Assembly: GCA_022711395.1 (NCBI GenBank)
Contig: JAKLFA010000002.1
Coordinates: forward strand, 323,864 to 387,863
Length of the DNA: 64,000 nucleotides
Direction: 5' to 3'
From: Candidatus Omnitrophota bacterium
GTDB taxonomy: Bacteria; Omnitrophota; Gorgyraeia; Zapsychrales; JANLHA01
The translations under genes were made by a program, and so were the position numbers. Positions 1-64,000 of this stretch are shown one piece after another. The notes beneath the pieces are model-generated. The model had not been told where the DNA came from. It did not search any database and saw only the letters and a program-made list of their open reading frames with translations. Each line of letters begins with the position of its first letter. Positions within the stretch are counted from its first letter, which is position 1.

Positions 1-526
1 TGTCACGGAATTCAGCGGCCTGGGCGAGCCGCCGGATGATCTCGATCTGGGAGGCCTTTAGCTCCTTGGTCCGTTCATCGACCTTTTCCTCAAGAAGCCT
101 GTTCTGGCTTTCGACGGTCATATGCATAAGGCGCATTTCAAGCATATTCCTGATGCGGAAAATGATCTCCGCGTTCTCATAGGGCTTATGCAAAAAATCC
201 GTCGCGCCCATGCGCAGCGCCTTGAGCCGGAAATCCGTGCTTTGCTCCGCGGAGACCGCCAGGATCGGCAGGTAATGTCGTTCACGGAACGAATGCAGCT
301 GCTCCATGATCTGAAATCCATCCAGCTGCGGCAAAAGAATATCCAGAACGATCAGGTCCGGGTTATATTCCAAGACCGTTGAATAGGCCTTTAAGGGATC
401 AGCAAGGCAGCGGATATTCTGGAATCCTCCGGCGTCCCGCAAGACCTTTTCCAAATAAAGATGGTGGAGTTTCTGGTCGTCGATGATGAGGATCTTCGCT
501 TTTGAGAATTCTTCCTTTGAAAACAC
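1..526 (-). CDS. Response regulator with a receiver domain fused to an HD-GYP phosphohydrolase domain (candidate c-di-GMP phosphodiesterase). The 3' end runs off the window start. Likely GTG start at 526 preceded by an AAGGAG RBS.
   Basis: Minus-strand translation reads ...KILIIDDQKLHHLYLEKVLRDAGGFQNIRCLADPLKAYSTVLEYNPDLIVLDILLPQLDGFQIME... (CheY-like D/D/K receiver pattern) and then ...EIIRRLAQAAEFRD (start of an HD-GYP domain). The ORF track only listed short out-of-frame ORFs here. Confidence 0.75.
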   Translation of the reverse strand, partial: MFSKEEFSKAKILIIDDQKLHHLYLEKVLRDAGGFQNIRCLADPLKAYSTVLEYNPDLIVLDILLPQLDGFQIMEQLHSFRERHYLPILAVSAEQSTDFRLKALRMGATDFLHKPYENAEIIFRIRNMLEMRLMHMTVESQNRLLEEKVDERTKELKASQIEIIRRLAQAAEFRD

Positions 527-591
527 CGGCAAGCTCCTTTGACCTTATTGTAAAAAAACTTCCCGCAAAGACCAAGGGAAATTCAAAAAAA

Positions 592-1347
592 TTACCATTT
601 CATCGCGCCCCAGCTCTTAACCGCTTCCAGGTCCGTGAGGTTCGATTGAAGCGGCGTCACCGTGACATAGCCGTTCTGCAAGGCGGCCGTATCGACGCGC
701 AGATCGCTTGATTTGGGCATGGCCTTGGTTGACAGCCAGAAATATTCACGCCCATAGGGTTTTTCACGTCGGATATAATCTTCCTGAAAGGCGTGTTCCC
801 CCTGATGGGTGACAAGGACCCCTTTGATCTGCCCCTTTGCGCGGTTGGGGATGTTGACGTTCAAAAAAGACCCCTTCGCAAGAGGGTTCTTGATCAACTG
901 GCGGATGACCTTGATCCCGATATCCGCCGCTGCATCAAAGTGCGTGCCTTTGAACGAGGCGACGGAAAGTGCCACAGCCTGCGTCCCCATGAGCGCTCCT
1001 TCCCGGGCAGCCCCCACTGTGCCGGAATAGAAAACGCTGTAGCCATCATTGGGCCCGGCGTTGATGCCCGAAACCACAAGGTCCGGCAGGCGTTTCAGGA
1101 TGCGGTTGGCGCCGAATTTCACGCAGTCCGTCGGCGTTCCGCTTAAGGCATGGCCGAAAAATTTTCCGGAGCGTTCGACCTCATGGACCTCGAGCGGCCG
1201 GGTCAGGCTGATGCCATGGCTCACCGAACTGCGCTCCCCATCAGGAGCCACGACCCAGACCTTGCCCAGTTTTAAAAGTTTTTTGTAAATCGCGAAGATC
1301 CCGGGTGAAAAGATCCCGTCGTCATTTGTCAAAAGGATGTCCATCAT
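592..1347 (-). CDS. surE: 5'/3'-nucleotidase SurE
   Basis: The N-terminus MMDILLTNDDGIFSPGI... is the SurE signature. The ATG ATG start is at 1347; the 280-aa track ORF is a 5' over-extension. Confidence 0.85.
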   Translation of the reverse strand: MMDILLTNDDGIFSPGIFAIYKKLLKLGKVWVVAPDGERSSVSHGISLTRPLEVHEVERSGKFFGHALSGTPTDCVKFGANRILKRLPDLVVSGINAGPNDGYSVFYSGTVGAAREGALMGTQAVALSVASFKGTHFDAAADIGIKVIRQLIKNPLAKGSFLNVNIPNRAKGQIKGVLVTHQGEHAFQEDYIRREKPYGREYFWLSTKAMPKSSDLRVDTAALQNGYVTVTPLQSNLTDLEAVKSWGAMKW

Positions 1348-1349
1348 GA

Positions 1350-2417
1350 TCAACTTTCCTTTAAGATGCGTTCTACGATCTTGGCGCTTCCGGAGGGCAT
1401 TGGAAACTTGACCAGGTCCCTGCGGGCCACCCATTTTTTACAATTGCCGGTTTTCGGCATTTCTTTAAGTGTACACCACCAGACGGATAAAGTCACATGA
1501 AACTCTGTATAAAAATGGTCCACCGTCATCATCCGCTCAGCACGGGCGATCTCAACGCCGAGTTCCTCACGCACTTCCCTTCTTAACGCGTCATGATCGG
1601 ACTCGCCGGCTTCGATCTTCCCTCCTGGAAACTCCCATAATCCTTTTAAAAGGCGTTCGTCTTTGCGCTGTTGGATGAAGAATTTCTTTTTCTGCTGATG
1701 AATGACAGCCACCGCCGCTGAGATCTTTTTGATCGAACGTTTTTTTGTTTCAGGGATCATGTCCTGGGTTCCGCAACGGAAGCTTTGGCAAAAATCCTTC
1801 AGCGGGCATTGAGGGCAAAGCGGATTTTTTGCCCGGCAGACCAAGGCCCCCAGTTCCATCAACGCCTGGTTAAAATCCCCTACCGAGCGCCGGGGTAAAT
1901 TTTTTTCTAGAAAGTCCAATACCACCCGGTCACGCGCGCGGCTGACAGCTCCGCTCAAATTCAAGATGCGCATCCCCACCCGGCGGACATTGGCATCCAG
2001 AAGCGGGACGCGCAAACCGAACGCGATGCTGCAAACGGCGGCGACCGTGTAATCCCCTAACCCCGGAAGGCTGCGTAACAGGACCTGGTCGGACGGAAGA
2101 CTTCCCTTCCAGCGCTGACAAATCAGACGGGCGCTTTTATGAAGGTTCCTGGCCCGGTTATAATATCCCAAGCCCTGCCATGCTTTCAAGACCTTCTGCT
2201 CATTGGCCGCGGCCAATGTCTGAACATCCGGGAATTGTTCAATCCACTGTTCATAGCGTGCAATGACCGCCGGGACAGTGGTCTGCTGAAGCATGATCTC
2301 AGAAACCCAAATTTTGTATGGATCGGAAGTCCTGCGCCAGGGCAGGTCGCGGGCGTTGCGGCGGTACCACTTTAGAATAGCGCTTGAAAGCGGCTGGGAT
2401 GATGATCGAACGGTCAT
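1350..2417 (-). CDS. mutY: A/G-specific adenine DNA glycosylase MutY with a C-terminal NUDIX (MutT-like) domain
   Basis: HhH-GPD motifs (LPGLGDYTVAAV) and a 4Fe-4S loop Cx6CxxCx5C (CRAKNPLCPQCPLKDFC). The C-terminal GGKIEAGE...REVREELG is a NUDIX box. Confidence 0.85.
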   Translation of the reverse strand: MTVRSSSQPLSSAILKWYRRNARDLPWRRTSDPYKIWVSEIMLQQTTVPAVIARYEQWIEQFPDVQTLAAANEQKVLKAWQGLGYYNRARNLHKSARLICQRWKGSLPSDQVLLRSLPGLGDYTVAAVCSIAFGLRVPLLDANVRRVGMRILNLSGAVSRARDRVVLDFLEKNLPRRSVGDFNQALMELGALVCRAKNPLCPQCPLKDFCQSFRCGTQDMIPETKKRSIKKISAAVAVIHQQKKKFFIQQRKDERLLKGLWEFPGGKIEAGESDHDALRREVREELGVEIARAERMMTVDHFYTEFHVTLSVWWCTLKEMPKTGNCKKWVARRDLVKFPMPSGSAKIVERILKES

Positions 2418-2418
2418 G

Positions 2419-3279
2419 CTATTGCCTTACAACATGCAATGGATAAGGGGAATGACGCACGCAGACGCTGGACTGCGCCGGGAAAAGGATCTTTTCGTGG
2501 GACCCCTCAACAAAGATCATGCCGGAATCCATCAAGGATGTGATCGTTATGACAGCGGATCGGGTAAGCACCCCGCCGGTAAGCTGATACTGCTGTCCTG
2601 ATCCCCACCCCCGGTAAAGTTCACGCGGCAAGTATTGAAAATCGCCGCTTTCAGGGTTCATGGCCTGACCACCGGCGGAAAAAATAGCGCCCGTTGACCC
2701 GGTCGCCGTTGACACCCACAGCCCGGAACCTCTCTGCTCTTCAGCTTGGCCGTCAATATTAACGACATAGCGGCTTAAACCGGCCGGGCTGGAATGCGCC
2801 ACCAGGATATCGTTGATAAAATGCATCTCATAATCATGCTGAGGCGCGCGGAGCATCAGCCGTTGCAGAAACTGGACACTGTGCGAATCGGAAAGGATAT
2901 GCTCGAGAAACGACGGGAACGTCTGAGCAGTCGCCGCGCAGAGTTTGCCCACGCTCCATTTTGGATCGGAATTCACACCGACAAGCAATTGCCCGCGCGC
3001 ATACCTGGCCCCTTCCAGAAAGGTTCCGTCCCCACCGACGGTGATGATCAGGTCGAAATCATGATAGTCTTTCAATCGGCCGCGTTCGGTTTTGGTCAAG
3101 CGGATCTTATGCCTCTGCAAGGCCGAAACAACGGTCTCGACACATTCATAATGGCGGTCATGGGTCTCTTTAAAACGTTCGATCTCGGTCTGCGCCGGAC
3201 GCTCCGCTTTTGCGACTTGCGTTGTGTAATGATGATAGGTGCTGCTTTTGTGAAGGACCAAAGCGTGCCTCAGTTTCAT
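2419..3279 (-). CDS. nadK: NAD+ kinase
   Basis: Contains the GGDGT motif (ITVGGDGTFL) and the conserved ...STATGSTGAIFSAGGQ... segment. Confidence 0.85.
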   Translation of the reverse strand: MKLRHALVLHKSSTYHHYTTQVAKAERPAQTEIERFKETHDRHYECVETVVSALQRHKIRLTKTERGRLKDYHDFDLIITVGGDGTFLEGARYARGQLLVGVNSDPKWSVGKLCAATAQTFPSFLEHILSDSHSVQFLQRLMLRAPQHDYEMHFINDILVAHSSPAGLSRYVVNIDGQAEEQRGSGLWVSTATGSTGAIFSAGGQAMNPESGDFQYLPRELYRGWGSGQQYQLTGGVLTRSAVITITSLMDSGMIFVEGSHEKILFPAQSSVCVRHSPYPLHVVRQ

Positions 3280-3971
3280 GGTCTTCCCTCCCCGGCCGTG
3301 AGCATAAAATCAACCTGTTCCCCAAGGTCCACAAAGGATTGAAAGATCCCGTCCGCATCCTTTAAATATTTTTCCGGTAACGATGTCGTCAGTGCCAGGC
3401 ACCGCAGGCCACAGGACTTCGCGGATCGGATGCCGTAGGGCGCGTTCTCAATTACGACCGCCTCTGCCGCGCCCAAATTTAATTTTTCAAGCGCGAGTTG
3501 GAACGGCTGCGGATGGGGCTTCCCATATTGGACCTCGCTCCCGGTGACGGTGACGTCAAAAAGCGACAAAATGTCAGCAGGCAGAAGTTTTAAAAGCTCA
3601 TCCCTGGATGTTCCGGTGACAAGCCCGAGCTTGAAACCACGCTCATGCATGGCCCGTAAAAATTCAAAGGCCCCATCAATAAATCTCAATTGGACGATCT
3701 GCTTGAAAATGATCTCTTTTTGGGCCAAAAGTTCGGCGGCGCGTTTTTCATCATAGGGGCGGCCGTAATCCTGATAGATCTCCTTAAGGCCGCAGGCCCC
3801 TTTCCCCCCTTCACGCTTATAAACATCTTCCCTGGTGATCTGGAACCCATCTGATGCCAGAGCCCTGCGCCAGGCCTCAAAATGATCGGGCATTGTGTTG
3901 GTGATCACGCCATCCATGTCAAAAAGAATGGCCCGTGTTTGTAATTGGATTTTCTTTTCCATAACAGGCAT
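3276..3971 (-). CDS. HAD-superfamily hydrolase (beta-phosphoglucomutase-like subfamily IA)
   Basis: FDMDGVI motif I; the ...GLVTGTSR... and ...VVIENAPYGIRSAKSCG... motifs. Confidence 0.7.
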   Translation of the reverse strand: MPVMEKKIQLQTRAILFDMDGVITNTMPDHFEAWRRALASDGFQITREDVYKREGGKGACGLKEIYQDYGRPYDEKRAAELLAQKEIIFKQIVQLRFIDGAFEFLRAMHERGFKLGLVTGTSRDELLKLLPADILSLFDVTVTGSEVQYGKPHPQPFQLALEKLNLGAAEAVVIENAPYGIRSAKSCGLRCLALTTSLPEKYLKDADGIFQSFVDLGEQVDFMLTAGEGRP

Positions 3972-4020
3972 ATTGCATCCGGTTCAAAAGTCCCTGATTA
4001 TAGCAAAACTTCAGCTTTGG

Positions 4021-5391
4021 TCAACCTGCGCATGGGGCCGCTCTGCCGCAGCCGAAACTCCGGATCCCGACCTCACGATTCAGCTCAGGGTCTTCCATGC
4101 ATAAATAAAGTTCTCCGGAATAGCCCGAAGCCTTGATCTTCTCGATCATCGTCCGGTAAATCTCGCGCCGGACACGGACCGGATAGCGGATCTTTCCGTC
4201 CGTTTCCATGATCTGTTCAGCATTCAGAAGCAATCCGTGCGGGAATCTCGCCTCGATCACCTGCCGCAGCGTCTTGGTCATGCGTAGACCGCCCAAGCTG
4301 ATCCAGCCGATGCCTTCAACAGAGATCGAATTAAAAACCTCTTTGATCAATTCCCCGTATTCCTTTTGCCAACCGTCATAAATAATGATCGGGTCAAAAT
4401 GAAAACCGACGCGGAACCCTGCCTTCGCGCATTGGACGGCCGCATCCAGCCGCTCTTGCAATGACGCGGTTTTGTGCTCAACGGAGGAGATGATCCGCTC
4501 GGGATTGAGAGTCCATGAAACCTGGATATTAGGGCTGGCCGGAGACCTCAAAAGATGCTCAATGTTGCAGCTTTTTGTTTTGAATTCGAACACGACATCC
4601 GGAAACTGCCTAAAAAATCCGACCAGTTCAGAGGAAAACCGAGTGATATGGTCAAACATCAATGAATCCGTGAACTGCCCCGTGCCCAGTCGCATCCCGG
4701 GCCTGTAATACTCACGGAACCGTGAAAAGAATTCATCCAGATTTCCTGGAAAAAGGATCCCCGGCGCGTTCGTGTAACCCTGCAAAAAACAGTATTCACA
4801 ATCATAGCCGCACCCGAAGCCCGCGTTCATGATGTGGTATCCGCAGGATGACGCCCCCGCTGAACAAGGGCACTCCTGAAAAAAATCGAATTGCTCACGG
4901 ATGATAAAAACGTTATCCAGGCGTTGGTTATACTCACGGAGGTCGAATTCTGGCTGACGGGACACAAAATCCTTGTAGCGGTCGATCTCAGAGACGCGCG
5001 CCTCGGGAAAAGCGCAAGAAAGCCTTTCGGCAAGCCCGCAGTCTGAAACGCTTTTTTCAACATAGATGTTCTTCGGCTGAAAAAGCGCGCCTTCACCCGG
5101 CGCCTCCGGGCCAGGCTGCTGCACTTTCAAGAAATCACACGGCAGATATGTGACAGAAGCCCGTTCGGTCGCCGTAAGAGTTGGGAAGCGCCTCTTAAGC
5201 AGAAACGATTTAATGGCCAAAAAATCTTTCTGCTCGTAATGACGCTCCAGGAGGATCGCGTCAAAACCGCAGTGATCACGCCGGTCGATCTCGGCAAGCA
5301 GGCGGACGATCTCTTTTTGCTTGTTAAGCCCGAATTGGGGGAACCGCTCTTGGACGAATTGCCGGATTTCAGCGGTGGTCGAAGACCGCAT
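4021..5391 (-). CDS. Spore-photoproduct-lyase-family radical SAM protein (DNA repair photolyase-like) with an N-terminal extension of about 150 aa
   Basis: CGYDCEYC (CxxxCxxC) radical-SAM cluster motif with the surrounding SPL-like context (…YHIMNAGFGCGYDCEYCFLQGY…). The protein is 456 aa, longer than the SplB typically described. Confidence 0.6.
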   Translation of the reverse strand: MRSSTTAEIRQFVQERFPQFGLNKQKEIVRLLAEIDRRDHCGFDAILLERHYEQKDFLAIKSFLLKRRFPTLTATERASVTYLPCDFLKVQQPGPEAPGEGALFQPKNIYVEKSVSDCGLAERLSCAFPEARVSEIDRYKDFVSRQPEFDLREYNQRLDNVFIIREQFDFFQECPCSAGASSCGYHIMNAGFGCGYDCEYCFLQGYTNAPGILFPGNLDEFFSRFREYYRPGMRLGTGQFTDSLMFDHITRFSSELVGFFRQFPDVVFEFKTKSCNIEHLLRSPASPNIQVSWTLNPERIISSVEHKTASLQERLDAAVQCAKAGFRVGFHFDPIIIYDGWQKEYGELIKEVFNSISVEGIGWISLGGLRMTKTLRQVIEARFPHGLLLNAEQIMETDGKIRYPVRVRREIYRTMIEKIKASGYSGELYLCMEDPELNREVGIRSFGCGRAAPCAG

Positions 5392-6329
5392 TATTCCATG
5401 TCCTCCAGGGAGGCAAGGGCGGCGCTGATCTTGCCGAGCTGCTCCGGCGTGAGGTTCCAGTCCGCAGCCCCCACGTTGTGCTCGACTTGTTCAGGGTTAC
5501 GGCAGCCGACCAGGATACTGGTGACGCCCTGTTGGCATTTGACCCAATTGAGGGCGACCTGGTTCAAAGGATGCCCCATTGTCTTAAGCTCTTTTAAAAG
5601 GTCCAAAACTCGCTCAAATTTTTTCCCCTGATAATATTGATAGAAAAAACTGCGCGCGTCGCTCTTTTTTAAATTCGGCGGAGATGTGTATTTCCCGGTG
5701 AGGATCCCGCCGGCCAAAGGACCGTAGGCCAGAAAACCGATGCCCTTTTCGCGGCAGACCGTAAGCGCACCTTCCTCGACGCTGCGGTCAAGCATGGAAT
5801 ACTGAGACTGCAGGCTGACCACGGAAGCCGCTTTGGACGCCTGTTCGATCAGGGCCGGCTCAAAATTCGAAACACCGATAAACCGGACTTTTCCTTCCGC
5901 CTGAAGTTGGGCCAGTTTTTTCATTGTCCGCTCGACCGGCGTATTGGCGTCCGGCCAGTGGCACTGATAAAGATCGATGTAATCCGTTTTCAAACGGAGC
6001 AGGGAATTGTCAATTTCTTCCTGAATGAATTCGGGGGTTAAGTCGGTCACGATCTTGCCATTCGCCATCCGCAGACCGCATTTGGTGGCGATCAGGACCT
6101 TTTTTCGCTGAGGTTGAATAGCTTTTCCAACGATCTCTTCGGAACGTCCGAAGCCATAGAACGGCGCGGTATCGATCACATTGATCCCGCGGTCAATGGC
6201 CTCATAGATCGTCTTTACGCATTGATCGACCGGGACATCTCCCCAGGTCCCTCCACCGCTGAAGACCCAGGTCCCCAGCGTCAGCACGGATATTTTTTCA
6301 CCGGTATTGGAAAGCGCTCGATATTCCAT
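5391..6329 (-). CDS. Aldo/keto reductase family oxidoreductase
   Basis: AKR fold motifs (…GTWVFSGGGTWG…, …IDTAPFYG…, …VSNF…). An AGGAGG RBS lies 5 nt upstream of ATG at 6329 (MEYRAL…); the track ORF was extended to 6359. Confidence 0.8.
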   Translation of the reverse strand: MEYRALSNTGEKISVLTLGTWVFSGGGTWGDVPVDQCVKTIYEAIDRGINVIDTAPFYGFGRSEEIVGKAIQPQRKKVLIATKCGLRMANGKIVTDLTPEFIQEEIDNSLLRLKTDYIDLYQCHWPDANTPVERTMKKLAQLQAEGKVRFIGVSNFEPALIEQASKAASVVSLQSQYSMLDRSVEEGALTVCREKGIGFLAYGPLAGGILTGKYTSPPNLKKSDARSFFYQYYQGKKFERVLDLLKELKTMGHPLNQVALNWVKCQQGVTSILVGCRNPEQVEHNVGAADWNLTPEQLGKISAALASLEDME

Positions 6330-6406
6330 AATCCCTCCTTGGAGATTCATCATCAACAATGTATAATTCTAACATAATTCCAGATTCTTAAAAGGATGGT
6401 TTCCGC

Positions 6407-7078
6407 ATGGATCGAATAGATCATATTTTCGGACAGCCTATTGAACGCTTCAAAGAGATATGCGTGATCACGCCGTTTTTGTTTAGCAACATGCTCAAGG
6501 ACCTGCGCGTGCACGATTTCAGGCGGGGATCGGCGTTCTCATCCGGATCATCGGAGAGGCTCACCCTGATCCAGGCCGGGATCGGCGCCACCCTCGCCGG
6601 GGAAGCCGCCTTATTGCTTAAAGGTTCTCCCTGCCGCAGGATCATTTTCACGGGAAGCTGTGGAGCGATCGAAGAAACCCGGCGCATCCAAATCGGTTCC
6701 GTGGCGCAGGTCCACTCCGTCTATCAGATGGAAAGTTTTTCGCAAATGCTCACAGGAGGACTAAAACCCCAGGCCGTGGCGCACAATTTGGCCGCCCTTT
6801 TTAAAGACATACCGCCTGTCGTGGCCTGCTCTGTGGGTTCCATATCCATGGAAAACGCTTATCTTCCGGAATTCAAGGCCTGCGGCATTCAGGTCGTGGA
6901 CCTTGAAGTATCATCGGTCATGAGCGCCGCCCAGAAAATCGGGATCGAGGCGCACGCCCTGCTTTACGTTTCCGATGCGATAGATCCAGCCTCCCATCCT
7001 TTTTTAACCGCAAAAGAACCCTCTCTGAAGCTCCTTGAAGCCCAGCAAAAGATCATCAGGTGTTTGAATCAACTATAG
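6407..7078 (+). CDS. PNP/UDP/MTAN-family nucleoside phosphorylase-like protein (possibly a futalosine-hydrolase or MTA-nucleosidase-like enzyme)
   Basis: Glycine-rich …GIGATLAGEAA… and …IIFTGSCGAIEE… segments typical of phosphorylase family 1, plus a C-terminal …YVSDAID… segment. Confidence 0.45.
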   Translation: MDRIDHIFGQPIERFKEICVITPFLFSNMLKDLRVHDFRRGSAFSSGSSERLTLIQAGIGATLAGEAALLLKGSPCRRIIFTGSCGAIEETRRIQIGSVAQVHSVYQMESFSQMLTGGLKPQAVAHNLAALFKDIPPVVACSVGSISMENAYLPEFKACGIQVVDLEVSSVMSAAQKIGIEAHALLYVSDAIDPASHPFLTAKEPSLKLLEAQQKIIRCLNQL

Positions 7079-7079
7079 G

Positions 7080-8021
7080 TCAGTGAGATGGTTTCGAAAG
7101 GGAATCTTTCTGGTCATCAAAACGGGCGATCATCAGGCTGATGAAAAATCCCGCGATGACCAACGCGATCGTGATCCAGAAACCGGCGTCAAAATGTTTG
7201 GGCAGGACATTCATCTGTTCAACCGGGATGATCTTCCCATGGCTTGTCATGATCGTCTCAACCGTTTCCTTCCAGGGCCAGATCTTTCGCAAAGAACCCA
7301 GGACAAGACCGGTCAAAACCGTTAAGGTCAGGTCATAATATTTTTTTAAAAGCCAGCTCAGGATATGGACAAAGCTTAACAGCCCGACCCCGCATCCGAC
7401 GGCAAAAATAAACAAGACCGGGATATCGCGTGCGCTGACCGCTTGAATGACATAGTCGTATTTACCCAACAAGAGCAAAATGAACGCGCCGGAGATCCCC
7501 GGCAGGATCATCGCGCAGATCGCGACCACTCCGGATATCATCAAGAACCACCAGGTCTCAGGGGTCTGGATCGGGATCATTCCCACTAAAACGAACATCA
7601 TCCAGGCCGAGGCAAGCCCCAGCCCGATCTTCGCGAAATCCTTGTGCTGGATCTTTTTGCCGATCGCCCAGACGGTCGCCACGATCAGTCCAAAAAAGAA
7701 ACCATGGACTTGCACAGGGTGTTCCTCCAGGAGCCATTTCATCGTGTGTGAAAGCGTGAAGATGGATGTCATGATCCCGCACAGTAAAGCCGCCAAAAAT
7801 TTCCAGCCGGTGTTCTCAAAAGCCTCCTTAAAACGCAAGCGCAGCAGACGGCTGAAGAACGCCAGGTCAAACGATTTTATTGAATCTAGCAATTCTCCGT
7901 AAATCCCGAACAGAAAGGCGATCGTCCCTCCCGAAACCCCAGGGATCAGGTCGGCGATCCCCATGCAGAAGCCTTTGATATATGTGTGAAGATATTTCAT
8001 GAGTGGGAAAGTCTGAAACAT
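7080..8021 (-). CDS. DUF368-family polytopic membrane protein
   Basis: Multiple TM helices and a …ADLIPGVSGGTIAFLFG… motif characteristic of DUF368. Confidence 0.65.
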   Translation of the reverse strand: MFQTFPLMKYLHTYIKGFCMGIADLIPGVSGGTIAFLFGIYGELLDSIKSFDLAFFSRLLRLRFKEAFENTGWKFLAALLCGIMTSIFTLSHTMKWLLEEHPVQVHGFFFGLIVATVWAIGKKIQHKDFAKIGLGLASAWMMFVLVGMIPIQTPETWWFLMISGVVAICAMILPGISGAFILLLLGKYDYVIQAVSARDIPVLFIFAVGCGVGLLSFVHILSWLLKKYYDLTLTVLTGLVLGSLRKIWPWKETVETIMTSHGKIIPVEQMNVLPKHFDAGFWITIALVIAGFFISLMIARFDDQKDSLSKPSH

Positions 8022-8163
8022 AACGGGTCCTTTTAACGTTGAAAATAGAAAGCGTTTTCTTCAATATGCCGTTTTTGTTTATAAGACATTTTATTTTAAT
8101 CAGTTATGCTTTTCAATAGAATCTTTTGTTTATTGATTTTTTTTAATTAAACCTTGCATGAGT

Positions 8164-8193
8164 TTGCAAAGCGGGAACAACGGGTGCTATACT
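8164..8193 (+). promoter_or_regulatory. Sigma70-like promoter (TTGCAA-N18-TATACT) driving the riboswitch leader
   Basis: -35 TTGCAA at 8164-8169 and -10 TATACT at 8188-8193, about 10 nt upstream of the conserved RNA core. Confidence 0.4.
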
Positions 8194-8204
8194 TTAGATG
8201 ACAA

Positions 8205-8358
8205 TTTGAATAGTAAACTACTCGAAAGAGTAGGGCACAAAGCCGTGAGCCTAAGTCCTTTGCCATGTGAGGATATGGCTGTCTGGTTACCGTAACTCGA
8301 AATTTAAGTGAGTTCCGTTAATCGAAAAAGCCCTTCTCCTCTTTCAGAAGGGTTTTTT
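8205..8358 (+). promoter_or_regulatory. c-di-GMP-I (GEMM) riboswitch, copy A. The aptamer is about 8205-8322 and is followed by an intrinsic-terminator expression platform (stem 8331-8352, U-run 8353-8358).
   Basis: AAACUACUCGAAAGAGUAGGGCACAAAGCCGUGAGCCUA…CUGGUUACCGUAAC matches the GEMM-I consensus (AAACC..UCGAAAGA..GGGACGCAAAGCC…GGGGUUACCGAUGG): a GAAA-tetraloop P1 hairpin, the CAAAGC core and the GUUACCG 3' element. A second copy lies at 25.9 kb with compensatory stem changes. Confidence 0.65.
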
Positions 8359-8386
8359 CAATTAGGGGGCTCGGAAAGGGGCCAAA

Positions 8387-8629
8387 ATGATTAGAAAACT
8401 CTTTTTTCTGATCGTCCTTTTCAGCCTGGTCAACACATCGGCAGCGTTCTGTGAAACCTCGTCTTTCAAGGTCTCGGTGACGATCCCGCGGATCGTGGGG
8501 GTCAATTATTTCCCCCAGGACAGTGAGATCGCCTCCAGCCAGGGCAAGAAAGGCCAAGCGGATTTCACGGAACAGGTGATCTTCAGGAATGGACAGGAAG
8601 TCCTTCTGAAGACACATGTAGAAAAATAG
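8387..8629 (+). CDS. Small secreted protein (80 aa with a signal peptide) directly downstream of riboswitch A
   Basis: GGAAAGGGG RBS then ATG at 8387. N-terminal signal peptide MIRKLFFLIVLFSLVNTSAA. No recognisable domain. Confidence 0.55.
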   Translation: MIRKLFFLIVLFSLVNTSAAFCETSSFKVSVTIPRIVGVNYFPQDSEIASSQGKKGQADFTEQVIFRNGQEVLLKTHVEK

Positions 8630-8646
8630 GATTGACTTAAAAAAAC

Positions 8647-8710
8647 AAACCCCGTTGCCGTTCAACTAGGAGGTTCCGAGTAACTCGTGGCGCGGGGTTT
8701 TCTATTTTTT
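8647..8710. terminator. Bidirectional intrinsic terminator between the convergent small ORF (+) and the large OMP gene (-)
   Basis: AAACCCCG…CGGGGTTT outer stem with an inner paired region. It is flanked by an A-run on one side and a T-run on the other, so it can terminate on both strands. Confidence 0.5.
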
Positions 8711-11700
8711 GATGGACACTGGGACGTGCAGCATATAGGTCGTCCCTTCGCTCACTTCAATCTTGTGTTCTAAAGCGATATTAGGCAAGTACTGCAAAGG
8801 GATCGAATTGATGTCGATCCTCAGGACATGTTTTCCATCCGCGATATTATTGAAAAAATACGCCCCTCTCATGTCGCTGGATGACGTCAACTCTCCATCG
8901 AGGACCACTCTAACGTTGGCAAGTTTTTCTTCATTGGCGTCCGGGACCTTGTTTCCATTGGTGTCCACAAAAACGATCCCGTAGATCCCGGAACGCGTTG
9001 CCAGCGCGATGTCATGGTCAATAACATCCTTATGCTTGATCTCGAACTCTTCCTGAGACTGGTCTTGAAAGACGTACCCATCCGGGACCGTGTCAAAATC
9101 CAGCCCGATAACGAGCGTGCGCGCCTTGATCTGTGTGTAATACCATCCCGCCTCATCTGTCACGGCGGAATCCTCTCCGATCAGGACCCGAACACCGGCA
9201 ACACCGGGTTCCCCATCATCCTTGCGGCCGTTGGAATTGACGTCCTTAAAGACATGTCCCTGCACCAGAGCGGACGGGTTCCAGGCAAAACCCAAATCCC
9301 AGGTTGAACGCATCCCGAAATTCAAGCTTGCTTCTGTGTATGACGTGTTATTCAGGTTCTCCGACCAAATGTCCCGCAACCGTCCATCCACATAAATATC
9401 AACATCCTGATTCGGCGAGAACGTCAACCCGCTGCTTGTGGTCAAACTGTCTTCCCCGGCCAAAAAGCTCTTTTCACTTTCAGTGCGCTGCTCATCCCGG
9501 TACGAAAGGCCGGCGTTCCAGCGCCACTGGTCATTGATGGCCCTGCGATAGCTTAACGCCGAATAGAACACCGACGGATAGACCGTATCTGAAGGATCGC
9601 CGCGGTCTTTGACATAATACTGTTCATAGCTGTTTGAAAAGCTCAAGTTGTTGGTCAGAGAATATTGCGACCCAACCGTAATGCTGTTGCGGTCATAATC
9701 CGACTGCATATTGGAATCCGAACGGCGCAACTGCGTTGTGCCGGTGACATACGTTGAAAGGCTTCGAGAGAAGACATTAAACAGCCTTGAATAAGTCGTG
9801 CTTAAACGGGTGTCTGTGTCATCCGACAGAAGCCCGGGGCTGTGGAAATAATAGAAGTCGCTTCTCCAGGATGAGCGGTCTTCAAAAGGAAGATAAACAT
9901 TGGCGTTAAAATCCGTGTTAACGGCATCGGGGTTTTCAGGGTTTTCGATCTGGTGGTCCCGGTAAAGGTCCAGGTAGGTGTTAAAATCAAAACGTTCAAA
10001 CGCCTTACGGTAAATAAATTCCGTTCCCACTTCGCCTTGCCCTGCGGGAGCCCCGCTCACGTTGGCGTAGCCAGAGGGAATATTACGGGCCCGGACCTCA
10101 AAGCTGGTCTCATCATCCATGATATAATTCATCCGGGCTTTTTGCGCCATCTCATCTTCATCATGAGCGAATTCCGTGAACAACGAAACGTTTTCGTTGA
10201 ACTTGTTCTCCGTTTCCACGGAAACCGTCCGGTCCTTGGCGAACCGGGATTTATCATCCCCCCAGGCCCTGGCGTAATTGATCCCCAGCCCGAAATCATC
10301 GCTGGGTTTATACTTCATCCGCAGGCCTTCGACGTAGGATTCGTTTTTAGATGATATCGTCGGTGAAGCCACTGTTCCGTAAGTCGATCGGGCCTGCCCG
10401 CGCAGGATGGTATAACTCACTTCATCATAATAGACTTTGTCCTGGAACAGAACACCGCGGATCTGGCGGCCCGGCAATGTCAGGTCGCTGAAATGGGTCG
10501 TCGAATCAAAAAGGCGCAGATGAAAATCATCGACCATGGCGATATTGCCATCTGAAAGCCCCATGGTATAGTAGGTCGCCTCCGTTGGATCAAGATCTGT
10601 TTTATGAAGTGTGACCGCCCCGTCCAGATTTCCGTAAGGAGTGGGCCCGTAAAGACCGAAATTGTTGACAAAATTCAAAGAATCCCGGTCAAGATTGTCC
10701 TTGCTGTCCCCGGAATAATTCGTGTACCAGCTGGTGTCATAGGTGAATTTGAAATGCTCCACGGAGCCTTGCCGCTTGGGAGCATACAGCTGTTCCTTTT
10801 CAATGGTCTTGACGGGAAGGACCATCTTCAGGGTGAACGTCCATCGTCGCCCGGAATCTTCCCAGATATGCAAAAAAGTCTGGCTGCGCATGACAGGCGA
10901 GATTTCAATTTCAGTGCGGCTTGACTGAGCGATATCGATCACTTCAGGCGCGGTGACCAGAAAACGGCTGATCCGGTCATAGGAGCGGATCACGAGTTTC
11001 GTGTCTAAAGGCAATTCGATCAATGTGTTGGGCTGTTGTCCCCAAAGATAATCGGTCAATTCGATCAGTTCAACAGGAAATGTCTTGTCCGCCATGGCTG
11101 GAGCACGCAAAGTCCCGTCATCATCCAAATCATCACTCCCGGAAATTTGTGCGCGAGTCCCCAATGATGTTTTTTCAACGGCCGATGGCCAATCCGGATC
11201 GCTCTCAGCAAGGGCCGCGGCAGGCGTTTTTTCAGGACGTTGCTTCACGGCATCACGGACGATCTCCTCAGATGGCGATGTTTGACCCGAGGTCTTCGAT
11301 AAATCCGGCGCTGTTAAAGACCTGACAGGCTTGCCGGCAACGGCAGGCTTTGATGTGACGCGTTCTGGCGAAATGTTTCTGTCAGGCAGAACCGGGGCCG
11401 TTTTCTCCTTGCGGTCGGAGATCGGTCCTTTTTCCTGAACCGGCAGATCCTCAATGCGGTTCTCGATCAAACGCTTTACAAGATTGATATAGTGGACGAG
11501 CTCCGGATCGCCGGGCTGCACACTTTGAGCGGTTTCAAAAAAAAGCAGGGCCCGCTGATAATCCCTTTTTTCAAGGGCCTCAAAAGCAAGCTCCCGATAA
11601 TTTTGATAGATCGTGGAGTATTGCGCAAAGGCAGGGCCCGGCATGGGTTCCGTAAAACTTAGCCCAAACCCTATCGTGGTCAAAACGAAAATATGGATGA

Positions 11701-11716
11701 GTTGTTGACGTCTCAT
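8702..11716 (-). CDS. 1004-aa outer-membrane protein: signal peptide, TPR-like N-domain, long Pro/Ser/Thr-rich linker, a small periplasmic domain, a large (about 550 aa) beta-barrel and two C-terminal SdrD-B/CarboxypepD_reg-like beta-sandwich domains. Candidate usher-like assembly platform.
   Basis: Signal peptide MRRQQLIHIFVLTTIGFGLSF…AFAQ; TPR-like …YQRALLFFETAQSVQPGDPELVHYINLVKRL…; alternating aromatic beta-strand pattern across about 550 aa; C-terminal repeats …VQGHVFKDVNSNGRKDDGEPGVAGVRV… and …IYGIVFVDTNGNKVPDANEEKLANVRVVL…. Confidence 0.45.
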   Translation of the reverse strand: MRRQQLIHIFVLTTIGFGLSFTEPMPGPAFAQYSTIYQNYRELAFEALEKRDYQRALLFFETAQSVQPGDPELVHYINLVKRLIENRIEDLPVQEKGPISDRKEKTAPVLPDRNISPERVTSKPAVAGKPVRSLTAPDLSKTSGQTSPSEEIVRDAVKQRPEKTPAAALAESDPDWPSAVEKTSLGTRAQISGSDDLDDDGTLRAPAMADKTFPVELIELTDYLWGQQPNTLIELPLDTKLVIRSYDRISRFLVTAPEVIDIAQSSRTEIEISPVMRSQTFLHIWEDSGRRWTFTLKMVLPVKTIEKEQLYAPKRQGSVEHFKFTYDTSWYTNYSGDSKDNLDRDSLNFVNNFGLYGPTPYGNLDGAVTLHKTDLDPTEATYYTMGLSDGNIAMVDDFHLRLFDSTTHFSDLTLPGRQIRGVLFQDKVYYDEVSYTILRGQARSTYGTVASPTISSKNESYVEGLRMKYKPSDDFGLGINYARAWGDDKSRFAKDRTVSVETENKFNENVSLFTEFAHDEDEMAQKARMNYIMDDETSFEVRARNIPSGYANVSGAPAGQGEVGTEFIYRKAFERFDFNTYLDLYRDHQIENPENPDAVNTDFNANVYLPFEDRSSWRSDFYYFHSPGLLSDDTDTRLSTTYSRLFNVFSRSLSTYVTGTTQLRRSDSNMQSDYDRNSITVGSQYSLTNNLSFSNSYEQYYVKDRGDPSDTVYPSVFYSALSYRRAINDQWRWNAGLSYRDEQRTESEKSFLAGEDSLTTSSGLTFSPNQDVDIYVDGRLRDIWSENLNNTSYTEASLNFGMRSTWDLGFAWNPSALVQGHVFKDVNSNGRKDDGEPGVAGVRVLIGEDSAVTDEAGWYYTQIKARTLVIGLDFDTVPDGYVFQDQSQEEFEIKHKDVIDHDIALATRSGIYGIVFVDTNGNKVPDANEEKLANVRVVLDGELTSSSDMRGAYFFNNIADGKHVLRIDINSIPLQYLPNIALEHKIEVSEGTTYMLHVPVSIKK

Positions 11717-11738
11717 GACATTCGTTTTTTAAGATCTG

Positions 11739-12578
11739 TTATTGCGTGGCGATCACCTTATAGCTCACGCCTGTTTTGCTGAATTCCACTTCCGTGACAG
11801 AAGACGCCCCATCCTCCAGGTCAAAGGTCAGGACCGTCAAATATCGCCCATCATCCGCGACCCCCGAAGAAAGCTTGATCTCAAATTGAGCATCACTGCC
11901 AGCAGGAAGATAGATCTTATCAGCCTCCCCTCGGTCAGCGGGCACCCCTGAGCCGGAATTCAAAATATAAAACAAGGGCGTGATCACGAGGGTGACGTTC
12001 CCCTGGTTCTTTACGGTCCCACGCATGGTCCCGCCTTCAATGTTGATATCCGAAACCGCGATCTTTTTGGTCCGGTCATTGGTCTCAACAAAGAACAGGG
12101 TCCCCACCCTCGACAGGACCGTAAGCCCCGCTTTACTGCCCTCCCCGACCGGCGTCAGACCGCCATCCAGGATCGTCTTCTCCATAAATAATACGCAATA
12201 GTATCCCCCGTCCGCGTCTGCCGGCATGTTGATCGTGTAATTGATCTTTTTCTGTGAAAATGGCGGAATATGCACGGTCTGCGGATAAAAATTGATCCAC
12301 TGGCTGCAGGAATCAGACACTGTCCCTGACGGAAAAAATTCTTTTTTACCTCTGAATGGCGGAATATAACGGAAGTCCTCAAAATAGACCGTCAGGTCGA
12401 TCGCTTCGTTGCCGGTATTGTGGACCGTCAAGGCATCGGCCGTTTTTTGGGCCGGCGCCAATGAGAGTTTGACCTTTCCCTGCTCAACCAGGACTTGGGC
12501 GTCCGCGAAAGGGATCATCACCCAGCAGTAAAACCACATGATAAGCAGGATTTTTTTAACGCTTTTCCGCATCGTCAT
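11739..12578 (-). CDS. Periplasmic protein, candidate PapD-like pilus chaperone (two Ig-like domains inferred)
   Basis: Signal peptide, and an N-terminal …QGKVKLSLAPAQKTADALTVHNTGNEAIDLTVYFEDF… that resembles the chaperone N-domain pattern. A …TPLFY… segment and operon context next to pilin-like and OMP genes also support it. The call is weak from sequence alone. Confidence 0.3.
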   Translation of the reverse strand: MTMRKSVKKILLIMWFYCWVMIPFADAQVLVEQGKVKLSLAPAQKTADALTVHNTGNEAIDLTVYFEDFRYIPPFRGKKEFFPSGTVSDSCSQWINFYPQTVHIPPFSQKKINYTINMPADADGGYYCVLFMEKTILDGGLTPVGEGSKAGLTVLSRVGTLFFVETNDRTKKIAVSDINIEGGTMRGTVKNQGNVTLVITPLFYILNSGSGVPADRGEADKIYLPAGSDAQFEIKLSSGVADDGRYLTVLTFDLEDGASSVTEVEFSKTGVSYKVIATQ

Positions 12579-12605
12579 CCCTCCCTCGATCCATTCTTAA
12601 AATAG

Positions 12606-12635
12606 CGGGCGCCCTTGAAGATCAAGAGCGCCCCC
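12606..12635 (-). terminator. GC-rich hairpin with a short T-tract between the pilin-like gene and the chaperone-like gene (candidate intra-operon attenuator)
   Basis: Minus-strand RNA GGGGGCGCUCUUGAUCUUCAAGGGCGCCCGCUAUUUU has a 6-bp GC stem followed by UAUUUU. Confidence 0.3.
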
Positions 12636-12658
12636 AAACGTTCTACAATCAACAGATG

Positions 12659-13273
12659 TTAATTGACAACAGCCGTGACCAACAGGATCCCGGAATAATC
12701 ACCAGGATTATCGGCCGGGCTGAACACTTCTTCGTCATCATCACCGGTGCTGTTATCCGGATCGCCGTTGAAAATGCCGACATAGAGTCTCGGCCATCCG
12801 CCCGTAAACTGGCTCTTATCCAAGGTGCCGATACCGGCGACTTTGCCCAAAAGGACTTTATTGATCACCGTATCGTTATCACCGTCGGTCTTAACAACCG
12901 TCAACGAACCCTTGACATCCAGGCCGCCTAAGGCTGTTCCCTGATTCGGGTTCGTGCCCGGCGTGTAGGAGAAGGAGATATCATCCGGTTGTCCGGCTCC
13001 GTCGCCTGTGGTGCCGATGTCGATAGCATAATAAAACGGTGAATAAAAGATCCCGTTGACGCTATCATAAAGCAGCTGCCCGAAGTTGAGGGCGTTGGTG
13101 GCCGGGGTCCAAGTGCTTCCCTGAACACGGCTGACAACGAACTGGATCGCGCTGGATTTCTGAATGTTGACATTGATCCCGAACGATCCCTGGTCTGCGA
13201 AACCCGCAGTTGCGCCCAGAAGCAGCACAGCCACTCCCAGAAGCATGATGAAACTGAACTTGATTGTTTTCAT
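12659..13273 (-). CDS. Small secreted protein (about 175 aa mature), candidate pilin-like subunit (SCPU / spore-coat-U-like)
   Basis: AGGAGG RBS before ATG at 13273 (MKTIKFSFIMLLGVAVLLLGATAGFA). Gly/Thr/Asp-rich, beta-type sequence with an …LNFGQL… motif. Sits immediately upstream of the chaperone-like gene. Confidence 0.35.
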   Translation of the reverse strand: MKTIKFSFIMLLGVAVLLLGATAGFADQGSFGINVNIQKSSAIQFVVSRVQGSTWTPATNALNFGQLLYDSVNGIFYSPFYYAIDIGTTGDGAGQPDDISFSYTPGTNPNQGTALGGLDVKGSLTVVKTDGDNDTVINKVLLGKVAGIGTLDKSQFTGGWPRLYVGIFNGDPDNSTGDDDEEVFSPADNPGDYSGILLVTAVVN

Positions 13274-13314
13274 ATGTTCCTCCTTTATTTTTTTATTTAT
13301 AAAAACGAGCTGGT

Positions 13315-14700
13315 TCACATTTCTCCAAGTGAATAGCGGACCTCGGTATAGTAATCCCCGGGTGCCATTTCCGCGTAAGGTCTCACTTGGTAGAAAACAC
13401 GAAACTTCGCCGGCGAACCTGTTTTGTCAGAAGTAAAAAGCACCTCGCCACGCTCTTTGACAGGTTCAAATTCCGGCGCCAAGACCCTCCCGGTTGATTC
13501 CTCCAACAGCTCGGTACTGACTAAAAAATACTGCGGATCCAGTCGCTGCCCGCGTTCATTGGCCAAAGGCGTCGTCAGCTCCTGGGTCACGGAATACGGC
13601 CTTCCAATGTTGGAATTGACCTTCACCACGACAGAAAAAGTCTGCGGCGGGCCGCCCGCGAACAGATTCTTGAACCGCATAGGCCCTTCAGGAAATCCCA
13701 GTTCGATCTCAAATTCCGGCTTGATGTAGACCGCCAGATCAAACAAGTATTCCTTTTCTCCCTGCGGGCCTGAAACAGCATACCTCAATTGTCCCAAATA
13801 TTCCCCCGCCTCCAATGAGGAAAAAAAGGACGGGTCCACGCCGTAGCGGAGCACGCATTGATCATCAGCCGTGTTTGCTGAGTAGATCAGCATGCGCCTG
13901 CGCTCCATCGCGGCCTTATTACTGTAAGGCAGCTCGGAACTCACGTTGCATTGAGAATCAAATGTCAAAGACTGCAATGGGATCTCTTTTCCATTGCTGT
14001 TATTAGTCGGAACACGCAAAAGTTCCTGATAAACTTTCAGTTCGCCCACATTCCCGTCATACGAAAGATCCACGCGATAAGCCGGCTCTGAACCGCGCTC
14101 ATTGGACAGCTCGATCTGATCACGCCCCCGCTCTCCTCTTATTTCCAAATTAAAATCCAGTTCCGCGTCCAGGATCACATCCAGATAAATATTCTGCTCA
14201 TTTCCACCGCCCGATACCGGCCGCACCGAAAACATAATTCGGCCATAATACTGCCCGGATTTCGTGATCCGGTCCCGGTCCACGATGTAGGCCAGGACAA
14301 ACCGGTCGCTCGATCCGTTTTCAGGGGACGTGTAGATCAATTGTTCCGAACGGCCTAGATATTCAGGCATTTGCGCGTAGAGCGCCCCGGATGAATTGGA
14401 CCCAGAGACAGAATAAAATTGGAGCACGTCACGGTTCTGCATTCCGCCCTGAGGTGATGTCAACGGATCGATCATCCGCTGAAAGACCTGGTATTGACTT
14501 CCCTCGCTTGAAGTCAGACGGATGCGCACTTCCTTCTGCCTGCCATCCAAAACGTCCTGCCGGCCGAACTGAAGTGAGGAACTTCCCTGGATCGTGGTGG
14601 CAGAGATCGACACCTCAGCGAGGGCCGCGGAAACATTCCCCAGGACCATCACGCCCAGCAAAAGCCCCAAATATGTCCCTGTCTTCTTAATCATGGTCAA
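13315..14700 (-). CDS. 461-aa secreted protein of unknown function, first gene of the fibre-like operon (candidate large subunit/adhesin)
   Basis: Signal peptide MTMIKKTGTYLGLLLGVMVLGNVSAALA. Beta-rich, with an …SLQFGRQD… motif resembling that of the 219-aa protein. No known domain recognised. Confidence 0.4.
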   Translation of the reverse strand: MTMIKKTGTYLGLLLGVMVLGNVSAALAEVSISATTIQGSSSLQFGRQDVLDGRQKEVRIRLTSSEGSQYQVFQRMIDPLTSPQGGMQNRDVLQFYSVSGSNSSGALYAQMPEYLGRSEQLIYTSPENGSSDRFVLAYIVDRDRITKSGQYYGRIMFSVRPVSGGGNEQNIYLDVILDAELDFNLEIRGERGRDQIELSNERGSEPAYRVDLSYDGNVGELKVYQELLRVPTNNSNGKEIPLQSLTFDSQCNVSSELPYSNKAAMERRRMLIYSANTADDQCVLRYGVDPSFFSSLEAGEYLGQLRYAVSGPQGEKEYLFDLAVYIKPEFEIELGFPEGPMRFKNLFAGGPPQTFSVVVKVNSNIGRPYSVTQELTTPLANERGQRLDPQYFLVSTELLEESTGRVLAPEFEPVKERGEVLFTSDKTGSPAKFRVFYQVRPYAEMAPGDYYTEVRYSLGEM

Positions 14701-14841
14701 AATCCTTTAAAGAATAAGGAGCAAAAAATATACCATATAATATATATTATATTGCCTAAAAATTGATGAAAAACAAGAAAAAATCAAAAAAAATGATTGG
14801 TTTTGGAAGCTGTTTAGAAAATTAAACAGCATCACAACACT
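14701..14841 (-). promoter_or_regulatory. AT-rich intergenic region: candidate promoter/regulatory region for the 14700->8702 operon
   Basis: An AT-rich stretch of about 140 nt (…atatatattatattgcctaaaaattgatgaaaaacaagaaaaaatcaaaaaaaatgattgg…) between two same-strand genes in an otherwise GC-rich window. Confidence 0.3.
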
Positions 14842-16314
14842 TTAATTCAATGACCCTGAACCGCTTTGAGCAGGAATGTTATTACGCATCAAAATTTCTT
14901 TGGTAATATCTTGTATTTTATCCGTGGCGATAATGATCTTTTGGCCAAAATCCGTCTCAAAACGGATAAACTCACCGGTCTCATTTTCAAGCAAGGACAC
15001 AAAATCCGAAAATGATACAAACTCGTTCCCGTTTACGTTCTTAATGACTTCATGGTTCACATCAAAATATCCGACGCTCAGATCATCCGGCAAAATGTTC
15101 AATAAGACCACGATCTCTTTTTTGCGCGGATAATTCAGCCGCGCTTTTCCAAAGGCATAATCAAGATATCCCAAAGGGGCGGTCTCCCACCAATTTTTCC
15201 CCCAGGTCTGCAAAAGATCCATGCTTAAAACAGTAAAAACCAACCCGCCATAGATATAATACGGCGGCTTTGAATAACTGTTGGGCGGCGGGACCAGACC
15301 TTTAAAATCCGTGAACGTCACCGGCACTTTCAGGATATTCCCCTCCCGTAAGACCAAAAGCTCGGCGATCTCACCGATCTGTTTTTCAGTGACCAGATAG
15401 GAAAAGTCCAACCGTTCATTGCTCCGGAACTGGATCGTCGCGTCCGCTTCGATCTTGACGCCGTCGATCTCCATCAGGACGTCGCCTTCTTTCAAAACCT
15501 GATCCACCGGCGAGAACGGCAAGGCCCTGGAGATCACCACCCCTTCGTTCTTTTTGGGGATCCGGTAGAATTTCTGCAGGGCCGGGTTTTCGCTATTATC
15601 ATATTCGATCCCAAGAAAGGGAAAGCCGTCATACTCCCCGTCATCGACATCCTTTAAAAAATGGGTGATGACGTTGGTCGGGATCATAAAACCGATATTT
15701 TGACTGTTGGCGATCGCCTGCATGGCCACACCGACCAGCTTTCCATCCTGCACCACAGGCCCACCGCTGTTGCCCGGATTGATGGCCGCGTCGATCTGCA
15801 CGCCTAAAAGGCGCTTTCCGCTTTGAGCGTAGGGGATGATCTCAATGCGGGACACCACTCCTTTGGTAATGGAAAGCTTGTCCCCTCCCAAGGGAAATCC
15901 AATGACAAGGACCGAATCCTGAAGCTGAGGCAGACCTCCCAGGGATAACGGCTGCAAATCCGAAAAGAACTCCGGGTCATCCACGGTCAAAAGGGCAAGG
16001 TCGCAATCATGGCCGATCGCCAGAAGCCGTGCCGTGTATTTTTTGGGAGAAGACTGTTTGCGGACCTGAATAAAGGTATGATCAGCCACCACATGCGCGT
16101 TGGTCACAATACGGTTTCCCGCGATCACTCCCCCCGACCCTGTCGAAGCCTGGCTTCCCAGCGTTTGCCAGGGTTTTGAAAAATCCACCGGGTTTGCCGT
16201 GACAAAGACCTTGACCACCGCGTCCGAAATGTCCGCGGAAAAAGCCGTTTGATGCGGAGCAATAAAAAAACAGAGCGACCCGCACAGAATGACCAGCCGT
16301 AGTATTTTGCTCAT
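14842..16314 (-). CDS. Periplasmic serine endoprotease of the DegP/HtrA family (trypsin-like domain plus PDZ)
   Basis: Catalytic His context …GNRIVTNAHVV… and GNSGGPVV serine motif, followed by a PDZ-like C-terminus. Start is at MSKILRLVILC… (16314); the track ORF was over-extended. Confidence 0.8.
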   Translation of the reverse strand: MSKILRLVILCGSLCFFIAPHQTAFSADISDAVVKVFVTANPVDFSKPWQTLGSQASTGSGGVIAGNRIVTNAHVVADHTFIQVRKQSSPKKYTARLLAIGHDCDLALLTVDDPEFFSDLQPLSLGGLPQLQDSVLVIGFPLGGDKLSITKGVVSRIEIIPYAQSGKRLLGVQIDAAINPGNSGGPVVQDGKLVGVAMQAIANSQNIGFMIPTNVITHFLKDVDDGEYDGFPFLGIEYDNSENPALQKFYRIPKKNEGVVISRALPFSPVDQVLKEGDVLMEIDGVKIEADATIQFRSNERLDFSYLVTEKQIGEIAELLVLREGNILKVPVTFTDFKGLVPPPNSYSKPPYYIYGGLVFTVLSMDLLQTWGKNWWETAPLGYLDYAFGKARLNYPRKKEIVVLLNILPDDLSVGYFDVNHEVIKNVNGNEFVSFSDFVSLLENETGEFIRFETDFGQKIIIATDKIQDITKEILMRNNIPAQSGSGSLN

Positions 16315-16336
16315 GGTGTATCCTTTTGATTGTGTG

Positions 16337-17926
16337 TTAAAAAGAACCTCGGCCAGAAGAAAAACTTTCGGAAAGGTCATCTTTGATCTGCTGATAAACG
16401 GCTTCATCGGACAACCCATACATCCATTCCTGAGGGATCAATTCCGAGGTGCGGGCCATACCAGAAGGCTCGGATAAGGCCTCTCGCCCATCTCCCTGCC
16501 AGGTCACGGCCTTGCCATCCGGAACAGACGCGGATCCCATGATCTTACGAAGTTCCATTTCCCTCCGTTCCAAAAGAATGGTCAGGTCTTTGATTTTGAC
16601 CCTGTAATTATCGATCCGGTCATTCAGCTCGAGGATCGTGCGGTCCTTGAGCATAAAAACATCATTGATCCTCGCCAGGTCCAGGTCTCTCCCCTGAAGG
16701 GAACGACGTAACCGGGATATCTGAACCTCTTTCTTAAGATTATCAACCCGCAGCCAGATATTGGCCTTTGATAAACGGTCAAGCTGTTGCCCGATCTTGG
16801 CCATCTCCACCTGATTACCCAGGGCCACGTCCTGAATGCGGGCACGAAGACCCGAAACCTCATTTCTCAATTCTTCAAGCCCCCCGTTGGCCAGTCTGCC
16901 GCCATTGCTGCCTAAATCATGGACCTGTTTCTCAAGATCCAAGATCTGCGTATCTTTATCCGTAACGATCTTCTGCACCAGAAGCAGCCGCTCCTTGGTC
17001 TCGGCCAATTCCTGCTGTAAAGTCTGGATCTGGGACGTGCGGTCCGCCAGACGGCTTTCTCCTTCATAAAGGTTCAGTGACATATCCGCCAGTTCCTGGG
17101 TCAGACGCGTCACCTCACCGGAGGTCTGGGAAAGTTTCTGCTGCAGAACGTCCATTTCAAGCGCAACGGAATCAAATCGTCCGGAAAAAGCGTCCAGCTG
17201 TTTCTGCTGCTGGTCAATGACCGTGTTCTTGAGCGCCAACTCTCCTCGGATCTCGGTGATATCAAGGTCGACCGCCGCTTCTTTCCGCTGGGCTTCCAAG
17301 ACACGGACCCTGGCCTCAAGCTCGGATTTTTGCCGTCGAAGTTTTATGTCCCGCTCGCCATAAACATCCACATAGGCCAGGTAGGCCTTTTTGAGGTTCG
17401 AAAGGATCTCATAAACGGACATCTTTTTAGATGAGCTGTCCTGCATCCCCCCAAAGACCGTTGGAAGAACGATCGATTTAAGCTCGATCAAGCGTTCCGA
17501 CCCCTCGTTCAGCAATTCAACATCGGGTTCCGCGCTCACCTGAAGATAGCGTTCCCGGGCCTGGGATGCCTGTTCTTCGATCATGCGCGCGCTGGATTCA
17601 TAAAATTCAAGCCTCGTCCTTAAAAATTCCAGATATCCCAAAATGTCCATGCAGCGCCTGCCTTCATCGGCCGCCTGCTCAGCGATCTTTTCGATGCTGG
17701 CGCTAAGCTGATCAAACGCCGCGCGGTCAAGAGGATCGCGCGACAGAACTCCAGCGTATGACATCGCCGCATCCGCATAATTTTTTTCAGCAAAGAGCTT
17801 CTCAGCGTATTCACGCTGCCAGGTCATCGTCCTTTCGCCGGCTTGAGCACAGGCCGGCGAACCCCCAGCGAAGACCGCTATGGTGAAAAAAACAAGAAGA
17901 ACCATCCGTTGAATAGACATGATCAT
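16337..17926 (-). CDS. Secreted/periplasmic coiled-coil protein with an N-terminal TPR-like segment (529 aa)
   Basis: Signal peptide (…VFAGGSPACAQA) and a long heptad-rich region rich in Q/E/L/R. No enzymatic motif. Confidence 0.55.
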   Translation of the reverse strand: MIMSIQRMVLLVFFTIAVFAGGSPACAQAGERTMTWQREYAEKLFAEKNYADAAMSYAGVLSRDPLDRAAFDQLSASIEKIAEQAADEGRRCMDILGYLEFLRTRLEFYESSARMIEEQASQARERYLQVSAEPDVELLNEGSERLIELKSIVLPTVFGGMQDSSSKKMSVYEILSNLKKAYLAYVDVYGERDIKLRRQKSELEARVRVLEAQRKEAAVDLDITEIRGELALKNTVIDQQQKQLDAFSGRFDSVALEMDVLQQKLSQTSGEVTRLTQELADMSLNLYEGESRLADRTSQIQTLQQELAETKERLLLVQKIVTDKDTQILDLEKQVHDLGSNGGRLANGGLEELRNEVSGLRARIQDVALGNQVEMAKIGQQLDRLSKANIWLRVDNLKKEVQISRLRRSLQGRDLDLARINDVFMLKDRTILELNDRIDNYRVKIKDLTILLERREMELRKIMGSASVPDGKAVTWQGDGREALSEPSGMARTSELIPQEWMYGLSDEAVYQQIKDDLSESFSSGRGSF

Positions 17927-18753
17927 GAATTATTCGGAGTTATCGAAATCGAAACAGTTTTTGAAATAACGTCGGGCTCAGCGCTCCCCGAGTCCCACTC
18001 CACCATCACCACAACCGGAACATCGGACTGATATTCCGCTTTTTCCGGCACCCGGATCTCATAACGGCCCACGATCTGGTCATCCGTAAAAAGATGATCG
18101 AACGCCAGGACGTGGATCTTGACCGGAAGTTTCGTGATATTTTTCAGGTCCACCCGGACAAAGACCTTTTCCCCAGGATGAAATGCCTGATGCTGCAGCG
18201 GATACTGGATATTAAAATCCCCCACACCAGAACCGCCCGCGGCGGCATCCGCTGCCGGATCCGCTATGGCAGTCAACGCGCGGTCCTTGATCAGATCACG
18301 CCCAAAATTGACCGAGAACGCTTCTGATGAGCCGCCAAAAGGGGCCTCAAAAGAAAGCTCAAATTTCTCCGCGGCATTGACCGGAAGCTCAAAAACCAGC
18401 GAAATTTTTTTCCCCTCCCCAGGATACAGGGTGAAGGCTGAAAGCTCCTCTTTGCTCAGGAGCCGATAGATGTTCTGGTATTCATCCTTGATCTTAGCGG
18501 CTGGGACGCTCAAAACATCGATCTTCCGGTATTCTGAAGAATTCAAAAGCTGCAGTTCCACGCGGAGCGCCCGGCTGATCTCAGGCGCCTGAGGGACAGA
18601 GACCTCTTCGATCGCCGCCTTTTGAAAGGAAACATGGACGGCATCCGAAGATGCTTGCAAACGGCTGTTTAGCCTGACCTCTGCCATCGCGGTAGCGGCC
18701 AACCCCAAACAGGCCGAACAGAATATGATCAAATAAAAGAAAAAGGCTTTCAT
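17923..18753 (-). CDS. Secreted protein of unknown function (about 275 aa)
   Basis: Signal peptide MKAFFFYLIIFCSACLGLAATAMA. Start overlaps the downstream gene by 4 nt. Confidence 0.45.
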   Translation of the reverse strand: MKAFFFYLIIFCSACLGLAATAMAEVRLNSRLQASSDAVHVSFQKAAIEEVSVPQAPEISRALRVELQLLNSSEYRKIDVLSVPAAKIKDEYQNIYRLLSKEELSAFTLYPGEGKKISLVFELPVNAAEKFELSFEAPFGGSSEAFSVNFGRDLIKDRALTAIADPAADAAAGGSGVGDFNIQYPLQHQAFHPGEKVFVRVDLKNITKLPVKIHVLAFDHLFTDDQIVGRYEIRVPEKAEYQSDVPVVVMVEWDSGSAEPDVISKTVSISITPNNS

Positions 18754-18825
18754 GTTGGGGCTATTATAGCATAAATGCCCAGGCAAAAAATCGGAAAATC
18801 GCATAAAATTAGTTCGTCGAGGAAA

Positions 18826-19200
18826 TCAGATGTTTTGGTCGATCGCTTGAATAAGCTCTTCGACCGTGCAGGGCTTGGCAAGGAAAGGATAACCTGAAAT
18901 GAACCCGTCTTCCTGATTGACTTCGGATTTCCGCACCGTCGCGGTCAAAAAAATGATCGGGATCTGAGCTGTTTGTTCGTTTTCCCGAAGCTGACAAAGC
19001 ACGTCCGGACCTTCCATCTCCGGCATGATAATATCCAACAGGATCAGTTCCGGCCGGTATCCCAAAGCCGTCTCAAACGCCCGGGTCGAATCATTTTCGA
19101 TCCGCACAAGAAAACGGCCGGTATCCTCAAGGTTCAGCTTCACCATTTCGGTGAAACCAACCTCATCATCCACGATCAATATGCGTTTTGGTTCTGTCAT
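18826..19200 (-). CDS. Single-domain response regulator (CheY-like receiver)
   Basis: …ILIVDDE…LILLDIIMPEMEG…FLAKP… is the canonical D-D-T/K receiver pattern. It overlaps the upstream kinase gene by 4 nt (ATGA). Confidence 0.85.
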   Translation of the reverse strand: MTEPKRILIVDDEVGFTEMVKLNLEDTGRFLVRIENDSTRAFETALGYRPELILLDIIMPEMEGPDVLCQLRENEQTAQIPIIFLTATVRKSEVNQEDGFISGYPFLAKPCTVEELIQAIDQNI

Positions 19201-20393
19201 TTCCCGTTGACCTTAAAGACCAGCCTGGCGCGAGCGCCCTGCTTGTCTTCCTTATTGGCCAGATCGATCATCCCGCCATGCGAATCCATGATCGTCCGGG
19301 CGATCGACAATCCCAGCCCGACGCCTCCCGCGGCCCGGTGTGTGGTAAAGAAGGGATCGAATATTTTTTCAAGATATTCATCCGGGATGCCTTTTCCTGT
19401 GTCCTCAAAATCCACGATCAGGACATCTTCCCCGACCGCGATCGAATCCGTCAGATTGGATGCCACCGAAATGTCGGACCGGTCAAAGATCTTGCGCGTG
19501 GTGCGGATCGTGAGCGTGCCTCCGTTTTTCATCACCGCGATCGCGTTGAGGATCAGATCAACGACAACTTGCTCGATACGGTTCTTGTCGATCAAGACAT
19601 TCGGAAGGTTGGTGGCAAAATGTTTGACGATCTTGATCTGGAATTTTTCGCACTGATGATGCGTGAGGACCAGCCCCTGCTCGATCGTTCGCTCGATCGG
19701 GCAGAGGTCTCTCTTGATATCTGAAAGGCTGGCAAAATCCAAAAGGTCTTTGATAATGCTGTTGGCCTTATACGCCGCGTCCTTGATGGAACGCAGGGTC
19801 AGCTCGATCTTGTCATCCCCGTCTTTAAGGACCGTGTTGAGATATTCCACCCCGTAAAGGATCGTTGCCAGGGGATTTTTGACCTCATGAGCGATCCCGC
19901 TCGCGACGCCACCGACCACGTTCATTTTTTCCGCGCGGATCAGCTGGGCCTGCATTTCTTTCAGCTCATCCATGGCCTTGTGCAGTTCAGTCTCCGCCTT
20001 CTTTCGTTCGATCGCGTAATAAAGCGCCTTGACCAGCCCATAGGACTTATACATCCCCTTGATCAAATAATCCTGGGCGCCCATCGTCACCGCCCTCAGG
20101 CCAAGATCGTCCTGGTACTCACCCGTATTGACGACAACCGCCAGTTGCGGATAGCGGCCATGAAGGCGCTTTAACGTATCAATCCCGTTACTGTCCTTGA
20201 TATTCAGGTCAAGAAGAACAACATCCACCAGGCTTTGCTTTAGAAGTTCGAATGTTTCCTGCAGGGAATCCGTGGCGCTGATCTGAAACGAACCATATGG
20301 AGCTTTGGAGAGCATGTTGATAAGGACCGCCCGATCGACATCATTGTTCTCGACGATCAAGACTTGAAGGGTCCGCTTCAGCTCAGTATCCAT
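19197..20393 (-). CDS. Hybrid sensor histidine kinase with an N-terminal receiver domain followed by HisKA and HATPase_c domains
   Basis: Receiver (…VLIVENNDVDR…VVLLDLNIKDSNG…); H-box …GIAHEVKNPL…; N/G boxes (…DTGKGIPDEYLEKIFDPFFTT…GGVGLGLSIAR…). Confidence 0.85.
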   Translation of the reverse strand: MDTELKRTLQVLIVENNDVDRAVLINMLSKAPYGSFQISATDSLQETFELLKQSLVDVVLLDLNIKDSNGIDTLKRLHGRYPQLAVVVNTGEYQDDLGLRAVTMGAQDYLIKGMYKSYGLVKALYYAIERKKAETELHKAMDELKEMQAQLIRAEKMNVVGGVASGIAHEVKNPLATILYGVEYLNTVLKDGDDKIELTLRSIKDAAYKANSIIKDLLDFASLSDIKRDLCPIERTIEQGLVLTHHQCEKFQIKIVKHFATNLPNVLIDKNRIEQVVVDLILNAIAVMKNGGTLTIRTTRKIFDRSDISVASNLTDSIAVGEDVLIVDFEDTGKGIPDEYLEKIFDPFFTTHRAAGGVGLGLSIARTIMDSHGGMIDLANKEDKQGARARLVFKVNGK

Positions 20394-20457
20394 ACACTCT
20401 CCTCTTTTGCTTGATTATATCAATTGCGGATGGGAAATCAAAAGCAAAAACATTTTT

Positions 20458-20862
20458 TTAGAAATTCTCCCCTTCCCCGATGAAAAACAATTCTTGAAAG
20501 AACGCGTAATTTTCATGGACAGCCCTGATGCTGGGGCCCAGACGCAGCGCTTTCAGGGCCAGCGGATAAGCATTATTTTTAAGAAATTCAATGTCATATC
20601 TCTGCGCCCCCACATACGCGTCATGGCGGTAGCAATAGCTCATGCCCAGGTATCCCAGGGGCGAATAAGGAAATTTCTTGATCAAGGAAAGAAAGACCTC
20701 CTGAGTTGCCGTGCTGGCCCTGACATTGCGCGCTGTTGAGTTGAGCTGTTCGATCCCCCTCTCATAGAGTTCGATCGGATGCGGAGACATCAGGCAGGAT
20801 CCTGAAGGGATCAAAATGAGAGAAAATACGCAAAATAATATGAAAGAAAGAGTGTATTTGTT
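20458..20862 (-). CDS. Small secreted protein, unknown function
   Basis: Signal peptide MNKYTLSFILFCVFSLILIPSGSC. Confidence 0.4.
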   Translation of the reverse strand, partial: NKYTLSFILFCVFSLILIPSGSCLMSPHPIELYERGIEQLNSTARNVRASTATQEVFLSLIKKFPYSPLGYLGMSYCYRHDAYVGAQRYDIEFLKNNAYPLALKALRLGPSIRAVHENYAFFQELFFIGEGENF

Positions 20863-20929
20863 CATTTTTCGCACTATTCCTACGAAAAAGTATATCACAT
20901 GATAAGAGAAATTAACCACTTACGGAAGG

Positions 20930-21415
20930 TTATACTTTCGAACTGCTCACAAGGCGGAAATAGTCTTTGATGCGCTGGTCTCTTAAATACCGCACGGATG
21001 GGACCGTTAAGGTCAAATAGAGAAGGATCATTCTTAGAAATGGGCCCGGATGGAACAGCATGATCTCAATGGCAGGGCTTTGATACATAAAATACCGCGC
21101 TCGAACGACCTTGTAGACCGTGTTCAAGATCAAAAAAAACGCGGTAGGAAAGATCAGATAAACCGTTGCCAATCGCGCCCACTCTCTGGAAAGGTATAAG
21201 GACACCCCCGCGAAATACAGCAAGACCGGAATAAAACCATACAGAAAAAATCCGATGAACCCCCGCCAGGAATTGATCGAAAGAAGCCCCAGCCCACCGA
21301 CATTAATGGCATCCAGGACCTCGAACAGGATCAAAAGTGAACCAAAACCGCCCAAGCAGATCATTAAGGACGAGATGATGGTAACCCCCAGGGGCCGCTG
21401 CAGTTTAATCACCAT
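20930..21415 (-). CDS. Integral membrane protein (4-5 TM helices), unknown function
   Basis: Hydrophobic helices throughout. Confidence 0.45.
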   Translation of the reverse strand: MVIKLQRPLGVTIISSLMICLGGFGSLLILFEVLDAINVGGLGLLSINSWRGFIGFFLYGFIPVLLYFAGVSLYLSREWARLATVYLIFPTAFFLILNTVYKVVRARYFMYQSPAIEIMLFHPGPFLRMILLYLTLTVPSVRYLRDQRIKDYFRLVSSSKV

Positions 21416-21420
21416 AGTCG

Positions 21421-21969
21421 TTACTTTGCGAGGGTCGCTTTCCCTTTTTCATCGATCAGGATCTCCGTGATGATACGGCCTTCACGATCGAACTTCCGTT
21501 TGCGCCTTAAAAGGCCGTCTTTATACTCCAGTTGATAAAGCAGATGTCCATCGTCGTCAAACTGATCATAAACACCCTCCATCTCCGTAAAACGCACCGC
21601 CCGTTTGGAAGAACCTTCCGTGATGGTCTCTCCCTGCCCGTCCTGGCCCGTAAACGCTTTCTGATCATATTCTTTTTGCGCGATATCAAGTTCCCGCTGC
21701 CGAAAGATCATCTGTCGGGCCTGGAACAAGATCAATAAACCTGCCAGGCATCCGCCGCAAATGATCAGCGAGAAGCGCAGCGCGCGGCTGGCCCGCTGTT
21801 CCCTCGCCTTCAAGGCGTCATAGATGTGGATGACCAGGGCCTCTTCACTGATCCTTCCCGCGGAATAGATCTTGTCCAGGCGCATCCCAAGCGAGCTTGC
21901 CAGAAGTTCCAATTCCCGCAACCGGACCTTTTTATCAGGAAGATTCAGGATAAGGTCTAATTTTCTCAC
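21421..21969 (-). CDS. Membrane-anchored protein, unknown function
   Basis: Single central TM helix (…FSLIICGGCLAGLLILF…). Overlaps the start of the next gene. Confidence 0.4.
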   Translation of the reverse strand: MRKLDLILNLPDKKVRLRELELLASSLGMRLDKIYSAGRISEEALVIHIYDALKAREQRASRALRFSLIICGGCLAGLLILFQARQMIFRQRELDIAQKEYDQKAFTGQDGQGETITEGSSKRAVRFTEMEGVYDQFDDDGHLLYQLEYKDGLLRRKRKFDREGRIITEILIDEKGKATLAK

Positions 21970-22784
21970 ACGCGCTCCTGGGCCTTAAAATGATTTTTGC
22001 ACAGATCGATAAAGGCCTGGTCGACCCAGCGGCCCATGTAGGATGTTCCGCCCGCCTTTAAAAAGGCCGCCGCGTCCTCCTCGATCTTCAGGACCTGCCT
22101 GCGGCTCAGCGGATCATCCAACTGCCCGGTCTGATAATAGGAAAAACCGATCACCGGCTTCGACGAGAACCCATGGACATGCCGGAGGACCTCCATGAAC
22201 TCGGAAACCGGTTTGTCCAGCTGCACATCCGTGAACACAATATCAGGCGCTTCTTCGATGACCGAGGCCACGGCCTGAGAAACAGAGGTGGACAGGCGCG
22301 TCTTAAAGCCCTGCTCCTGCGCCAGAGCCGCCATCTGATGGAGCTGGACATGATAATCGGACCGTCCGACCAGAAGGACCTTGGAAACAGAACGGACAAA
22401 AACGGGCCGGTCAACCGTTTTGGCGCCGGCGAGAGCGCCTTCAATAGCGTCTAAAAGTTCTTGGGGAGTGAACGGTTTTGTGATAAATCGATCGACCCCG
22501 ACCGCGCCGAACGAATCTTTCATCTGGCCGCGCCCGGAGATGACGATCACCGGGATCGGACTGGTCTCATAGGCGCGCCTGATCTCCTTAAAGAGGGAAA
22601 ACCCGTCCATCTGCGGCATCAGCACATCGGTCAGGATAAGGTCTGGCGAATGTTCAGAAAGGATGTCCAGCGCGGCTTTTCCGTTCTCCGCGCAGGAAAC
22701 GCGGTATCCCCGCTTCTCCAGGATCGAACGGGTCGAACTCAGGATATCCGGATCATCGTCAACGATCAAAATATGTTTGCTCAT
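21966..22784 (-). CDS. Response regulator with an N-terminal receiver plus a second, receiver-like (likely degenerate) domain and no DNA-binding domain
   Basis: …ILIVDDDPDIL…PDLILTDVLMPQMDGF…IPVIVIS…FITKPF… is a receiver. It is a paralogue of the 24683-25486 gene. Confidence 0.75.
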   Translation of the reverse strand: MSKHILIVDDDPDILSSTRSILEKRGYRVSCAENGKAALDILSEHSPDLILTDVLMPQMDGFSLFKEIRRAYETSPIPVIVISGRGQMKDSFGAVGVDRFITKPFTPQELLDAIEGALAGAKTVDRPVFVRSVSKVLLVGRSDYHVQLHQMAALAQEQGFKTRLSTSVSQAVASVIEEAPDIVFTDVQLDKPVSEFMEVLRHVHGFSSKPVIGFSYYQTGQLDDPLSRRQVLKIEEDAAAFLKAGGTSYMGRWVDQAFIDLCKNHFKAQERV

Positions 22785-22797
22785 GACAGAGTCTCAC

Positions 22798-24552
22798 CTA
22801 TGAGGCGTTCACGTCACGAAAAACAGCCCCGGTATCAGCGCTGGTCACCAGGGAAGCATAACGGGCAAGCCAGCCGCCTTTGACCTTGATCTTAAACGGC
22901 TCTAATTTTTTAAGGCGCTTGGCGATCTCTTTATCCGCCAGTTCCACATCCATCGTGCGCTTCTTGACATCGATGGCGATCATATCGCCGTTCTGAATGA
23001 TGGCCATCTCGCCGCCAGCCGCGGCTTCCGGAGCCACATGGCCGATGCACAGCCCCCTCGTCCCGCCGGAAAACCGCCCGTCCGTAATAAGGGCGGCCTT
23101 GATCCCGGCGCCCTTGAGCGCGGATGTGGGAGAAAGCATCTCCTGCATGCCGGGACCTCCTTTGGGACCTTCATAACGGATCACGACCACATCGCCATCC
23201 TTGACTTTTTTGTTCAGGATCGCGGCGAGGGCCTCTTCCTGCGATTCATAAACTTTGGCCGGCCCGCGGAACTTGAGCATGTCCTCATCCACACCGCTGG
23301 TCTTAAGGACCGCGCCGTTCCTGGCAAAATTACCGGTCAGGATCGTCAATCCACCTTCCTGAGAGAACGCCTTCTCCACGGTCCGGATCACGTCCCCGTC
23401 CGGGCCCGGGGACCTGTTGACATAATCCCCCAGCGTTCCGTAAACGGTCGGAGCATCCAGCTTCAAATACTTGTGCCCGTGGTCGGCGATCGGCTTCAAG
23501 ATCGCCCCCATTCCTCCCAACCGATGGACATCTTCGATGTGCACATCCGGGCGCGACGGCGCGATCTTGACGACGTTTGCCGTGGCGCGCGAGATCTTAT
23601 CGATACGGTTGATGTCATACTTCAGGCCCGCTTCACTGGCGAGCGCCAAAACGTGCAGGACGGTATTCGATGAGCCGCCCATGGCCATATCCAGCGTAAA
23701 AGCATTGTCGACCGCGTCCCGCGTGATGATATCCAAGGGCCGGACCTTCTCATTCATGAGCCTGATCAAAGTTCTCGCCGAATTGCGGACCAGCTCGATC
23801 CTGTCGGGATTCAGCGTATGCTGACGCTTCGCCCCTTCCACGCGGACCGTGGCCGGGGTTGAACCGTTGCCGGGAAGCGCCACTCCTAAAATTTCTGAAA
23901 GACAGTTCATGGAATTGGCCGTGAACATTCCCGAACAGCTGCCATACCCGGGACAGGCGACTTCCGTCAACTTCCTTAAATCTTCTTCGGACATTTTACC
24001 GACGGATTCTTTGCCTACGCCCTCAAAAACCGTGATCAGGTCCGTATTGTTCAACCCCGAAAGCATGGGTCCGCCGCTCACATAGATCGCCGGAATGTTG
24101 ATGCGGACCATGGCATTGAGCATCGCCGGCACGATCTTATCGCAGTTGCCGATGCCGATCCATGCGTCACAGGGATGCGCGCCGATGATCGTTTCGATCT
24201 GGTCCGCGATCAGCTCGCGCGACGCCAGCGAATATTTCATCCCGAAATGCCCCATCGCGATCCCGTCGCAGACAGCCCCGCCGATATTGGCATACCAGAC
24301 ATTGACGCCCAGCTTTTCGAGCTCCGCCTTGGCGATCGCCCCCAGCTGGTCCAGATGGGCGTGGCCGGGGATCTGGTTCGTGTAAGAATTGATGATCGTC
24401 ACGAACGGACGCTTTAAGTCGACCGCGTCCTTCAAAACGCCCTCCGCCATCATGAGCGAAACACATGGCAGCATATGGTTGCCGGAGCGGAACACCCCGC
24501 TTCCGTTTTTACGGACACTTTCGATCCCCTGATTAATAACTCGTTTTGACAT
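22798..24552 (-). CDS. ilvD: Dihydroxy-acid dehydratase
   Basis: MSKRVINQG… N-terminus, the …CDGIAMGH… cluster ligand region and the …[17 protein letters not shown]… C-terminal motif. ATG at 24552. Confidence 0.9.
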
Positions 24553-24682
24553 TTGATTCCTCTCTTCTCGTTTACAAATCTCAATACACAAATCACACCA
24601 ATAAACCTTGCCTTATCTTACACGAACCAAAAGAATCGTCAAAGTCCTAGTTGAAATTTCTGACGTCCTATGAAGGGTATTG

Positions 24683-25486
24683 CTAAAGATATTTGGAGAT
24701 CTGTTCCAAAAAGGATTGTTCATTGAACCGGTCAACATATTCGGTCGCGCCGGCCATCATCGCCTCCTGTGCGCAGCGCTCGATCACGGCCGCCCGTTTG
24801 CGGAATTCCGCAGACGCCAGATCGCTGACGCGGTAATAACTGTAGATCAGGATCGGTGTTTCTTCATGATGCGGGAACAGCCGGATCGCCTTGACCACGT
24901 CCTGCACTGAACGGCCATCCTCCAGCTGCGCTTCCAAAATGATCACATCGGGCTGAAAATTGACCACATGGACCAGGATATCCGCCGCGGTCTTGGCGTT
25001 CTGAACGTGGTATCCTTGCGAATTGAGCCCCTTGATGATGCTTTCACAGACCTCAGGATACGTCCCGAAAACCAGGAATTTCTGGGCCGCCTTCTTGAAA
25101 TGCCCGTGGCTGCCGTAATGGGCGAGCGTTTTATCGATCGTCGACAGCAGAACGTTCGGGGCGCTGGGCTTTTCTAAGAATCCGGCGACCCCTAAAGCGG
25201 CGAAAGCGTCCTCCATTTTTCCTCTGGCGGTCAGAACGATCACAGGGATCTCTTTTGTTTGAGGGTGCTCCCGAAGGGCCTTACAAAAGACGAATCCGTC
25301 CATTTCAGGCATGAGGACATCGGTCAAAATCAGATCAGGGTGGGCTTTTTTCAATAGATCAAGGGCTTCGGTCCCGTTGCCGGCCTGTAACACGATGTGC
25401 CCGGCGGTCTCAAGGTTCAAGGCAAGCATCTGCCGTTCGGCAGCTTCATCTTCAACAACCAGGATAATGGCCATTGTTCCCTCCAT
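24683..25486 (-). CDS. Response regulator with a receiver plus a second receiver-like domain (paralogue of the 21966-22784 gene)
   Basis: …ILVVEDEAAER…PDLILTDVLMPEMDGF…IPVIVLT…FLEKP…. Shares PDLILTDVLMPxMDGF and IPVIV segments with its paralogue. Confidence 0.75.
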   Translation of the reverse strand: MEGTMAIILVVEDEAAERQMLALNLETAGHIVLQAGNGTEALDLLKKAHPDLILTDVLMPEMDGFVFCKALREHPQTKEIPVIVLTARGKMEDAFAALGVAGFLEKPSAPNVLLSTIDKTLAHYGSHGHFKKAAQKFLVFGTYPEVCESIIKGLNSQGYHVQNAKTAADILVHVVNFQPDVIILEAQLEDGRSVQDVVKAIRLFPHHEETPILIYSYYRVSDLASAEFRKRAAVIERCAQEAMMAGATEYVDRFNEQSFLEQISKYL

Positions 25487-25534
25487 TCATAGTATACAAT
25501 CAAAATATTGAGAATGAAGGGCTTTTCAAAAAAC

Positions 25535-25792
25535 TTAACGCCGTACCAATTTCTGGTACGTGATGACCTCATAACGTGTTTCAATGACCGGCCGGTAGAT
25601 GACCTTGGTCGTAACACGCTCTCCGCCTGAAACGCTCATGGAGACCTTAAGAGGCCTGTGAAAACTTTTTCCCGAGTAGGATCCGGAAGCGGCCTGGGCC
25701 TCTGAAACAGGCTTGACCGAACCGGAAATAAAAATGAACAGCAAAACTGCGGCCGCGATCAGCCACGCTCCCATGGAACGTTCGTCACGCAT
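25535..25792 (-). CDS. Small secreted protein (85 aa) directly downstream of riboswitch B
   Basis: GGAAAAGGGGG RBS then ATG (MRDERSMGAWLIAAAVLLFIFISGS…) after the terminator hairpin. Has a signal peptide. The track ORF start at 25846 would overlap the terminator. Confidence 0.5.
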   Translation of the reverse strand: MRDERSMGAWLIAAAVLLFIFISGSVKPVSEAQAASGSYSGKSFHRPLKVSMSVSGGERVTTKVIYRPVIETRYEVITYQKLVRR

Positions 25793-25814
25793 AGGTGCCC
25801 CCTTTTCCGGCAAT

Positions 25815-25975
25815 AAAAAAGCCCTCCGAAAGATCAGAGGGCACAATATTGCCTTAACGGAACTGGTTAGCGTTAGTTACGGCAGCCAGACAGCCATACC
25901 CAGCGGCCACGGAGGGCGCTGGGGGTAGGCTCACGGCTTTGTGTCCTACTCTTTCGAGTAGTTTACCTTTGAAAC
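25815..25975 (-). promoter_or_regulatory. c-di-GMP-I (GEMM) riboswitch, copy B. The aptamer is about 25975-25854, with an intrinsic terminator (stem 25842-25821, U-run 25820-25815 on the minus strand).
   Basis: Minus-strand RNA …GGUAAACUACUCGAAAGAGUAGGACACAAAGCCGUGAGCCUACCCCCAGCG…CGCUGGGUAUGGCUGUCUGGCUGCCGUAACU…AGUUCCGUUAA. It is near-identical to copy A in the conserved core; the variable hairpin differs but keeps its pairing (CCCAGCG/CGCUGGG here versus UCCU/AGGA in copy A). Confidence 0.65.
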
Positions 25976-26014
25976 GGACTATAAAAGAACAAGTGAGAGA
26001 GCTGCTTCACTTTA

Positions 26015-26044
26015 AGTATGCCATATTCAAGGAAGCGCTTTCAA
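26015..26044 (-). promoter_or_regulatory. Sigma70-like promoter (TTGAAA-N18-CATACT) for riboswitch B
   Basis: Hexamers on the minus strand with the same spacing and arrangement as the copy-A promoter. Confidence 0.35.
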
Positions 26045-26141
26045 GGGGTGAAATGGAGCGGATAAAAAATCGAATTAAATCCGCAAAGACAAAAAAGAGC
26101 CTATATAATGAATAAGTTAAACTTGAACCGGGAGGCCAAAC

Positions 26142-26884
26142 ATGGGGATATTCCAAAAATTTCAAAAAATGGTTTGGCGCCTTAAGAACCGCAAAATACG
26201 CAAGACCCGCCATATTTTCAAGGACTACGGCTACATCGTCAAAAAGCTCACCCTTCCCAAAGACGGTGTTTTTAAATACGCCCGCTGGCTTCATCCGGCC
26301 TGCGGGAACCTTCATTTTTCGCAACAAGCTATGGACTCGCTCAGATCCATGATCAAACCCGGCGATACCGTGATCGATATCGGCGCGCAGACCGGTGACA
26401 CCACCCTTCCTTGAACATCCTCCCCTTCTGTTTCGCGGCCACGGATGAGGATGGGGAATACGAGTTCCATTATTCGGACGCGTCTTTTTGCAACGGCGGA
26501 AATCTCAACGGGCTTGAAAACGACATCGACCATCGCTACCCTTTAAAAGTCGCGGGAAAAAATCTGAACCGCTTCTTATCAGCCCAATATCCCCATCTGT
26601 TAAAAAACCTGTCTTTTATCAAGATCGACACCGAGGGCCACGACCGGGACGTCCTTCTTTCGATCAAAGAGATCATCCGTCAGCACCGGCCGGTCATCCG
26701 GACAGAGGTCATGAACCGCCTCTCGGCGGATGAGGCCATGGCGCTCTATGATACGTTAACGGAAATGCAGTATCGAAAGATCTTTGAATACCAGGAAAAT
26801 GGGGAAAGTATTTGCGGGCCCGCCATCACGCGGGAAACAGTTAAAAAAGACCGGACCTATGACCTCATCGCCTTACCGTCTTAA
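26142..26884 (+). pseudogene. FkbM-family SAM-dependent methyltransferase gene split by a frameshift near 26396-26420 (two ORFs of 90 and 157 aa)
   Basis: N-terminal ORF carries …VIDIGAQTGDTTLP* and the downstream ORF (other frame) continues …FCFAATDEDGEYEFH…IKIDTEGHD… (FkbM hallmark). Combined length is about 247 aa, the full-length family size. Confidence 0.55.
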
Positions 26885-26895
26885 ACGCATCACCA

Positions 26896-27609
26896 TCACG
26901 CGATCTTGATAGCTCGAACACAGCAGACGCAGTCTGTCCCCCGCGGGGTCTTGACCTTCTGCGCGTCATCTAAGGCTGTTTCCTGCCAGCAATTGTTCTC
27001 CTGCCCGGAAGGCAGAACATTTTTGAAAAAGCGCATGTCCTCGACCTTGAATTTCCGAAGGAGCCTGTCCAGCCTGGGCTTGTCATAGGTCCTTTGCTGA
27101 TCGTTGACATACGGCTGCCCGAACGGAACGGTGAGGACAAAGCGCCCCTTCGGTTTGAGGATCCGGTGGATCTCCAGCACTCCCTTTTCATCCGCTTCCA
27201 TCTCGCTTTGCGGGTCATGATAAAATCCCAGCCCCACATGTTCGATCATGGAGACGCACAATGCCGCGTCAAAAGAATGGTCGGAGAACGGAAGTTTCAA
27301 AATATCACCTTGTTGAAATTTGAAATTCGGAACGCGGTAGGGATATTCCCTGAAATCCAGCCCCGTGACCTGAAAGCCCAAACTCGCCATGAACAACGAC
27401 AGCATGCTTTCCATGCAGCCCAGATCAAGGATCGTCGAACCCTTCGCAAGATCACTGACCGCCTGGATCGCGTATGGGATCTCGATGATCCGCTCATTGA
27501 TCATGACCTTCTTCAATCTTGAGACTTTCCGGAAGCGCCTCCAGTCAAAGACCCGTTTATATTTTAAAAAAACAGGATTGTTCAAAAAATATGTTTCCGG
27601 CAGGTCCAT
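26896..27609 (-). CDS. Class I SAM-dependent methyltransferase (type 11-like)
   Basis: …ILDLGCMESMLSLFMASLGFQVTGLDF… (motif I) and …DAALCVSMIEHV… (motif II/post I). Start at MDLPETYF… avoids overlap with the upstream GT2 gene. Confidence 0.75.
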   Translation of the reverse strand: MDLPETYFLNNPVFLKYKRVFDWRRFRKVSRLKKVMINERIIEIPYAIQAVSDLAKGSTILDLGCMESMLSLFMASLGFQVTGLDFREYPYRVPNFKFQQGDILKLPFSDHSFDAALCVSMIEHVGLGFYHDPQSEMEADEKGVLEIHRILKPKGRFVLTVPFGQPYVNDQQRTYDKPRLDRLLRKFKVEDMRFFKNVLPSGQENNCWQETALDDAQKVKTPRGTDCVCCVRAIKIA

Positions 27610-27623
27610 TGAAATCCCTTTCT

Positions 27624-28448
27624 TTATCTTTTCCGGCATTCCCACGGGTCCGGCAATTTGTCCGCCGGGAGAATGTCCGGATTTTTCACGATATAACGTT
27701 CCGCGTATTTGCAAATGCGGATCACATCAAAGGCCCAGATCATCGCGGCATAGATCAGGCCGTGGATCCCGTCCTTATACCCCTGCTTTTTGATATACGA
27801 CTTCCAGAAATTCTTGAACGGTTTGGTGAACAAAAGCCAACGCAGTTTTTTTTCTGAAAGTTCACCATACTGATCAAAATAATCCTTTTGGTCAAACTCA
27901 CTGATAAAATTAAATTTTTGAGTGATCCAGTGGATGTTGGGATTGGGATAATGGAGCACTTCGCCTTTTAACTGGCCGATCTTGCCGTCAATGATCGGTC
28001 TTTCATGATAGGAGTCGCCTTCGAAGCGGACCTTGTCCCGACGGAACATTTTGAGCCCGTTCCCGCTCCATCCTCCGTGGCGAAGCGGTTTGTTCATAAA
28101 AAAATTTACCCGGGGAAGCTCAAAGGCGACGTATTCACTGCCATGTTCTAAAATGCTTAGAATTTCTTTCTTTAGCTCCGCAGAAATAAACTCATCAGGG
28201 TCAATGAAAAGCACCCAGTCGGCGATTGTCTGTTGAATAGCCCAGGCAGATCGTTTATTGTGGTTAGCTTCAAGCGGTTTGTGCAACAAAGTCCGCTTGT
28301 ATTTCCTCGTGACTTCCGCAGAATTATCCGTGCTCCCGGAATCCAGCATAATAATATCATCAGCCCAGGCATGGGCCTCCAAAAAAGCAGGCAGAGCCGC
28401 CTCTTCATTCAAAACGCTTCCGATCAACGCAAATATTTTTCTACTCAT
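27624..28448 (-). CDS. Family 2 glycosyltransferase
   Basis: …IFALIGSVLNEEAALPAFLEA…IIMLDSGSTDNS… and …FIDPDE… (DxD) are GT2 motifs. Confidence 0.75.
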   Translation of the reverse strand: MSRKIFALIGSVLNEEAALPAFLEAHAWADDIIMLDSGSTDNSAEVTRKYKRTLLHKPLEANHNKRSAWAIQQTIADWVLFIDPDEFISAELKKEILSILEHGSEYVAFELPRVNFFMNKPLRHGGWSGNGLKMFRRDKVRFEGDSYHERPIIDGKIGQLKGEVLHYPNPNIHWITQKFNFISEFDQKDYFDQYGELSEKKLRWLLFTKPFKNFWKSYIKKQGYKDGIHGLIYAAMIWAFDVIRICKYAERYIVKNPDILPADKLPDPWECRKR

Positions 28449-29466
28449 GCATCCTCGCATATTTTGCCCCTTCAATCATCTTACGAATGGCATCTTCTAA
28501 ACCGATGCCAACCTTCAAGTTCAGCTCTTTTTTTGCGCGTTCAATACAAGGCACATACTGTGCCACGCCCTGTTCTTTATATTCATTCGTGATCCTCACC
28601 GGCACATTAGATCCAGACAAACTTACCATAAGTTTTGCCAAATCAGCGATCTCTATCCGTTGGTCAGACCCGACATTATACGGCCTTAGAGAAATGCCGC
28701 TCTGCAAGATCTTAAAAAGCCATATGACCAGATCAGACATGTACAAATAGGACCGCGTCGTACGCCCATTCCCCTTAATGAGCACTTCCTTGCCGTCAAG
28801 AATATTCTGCAGAAAGTTTCCAGCCGCGTAATAACGTCCCAACGGCAAAAAAGGCCCGATAAACGCAAAACATCGTGCAATAGCAATCTCGAAACCGTGA
28901 GCCGACGCATATTCGCAACATAACCGCTCAGCGGACAGCTTCGCCCTTCCATACTCTGTATCCGGCTTCCCGTGATAACTCTCATCCACATGAAGAATAT
29001 TCTGCGGCTGTGTTCCATAAACAGCACCGGAACTTAAAAAAAGAACACGGGAAGGTTTTTTCGCGGCCGCGAATTTCAAAACACGCTCTGTTCCCTTTTC
29101 GATCACATCAGCCACTTCATGAACCTGCTCCGGGGTCCTCCCAGCGCCTGCATCCGCAGCGCCATGAATCATATAATCACAATGTTCTTCTGGCCATTCA
29201 AAGGACCGGATGTCACCCTTCAAAAACGACAACCATGATTCCCGGGCGAATGAAGGATTTGTCTTTAAAAAACGCTCTGGATCTCGCGATAAAACAATAA
29301 CCGATATTTTTACCCCTTCCTGGTTAATGATCCATCGAAAGGATTCCAGCATCCATTTCCCAAAGAATCCCGTACCTCCGGTCACAAAAATACGTTTCTT
29401 ATGAAAAAATGTACAGTCAACAGACTTTTGAATGTACTCAAGATCCTGCTGAATCAAATCAGGCAT
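28441..29466 (-). CDS. NAD-dependent sugar epimerase/dehydratase (extended SDR)
   Basis: …IFVTGGTGFFGKWM… Rossmann motif and the YxxxK catalytic dyad (…YGRAK…). Confidence 0.8.
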   Translation of the reverse strand: MPDLIQQDLEYIQKSVDCTFFHKKRIFVTGGTGFFGKWMLESFRWIINQEGVKISVIVLSRDPERFLKTNPSFARESWLSFLKGDIRSFEWPEEHCDYMIHGAADAGAGRTPEQVHEVADVIEKGTERVLKFAAAKKPSRVLFLSSGAVYGTQPQNILHVDESYHGKPDTEYGRAKLSAERLCCEYASAHGFEIAIARCFAFIGPFLPLGRYYAAGNFLQNILDGKEVLIKGNGRTTRSYLYMSDLVIWLFKILQSGISLRPYNVGSDQRIEIADLAKLMVSLSGSNVPVRITNEYKEQGVAQYVPCIERAKKELNLKVGIGLEDAIRKMIEGAKYARMHE

Positions 29467-31279
29467 CCTTACCTTCTTTTAAGGGCTCGACGATCATATT
29501 TTTAAAAAACTCTTCTCTTGATAAAAAAGGATACATGTCCTCAAGCGGTTTGGAAACCAAGGTTCCGTCATTCCTGCGGAATGATGCGACCGTAGGGATG
29601 ATCTCTTGATCTTCCAAACACATGAGCTCACAAATGACAGGACACTTTTCACTCAAGACCTGCAGCATGACAGATTCCAAATTCTTTGGGCTTTTCGCAG
29701 AATAATATTTTATGCCGTACGCCCTTGCGATCTTCTTAAGATCAGGAAATGAAATACCAGAGCTCTTATCGGTTCCCAACAATCGCCCATTGAAAAACTT
29801 CTTTTGAGTTGACCGGATCGAAAGATATCCGTTATTATTAAAAACAAATAATTTGATCGGAAGATCATACTGCACGATCGTCTGGAGCTCCTGCAAGTTC
29901 ATCTGAAAAGATCCATCGCCAGTAATACCGATGGTTTCTTTATTCTTATTCGCAAAACACACACCAATCGTCCCGGGAAGTGTATAGCCCATCTCACCCT
30001 GTGCCCCGGGCGCAATAAATCTTTGCCCTGACCTAAGCTTCAGGCCTTGGGCCGCAACATACGCCGCAGATCCTGCATCAGTCACGACCGTGGCGTTCCG
30101 CTTTAATTTCTTAGAAAGCAAATCAATAAAATAATACAGATTAATTCCCCCACTGGTTTTTGAATACTCCGGAAGGCACACCGGCCATTTAGACGCCCAT
30201 TCACGGCATTGTTGAATCCATGTCCCTGCATTTGGCCTTTGAATCTTTTGCTTGAGCATCTCAGCTAGAAAATTTAAAAGATGAGCATAAATAAAACGGT
30301 CTATCTTGACAGTCTTCTTTTTATGCTCTTCTCTGTCAATATCGACCACATAAACCTTGGCGCCACGAGCAAAATTCTGATATTCATGCCCCGTTGAACT
30401 GACGCTCAAACGACTGCCAAGCACAAGGACAAGATCAGCGTTCTGAAGAGCAAAATTTCCTGCCCGATCTCCTTTATTGCCGATACGTCCGATAAACAGA
30501 GGATGCCGGGCAGGAAGAAGATCGATCCCCAAATGTGTTACAACCACCGGCAATTGATTCAAATCGATAAATTGCCCAAATTCTCTGAGCGATCCGGAAA
30601 GACGAACGCCCTGGCCCGCGACTACGATTGGTCGAACGGAACGAGCCAAATCTTTGCAAAGACCACTGATATCATTTGGATCAACAACCGGATTTTCACA
30701 CAACTCCATCCGTTCCTCCTTACTAAAATGTCGTAAGGAATTTTCGGACAAATTGGCGCCTTGAACATCCAAAGGAATATCCAGCCAGACAGGACCTGGA
30801 CGTCCGGTCTTTGCGAGAAAAACAGCCTTTTCTAAATGATAGGCGATATCAGACGTATCATTAACCATGACCGCATATTTTGTAATTGGTGCTACCAACG
30901 ATAGAATATCAACCTCCTGAACACCGAATTGCCGAAGTTTCAACTCGGAATTGCGGATTGTCTCTTTTCGTTTAACCTGTCCGGAAATAAAAATACATGG
31001 CGTATTGTCCTGCCAGGCATCTAAAAGTCCAGTAATTGCGTTTGTGCCCCCGCATCCTGTGGTAACAATGACCGCCCCGAGGTTATTGGTATATTTGGCA
31101 TACGAAACAGCGGCCATCGCGCACGCTTGTTCATGATGATTGAAAACGGCCCTTAACTTTCGATGACAAGCCACCCCATCAGCCAAGAACATCATGCCTC
31201 CACCGGTCACCATAAACACATCACTTATCCCCTGGCGGTAAATAAAATCCGCAACATAATCAGCAACCCGTAACTTCAT
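29459..31279 (-). CDS. Thiamine-diphosphate-dependent enzyme of the acetolactate-synthase/YerE-like family (candidate two-carbon branch-forming enzyme acting on a sugar)
   Basis: N-terminal PYR domain (…VFMVTGGGMMFLADG…), central domain, and a C-terminal PP domain with the GDGSFQMN TPP-binding motif. Confidence 0.75.
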   Translation of the reverse strand: MKLRVADYVADFIYRQGISDVFMVTGGGMMFLADGVACHRKLRAVFNHHEQACAMAAVSYAKYTNNLGAVIVTTGCGGTNAITGLLDAWQDNTPCIFISGQVKRKETIRNSELKLRQFGVQEVDILSLVAPITKYAVMVNDTSDIAYHLEKAVFLAKTGRPGPVWLDIPLDVQGANLSENSLRHFSKEERMELCENPVVDPNDISGLCKDLARSVRPIVVAGQGVRLSGSLREFGQFIDLNQLPVVVTHLGIDLLPARHPLFIGRIGNKGDRAGNFALQNADLVLVLGSRLSVSSTGHEYQNFARGAKVYVVDIDREEHKKKTVKIDRFIYAHLLNFLAEMLKQKIQRPNAGTWIQQCREWASKWPVCLPEYSKTSGGINLYYFIDLLSKKLKRNATVVTDAGSAAYVAAQGLKLRSGQRFIAPGAQGEMGYTLPGTIGVCFANKNKETIGITGDGSFQMNLQELQTIVQYDLPIKLFVFNNNGYLSIRSTQKKFFNGRLLGTDKSSGISFPDLKKIARAYGIKYYSAKSPKNLESVMLQVLSEKCPVICELMCLEDQEIIPTVASFRRNDGTLVSKPLEDMYPFLSREEFFKNMIVEPLKEGKDA

Positions 31280-31294
31280 TTTTAAAATCCTTTA

Positions 31295-33025
31295 CTAGAC
31301 CAAAATGCTGTTATTGAAATATTTTTTATGCGAGGTCGGAGTAATGATCGAGAACGGAATCCCGAGGTCATTCAAAAAATCTGACACCCTCTTAAGCTCA
31401 ATATCCATATTCTCATAACGCAGAGAGGCAGCCGCTTTATCGTCCGGCACGTCTTTTTCATTATAAAAGTAAACTACCTTTCCCTGTTCCTCGCTTTCAT
31501 ACCCATCCATACCGACGGCCATAATCTCCTGCGCCCCCATCTGTAGAGCGGTCAGGATCGCGTTCACCCCGACATTCAAATATTTCACTTGCTGACGGAT
31601 GCCATCGATTGGAGAAGAATTCAGATCATCAATAGAATCGATCTGAACATACTCAACAGGCCCGCTATAGTTTTCCTGGACCAGACGTTTTCCAAAAAAG
31701 CTTGGAACAAGAAGAATGCTTTTTTTAGATACAGTCGCGGCATATTTTAAAAATCGTTTTTTGCTGACAAAAATATGGTAATCCGGCGCATAAACAGAAT
31801 TTAAAAAGTTACATCCAATCGTCACAAGCCCCAACCTCTTGATAAGCCCCTTAATTTTATCTTCATGTTTAACAATGGAAGGCCCATTGCCAATGATCAA
31901 AAATTTTTTTCCCTTGTGCCTGTCTTTCATTCCGAGCGAATCCAAGGAAAATGCATCTTTCGACGGAATAGCTTTCAATTCCTTTTCAATCGAGCGGATC
32001 GCTTCTTTGGCTTGAGAAGTGGTCGGGACATAGAACCTCTCTTCCAAAGCATTTTTAAGTTTCTCTCCGGAAAAGGAAATCGGACATTTTTCCTTCACGG
32101 TTTCAGCGATATTGCAAATCTCTTCAATTGTGTAATTATGGGAATTAAAAAGTTCATCAATGTAATAGGGATGAATATTACGGATCCCCCCCAAAAGCGA
32201 TCGTAGCGAGTAACCCCAAGGATCCTTTTCAAACAAGGGGAGAAAAAACCGCTCAATGACATCAAGATATGGAACGACGTTGTACTCTTTATCTCCGATT
32301 TTGCTTAAATAGCTTAGAAGTATCTCAATCGGAAGATTTCCAGCCCCCCGGCCCATGCCGTAAATTGACGCATCAACATAACTGGCCCCTTCAGTGATCG
32401 CGTGCAGAGTATTTGCGAATGCCATCTGAAGATTGTTGTGTGCATGAAATCCGATACGCTCGAAACCCAGCGCTTTTAACTGGCCAATCAATTCTGAAAT
32501 TTCAGCTGGAGCATAAGCGCCAAAACTGTCCGCAAAATAGACCGCCTTGAGTGCATTCTTTTGCTTCCAATTCTTTAATACCGCAAATTCCTGTTGCGAC
32601 CATTCCGAACTTGCCATAAGGTTCATAAACACTTCATAACCCGCTTCATGGAACTGCTCAGCCAGATCAACGGCGATCTTCACCTCAAATGGATACGCAG
32701 CCACTCGTACACCGGTAAATGGTGTCGGCTCTTTTGTTCGATCAGGAATCTTATAGCCGGAATATTTTCCTGCATCCAGCATAAAAAGCAATTTGCAATC
32801 GCTTGAAGACTTAAAAAGTCCATTAATATATTTCTCATCACAATATCCGAAAGGACCAAGCCCCTTTTTGCCTGGATCATTCTTGTAACCAATCTCGAAA
32901 TAATCAACCTGCCCTTTTTGAGCGGCAAAGTAGGAAGCCTTCACAAGATTATCCTCAAACTGCCACTTGTTCAGATGGCCACCGTCACGAATGGTACAAT
33001 CAATAATCTGTATTTTTGTCGTCAT
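31295..33025 (-). CDS. Fusion protein: N-terminal HMGL-like/DRE-TIM metallolyase (pyruvate-carboxyltransferase-type aldolase) domain plus a C-terminal Maf/DUF115 (MptE-like, motility-accessory-factor glycosyltransferase family) domain
   Basis: …IIDCTIRDGGH… and …GFHAHNNLQMAFANTL… (DRE-TIM). The C-terminal …KKFLIIGNGPSI…LVTIGCNF… resembles the DUF115/Maf Rossmann-like core. Confidence 0.55.
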   Translation of the reverse strand: MTTKIQIIDCTIRDGGHLNKWQFEDNLVKASYFAAQKGQVDYFEIGYKNDPGKKGLGPFGYCDEKYINGLFKSSSDCKLLFMLDAGKYSGYKIPDRTKEPTPFTGVRVAAYPFEVKIAVDLAEQFHEAGYEVFMNLMASSEWSQQEFAVLKNWKQKNALKAVYFADSFGAYAPAEISELIGQLKALGFERIGFHAHNNLQMAFANTLHAITEGASYVDASIYGMGRGAGNLPIEILLSYLSKIGDKEYNVVPYLDVIERFFLPLFEKDPWGYSLRSLLGGIRNIHPYYIDELFNSHNYTIEEICNIAETVKEKCPISFSGEKLKNALEERFYVPTTSQAKEAIRSIEKELKAIPSKDAFSLDSLGMKDRHKGKKFLIIGNGPSIVKHEDKIKGLIKRLGLVTIGCNFLNSVYAPDYHIFVSKKRFLKYAATVSKKSILLVPSFFGKRLVQENYSGPVEYVQIDSIDDLNSSPIDGIRQQVKYLNVGVNAILTALQMGAQEIMAVGMDGYESEEQGKVVYFYNEKDVPDDKAAASLRYENMDIELKRVSDFLNDLGIPFSIITPTSHKKYFNNSILV

Positions 33026-33027
33026 AT

Positions 33028-33783
33028 CTAAAGGATCCGTAATTCATGATAGCCATGAACTGTGTGTGGCGTTTCAGATTGCAAACTCTCAAAAGGAACC
33101 TGCCCCAACGCCACCGCGACACCAGCCTTAAGCTGAGCATTTTCCGCCATCTGGATATCCATGGAGGTATCACCAATCACAATGGTGGAACTTCTTTCAG
33201 CTTTCATCTGCTCCAAAGCAACAAGTGCAGGCTCTCCGCTTTCCTTAGGCAACGCTGTCGCCTCTTTTCCAAGAAGAAGATCAAAATATTTTGCAATCCC
33301 TAAAAAACTCATAATCTCTTCAGTATTTTTTATGCTGTCAGACGTAATAACCGCCATTTTGACACCCTTGCCACGGAGTTCTTTGAGAAACGCCTCAACA
33401 CCCGGAAGAATCGCGGTGTATTCATAGATCTCTCTGAGAAAGCCCGAGTGGACATCAACAAAAAGCTTCTCAATCTGTCCCTGTGAAACGGAAAAACCAT
33501 GCTCTGACAAAAAATCAATCAGAATCCCGATCACTTTTTCACGGCTGACTAAAGCGATGGGACCTTCCGGCAAAAGCCGTTTCGTCTCTAACGAGAACCC
33601 CATCACCCGGCAAAGTTTTTCATGGAAATCATGCTTCAGGTTGAACATGGAGATCAGCGCGTGGCTTCGCATTTCAATGATCCGGCCCCAATACAAATGG
33701 CTATCGATCAGCGTCCCGTCTTTATCAAAAAATACGGTCTCGATACCATCAATATCCCAATCAGAAGATGAAAGAGTGATCAT
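33028..33783 (-). CDS. HAD-superfamily phosphatase (subfamily IA)
   Basis: …VFFDKDGTLIDS… motif I, …ITSDS… and …VIGDTSMD… motifs. Confidence 0.75.
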   Translation of the reverse strand: MITLSSSDWDIDGIETVFFDKDGTLIDSHLYWGRIIEMRSHALISMFNLKHDFHEKLCRVMGFSLETKRLLPEGPIALVSREKVIGILIDFLSEHGFSVSQGQIEKLFVDVHSGFLREIYEYTAILPGVEAFLKELRGKGVKMAVITSDSIKNTEEIMSFLGIAKYFDLLLGKEATALPKESGEPALVALEQMKAERSSTIVIGDTSMDIQMAENAQLKAGVAVALGQVPFESLQSETPHTVHGYHELRIL

Positions 33784-34760
33784 AAATATTTTAGCGTTTT
33801 ATCGACCAATTGTTTAGCAATCCGAAGGGCGCCGTTAAAGGCCCTGTCGTTTTTTAAAAAATCATCCCGGCCAATATATGTTTTAATGATTTTCCGGGCA
33901 AACGATCCGATCGCAACCCCATGCGCCGTGATCTCAAACATTTTCGCCATTCGAGCCGTTTTGCTGTTGGTCCCTCCGGATGTCAGGACCCAAACAGGAA
34001 GCCTCGCTTTTTGCACAATATCTGCGGTTGCCAAAGCCTGTAATGTCGTATTGTAGCGGTCATCTCCACCGCTCATCGGAGCGCCATCGGCCTGAATAAT
34101 TGTTGAAAATTCCGGCCGGTCTGCAATAAAACGCTTGATGCGTGCAATGAGCTGTTTGTCCCCTAAATGTGACCGGTCAAGACAAAGGCTTAGGACGCCA
34201 TCAAAAACATCATTCATGATATTCCACTGGGCATAAGCGCCCTCTTCATCATCAGTGACAGCATGCAATTCAAGGGAACTTAATCCAAACTTGATCAATG
34301 GCGGAAGCAAAACCTTCAAGTCAACATTTTCTGTGACAAAAGTAACTGCTTTGGCTGCAGTACAAATTTTTTCACATGCCCCGCAACCAATACAGCGTTT
34401 CTTTACTACAACGTATTCGCCCGTCGTTTGGGCTATGGCCGTCTGCAAACACGCCTTGGCGCACAATCCGCATGCTTTACATTTTTCAGTAATGATCAAC
34501 GCTTTACGAACATGCGGATCGCCGGAAATCCCGACGCTCACATTCAAAAAATAATTCTTTCGCTTGTTCTTTGGAATGACCCTATCCAGACCCCGTTGAG
34601 CGGCCAATACCACATCCTCACGCGCTGAAAGATCAAAATAATTTGCCCCTGCCTTGGCATAAACGGCAACCAATTTTTCGACTTCCTGCGCGTCCTCATT
34701 ACCCGCGCCGCAAACCAGCTTAAAACACTGTTTCTTTTTTAGAATATCCGAAAGGCCCAT
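33780..34760 (-). CDS. Protein with an embedded 2x[4Fe-4S] ferredoxin-type motif inside a TIM-barrel-like scaffold; unknown function
   Basis: CKACGLCAKAC and CIGCGACEKIC (two CxxCxxCxxxC motifs). Flanking …LVCGAGNEDA… and …PVWVLTSGGT… segments. Confidence 0.45.
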   Translation of the reverse strand: MGLSDILKKKQCFKLVCGAGNEDAQEVEKLVAVYAKAGANYFDLSAREDVVLAAQRGLDRVIPKNKRKNYFLNVSVGISGDPHVRKALIITEKCKACGLCAKACLQTAIAQTTGEYVVVKKRCIGCGACEKICTAAKAVTFVTENVDLKVLLPPLIKFGLSSLELHAVTDDEEGAYAQWNIMNDVFDGVLSLCLDRSHLGDKQLIARIKRFIADRPEFSTIIQADGAPMSGGDDRYNTTLQALATADIVQKARLPVWVLTSGGTNSKTARMAKMFEITAHGVAIGSFARKIIKTYIGRDDFLKNDRAFNGALRIAKQLVDKTLKYL

Positions 34761-34913
34761 GCTTAAATAAGCTCCTCTTCACCCGTTCTTTTTCAAAATA
34801 AGACAAGCTATTATATCCAATCAAGATAAACGAGCAAACAAAAATACAATATAAAAAGGGCAACACCCTTTTGGGCATTGCCCTTTTCAGCTTAAAACAC
34901 ACTCAAGTTATAT

Positions 34914-35594
34914 TTACCACGCCGCGTTCACGATCGGAAGGACCGGAAGCATGTCTTTAGCTGTCGCGACATTGACCAGACCGATCTGGATGCCGTTGAG
35001 CTGTTCCGTCCAGTTCACCAGCCCAAAGGCGAATCCTTCGAACTTGGTGCTGTAATTGACCGCCCCAAGCTGAACACCTTTGGCTTCGGTGGCGATGTTG
35101 ATCCCGCCGAACTGAGCGCCTGCCGAGTTGCCGTTGATGTAATTGACAAAGCCGAAACTTCCGCCCATCACATCACCTTGAACGACCGAAACGAGCCCGA
35201 CCTGGGAGCCCTGCACATTACCCTCAGTATAAGCCACAAACCCCGCGCTGCCGCCCATCACGTTGCCTTGAACGACCGAAACAAGGCCTTCCTGCATTCC
35301 CTGGACGTTGCCTTCGGTATATCCAACAAAACCAAAATTCGCGCCCAGCACATCACCGGAAACCACATTGACAAGACCTAAGTCCATACCTGTGACGCCG
35401 GCATTTTTCCCATAAATAAAATTAAACCCAAACCCTTTAATGCCTTCCTCTTCCGGAACAAGCTGGATCGGATTGAACAACGCGATCTGAAGCGGTTTTG
35501 CCCCTTCAGCGGCGCTGGCCAATTGCCCGAAACCGGCTAATGACACCGCGATCACCGCTACCGCAACCAGACTTTTTAAGATCACACCCTTCAT
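34914..35594 (-). CDS. Secreted protein built of about 30-aa tandem repeats (GLV[NS]VV.G[DN]V.G..[FA]GFV.YTEGNVQG.Q), probably beta-helical
   Basis: Signal peptide MKGVILKSLVAVAVIAVSLAGFGQLASA and at least four degenerate repeats, visible at both protein and nucleotide level (35100-35380). Confidence 0.5.
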   Translation of the reverse strand: MKGVILKSLVAVAVIAVSLAGFGQLASAAEGAKPLQIALFNPIQLVPEEEGIKGFGFNFIYGKNAGVTGMDLGLVNVVSGDVLGANFGFVGYTEGNVQGMQEGLVSVVQGNVMGGSAGFVAYTEGNVQGSQVGLVSVVQGDVMGGSFGFVNYINGNSAGAQFGGINIATEAKGVQLGAVNYSTKFEGFAFGLVNWTEQLNGIQIGLVNVATAKDMLPVLPIVNAAW

Positions 35595-35679
35595 GTCTCT
35601 CCCCCTTTTTAATAAGGTTTCTTCAACTCCTTTAGTGTAGCGTGAAGACTGATTTTTTCAATCAGAATCTTATTCTTCC

Positions 35680-35838
35680 TTAAAAGAGAGTATAAATAAA
35701 CGGCGCGACCGCGGAGCTTTCGGTCAGGACGATAATGACACCCAAAAGCATCAAAATGACCACGATCGGCAAAAGCCAGTAGCGTTTGCGGACCTTCAAA
35801 AATTCCCAGAACTCTTTCAAAAGACCCATTTTTCCCAT
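35680..35838 (-). CDS. DUF5989-like small membrane protein (52 aa), the usual partner of SxtJ/carbamoyltransferase genes. Below the 60-aa threshold of the ORF track.
   Basis: MGKMGLLKEFWEFLKVRKRYWLLPIVVILMLLGVIIVLTESSAVAPFIYTLF: basic N-terminus plus one TM helix. ATG lies 15 nt after the SxtJ-like stop. Confidence 0.5.
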   Translation of the reverse strand: MGKMGLLKEFWEFLKVRKRYWLLPIVVILMLLGVIIVLTESSAVAPFIYTLF

Positions 35839-35852
35839 AACGTCAGCCTTTG

Positions 35853-36284
35853 TTAAAATTGTTTAGTGTAATGCTGCGGATCGAACGCGCGTTTTTCCCG
35901 TTCGATCCAATACGTCGCAGCGCCGGGATCGATCTTTTGCGAAAGCAGGTCTTTCCCAAACAGCCGCATGATAAGCCCGATCGGCGCAAAGACCAGATAA
36001 AAACACAAGGCCAGCGTCAAGGTTGTCACGACCCACATCAGGGCCTTGAACGCCGTCTCCATCACCCAGCGCAGCGGGTAGACCCAGCGCGGTCGGATCA
36101 GGGCCATCACAAGGGCGTAGCATCCCGCCGGAGCAAAAAAATACACATGCCCCCAATGGCCGCGTGTGGCCTGCCAGATCGAGATCGCGATCGCCAGCGG
36201 CCCGAAGATCAGGCCGAATTTCTTAAGTTCAGTGTCAGTGACAGTGTTAGTGATAGTGTGAGTGTCAGTCTTAGAAAAAAACAT
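35853..36284 (-). CDS. SxtJ-like small membrane protein (carbamoyltransferase-associated). Its N-terminus is encoded by a hexamer repeat array.
   Basis: …KKFGLIFGPLAIAISIW… plus two further TM helices and conserved synteny with the carbamoyltransferase. The N-terminus MFFSKTDTHTITNTVTDTE derives from the (AGTGNN)n array. Confidence 0.5.
   Translation of the reverse strand: MFFSKTDTHTITNTVTDTELKKFGLIFGPLAIAISIWQATRGHWGHVYFFAPAGCYALVMALIRPRWVYPLRWVMETAFKALMWVVTTLTLALCFYLVFAPIGLIMRLFGKDLLSQKIDPGAATYWIEREKRAFDPQHYTKQF
36231..36269. repeat. Hexanucleotide tandem array (AGTGNN)x6.5; inverted partner of the 36678-36717 array
   Basis: agtgtc agtgac agtgtt agtgat agtgtg agtgtc agtc. Confidence 0.7.
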
Positions 36285-45361: not shown

Positions 45362-47182
45362 TTAACGGCGGTCCGCCTTTTTTAACCGGGCCGGCAAAAG
45401 CCCCCTCACGGAATTTCCGACATAGAACCGTTGCGCCCCCAAAAATTCCTCCCGGCTGATCAAACGCTCCCGGCAGCGGCCTTCCTTCAAAAGTTGCTGC
45501 CGCAGGATCCCGGGCAACAGCCCGCACTCAACGGGCGGCGTGTATAAACAACCGTTGATCTCAACGAACACATTGGTGATCGCCCCCTCGCAGAGCTGGC
45601 CCTTTGAGTTAAAAAAGACATCATCAAACACATCCTTCCCGGCGATCCGTTCCATCGTCATCTGATACCAGGGCCGGCAGGTCGTTTTGTGCCGTAAAAA
45701 AATATTTTCAGGGTCCAGCCGGACCTCGGAAACGCCGACGAGAACCTCCCTCTCTCGGGCCCAGGCCGCAAGCAGAGAGGCCTGCAGCTCGATTGTTCCG
45801 TCACGGGAACACAGCAGCCGCACCCGTTGGGACGCTCCGGGAAGCTGCCGCAAAAATTCTTCGAGCTTCTCTAAAATACCGCCGTCCATGGAAAACCCGA
45901 AACACCGGGCGCTCGCCTCTAAACGCTTCAAATGCTCATCCCGCCAAAGAAGCCGGCCGTTTTCCCAAAGCATGGTCTCGATCAGCTGAAAATCCTTCGG
46001 GGCCCCTTGTGTTAGAAATTTTGTCTTTAAATGAGCCTCTTCCCATTCCGACCGCGGATCCGAATCCCACACAATACCGCTCCCCACACGGTATTGCCAA
46101 TCCGTCTCACCAGCGGCACGCTGCAGGATGCGGATCGGAACGCTGAAGACCGCCTTTTTTTGAGGGGAAATATAGCCGATCGCTCCGCAATAGACACCAC
46201 GGCCGCCCCTTTCCAGTCCGTCAATGATCTGCATGGTCCTCACCTTGGGGGCGCCGGTGACGGAACCGCTGGGAAAGATCGCCTCAAAGATCTTTTGGTA
46301 TGTGACCTCCGGCCCCAGCTCCGCCCGAATACGTGAGGTCATCTGATGCAAGGTGGGATGGGTTTCCACGTCGAACAAGGACTCCACGCGCACACTGCCG
46401 GTCTTCGCGATCCGGCCCAGGTCATTGCGCAGAAGGTCAACGATCATCACGTTCTCGGCGCGGTTCTTTTCATCCGCTGCCAGCTGAGAGCGCTCCTCAT
46501 CCAGGCCGGCTAAGGCGCCCCTGGCGGCGGTCCCTTTCATGGGCTGGACACAAATGTGATCCCCGTCACGTTCAAAAAACAGCTCCGGCGAAAAAGACAG
46601 GACCTCACGGCCCCCTCCTCTTAAAAAAGCGCAATACGGGGTTTTTTGAAACTCCCGCAAGAACCCGTAAAGATGCTCCGCCCCCGCCTGAGCGCAGACC
46701 TGAAAATCAAAGGTGTAATTGACCTGGTATGTTTCGCCTTCTTTGATAAACTGCTTGATCGCTAAAATAGCGCGTTCATATTCCGCAAAATCCATCCGCG
46801 TCTGAATATTCATTTGGGCCGGAAAACAATCCCTTCGATCGACCTTCCTTACCATGAGCGGTTTTTCATAAACCCCGAACCACAAAAGCGGGAGATCATT
46901 TTTTGTTCTAGAACGGCCGCTGCCGACCCCGGAACCGGCCTTCAGCGCGGAATAATCCATATATCCGGCCAGCCAGAACTCGCTTGAGAGGCGATCGATC
47001 CTCGCCAGCGCCGCTGGAACGTCCGTGTCTCTGACGGCAATGACCTGATCGACGGGATCCGTAAATAAAAGCGGGGCCTCGTTCCCGTTCTTCCCCGCGG
47101 AAACGCTGTCGAAAAACACGGCCGGATCACGGCCGCGCAAGTCTGGGATCCTGAAGTTTTCCAACTGTGGAATACCGTTCAT
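45362..47182 (-). CDS. pabBC: Bifunctional aminodeoxychorismate synthase component I (PabB) fused to aminodeoxychorismate lyase (PabC, fold-type IV)
   Basis: Chorismate-binding domain (…SPELFF…GSVTGAPK…) followed by a PabC/IlvE-like C-terminal domain. Confidence 0.7.
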   Translation of the reverse strand: MNGIPQLENFRIPDLRGRDPAVFFDSVSAGKNGNEAPLLFTDPVDQVIAVRDTDVPAALARIDRLSSEFWLAGYMDYSALKAGSGVGSGRSRTKNDLPLLWFGVYEKPLMVRKVDRRDCFPAQMNIQTRMDFAEYERAILAIKQFIKEGETYQVNYTFDFQVCAQAGAEHLYGFLREFQKTPYCAFLRGGGREVLSFSPELFFERDGDHICVQPMKGTAARGALAGLDEERSQLAADEKNRAENVMIVDLLRNDLGRIAKTGSVRVESLFDVETHPTLHQMTSRIRAELGPEVTYQKIFEAIFPSGSVTGAPKVRTMQIIDGLERGGRGVYCGAIGYISPQKKAVFSVPIRILQRAAGETDWQYRVGSGIVWDSDPRSEWEEAHLKTKFLTQGAPKDFQLIETMLWENGRLLWRDEHLKRLEASARCFGFSMDGGILEKLEEFLRQLPGASQRVRLLCSRDGTIELQASLLAAWAREREVLVGVSEVRLDPENIFLRHKTTCRPWYQMTMERIAGKDVFDDVFFNSKGQLCEGAITNVFVEINGCLYTPPVECGLLPGILRQQLLKEGRCRERLISREEFLGAQRFYVGNSVRGLLPARLKKADRR

Positions 47183-47209
47183 GAACGTCTGCAGGTGAGA
47201 GTTAAAGTT

Positions 47210-48268
47210 TTAAAACCAGCGTTTAGCCCTAAAAAACGCGAGCATGCCCGCCACGACCATGGCCATAAATCCCAAAACCAAAAAATATCCCCAGCGCCAG
47301 TGCAGCTCCGGCATGTGCTCAAAGTTCATGCCGTAGACCCCGGCAATAAAGGTTAAGGGAATAAAGATCGTGGAAAACACCGTCAAGACCTTCATGATCT
47401 CGTTCATTTTATTGCTCGCCGATGACAGATAGATATCCATCAGCCCGGAGATCGTGTCACGCAGGCCTTCGACCATGTCCACGACCTGGATCGTGTGGTC
47501 ATAGACGTCACGCAAATACGGATCGACCGCCTCGCTGAAGATCACCGTTTCATATTTCTGCAGCTGGCTGAGGACCTCCCGCAAAGGCCAGATCGATTTT
47601 CTCAGAAAGATCATCTGCCTCTTCATGTCCTGGATCTCGGCCAAAAGGTTCGTGTGCGCCTGCTCTAAAAGATCTTCTTCCAGGGATTCCGTTTCATCGG
47701 AAAAATTCTCCAGGATCACGAAATAATGGTCCACGATCGCGTCGATCAATGCGTAAGCCAGAAAATCCGAACCCATGGTGCGGATCCGCCCTTTGGCCTC
47801 CATGATCCTTTGACGGACGTAATCAAAGACATCCCCTTGCTGCTCCTGGAACGATATGACGCAGCCTTTCATGATCACGAAGCTGACCTGCTCGACCTGG
47901 AGATTGTCCTCCTCATCGATGCGCATCATCTTGAGGACCACGTAGGCGTAATTCGGGAACATCTCGACCTTCGGCCGTTGTTCCGTGTGCAGGATATCTT
48001 CCAAGGTCAGCGGGTGGATATCAAAACGTTTTCCGATCGCCTCGATCACGCCCACGTCATGCAACCCATCCACGTTGATCCAGGTCACGGTCTTGGTGTC
48101 ACGGAAGGCGAAACACTCTTCAACGGTCTTCGGATCAAGCTGAAGGGCGTCCTTCTCGTCATAATCCATGATCTGGATCCTGACCTGGTCCGCCCTTTTT
48201 TCACCGATGTGGACAAGCGTCCCGGGGACCGCCCCCACCCGGCGGGAAAATTTGTGGATGGATTTCAT
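47210..48268 (-). CDS. corA: Magnesium/cobalt transporter CorA
   Basis: …YGMNFEHMPE… (GMN motif) plus two C-terminal TM helices. Confidence 0.85.
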   Translation of the reverse strand: MKSIHKFSRRVGAVPGTLVHIGEKRADQVRIQIMDYDEKDALQLDPKTVEECFAFRDTKTVTWINVDGLHDVGVIEAIGKRFDIHPLTLEDILHTEQRPKVEMFPNYAYVVLKMMRIDEEDNLQVEQVSFVIMKGCVISFQEQQGDVFDYVRQRIMEAKGRIRTMGSDFLAYALIDAIVDHYFVILENFSDETESLEEDLLEQAHTNLLAEIQDMKRQMIFLRKSIWPLREVLSQLQKYETVIFSEAVDPYLRDVYDHTIQVVDMVEGLRDTISGLMDIYLSSASNKMNEIMKVLTVFSTIFIPLTFIAGVYGMNFEHMPELHWRWGYFLVLGFMAMVVAGMLAFFRAKRWF

Positions 48269-48308
48269 AAAGAGTCCTTTGGAAAATGTTTTGAGGTTTC
48301 TAATTTTA

Positions 48309-49088
48309 TCAGATCACGCCGGCGCCCAAAAGAACAGCGATCACAAAAAGCATGACGGCGATCACGCGCTCCACAACAGCCAGCGTCATTTTTTTCAAAA
48401 GCCTTTTGCCGATCAAAATTCCAGCGAAGGCGCTTGCGACCGCCGCTGCCATGACCGCAGCGTAGTCCTGATAATTCGAGCCGGCCAGCCGGCCCCAATA
48501 AACGCTCAGACGCGAGACATCGACAAAAAACGCGATCACCACGCCTGTGGCGATGAACGCCTCTTTGGACAGTCCGCATTTTAAAAGGAACATGGTCCGC
48601 AGCGCCCCCTGATGCCCAGAGAGCCCGCCGAAAAATCCGCTCACGACGCCTCCGGCCGGCAGAACTTTCGGAGAAAAGCTCACCTTTTTAAACAGCGGAA
48701 GCGTCTCAAGGACCAAGAACAGGACCATGACCGCAGCGATCACAAGCTTGACCGGAAGGACCTGGAATTCCTTTCCCATCAGGGTGTAAACAAAGACCGG
48801 ATCGAACTCCTCCAGCTTGAACAAAGCCCGAGCGCCCGCAAACGCGGCCAGAAAAGCCGGAAGGCCGAAGCTCAACGCGACCCTCCAGTGAATCTCTTTA
48901 GCCATGAGGAAAAATTTCAAAACATTATTTAAAAAATGGACCACCGCGGTCAAGGCTATCGCCGTCTCAAGCGGAAAGAACAAAAGGAAAACCGGCATCA
49001 AAAGCGTTCCCAGGCCGAATCCTGAAAAAAACGTCAGACAGGATGTCGCGGCCGCTGCCGCGCAAATGATCAAGATATCCACGTTCAC
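48309..49088 (-). CDS. TauE/SafE (DUF81) family membrane transporter
   Basis: Eight predicted TM helices with the …GFFGGLSGHQGALR… motif. Confidence 0.7.
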   Translation of the reverse strand: MNVDILIICAAAAATSCLTFFSGFGLGTLLMPVFLLFFPLETAIALTAVVHFLNNVLKFFLMAKEIHWRVALSFGLPAFLAAFAGARALFKLEEFDPVFVYTLMGKEFQVLPVKLVIAAVMVLFLVLETLPLFKKVSFSPKVLPAGGVVSGFFGGLSGHQGALRTMFLLKCGLSKEAFIATGVVIAFFVDVSRLSVYWGRLAGSNYQDYAAVMAAAVASAFAGILIGKRLLKKMTLAVVERVIAVMLFVIAVLLGAGVI

Positions 49089-49100
49089 CTCCTGCTTCGA

Positions 49101-50111
49101 TCAGTATTTGATAATTTCCGCTAAAGCGCGGGCCAAAGCCTCTCCCGCGATCCTGTGCCCTGCCGGGCTCCAATGCGCCTTATCCGAAACCCGGACCACC
49201 ACTCCCTCCCTGGCCGCCGCCTCAACGGCAAGCGCGGGCTCAGGAAGAACGATAAATCCTGCTGATGTGATCAACTTGGCCCACCATTCCTGCCGGTAAG
49301 GAGAATCCATGAAGGCGATCTTTTGAACATTTTCCGGCAACGATCGTGCCATCTCAGCCAGAAGCCCTTTCGTAATGTGCTCCGCCTGCCGCCAAAGCTC
49401 ATCCGTTCTCGCTTTTTCTTCCATGGTCTTGTCAGGAGGATAACAACCGTTATACATCCTAAACCTCACCACTTGGGTCACGTGATCGAACCAGCGGAAG
49501 ATCCGGGAATACTTAAACAGAAATTTATAAATATGAAATCCCGGATAACGAAAAACGATCTCTTCCTTATGCCAATACGGCCGGAAATTTTTCTGGTCCG
49601 TGGTGATGCTTCCAGCCTCCAGAAGATAGCTGTTGTTATCGAGGTCATTATGGCACATCTGCAAAACGACCACATCGGGCCTGATGATCCCGGCGTATTT
49701 CCGAAGGGCCAAAAGCTCCTGAAGGGTCCCGTATCCGCCCGCCCCGAAGGCAAAAACTTCCGCCCCCAGCAGCTGACCGGCCCGCTCAAAATAGGCGTCC
49801 TCATCCGACACGAACGGATCCCCGGTATACGAATCCCCGATAAAAAAGATCTTGATCTTCTTGGAATTCACATCACCCCACGACCGGAACCCATGTTCAT
49901 TGGTCGTGATCCTGACCGTGTAAGGCCGCCCCTCAGAGTCCCTTTGGCGATTCACGTAAGAAAAATTCCGTTTGGGTCGCCAGCCAAGTTCAGGATCCCG
50001 TTCATAAAGACGCCGGGAAAAAAACATGAAATAAAAAACACGATCACATGCCGCGACCGCGGCGATCACGATCAGGGCCGTTAAAAATATTTTATTGGCT
50101 TTTCTTTTCAC
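49101..50111 (-). CDS. SGNH/GDSL-family hydrolase, membrane-anchored (second copy in the window)
   Basis: …IFFIGDSYTGD… block I, with an N-terminal TM helix. Confidence 0.6.
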   Translation of the reverse strand: MKRKANKIFLTALIVIAAVAACDRVFYFMFFSRRLYERDPELGWRPKRNFSYVNRQRDSEGRPYTVRITTNEHGFRSWGDVNSKKIKIFFIGDSYTGDPFVSDEDAYFERAGQLLGAEVFAFGAGGYGTLQELLALRKYAGIIRPDVVVLQMCHNDLDNNSYLLEAGSITTDQKNFRPYWHKEEIVFRYPGFHIYKFLFKYSRIFRWFDHVTQVVRFRMYNGCYPPDKTMEEKARTDELWRQAEHITKGLLAEMARSLPENVQKIAFMDSPYRQEWWAKLITSAGFIVLPEPALAVEAAAREGVVVRVSDKAHWSPAGHRIAGEALARALAEIIKY

Positions 50112-50132
50112 ATCCCTTCACCGCGTGCAAAA

Positions 50133-51029
50133 TTAATCAAATTCCACGATCACGTGCCCGATCCCAAAACGGCTGGACACAAGTTCCCTGATCCGCTCCC
50201 GCAGCCGCCTCATTTCTTCCATGGAGGATTCCCGCTTCAAAGCGATCCTGGCTGTAAGATAGAACATCTCCGAGGTGATCGTCCAAAGATGGATGTCCTC
50301 GATCGCCCTGATCCCGGGCTCCGCCTCAAGAAGGAGTTTCTCCACCATGTCGCTCGTTAAGCCCTTCGGCGCCCCTTCAAGAAGGATATGCGTTGAATCG
50401 CTCAGCAGGTCCCACCCCCAGCGCAGGATCACCAGGGCGATCCCCGCGCTTAAGACCGGATCGATCCAGGACCATTTCGTGACATGGATCACCAGCGCGC
50501 CGATGATCACCGCGACCGACGATAACGTGTCCGCCAGCATGTGTAAAAAAGCGCTCCGGACATTCATGTCCGTTCTGCTCGTCCCGTGCAAAAGGACCGC
50601 GCTGACCAAGTTCGCGATCAGCCCCAGCACAGCCACGACGAGCATTTGCATTTCCTGGACTTCAACGGGATGGAGCATGCGCATGATGCTCTCATAGAGG
50701 ATCCACCCGGTCACGGCCAAAAGGAACAATCCGTTCAAAAAAGCGGCCAGGATCTCAGCCCGGTAAAAACCGAATGTCCGGTGATGGCAGGCCGGACGCC
50801 CCGCGATGAGGATCGCGGCCAGGCTCAAGGAAAGCGCGAACAGATGCGTGAACATGTGCCCGGCGTCACTGACCAGGGCCAGGCTCCCGGTGATGATCCC
50901 GCCCGCCACTTCCAGCACCATGACAAGGCCGGTCACGAGGATCGAAAGCCAAAGCCGGTACCGCTCCACATAACGGTACTCCAGCAACTCTTCAGAGGCG
51001 CGCGATGCCGCCGCATGGTGTTTTGACAT
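50133..51029 (-). CDS. Cation diffusion facilitator (CzcD/ZitB-like) divalent-metal efflux transporter
   Basis: …LALVSDAGHMFTH… (HxxxD metal site A) and …HVIVEFD… C-terminal domain. Start is either ATG 51029 or GTG 51038. Confidence 0.8.
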   Translation of the reverse strand: MSKHHAAASRASEELLEYRYVERYRLWLSILVTGLVMVLEVAGGIITGSLALVSDAGHMFTHLFALSLSLAAILIAGRPACHHRTFGFYRAEILAAFLNGLFLLAVTGWILYESIMRMLHPVEVQEMQMLVVAVLGLIANLVSAVLLHGTSRTDMNVRSAFLHMLADTLSSVAVIIGALVIHVTKWSWIDPVLSAGIALVILRWGWDLLSDSTHILLEGAPKGLTSDMVEKLLLEAEPGIRAIEDIHLWTITSEMFYLTARIALKRESSMEEMRRLRERIRELVSSRFGIGHVIVEFD

Positions 51030-51037
51030 AAGGCCCA

Positions 51038-53449
51038 CTATCCCTTCTTTAAAAAATCCTGCGCGAAGCGCGCGACCCTCGCCAGCGTCTTTAAGTGCAA
51101 CGCCGGCTGGTCTTCCGGGCTGATCAGAACAAAAAAAGCGCGGGACGGCCGTTTGATATCCGGGAATACCGCCCCTCCCTGATTGGTCCCCACCAGGACC
51201 ACCGGCTTTTGGATATCTTTGGTGTGGGTGTGGAACAGAACGATCTCCTCGGAAAGTTCGACCGGGTCAAGCGGCAGAAAATTCTTCATCAATCGTTTCA
51301 GGATCCGTTCATCAGGAAACTGGGAACGCAGCAGCGTTTCCAGCGCAGCCTCCGGCGCGCTGTCCTGGACCTTGATGGGGGCATTGATCAAAAACGGCAT
51401 CTCCCGGTCCGCTCTGGGCGCGCCATCAAAATCGAACTGTTCAAACTTTCCCTCGGACCGCTCCGCTTCCGGCGGATGGACCAGGATGATATTGTTTTTC
51501 AAAAACTGCCGGCCGACTGTTTGATACAAACGCGCCAGCGAAGGCCTCCATGCCAGGCGGCCCTTGCGAGAGCTCATGAGAATGATCGCGTCATTTTCCT
51601 TGAGCCCGATCTTGTTCAAATGCCCCGCCAGGCTGTTCCATTGAGAAAGCACCGTAAAAGAGACCTCCACCCCGGCGGTCTCCGTGCTGATCATCCGCTG
51701 GACAGACCGGACCGTGTCCGAAACCCCGATCACGTTGAATTTCAATTTATTGGCCACCGCCAGCTGCTTGATCGACGAAAACGCGGCCTCAAACCCGGGC
51801 TGCCGTTCCAAAAGAGGCGGGACCATCACATACGCGCTTCTGTCCATGCTCAATGGATGTTCCATCTGGCACAAAAAAAGCATCGCCCGGCTTTCATCGC
51901 AGATCTTATGATGCACGCCGAAGAGCATGGTCCCCAGATCAGACCCGTAGCGGCTGGAACCCATGATAAAGGTGTCGACGCGCCATTCCTTGAGCGCGCG
52001 AAGGATCCCTCCGTGCACATTGATGTCGATCCGGCTGACCGGAGAGACCGGCACCTCCGCCGAGACCGCCCGGGCGACCATTTGACTGAGGATCTTTTCG
52101 CCCGCGATGATCCTCCGGTCCACGTCCTCCCCGTCCTGGACCACATGAAGCGGAAAGACCGGTTCTTTGCTGCCTTTCGGATGCAGCATCAGCGCCAAAT
52201 CGGTCAAGAATGGAACGGATTCACTGCGCCCCACGGCGACCATAACGCGAGCCGAGTCATTTAAAGGCCGCTCCAGCGACTCCTCTGAAGCAAGAGCGAT
52301 CCTGCGGCCGTATTTTTCCGTGAAGAACGGCCCGATGATGCACGTGACAAAGATCATGATGATCGTGCCGTTTAAGACCGTCACATCAAAGATCCCCAGG
52401 CGATAGCCTACAATGACCGCCGCCAGGGTCGCGGCAGCCTGGTTAATGCTCAATCCAAAGATCAAATTGGCCTCATCCATGGAAAACTTCATGGCCTTTG
52501 AAAAGATCACCGCGGACACATATTTTCCGGCGATCACGCACGCCACCATAAAGACCGCCATGGGCCAGACCTTGCCCGTCGAAAAGATCACGTTCATGTT
52601 CACCAGCATGCCGACCGAAATGAGAAAGAACGGGATGAACAAAGCGTTCCCGACGAACTCAAGCCGGTTCTTCAAAGAGCTTTGGTCCGCGATCATCTGG
52701 CTGAGCGCCAGCCCAGCGAAAAAGGCCCCGATGATCGGCTCCACGCCGGCCAACTGGGCGAAATAGGACGTCAAGAAAACAAGAGCGAGGATCAGAACGA
52801 ATTCCGTCACCCCGTCCGGTGAAAGGACCCTGAAAAAAAGTGAGGTCAGGCGCGGCAGTCCCCACATAGCAAAAATGATGAGCAGCAGCAAAAACGCGAG
52901 TTGGCGGACAATAAAGACCGGCGTGAGGTTGGTGGAAACCATTTCCACAATGAACGCCAGAACAAGCAGGGCCGCTGTATCCGTGATGATCGTCCCTCCG
53001 ACACTCGCCACCACAGAACGGTGGCGGCTGATCCCCAGCCGGACCGTCGCCGGAAACGGGATCAAGGTGTGCGAAGCGAACATACTCGCCAGCAGGACCG
53101 CCGCCGGCCATGAAAAAGAAAAAAGCGCCCTGGCGCCCAGCGTTCCCAGGACCATCGGCAAAAGAAAGGTCAGGGTCCCGAACACGATACTGTATTTTTT
53201 CTGCCTTGAAAACTCATGCAGGTTGATCTCAAGGCCGGCCAGGAACATGATATAGATCAGACCTACGGATGAGAACAGCTCGATCGAACCCTCCGGCCGC
53301 AAGATCCCGGCGGCGTGCGGGCCGACCAGGATCCCCGCCATGATCAAACCGACGATCCCTGGCATTTTCATCCGTTCAAAAACAGCCGGGGCCGCCAAAA
53401 GCAGGAACATGATGAAGGCGAACATCAGGATAGGATTTGTGATCAGCAT
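51038..53449 (-). CDS. CPA2-type cation/proton antiporter fused to two universal-stress-protein-like domains and a C-terminal PTS-EIIA(type 2, Ntr)-like domain
   Basis: 12-13 TM helices (…GIVGLIMAGILVGPH…) then cytoplasmic Usp-like blocks and a C-terminal …LFHTHTKDIQKPVVLVGTNQ… region. Confidence 0.6.
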   Translation of the reverse strand: MLITNPILMFAFIMFLLLAAPAVFERMKMPGIVGLIMAGILVGPHAAGILRPEGSIELFSSVGLIYIMFLAGLEINLHEFSRQKKYSIVFGTLTFLLPMVLGTLGARALFSFSWPAAVLLASMFASHTLIPFPATVRLGISRHRSVVASVGGTIITDTAALLVLAFIVEMVSTNLTPVFIVRQLAFLLLLIIFAMWGLPRLTSLFFRVLSPDGVTEFVLILALVFLTSYFAQLAGVEPIIGAFFAGLALSQMIADQSSLKNRLEFVGNALFIPFFLISVGMLVNMNVIFSTGKVWPMAVFMVACVIAGKYVSAVIFSKAMKFSMDEANLIFGLSINQAAATLAAVIVGYRLGIFDVTVLNGTIIMIFVTCIIGPFFTEKYGRRIALASEESLERPLNDSARVMVAVGRSESVPFLTDLALMLHPKGSKEPVFPLHVVQDGEDVDRRIIAGEKILSQMVARAVSAEVPVSPVSRIDINVHGGILRALKEWRVDTFIMGSSRYGSDLGTMLFGVHHKICDESRAMLFLCQMEHPLSMDRSAYVMVPPLLERQPGFEAAFSSIKQLAVANKLKFNVIGVSDTVRSVQRMISTETAGVEVSFTVLSQWNSLAGHLNKIGLKENDAIILMSSRKGRLAWRPSLARLYQTVGRQFLKNNIILVHPPEAERSEGKFEQFDFDGAPRADREMPFLINAPIKVQDSAPEAALETLLRSQFPDERILKRLMKNFLPLDPVELSEEIVLFHTHTKDIQKPVVLVGTNQGGAVFPDIKRPSRAFFVLISPEDQPALHLKTLARVARFAQDFLKKG

Positions 53450-53483
53450 CAGATCGAACCTTTCAATGGTATCAGGGCCGCGC

Positions 53484-54062
53484 CTACGAACCCGCCGCCC
53501 GTTTCCCCAGCATAAAGACCTTTTCGGGAAGGCCGGCAATACGCCGGATCTCACCGGAAACACCGGCGCCGGGGACGATCAAGGACTCAAAATCCATGCC
53601 GCTGTATTCAGCGGTCAGCTTAAACGGCGCTTCCAGGGCGTCGAGGCCGGCATCTTCATAAGCGCTGGCGAGCAAAATAAGCTTTTTGCCCGTCAGGACC
53701 GTCCGCATCGTCCCGGCGGCATTGTCCCATTTATACAAAGAGAACATCCGGTCCAAAACCGCCTTGATCTGCGCGCTCATTGAAAAAAAATATAACGGCG
53801 TTGCCATCACAATGACATCGGCCTGCGCGATTTTTTGAAGGACCGGCTTCATGCCGTCATCGATCACGCATTCATACTCGCTAAGCTTCTGGCAGGACCG
53901 GCATGATGTGCATCCGCTCGCCTTCAACTCGAGGAACGCCGCGGAAATGACCTCAGCGTCGCATTGTTCTGAACGGACCCCGTCCAGGAACCACCCCAGC
54001 AGCGTCATCGTGTTGCCATTCCGCCGGGGGCTTCCTGAAATTGCCACGATCGATTTCGCCAT
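53484..54062 (-). CDS. Iron-sulfur flavoprotein / NADPH-dependent FMN reductase-like
   Basis: …IVAISGSPRRNGNT… flavodoxin-like motif plus a Cys cluster CTSCRSC. Confidence 0.6.
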   Translation of the reverse strand: MAKSIVAISGSPRRNGNTMTLLGWFLDGVRSEQCDAEVISAAFLELKASGCTSCRSCQKLSEYECVIDDGMKPVLQKIAQADVIVMATPLYFFSMSAQIKAVLDRMFSLYKWDNAAGTMRTVLTGKKLILLASAYEDAGLDALEAPFKLTAEYSGMDFESLIVPGAGVSGEIRRIAGLPEKVFMLGKRAAGS

Positions 54063-54171
54063 CCCAACCTCGCTTTGCTCATCCATGGAACGAACGTGAA
54101 CACATTATAACGAATCTCCAAAGGTTAGACAACCGGCAATTTAAATCAAATCACGCCCGTCTTGCCAGGGC

Positions 54172-54201
54172 GTAAAAAAAAGGCGCCGACATCGGCGCCT
54201 T
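54172..54201 (-). terminator. Intrinsic terminator downstream of the 54231-54626 gene
   Basis: Minus-strand AAGGCGCCGAUGUCGGCGCCUUUUUUUUU has a 9-bp stem followed by a U-run. Confidence 0.55.
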
Positions 54202-54230
54202 ATCCAGACCTCTTTAAATTTTTTCTAACG

Positions 54231-54626
54231 CTAATTCGCGGGGTCCCCTTCCTGCCCGCCGGCCAGAAGCCATTTTTTCGCTTCATCCGGATCCGCGAAC
54301 AGCCTTCCATTGAGCATTCCCCGGTTCTTTAACACCGTCTCGGCGAACTTCAGGACCTCGCGGGCCTCGGGATTGAGCTGGGCCCAGGCAAAACGGTGTT
54401 TGAAGGTCACCCCGGCCTCCTTGAAGATCGTTTGGAACTCATAGGCGTCCATCGTATCCAGCGGATTTTTCATATCGGAAACACCAAGGACATTGTAGCA
54501 GTGGTATTGCTCGCAGGCGGCGACGATCCGTTTCACGATGTCCAGTGTGGTCTCATAACTGTCCTCGCCGCTGACTTGAACAAACAAGTGGTCAGCCTTG
54601 AACGTGATATCGATCTTATAATTCAT
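54231..54626 (-). CDS. Hypothetical protein (131 aa)
   Basis: ORF with typical codon usage and its own terminator. No recognised motif. Confidence 0.4.
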   Translation of the reverse strand: MNYKIDITFKADHLFVQVSGEDSYETTLDIVKRIVAACEQYHCYNVLGVSDMKNPLDTMDAYEFQTIFKEAGVTFKHRFAWAQLNPEAREVLKFAETVLKNRGMLNGRLFADPDEAKKWLLAGGQEGDPAN

Positions 54627-54713
54627 CGCCCGTCCCGTGTTGAAGATCCTATGAAGTGTTTTTATTATCGCTTTTCAGGCAAAAAAATTCAATCTTTTTA
54701 TCACGTTCCTGTT

Positions 54714-56174
54714 TCAGACCTTTTTCAGCCGGGAGACCTTTTGCTGAAGCGCTGGAAAATTCTGCTCGCTTGCCAAAACCAGGAAGACATCGCCCCCTTC
54801 GATGACCGTTGATCCTGACGGAACGATAAACTTTCCTTCCCGGGAGATCAGAACGATCAGGCATTTGTCCGCGAAGCCCAGATCGCTGATCTTCTTTCCC
54901 ACCGCATCCGAATCATAAGGAATGATCATGTCCTTCAGGTCCGCGTCAATGGCAGCGGTCTTTTCAAATTCGATCGGATATTTGATCCGGCTGGCAAGCG
55001 GAACATCCAGTTTCAAAAATTTCGAAAGCACGGGGATCGACGTCCCCTGGATGAAGACCGATGAGATGACGACGAAAAACACAATATTGAATATCGTTTC
55101 AGCCTGCGGAATGTCCGCGATAAACGGAAATGTTGCCAGGATGATCGGCACCGCCCCGCGCAGCCCGACCCAGGCGACCATGGCCTTTTTGCGGATGTCC
55201 AGCTTAAACGGAAGCAGGCAAACCAGCACGCTCAACGGCCGGGCGATCACCATGAGAAAAAAGGTCAAAAGCAGCCCCGCCCCCATCAACGAAATGATGC
55301 GTGACGGAAAGACCAGAAGGCCCAGCATGACGAACATCGTGATCTGCATCAGCCAGGCCAGGCCGTCATGAAAGCGCATGATCACCTTTTTATTCGGAAA
55401 ATCCGCCTGCCCCAGCATCAGGCCGACGATATAGACCGCCAAAAATCCGTTGCCGTTCAAAAAGATCGCGGCCGAATAGGTCATCAGGACAAATGAGATC
55501 ATCAGGACAGAATACAGCCCCTCATAATCCAGACGGAAACGGTTGATAAAAAAGGTGATGAATGTCGCCATCAGATACCCTGTCACGGCCCCCATTCCCA
55601 TGTCCATCAAAAAGCGCGGCAGCAAAAGCGCGAAGCTCATGCCTTTGACGGTCAAAAGGCTGATGAATCCCATCGTCAAAAAGACCGCCATCGGGTCATT
55701 GCTGCCGGACTCCAGTTCAAGCAGCGGCTTTAAAGGTTTTTTCAGGCTGATGCGCTTTGAGCGCAGCGTGGTGAATACCGCGGCGGCGTCGGTGGAAGAA
55801 ACGATCGAGCCCAACAGCATCCCTTCCAGAAAAGAAAATTTGAGGATAAAGACCGCGAAACATCCGGTAATGATCGCGGTCAAAAAGACACCCGCGGTCG
55901 AAAGCAGGATGCCCATCCAGACCACCGGCCGGACATCCTTCCAATGCGTGTCAAGCCCGCCGGAAAAAATGATGAAAATAAGCGCCAGGATGCCAAAGGA
56001 CTTCGCCAGCGGCATATTGTCGAAATAGATCAATCCGATCCCTTCGGAACCGGCGATCATCCCCACCGCCAAAAATAACAGCAGGACCGGCACGGCGAAG
56101 CGGTCTGACAATTTGCTGGAAACGATGCTGACGAAGATCAAAAGCGCGGCGCAGAGTAAAATACCTTCAAGCAT
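54714..56174 (-). CDS. CPA1 (NhaP-type) monovalent cation/proton antiporter with a C-terminal TrkA-C/RCK_C domain
   Basis: Polytopic N-terminal (…ESGSNDPMAVFLT…) and C-terminal …VIEGGDVFLVLAS… RCK_C. Confidence 0.8.
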   Translation of the reverse strand: MLEGILLCAALLIFVSIVSSKLSDRFAVPVLLLFLAVGMIAGSEGIGLIYFDNMPLAKSFGILALIFIIFSGGLDTHWKDVRPVVWMGILLSTAGVFLTAIITGCFAVFILKFSFLEGMLLGSIVSSTDAAAVFTTLRSKRISLKKPLKPLLELESGSNDPMAVFLTMGFISLLTVKGMSFALLLPRFLMDMGMGAVTGYLMATFITFFINRFRLDYEGLYSVLMISFVLMTYSAAIFLNGNGFLAVYIVGLMLGQADFPNKKVIMRFHDGLAWLMQITMFVMLGLLVFPSRIISLMGAGLLLTFFLMVIARPLSVLVCLLPFKLDIRKKAMVAWVGLRGAVPIILATFPFIADIPQAETIFNIVFFVVISSVFIQGTSIPVLSKFLKLDVPLASRIKYPIEFEKTAAIDADLKDMIIPYDSDAVGKKISDLGFADKCLIVLISREGKFIVPSGSTVIEGGDVFLVLASEQNFPALQQKVSRLKKV

Positions 56175-56287
56175 AACGTGTCATCTTTCCAATGGATTAT
56201 TGGGGGGCCGACAAGGCCATTCCCTCAGGTAAAATTGTTCTTTATGATACCACAGGCTTCCGGCAGTCTCACGCGGAAAATCAACTT

Positions 56288-56830
56288 TCAGGCCGCCTTT
56301 TTTCCCGCGATCCACAACGCCCCCTCATGGAGGTCGCCGGCGATAAAATCCGGCTCAACGGCCAGCTCATCCCGATGCTTACTGCCGTGGCCGGTCAGGA
56401 CATAGACCGAACGCGCGCCGACATTGTGCGCGAGTTCAATATCATGCGGATGGTCGCCGATCACAGCAGAACGCGAAAGATCGATATCGTAATCCTTGGC
56501 CGCCCTATGAAGAAAAAACGGGCTCGGCTTATGGCATCCGCAGCCGTCTTCCTTTAAATGCGGACAGTAATAGGTCTTCTGAATGTGAACGCCGTGGCCC
56601 AAAAGAAGGCGTTCAACCTCCTGATTGAAACTGATCAACTGCTGTTCCGAAAAAAAATTCCTCCCCACGCCCGACTGGTTCGTGACAATAAAAAGCGCGT
56701 GGTCGGCCTGCAGCATCTTGAGCGCCTCGATCGCGCCCGGCAGGATCTGGAACTGTTCCATGGAGCAAATATATCCGGCGTCCTCGTTGATCGTCCCGTC
56801 CCTGTCTAAAAAGACCGCCTTTCCCATCAT
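56288..56830 (-). CDS. gmhB: D,D-heptose 1,7-bisphosphate phosphatase (HAD-IIIA)
   Basis: …VFLDRDGTIN… and …CGCHKPSP… (CxCRKP-type) motifs. Confidence 0.75.
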   Translation of the reverse strand: MMGKAVFLDRDGTINEDAGYICSMEQFQILPGAIEALKMLQADHALFIVTNQSGVGRNFFSEQQLISFNQEVERLLLGHGVHIQKTYYCPHLKEDGCGCHKPSPFFLHRAAKDYDIDLSRSAVIGDHPHDIELAHNVGARSVYVLTGHGSKHRDELAVEPDFIAGDLHEGALWIAGKKAA

Positions 56831-56834
56831 CCGC

Positions 56835-57161
56835 TCACGCCCTGATCATGATCAGCATCATCTTGAATTTTCCCACGGCTTTTAAAGAGTGCGGCTTATT
56901 GGCCGGCATGATGACCAGATCGCCTTTTTTGACCATCAAAGGCTTACCGGCGATCGTGATCCGGGCCTTGCCGTCAACGATATAGACCGTGGCATCGAAC
57001 GGAGCGGTGTGTTCGCTCAATCCCTGCCCCTTGTCGAACGCGAAAAGCGTGATCGTGCCGGTGCTCTTTTTCAGGACCTCCTGGCTTACCACCGCGTCAT
57101 CCTGATAAGACAAAAGATCCGCCAGAGCGATCGCTTTGGCAAACAGCTTGTTCGTTTTCAT
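56835..57161 (-). CDS. Cupin-domain protein
   Basis: …HTAPFDATVYIVDGKARI…GDLVIMPANKPH… is a cupin two-motif pattern. Confidence 0.7.
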   Translation of the reverse strand: MKTNKLFAKAIALADLLSYQDDAVVSQEVLKKSTGTITLFAFDKGQGLSEHTAPFDATVYIVDGKARITIAGKPLMVKKGDLVIMPANKPHSLKAVGKFKMMLIMIRA

Positions 57162-58552
57162 CAGGCCCTCCTCTTTTCATAAAAATGATACGCGTAAAAA
57201 AACACCAGATTGCCGACCACCCCGAACACGATATTGTCGAGGCCGACGGCTTTCGATAAATAAAGCGCGGAGATGCTGTAAAGCATGACCCCTCCCAGGA
57301 TCCCGGCGAAGAAATGCTTCGCGCCGACCTTAAGGCCCAGGATCGCGGAGACCAGCGGCACCAGGATCAGCGGGGCCCAGAAGTTGTAAGAGTAGACCAG
57401 GATCTCCAGGACGCTTTCGATCTTAAGCGCGAATACCACGGACAAGACCCCCACCAGCAGATTGGTGGCCTTGGCCAGGTTCAGCTGAAGCCGGTCGTTC
57501 AAGGCCGTTTTTCTAAAAACCAGGACGATGTCATTGATGATCGACACCGCGGCGGAATTCAGGAATGAATCCGCGGAAGACATGATGATCGAGATCATCG
57601 CCACGATCACAAGCCCGCTTACGCCCACGGGCAGGGCGGTCATGATGATGTAGGGCATCGCGTGGTTCGGGTTTAAGTCCGGCTTGAGCGCAAGGGCCAC
57701 CAGGCCGATCAGCCCCGCGATGATAAAAAACGGGATCGAGAACAGGCCGCTGTAAAAGGTCCCCTTGGCCGTGATCCGGACGTCCTTGCTGATCAGAAGC
57801 CGTTGCACATACGGCGGGACCAGGGTCTCTCCGACAAAGAACGTCAAGAACAACGACAGAAATGACACGGCCGTGAAGCGGTCAGCCAGGAGCGTAAAGT
57901 GGGACGCGGGAACTTTTGAAAGGACCTCCCCAGCTCCCCCCGCGTGGAAAATACTGAACAACAGCGTCATCGGGATCCCCACCGCCAGGATCAAAAACTG
58001 CAGCACATCGGTCGCCACCACCGCGCGCATCCCGCCCATGGTCGAATAAAGGATCACGATCGAACAGCCGATCAGGATCCCCCAGATCCGTGGCAGGCCC
58101 AGAAACACATTGAAAACATGGCCCATCGCCCCGACCTGGGCCCCCAGGATGCCGGCGCAGACGATCACGGATAAGAACCCGGTGATGACCTTGGCCGCTT
58201 TTCCATAATGCTCTCCGATGATGTCCCCGGTCGTGATCGCGTTCTTATAGCGGCCCATTTTCGGAGCGACAAAAAGCGCCACCAGAATGACCTGAAGGCT
58301 GAAACCGAAAAGAAAAAAGATGTTCGCGATCCCGTAGGTGAAGACCTTCTCCGCGTTGCCGGTCGAGAACCCTCCCCCGATAAATGACGCCGAAAGCGTG
58401 GCGAAGATCACGAAGGCGCTGTAATCGCGCCCGGCCACGGCGAAATCGACGATGTTGTTGACTTTTTTACCGGTGACGATCCCGATCACGATGATCGCCG
58501 CGAGGTAGACCGTTAATATGATGATGTTGACCATGCGATATGTTCCTATCAT
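57161..58552 (-). CDS. Sodium:solute symporter (SSS family)
   Basis: 13 TM helices and …DFAVAGR… family signature. Confidence 0.8.
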   Translation of the reverse strand: MIGTYRMVNIIILTVYLAAIIVIGIVTGKKVNNIVDFAVAGRDYSAFVIFATLSASFIGGGFSTGNAEKVFTYGIANIFFLFGFSLQVILVALFVAPKMGRYKNAITTGDIIGEHYGKAAKVITGFLSVIVCAGILGAQVGAMGHVFNVFLGLPRIWGILIGCSIVILYSTMGGMRAVVATDVLQFLILAVGIPMTLLFSIFHAGGAGEVLSKVPASHFTLLADRFTAVSFLSLFLTFFVGETLVPPYVQRLLISKDVRITAKGTFYSGLFSIPFFIIAGLIGLVALALKPDLNPNHAMPYIIMTALPVGVSGLVIVAMISIIMSSADSFLNSAAVSIINDIVLVFRKTALNDRLQLNLAKATNLLVGVLSVVFALKIESVLEILVYSYNFWAPLILVPLVSAILGLKVGAKHFFAGILGGVMLYSISALYLSKAVGLDNIVFGVVGNLVFFYAYHFYEKRRA

Positions 58553-58644
58553 TAATCGTGCCAGGCACGGTTTCTAGAGACATGGTCATTATAGCGGAAA
58601 GACTGGGCCGGGCAAAGCGCTATAGGAAAAAATAAGGAACAACC

Positions 58645-59478
58645 TTATTCCGCGGACCGGATCCCGTCATCCTCGATCAGGATCCGTCTCGCTTTGTAGA
58701 GCGCGCCCAGGGCCATTTTATACTTTTTCTTGCTGACGCCAAACAATTCATGAATGACTTCCGGCGCGCTTTTATCGGTCAGCGCAAGCGTTCCGCCATT
58801 GAGACGGACCTCATCCAGGATCTTCTGCTGCAGATCGTCCAGCTTATGATACCCCTGAATATGCAGGCTCAGGTCGATCTTGCCGCCGGGACGGATCTTT
58901 TTAATGAACCCGTCGATCCGCTGGCCGTATTGCAGCTCCTGAAAGACTTCATCTTTGTAGAGCAGGCCCCAAAATTGATTGTTGATGATGGCCTTAAAGC
59001 CCAGGTCGGTTTCATTGCAGATCAGAAGGTCAACCTTGTCATTCTCTTTGAAATCCGCCGGCTCTTTATCCAGAAAAGCGTCCAGCCGCGCGGATGCGGC
59101 CAGGTTGTCGCGCTTCTCATCCTTGTAGACATAGACAATGTGAAACTGCCCCTTTTCCATGGCTTCTTTCTGTTCATGCAAAGGCACGAACAGGTCCTTG
59201 GGCAGCCCCCAATCCAGAAAAGCGCCGATCTCAAGGACGTCCACGACCTCAAGGCAGGCGAACTCACCCACGGCCGCATACGGACGCTGGGTGGTGGCCA
59301 CGATTTTTTTATCGGCGTTGTAATAAAGAAAGACCTCCACGCTGTCGCCGACATCGCAATCCTCCGGCGCCTGATCGGTTGGAAGCAACAACTCGCCCGC
59401 CTCGGCGCCGTCCAAATACAGCCCTGAGCCCATGCAGCGCACGACTTTTAATCTATTATATTTTCCGATCTCGATCAT
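58645..59478 (-). CDS. cvfB: CvfB/YitL-family S1-like RNA-binding protein
   Basis: Three S1-like repeats and a C-terminal winged-helix region; …GLYLDGAE… / …GAFLDWGLPKDLFVP… blocks. Confidence 0.7.
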   Translation of the reverse strand: MIEIGKYNRLKVVRCMGSGLYLDGAEAGELLLPTDQAPEDCDVGDSVEVFLYYNADKKIVATTQRPYAAVGEFACLEVVDVLEIGAFLDWGLPKDLFVPLHEQKEAMEKGQFHIVYVYKDEKRDNLAASARLDAFLDKEPADFKENDKVDLLICNETDLGFKAIINNQFWGLLYKDEVFQELQYGQRIDGFIKKIRPGGKIDLSLHIQGYHKLDDLQQKILDEVRLNGGTLALTDKSAPEVIHELFGVSKKKYKMALGALYKARRILIEDDGIRSAE

Positions 59479-59505
59479 GACTGATAGCCACAGCCTTTCG
59501 GTCTT

Positions 59506-59748
59506 TTAAAACCCGCTGTTCACATACAGCGTTTCCACTTTTTTTCTCGCCCAGGGTGTCCGCCTCAAAAATGTCAGGCTGGATTTGATGCTGGGATCTT
59601 TGGCGAAACAATTGATCCGGATCCGGCGCGACATTTCTTCCCAGCCGTATTTTTCGACCAGGCGCGTCAGCATCATTTCGAGGGTCACGCCGTGAAGAGG
59701 GTCTTTTTTCCGGATCTCCGTCATTTCCGCTCCTTCGCTCATCATCAA
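59506..59748 (-). CDS. VF530/DUF2132-family small protein
   Basis: …[25 protein letters not shown]… signature. Overlaps the start of the giant gene by 4 nt. Confidence 0.55.
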
Positions 59749-62700
59749 TGGAATGTCCGCGTCCCGTTCTTCTGATAACGGTAGCGGAACTGCGCGCTGA
59801 TCGGGCGGCCTTCGTAAAGATCGACCGACTCTCCGCTGGCGGACTGAAACTCCACGATCGCGTAGGTCCCGTCTGCGCGCTGGACCGCATAGACCGCGCC
59901 CTCTCTCGCGCCGGCCTGCGGGGCGTATCCTCCAGCCGGGACTTCAGTGATGTCCTCAAAACTCCCGCTCAATTCCAAAACGCCCGCGCCGGAGCCTGCC
60001 TCGATCCATCCTTCACGCCGGCGGAAATCCCCATTGACATTGATATCGTAATCCTTGACGGTCTGCTTGCGGCCGAAATCAAACGACTCCGCAAATACCG
60101 TTCCAGGCGCCATCGGATGGGCGCTGTATTGGGTCAGTTTAAATTTTCCGGATTCGACCGACACCTCCTCAACCGGCGGAGAACCCGGATCCGGATCCGC
60201 TGAACCCGGCCCCGGCGCACCCTCCGAAACCGCCGACGGAACAGACCCGCCCGAAAGCACGGACTCCCGTTCACGGACGATCCGTTCGACCTCGCGCTGC
60301 CCCAGGCCGCTGGCTTGCGCGATCTCGGTCGAAAGCGACGCGTAGAGAAGGTCCCCGCGCAAATTTTGGATCTTCATCTGGCCGTCCTCGTAGACAAACA
60401 TGAGGGTTGTCCGCCCTTTCGTATCGGCCCGCGCCCCGGAAGCGCGCGCCGTCTGCATTTTCTGCCACTGGGTCTCAGCGACGTAAAGATTTTTCCGGCG
60501 CTCGATCCGGTTGATCGAGATCTTCATTTGAATATCACTGAACGCCGAAAAATCCAGCCGCGCCCCTTCTTCCAGAACGCTGCGCGAACCCAGATAATCC
60601 CGTGAGATCAGCTCCGCGAACGCTGAGGCGTCCTGCTGCTCATAGCTCGTTGAGATCGCCTGGATGCTCTCCACGACCTTCTGTTCAAAATTGATCTCTT
60701 CGTAGCGGATCGCCGAGGTTTGCGGAAAGAGCGGCAACACAACGGTTTTTCCGAAGGCGGTCGTGATCCGGATTTCCGGCTGATAATCCGTGTCCGGCTT
60801 CGGCGTAAATTCGTAAACAACGTTCTCTTTGACCGCCAGCGCCTTCTCATCCCCGGCGCCGTTACCGATCGTCAGGCCTTTAATATCCTTAACGGAAGAA
60901 AGGCCGGCCTGAATGCGGATTTTTCCGTTTGTCAGCTCAGCCGATGTCAGGACGTGCGTGGAAAGAAGCGTCGCCGCCGGCATGCCGTTGAGCTGCGCGT
61001 CCGTGACCGCGTAGGCCTCCAGGCCCTGATCAGGCACCGCATCCGCCGCAGGGCGGTAGATCCCGCTGTCAATGTCTTTTTGAAGGCGCGTGACGTAGGA
61101 ATCCAGGGACGACAAAAACGCGTCCAATGTTTCCACCGCCTCCTTCGGGCCCTTGGGCAGGCCTTCAGTGGACGGGAACTTTTGCCTAGCGGCGCGCGCG
61201 TCCGCCTGCAGCGCGCCCATCTGTTTCAAACGCTCCCGGTAATCCACAATATTTTTGGAATACTCATCAAAACGCCCCTGAAAACCCTCGACCCTTTTTT
61301 TGAGGCCGTCGATCACCTCAGCCCTCCGCTGCCTGGCCTCAGCGAGCATCTGTTCATATTCCGCGATCAGATCCGGGATCTTTAAATACTGGTCCAGGAG
61401 ACCGTCCGCGCGCGGGTCCCCGTAGGTGAACTGGACCGGCGTGATCTTGATAAAATCATCCCGGACTTTTTTCATGGTCAGAACATCTTTTCCATGCTCC
61501 TCCCACGCGTTTTTCATATTTTCTATGAACACCGCCGCGTCGGACTGGTCCGGGTCCACGGCCAGGCCGTGAAGCTCTCCCTGCTTTTCAAACAGGGCCT
61601 TGATGTTGACGCGTGAAAGGGCCGCTGTTTCGTAGGCCCGCAGGTCCACGCGCTCAAGCAGGCGCCAGAAATACGCTGCCAAATTCGCTGCCGGCTCCAG
61701 CTCCTGCAATTCACCGAGACGCTGCTCCAGCGCGCGCACTTTTCTTCCATAGGCTCCGGCGACATCCGGCCTTTTGTAATCTTTAAACGTGGACCACGGG
61801 ATCCGCACCACAAACTCACCGCTGGGGACGGTCACGCCCCCCACAAAATTATACACCTTCGCGGTCCACGACTGATCCGTCATGTCACGGCCCTTCGCGT
61901 TGACCAGGGCCTCGAAACGGCTCTTACACGCGTTAACGGCTGATTCATAATTTTTCAGCGCGTTTTCATACATCTGCTCGATCCCCGGCGCGCGCGATTT
62001 GTCTTCCTTAAAAAACTCAAGCTCACGCCGTGCTGAAACCGCCGCTCCCGAAATATCTTCCGGCGAGCGCGCCACGACCGGCGGATACCCGCTCACATTA
62101 AACCATTCGCTGTCATAATTTCCGAAATACTCGGGATAATGGAGCGTGGACTTTTTTTCGTCCACCGCGGCGAAGGCTTTGCTGAGCTCCTCATTGGCGC
62201 GGTCAATATCCTGCTGGATCTTGGCGATCTCCGGGCTGAGGGCCTTCATCATGGCGGTGAAACGCTCGGCAGCTTCAGCTCCCAGCAGGTTCTCTTCCGC
62301 TTTGAGAAGGGCCTCGTCCTGGGCCGCCAGCGTGCGGACACTGGAAAACCTTTTGGAGGCCGCGGCGCTTTCCTCGTTGCTCAACAGGCCCAATGTCGCC
62401 TTTTTCGCGTCCTCGATCTGAGCGCGCATCTTTTGAATCTCCTGCTTACGCAATTCACGGGCAATCGTGCTGAACTTGATCATCTCATCCAGATCATACC
62501 CGGTCGCGAAACTTTCGGTCACCTGGTCGTAAGAGCTTTTCAACGCGTCCATGATCGCAGCGCGGTCCATCGGGCTGTAGGCGCTAGCATCCGGCACCGA
62601 ATTCTCTGTCTCAGAGTAAGCCGCTGTCTGGGCCTCGACCGCCACCTGGGCGTCTTTTTTCTGAAGGCCGTAGATCTGTTCTTCGTATTTTTTTAAAGGA

Positions 62701-63707
62701 AGCAGGGCGGCCTCGAGCTGTTTCATCGACGCCTGGGTCGCGGCCTGCACAGCGCGCGCGGCATCAGCGACGGCACGGTCCTGCTCTTCATATTTCGCCC
62801 TGAGTTCTTCTTCAAACCCTTTTCGCTTGAGGACTTCCTGCTTTAAGTCCTGCAGCGTTGAAATGATCTTCTTTTTCATGGCCTCGCCGGCCTCATCCTC
62901 TGTCGCCGCGTTACCGTCATACTTGGCGTACCATCCGCCGTAGGCAAGCTGCTCGTCCCACTCGCGGGAAACAAAGCCGGGAATATCGTTGATGGACAGG
63001 ATCCATTTGGCGAATCCTTCGGGGTTTGTCCGCGGGCTCATCGGAAGGATCTGGTTCATTTTTCCTTCCAGCGCGGTATCGAATGCGTATTTCATGATCC
63101 AGTTTCCCAATGCCTCGACCAGGCTTTGGGCCAGCCGGTAATACCCCCACCCCGGGACCATGAACTCCAGGAATTTGTCCGCGACCGCCTTGCCCATATC
63201 GGTCAGCGCCTCTTCGGGCTTGCCTTCATTCCATTTTTTATACGCAGAATATGAGATCTCGGCGGCATCCAGCGCGTGACCGAACGCTTTCATGCCTGTA
63301 TCCACTTTGCTGGTGATATCGGCATCCACAGCGCCCCAGACCGCGGCCACGCTTTTGCCCTCGACAACACATTGATGCATCATGCTCGCGGTCGCCTGCT
63401 GAAAAAGCCCCTGGCGCATCTTTTCTTTCGCGTAGGCCGAGATCGCGTTCTTGGTGACGCCCCACTGCTGGTCTTTCATCTTGTCCCAAATGCGCTTCTG
63501 GGCATTTTCGCGCACGATCTTGATCTTCTGTTCCAAAGGCAGATTGCTGATCTCCGTCCAGTCATTGAGCAGGTTCGCCATGGCCTCCAGCGTCTCTTTG
63601 GCGGCCTTGCCGGCGTTGGTATCCTCAAACTTTTCCTGGGCATGGGAACACGGAATGCTCTGCAGCAAAAACGCCAGCGCCATCAGAACGCTTACGATCT
63701 TTTTCAT
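59745..63707 (-). CDS. 1320-aa secreted protein with long coiled-coil tracts and a C-terminal globular region; unknown function
   Basis: Signal peptide [23 protein letters not shown]. Extensive heptad-like E/K/Q/A/L-rich segments. No known catalytic motif recognised. Confidence 0.6.
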
Positions 63708-63766
63708 GCGTCGTCCTTTCTCGGAACTTTCGTCCGGATCTCCGTTATTTCTGCTCTGTCTGAACT

Positions 63767-64000
63767 TCAGACGTCCCGCCGGGACCTGCCCGCGTGGAAC
63801 TTGCCGCCCTTTTTCGCGGGAAAGGGCTTACCCGACGATTTACCGAATGGCTTTCCGTAAGGTTTACCCGAAGGCTTGCCAAACGGCTTGCCGAACGGTT
63901 TTCCATGCGACTTGATAAAGGGTTTTCCGAACGGCTTATCCGTCGAAAAATCGCTCTCTTTATGATGACCCCCGCCGCGCTCGTCATCATCCCGGGAATG
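63767..64000 (-). CDS. 3' end of a gene encoding a low-complexity (GKPF/GKPx)n repeat tail (5' end beyond the window)
   Basis: Minus-strand frame …KPFGKPFIKSHGKPFGKPFGKPSGKPYGKPFGKSSGKPFPAKKGGKFHAGRSRRDV* ending at 63767. Preferred over the out-of-frame track ORF 63745-63990. Confidence 0.35.
   Translation of the reverse strand, partial: HSRDDDERGGGHHKESDFSTDKPFGKPFIKSHGKPFGKPFGKPSGKPYGKPFGKSSGKPFPAKKGGKFHAGRSRRDV

Follow-up and report, generated by a model that had tools for sequence, protein, structure and literature searches.

A single gene of a Candidatus Omnitrophota bacterium encodes a genuine and widespread two-part enzyme, in which a pyruvate aldolase is joined to a C-terminal MptE-like domain. 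The fusion most likely makes a keto acid from which an unusual branched sugar of the cell surface is built, rather than acting in Maf-like protein glycosylation. Rare branched and higher-carbon sugars shape bacterial surfaces and their recognition by phages and the immune system, and gene-cluster signatures are the main predictor of such sugars because their chemical detection is very hard. The fusion is a marker for a large uncharacterised set of clusters across many phyla, in which the keto-acid donor appears to be made differently from that of the characterised erwiniose and caryophyllose systems.

The fusion gene and its distribution

The window, which is the whole 64-kb stretch of DNA that was analysed, contains the fusion gene on the minus strand with the following parts.

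31295..33025, minus strand: whole fusion gene (HMGL-like aldolase, helical linker and MptE-like domain), a single ATG-initiated ORF of 576 aa plus stop
32081..33025, minus strand: aldolase domain, aa 1-315 (DRE-TIM barrel and helical subdomain), from matches to PF00682, 3dxi and DmpG
31931..32080, minus strand: helical linker, aa 316-365, no Pfam match
31298..31930, minus strand: predicted MptE-like/GT42-related nucleotide-monophosphate-binding domain, aa 366-576, from PF01973, Foldseek and profile matches

The gene product is identical to an NCBI protein from a Candidatus Omnitrophota MAG. More than 100 full-length homologs were found in many phyla, with carriers among Omnitrophota, candidate-phyla-radiation bacteria, Geobacter, Elusimicrobia, Planctomycetes, Clostridia, Bacteroidales and even DPANN archaea. 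An ortholog from a cultured organism is QIB68170 of Aminipila butyrica. Nearly all of the best homologs (117/120) are 560-596 aa long with a query coverage of 98-100%, and near-invariant positions occur in both halves (49 in aa 1-270 and 23 in aa 366-576). The joining of the two halves is therefore not an assembly artefact, and the single gene reported in the initial annotation stands. The linker is the least conserved part of the protein (mean 0.53) and also has the lowest pLDDT (58-78 at aa 330-360) in the full-length AlphaFold model, which has an overall pLDDT of 87.8 and a pTM of 0.66. With this pTM and the weak linker, the model contains no confident interdomain interface, so channelling between the two halves lacks structural support.

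Relatives of the fusion are named "aldolase catalytic domain-containing protein" or "MptE-like protein" at NCBI. Literature searches on HMGL with MptE, aldolase with motility accessory factor, BVU_2661/3DXI and MptE-like/DUF115 yielded no paper that treats the fusion or what it does. The architecture had been called undescribed, which is accurate for the papers found; the proteins themselves are abundant in public databases, and the solved structure 3dxi is part of a related protein.

The aldolase domain

A DRE-TIM metallolyase signature had been read in the N-terminal ~300 aa, and the domain searches confirm it. The PF00682 (HMGL-like) profile scores 77.1 bits (E 1.9e-21), over its cutoff of 29, and the motifs CTIRDGG and HAHNN are located at aa 10-16 and 194-198 respectively. 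The TIM-barrel part of the model (aa 1-270) has a pLDDT mostly above 90. Searches of this half against the PDB identified 3dxi (E 9e-49) and DmpG (1nvm, E 1e-22), and Foldseek returned the same two proteins with TMt values of 0.83 and 0.75. In the alignment to DmpG, residues R13/D14/H17/H194/H196 correspond to R17/D18/H21/H200/H202, the Arg/Asp/His/His/His set of the DmpG/BphI aldolases, and across 56 homologs R13, D14, H194 and H196 either never vary or are kept in 90% or more of the sequences. In the N-terminal half, a DRE-TIM pyruvate aldolase, the DmpG catalytic residues are thus preserved, and the product of this half should be a 4-hydroxy-2-oxo (keto-deoxy) acid.

The JGI annotation of the protein is 4-hydroxy-2-oxovalerate aldolase, which would make it an ordinary catabolic enzyme with an irrelevant appended domain. 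The best NCBIfam models do belong to the 4-hydroxy-2-oxovalerate aldolase families, but their scores are far under the cutoffs (TIGR03217, 108.3 against 286; NF006049, 122.5 against 229). The DmpG communication domain (PF07836) gave no match in the fusion, the DmpG alignment stopping near aa 264, and neither an acylating acetaldehyde dehydrogenase gene, the DmpF-type partner, nor meta-cleavage genes were found at the window-type loci examined, where the surrounding genes consistently point to glycan biosynthesis. Together, the scores below the family cutoffs and this gene setting effectively refute a catabolic role, which we regard as highly improbable.

The operon

The fusion is the third of seven genes, in the order LdpA-like, HAD, fusion, ThDP enzyme, SDR, GT2 and methyltransferase. 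Intergenic distances of -91 to +15 nt indicate a single operon; the SDR and GT2 genes overlap by 35 nt, and the GT2 and methyltransferase genes overlap as well.

33780..34760, minus strand: LdpA-like protein (326 aa) with a TIM-barrel-like LdpA_C/DUF561 region and two 4Fe-4S motifs (PF12617, Fer4, DUF561)
33028..33783, minus strand: HAD-family phosphatase (251 aa), 2 nt upstream of the fusion (PF00702, PF13419)
29459..31279, minus strand: YerE/JanthE-like ThDP-dependent carboligase (606 aa), three TPP domains
28441..29466, minus strand: extended SDR (341 aa) of reductase/epimerase type (PF01370)
27624..28475, minus strand: GT2 glycosyltransferase (283 aa) (PF00535)
26896..27714, minus strand: SAM-dependent methyltransferase (272 aa), last gene of the operon (PF08241)

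The HAD protein scores best in NCBIfam with the models for PpaX pyrophosphatase and phosphoglycolate phosphatase, without reaching either cutoff, and its orthologs adjoin the fusion at two other loci (L001 and L003). Orthologs of the LdpA-like protein at the same two loci exhibit 59-61% identity. The LdpA-like gene also adjoins HMGL aldolases at L009 and L013 and is fused to one at L018; as these pairs and the LdpA-aldolase fusion of L018 occur without an MptE-like domain, the idea that the LdpA-like protein works on the product of the C-terminal domain was discarded. The SDR contains the GxxGxxG and YxxxK motifs and lacks the dehydratase TDE motif, which led to its rejection as a keto-sugar-supplying 4,6-dehydratase. 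Its closest similarity is to two other SDRs, the one in second place in the JanthE cluster and the one at L005. The methyltransferase shows weak similarity to that of L001.

The best PDB match of the ThDP enzyme is 8rph (E 2.5e-126, end-to-end alignment) and 5ahk matches at E 1e-82, both ahead of true acetolactate synthases (E 1e-66), and the protein is under all NCBIfam acetolactate synthase cutoffs. This neighbour of the fusion is a YerE-like carboligase. The 8rph entry has been identified as JanthE, which accepts 4-hydroxy-2-oxovalerate (PMC12188165). A sequence of aldolase, ThDP carboligase and reductase has been set out, with supporting enzymology, for erwiniose, caryophyllose and other acyl-branched sugars (PMC9306805, Steitz et al. 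2022).

The operon in the window carries the published signature of such clusters, namely the adjacency of a YerE-like ThDP carboligase, a pyruvate aldolase and an NAD(P)H SDR. The most probable fate of the keto acid is therefore use by the ThDP enzyme and not attachment to a protein. Characterised erwiniose/caryophyllose-type clusters (ErwI/ErwJ-ErwE-ErwF, MMAR_2331-2332 and the JanthE cluster) share the pyruvate aldolase, the YerE-like ThDP carboligase, the SDR and a glycosyltransferase with the operon. The aldolase in the window differs in belonging to a 3dxi-like HMGL branch fused to an MptE-like domain, and not to the DmpG/BphI or HpcH type, and the HAD and LdpA-like Fe-S proteins are found in place of an acetaldehyde dehydrogenase. 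The JanthE cluster is composed of NTP-transferase, 4,6-dehydratase, DegT, JanthE and SDR genes, followed by acetaldehyde dehydrogenase, DmpG-type HMGL aldolase, SDR and GT2 genes. Its layout is shared with the window, and the dehydrogenase-aldolase pair stands where the fusion/HAD/LdpA module would be; the possibility that JanthE adjoins the same fusion was dismissed on account of this pair. The CDP-4-keto-3,6-dideoxyglucose genes (cytidylyltransferase, 4,6-dehydratase and E1) that also characterise published YerE clusters are absent from the 64-kb window, in which no NTP-transferase, 4,6-dehydratase or E1-like DegT gene was found.

The C-terminal MptE-like domain

The PF01973 profile matches aa 368-507 over profile positions 20-165 of 171, with an E-value of 1.4e-6 to 6.8e-6 and a score of 26.4-28.6 bits, under the gathering score of 34.6. 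Of the two Pfam families suggested for a domain search, PF00682 is thus recovered above its cutoff and PF01973 below it, at E ~1e-6 and with an agreeing fold. The sub-threshold match is upheld by precomputed PF01973 matches in most full-length fusion homologs, by matches in 49/60 relatives of the domain (E <= 0.01) and by the fold match to MptE. Modelling of aa 320-576 with AlphaFold (pLDDT 86.9, pTM 0.84) gave a structure whose best PDB match is the M. jannaschii MptE/HPPK structure 8sd5 (Foldseek E 4e-6, probability 1.0), with TM-scores of 0.46/0.53 and ~16% identity. SteA (E 2e-5) and Cst-I (E 0.018) are matched as well. A profile of the full-length fusion against PDB sequences returned aldolase-type matches only, none of them credible for the C-terminal domain. 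A profile built with stand-alone relatives was needed to see matches for this domain, which were to Cst-I/II (2p2v, 1ro8 and 1ro7; E 1.3e-4 to 2.6e-4) and MptE (E 1e-3). On the basis of the predicted structure, the C-terminal half can be assigned with confidence to the MptE/DUF115-superfamily fold. MptE is an archaeal 6-hydroxymethyl-dihydropterin pyrophosphokinase of the same Pfam family and of similar single-domain size; the domain of the fusion differs from it in having no pterin context, few conserved acidic residues and a profile E-value of just 1e-3.

Residues G381, G404, N406, Y416, R424, G497, G505, D507, G508 and T562-P563-T564 are invariant in fused and stand-alone relatives, the latter being proteins of 205-260 aa. 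Matches of 321-432 aa are fragments of fusions from short contigs. The nucleotide-monophosphate-binding core of GT42 enzymes is recognisable by profile, with the segment aGmDGY aligned to SGIDFY of Cst (GxDxY) and GtGPS weakly to GNGPS.

The initial annotation took the C-terminal ~250 aa to resemble a Maf-like transferase that could pass a newly made keto-acid sugar to a protein or glycan acceptor. The superfamily assignment holds, and it includes Maf, a demonstrated CMP-Neu5Ac/CMP-Kdo flagellin transferase whose central domain belongs to PF01973 and is GT42-like (bioRxiv 10.1101/2020.06.03.131540). The Cst-I/II profile matches, which span the CMP-binding core with E ~1e-4, are in keeping with such a function, as are matches to Pfam CST-I (PF06002) in 4/60 relatives (E >= 0.0027), although the domain in the window does not itself match this family. 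Specific similarity to Maf was not recovered, as its structure 5mu5 is absent among the Foldseek top 50 and the profile matches to the PDB at E <= 10. In Maf, the central PF01973 domain lies between N- and C-terminal domains and the protein interacts directly with flagellin, whereas the domain of the fusion is a bare ~210-aa module without the Maf flanks or acceptor-binding domains. The position aligned to the catalytic His of Cst-II (His188) is unconserved, and no conserved catalytic His is present in that region. The catalytic acidic residues of M. magneticum Maf are E324 and D415; in the domain of the fusion the acidic residue D507 is invariant, and no alignment of this domain to Maf was recovered.

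Gene context also speaks against a transferase at this locus. No flagellin gene, NeuB-type synthase or CMP-sugar synthetase/cytidylyltransferase was found in the window, in agreement with the earlier remark that flagellin genes are lacking nearby. A cytidylyltransferase hidden among the small ORFs of the cluster was also sought and rejected, as these encode SxtJ-like and 23S-rRNA-IVP proteins. Each cluster examined already has separate glycosyltransferases, including a gene of the polysialyltransferase family in L095.

Subfamilies and their loci

The loci compared covered window-type fusions, divergent fusions and stand-alone relatives of the C-terminal domain, with no 510-aa Bacteroides-type locus among them. 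A TPP/ThDP enzyme adjoins the window-type fusions in 10/10 assessable loci and CTP_transf_3 is nearby in 0/10, whereas a CMP-sugar-type cytidylyltransferase (CTP_transf_3) adjoins 9/11 divergent fusions. The operon is conserved, with the order LdpA, HAD, fusion, TPP, SDR kept in Microgenomates and Geobacter loci. CDP-hexose-type genes (a 257-aa NTP-transferase, 4,6-dehydratase and DegT) adjoin the cassette in L001, L003, L007 and L096. HAD phosphatases recur beside both fusion subfamilies; none was found near some stand-alone contexts (L091) or at the fusion locus L093. Stand-alone relatives occur beside HpcH-type aldolases and also beside CTP_transf_3.

The CTP_transf_3 genes next to divergent fusions and stand-alone relatives could provide a CMP-ulosonate donor for a Maf/GT42-type transferase. 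For the protein in the window, with its constant ThDP partner, we consider that function unlikely. The earlier proposal that a keto-acid sugar is made and then transferred thus survives in its first part, the formation of a keto acid by the aldolase; transfer to protein does not fit an operon with ThDP and SDR genes and no CMP-sugar synthetase. For the divergent, CTP_transf_3-linked subfamily, synthesis, activation and transfer of such a sugar is plausible. In the pathways to sialic, pseudaminic and legionaminic acids, a kinase or NDP-sugar hydrolase is followed by a synthase, a HAD phosphatase and a CMP-synthetase. The divergent fusions with HAD and CTP_transf_3 would fit the synthase, phosphatase and CMP-activation steps, except that condensation would be carried out by a class II aldolase using pyruvate and not by a PEP-dependent NeuB/KdsA synthase; the window subfamily has no CMP-activation step. 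The C-terminal domain is paired with an aldolase in both settings, with a ThDP carboligase or with a cytidylyltransferase as the downstream enzyme, and from this distribution it probably acts at the shared step in which the keto acid is made.

A third fusion subfamily, of 510 aa, is common in gut Bacteroidales. The nearest solved structure to the aldolase half, 3dxi, is the N-terminal domain of the 510-aa Bacteroides vulgatus protein BVU_2661. The C-terminal region of BVU_2661 is likewise MptE-like (hhalign probability 98%, E 8e-14), though it is shorter and more divergent than that of the window fusion and is invisible to Pfam.

Proposed function

In the pathway that we infer, with regard to substrates, order of steps and chemistry of the C-terminal domain, the fusion would be a bifunctional enzyme of surface-glycan synthesis; we hold this scheme to be evenly balanced between right and wrong. 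The N-terminal domain would act as a metal-dependent class II aldolase that joins pyruvate to an aldehyde, giving a 4-hydroxy-2-oxo acid of the 3-deoxy-2-ulosonic type. This keto acid would pass to the adjoining YerE/JanthE-like enzyme, which would decarboxylate it and add the chain to a keto-sugar activated by a nucleotide. After reduction by the SDR, the resulting acyl-branched sugar of the erwiniose/caryophyllose class would be modified and installed by the methyltransferase and GT2. Against this pathway, genes for the keto-sugar acceptor are absent within 64 kb.

The C-terminal domain would be a conserved, probably catalytic NMP-binding module that acts at the keto-acid stage with the co-transcribed HAD and LdpA-like Fe-S proteins. 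We favour a role in readying the aldehyde substrate with a nucleotide monophosphate as leaving group, a suggestion drawn from the fold and profile kinship to MptE and Cst-I/II, whose reactions release an NMP, and from the nucleotide-binding pocket shared by SteA. The domain may perform an ATP-dependent (pyro)phosphorylation or may cleave a CDP/NDP-sugar to a sugar phosphate, and in either case the HAD would later strip the phosphate. The lack of HAD at L091 and L093 weakens the pairing of kinase and phosphatase. A Mg-ATP pyrophosphokinase, such as thiamine pyrophosphokinase, is expected to keep more acidic residues, and D507 as the sole universally conserved acidic residue of the domain counts against the pyrophosphokinase option.

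The C-terminal domain could instead lack catalytic activity and serve as a nucleotide(-sugar) sensor or docking module that replaces the DmpF/ErwJ dehydrogenase and either gates the aldolase or tethers it to the ThDP enzyme or to the CDP-sugar of that enzyme. DmpG-type aldolases require a nucleotide-binding partner and a communication domain (DmpFG/BphIJ), and the missing communication domain of the fusion, together with the dehydrogenase/aldolase pair at the equivalent position of the JanthE cluster, is consistent with a replacement of this kind. The structural relative SteA also appears to be a nucleotide-binding regulator and not an enzyme (PMC12977500). However, stand-alone proteins of ~235 aa also retain N406, Y416, R424, D507, T562 and T564, so the set looks like an active site, and the existence of stand-alone forms argues against a purely tethering role. 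A sensor or docking function is quite unlikely in our judgement.

We also consider it improbable that the aldolase adds pyruvate straight onto the keto group of a nucleotide keto-sugar held by the C-terminal domain, with the ThDP enzyme decarboxylating the branch. Shewanellose carries a pyruvate-derived C-branch of such a kind, the domain resembles cytidine-nucleotide sites, and CDP-hexose genes are present at many window-type loci. Aldolases can also use ketones (review PMC12247030), but the closest relatives of the ThDP enzyme take keto-sugars as acceptors and not as keto-acid donors (PMC9306805, PMC12247030). Direct addition would further leave unexplained the CTP_transf_3-type subfamily and the stand-alone domains next to HpcH aldolases.

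Under a broader reading of keto-acid synthesis by the fusion, which is possible though rather doubtful, the fusion, HAD and LdpA-like proteins form an unrecognised route to 3-deoxy-2-ulosonic-type keto acids that relies on pyruvate and a class II aldolase in place of PEP. This route would feed both ThDP C-branching and CMP activation, and would extend to gut Bacteroidales through proteins of the BVU_2661 type. Its MptE-like activity would be new to PF01973/GT42, for example the cleavage of a CDP/NDP-sugar to free an aldose or the (pyro)phosphorylation of a hydroxy-aldehyde. The aldolase/ThDP enzyme pairs of these clusters are a possible source of biocatalysts for chiral tertiary alcohols. The reaction of the C-terminal domain, once solved, would give a function to a distinct DUF115/MptE branch and explain 3dxi, a structural-genomics entry of 2008.

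The aldolase/MptE-like fusion gene

The fusion protein is encoded by a single uninterrupted ORF:

31295–33025, minus strand: aldolase/MptE-like fusion, 576 aa

The N-terminal part carries the two metallolyase motifs recorded in the initial annotation, CTIRDGG (aa 10–16) and HAHNN (aa 194–198), and matches the HMGL-like domain PF00682 with 77.1 bits against a Pfam cutoff of 29. The match of the C-terminal part to the MptE-like domain PF01973 is significant by E-value (6.8e-6, profile positions 20–165 of 171) but its score of 26.4 bits is below the Pfam gathering score of 34.6, a weak point of the assignment. NCBIfam searches returned aldolase and synthase models only, every one under its cutoff. 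The protein is identical to an entry in NCBI that derives from a MAG of Candidatus Omnitrophota. Its best 120 homologs exhibit 49–100% identity; 117 reach a length of 560 aa or more with 98–100% query coverage, and the precomputed annotation of the majority includes both Pfam domains. Near-invariant positions (49 in aa 1–270 and 23 in aa 366–576) indicate that both halves are under selection, and conservation is lowest in the linker (aa 321–365). On these alignments, the covalent fusion proposed initially is genuine. It had also been regarded as an undescribed architecture; literature searches returned nothing on the fusion, its C-terminal domain (C-domain), or the HAD and LdpA-like partners, but the architecture is common in databases and has even been partly crystallised.

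The N-terminal aldolase domain

The best solved relative of the N-terminal domain is 3dxi (E 9e-49), followed by DmpG-type 4-hydroxy-2-oxovalerate aldolases (E 1e-22 and weaker). Residues R13, D14, H17, H194 and H196 align with DmpG R17, D18, H21, H200 and H202. In DmpG/BphI the Arg of this set binds pyruvate, one His is catalytic and the other three residues are ligands of the metal. R13, D14, H194 and H196 are either fully conserved among 56 homologs or kept in at least 90% of them. The full-length model (pLDDT 87.8) superimposes on 3dxi with a TMt of 0.83 and on DmpG with 0.75, and the DmpG communication domain is not present in the fusion. The domain is predicted to be a competent class II pyruvate aldolase and falls outside the catabolic DmpG/BphI family.

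The operon and a probable acyl-branched sugar pathway

The fusion gene sits in a low-GC stretch (44–45% vs 51–57% in the flanking DNA), within a tightly packed operon (gene spacing −91 to +15 nt):

Gene 1: LdpA-like protein, two 4Fe-4S motifs and a DUF561 barrel
Gene 2: HAD phosphatase
Gene 3: aldolase/MptE-like fusion
Gene 4: three-domain ThDP enzyme
Gene 5: extended SDR
Gene 6: GT2 glycosyltransferase
Gene 7: methyltransferase

The ThDP enzyme scores below every acetolactate-synthase cutoff. Its best solved relative is 8rph, with an end-to-end alignment (E 2.5e-126), followed by 5ahk (E 1e-82), the YerE homolog of P. protegens, with true acetolactate synthases behind at E 1e-66. The 8rph entry is the structure of JanthE. 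This carboligase is YerE-like, accepts ketones and can use 4-hydroxy-2-oxovalerate as its donor; its physiological substrates are given as unknown (PMC12188165). Its gene is located in Janthinobacterium sp. HH01:

AMWD01000002.1:4131597-4153429: JanthE locus (L086)

The order is NTP-transferase (257 aa), 4,6-dehydratase, DegT, JanthE, SDR, acetaldehyde dehydrogenase, DmpG-type HMGL aldolase, SDR and GT2. JanthE, an enzyme of biocatalysis, belongs to a complete gene cluster of the erwiniose type, in which an acetaldehyde dehydrogenase is paired with a DmpG-type aldolase. This suggests that the natural substrates of JanthE are 4-hydroxy-2-oxovalerate and a CDP-keto-sugar. The window operon has the skeleton of this cluster, except that the place of the dehydrogenase-aldolase pair is taken in the window by the LdpA-like protein, the HAD and the fusion. 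The window SDR is without the dehydratase TDE motif, and its closest match is the second SDR of the JanthE cluster.

Three enzymatic steps lead to the longer acyl-branched sugars (erwiniose, caryophyllose, gastriose): a pyruvate aldolase provides a gamma-hydroxy-alpha-keto acid, which is then joined decarboxylatively to CDP-4-keto-3,6-dideoxyglucose by a YerE-like ThDP enzyme, and finally an SDR reduces the side chain (Steitz et al., PMC9306805). A role in such a pathway, a kind already known (2022), is the best-supported and probable function of the window locus, given its aldolase half, its YerE-like neighbour and the conservation of the operon. A weak point is that genes for the keto-sugar acceptor were not found in the 64-kb window. 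Genes for flagellin, pilin, a NeuB-type synthase and a cytidylyltransferase were also looked for across the window and none was found, in agreement with the earlier remark that no flagellin gene is nearby.

Fusion loci in other genomes

One Microgenomates genome and one Geobacter contig also have the order LdpA, HAD, fusion, TPP (ThDP) enzyme, SDR; their cassettes adjoin genes for an NTP-transferase of 257 aa, a 4,6-dehydratase and a DegT-family protein. A Bacteroidota-like contig encodes the fusion, two short-chain dehydrogenases, TPP enzyme, SDR, HAD and GT2. A local HMM search over all fetched loci split the fusion loci cleanly into two types. Window-type fusions are accompanied by a ThDP enzyme in all 10 assessable loci and by CTP_transf_3 in none, whereas divergent fusions (C-domain identity 27–35%) have CTP_transf_3 in 9 of 11 loci, the remaining two being on short contigs, and a ThDP enzyme in 0 of 11. 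Among the divergent loci are those of a Micrarchaeota archaeon and of Aminipila butyrica, which is in culture, as well as one with a polysialyltransferase-family gene. HAD and LdpA-like genes are found alongside both types, and fusion, LdpA, HAD and CTP_transf_3 occur all together in L101 and L102. A second, unrelated HpcH/HpaI-type pyruvate aldolase is encoded within 7 kb in several fusion loci (L006, L007, L010, L097, L098, L102), a hint that aldol extension may take place twice in succession or that there are alternative donors.

The parent of the structural-genomics structure 3dxi (P0396) is a 510-aa Bacteroides/Prevotella protein whose cluster holds 247 member sequences; the set of this type comprises about 118 Bacteroides/Prevotella relatives of 510 aa. 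The unannotated C-terminal ~190 aa of the 3dxi parent, to which Pfam is blind, exhibit a divergent MptE-like domain (hhalign 98% probability, E 8e-14), and the 510-aa proteins are a third, gut-abundant fusion subfamily.

LdpA-like genes also lie beside short HMGL aldolases (L009:2473-4433 and, in Gastranaerophilales, L013:8509-10804), and the two are a single 549-aa protein in another Gastranaerophilales locus (L018:9134-10783). None of these three pairs has an MptE-like domain, ThDP enzyme or HAD, an arrangement that suggests a direct redox partnership between LdpA-like proteins and this branch of aldolases. The surroundings in L013 and L018 are not sugar-related (a beta-lactamase-family gene in both, spermidine synthase in L013). 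Stand-alone aldolases of ~320 aa (Paenibacillus and others) have none of the fusion-cassette partners.

The C-terminal MptE-like domain

The model of aa 320–576 is confident (pLDDT 86.9, pTM 0.84). Its top Foldseek match in the PDB is the M. jannaschii MptE/HPPK 8sd5 (E 4e-6, probability 1.0), with SteA second (E 2e-5); the GT42 sialyltransferase Cst-I is no better than E 0.018, and the Maf structure 5mu5 is missing from the top 50. The SteA fold has a phosphonucleotide site in common with thiamine pyrophosphokinase (AMP) and CstII (CMP) (PMC12977500). An exhaustive C-domain-only search of 1.84 billion representatives (E <= 1e-3) returned a small family of 227, consisting of fusions and many stand-alone proteins of 205–260 aa; matches of intermediate length are truncated fragments. 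A profile of the window domain and 59 stand-alone relatives, run against PDB sequences, matched Cst-I/II over the 'TSG...GIDFY' CMP-binding core (E 1.3e-4 to 2.6e-4), MptE (E 1.2e-3) and SteA (E 0.07), and no Maf. The Maf-like character initially ascribed to the C-terminal half is therefore not borne out. PF01973 is matched by 49 of the 60 profile members and the CST-I family by four.

Fused and stand-alone forms share G381, G404-x-N406, Y416, R424, G497, G505-x-D507-G508 and T562-P563-T564, a set that looks like a putative active or ligand-binding site. Of the acidic residues, just one is conserved throughout, which is a weak point. The full-length model shows no confident packing between the halves (pTM 0.66, linker weak), so the interface sought for direct channelling is not predicted, a further weak point.

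Stand-alone relatives adjoin HpcH/HpaI pyruvate aldolases, CTP_transf_3 and a methyltransferase, and one instead adjoins PanB-like and ThDP enzymes. The C-domain accompanies the aldolase in both ThDP-type and CTP_transf_3-type loci, where the keto acid is presumably ligated decarboxylatively or CMP-activated, respectively. Whatever this fate, the parsimonious view is that the C-domain acts where both routes coincide, in the formation of the keto acid, as would the HAD and, in many cases, the LdpA-like protein. The reactions of its relatives MptE and Cst-I/II have a nucleotide monophosphate as leaving group; SteA has the nucleotide pocket alone in common. The favoured reading, held tentatively and at less than even odds, is that the C-domain prepares the substrate. 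It would either (pyro)phosphorylate a hydroxy-aldehyde or sugar, much as a kinase acts ahead of the synthase and phosphatase in sialic-acid synthesis, or cleave a CDP/NDP-sugar to give a sugar phosphate, as a hydrolase precedes the synthase on the way to pseudaminic and legionaminic acid. The HAD would take off the phosphate in both cases; some related loci are without a visible HAD, which weakens this proposal. Less likely alternatives are that the aldolase adds directly to a keto-sugar held by its nucleotide, that the C-domain is a nucleotide sensor or docking module without catalytic function in place of the DmpF/ErwJ partner, or that it is a genuine GT42/Maf-like transferase, which is more plausible in the CTP_transf_3 subfamily.

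Other genes of the window

Three genes lie directly upstream of the cassette (35853–39780, minus strand):

35853–36284, minus strand: SxtJ-like small protein
36726–38561, minus strand: NodU/CmcH-type carbamoyltransferase
38545–39780, minus strand: two-domain SGNH/AlgX-like protein

Together they resemble a module for O-carbamoylation/acylation, whose target may be the glycan of the cassette. The divergent fusion locus L094 likewise starts with a carbamoyltransferase gene. A PF05635 23S-rRNA-intervening-sequence protein adjoins the cassette in the window (36285–36716, minus strand; weak bAvd-like match) and on a Geobacter contig (L004:15578-15943). A second HAD phosphatase (3276–3971, minus strand) is encoded 30 kb away from the cassette; it is the best window match to the HAD of the Bacteroidota-like cluster L005 (36% identity, E 1e-38), ahead of the cassette's own HAD. 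Enclosed by a signalling cluster (18826–25486, minus strand) with three response regulators and one hybrid histidine kinase are an IlvD/Edd-family dehydratase (22798–24591) and three small ORFs (20458–21969) with no Pfam match and no recognised pilin domain, which may be the region initially described as pilin-like. One ORF (45362–47182, minus strand) combines chorismate-binding and class IV aminotransferase domains and is apparently a PabB-PabC-type fusion.
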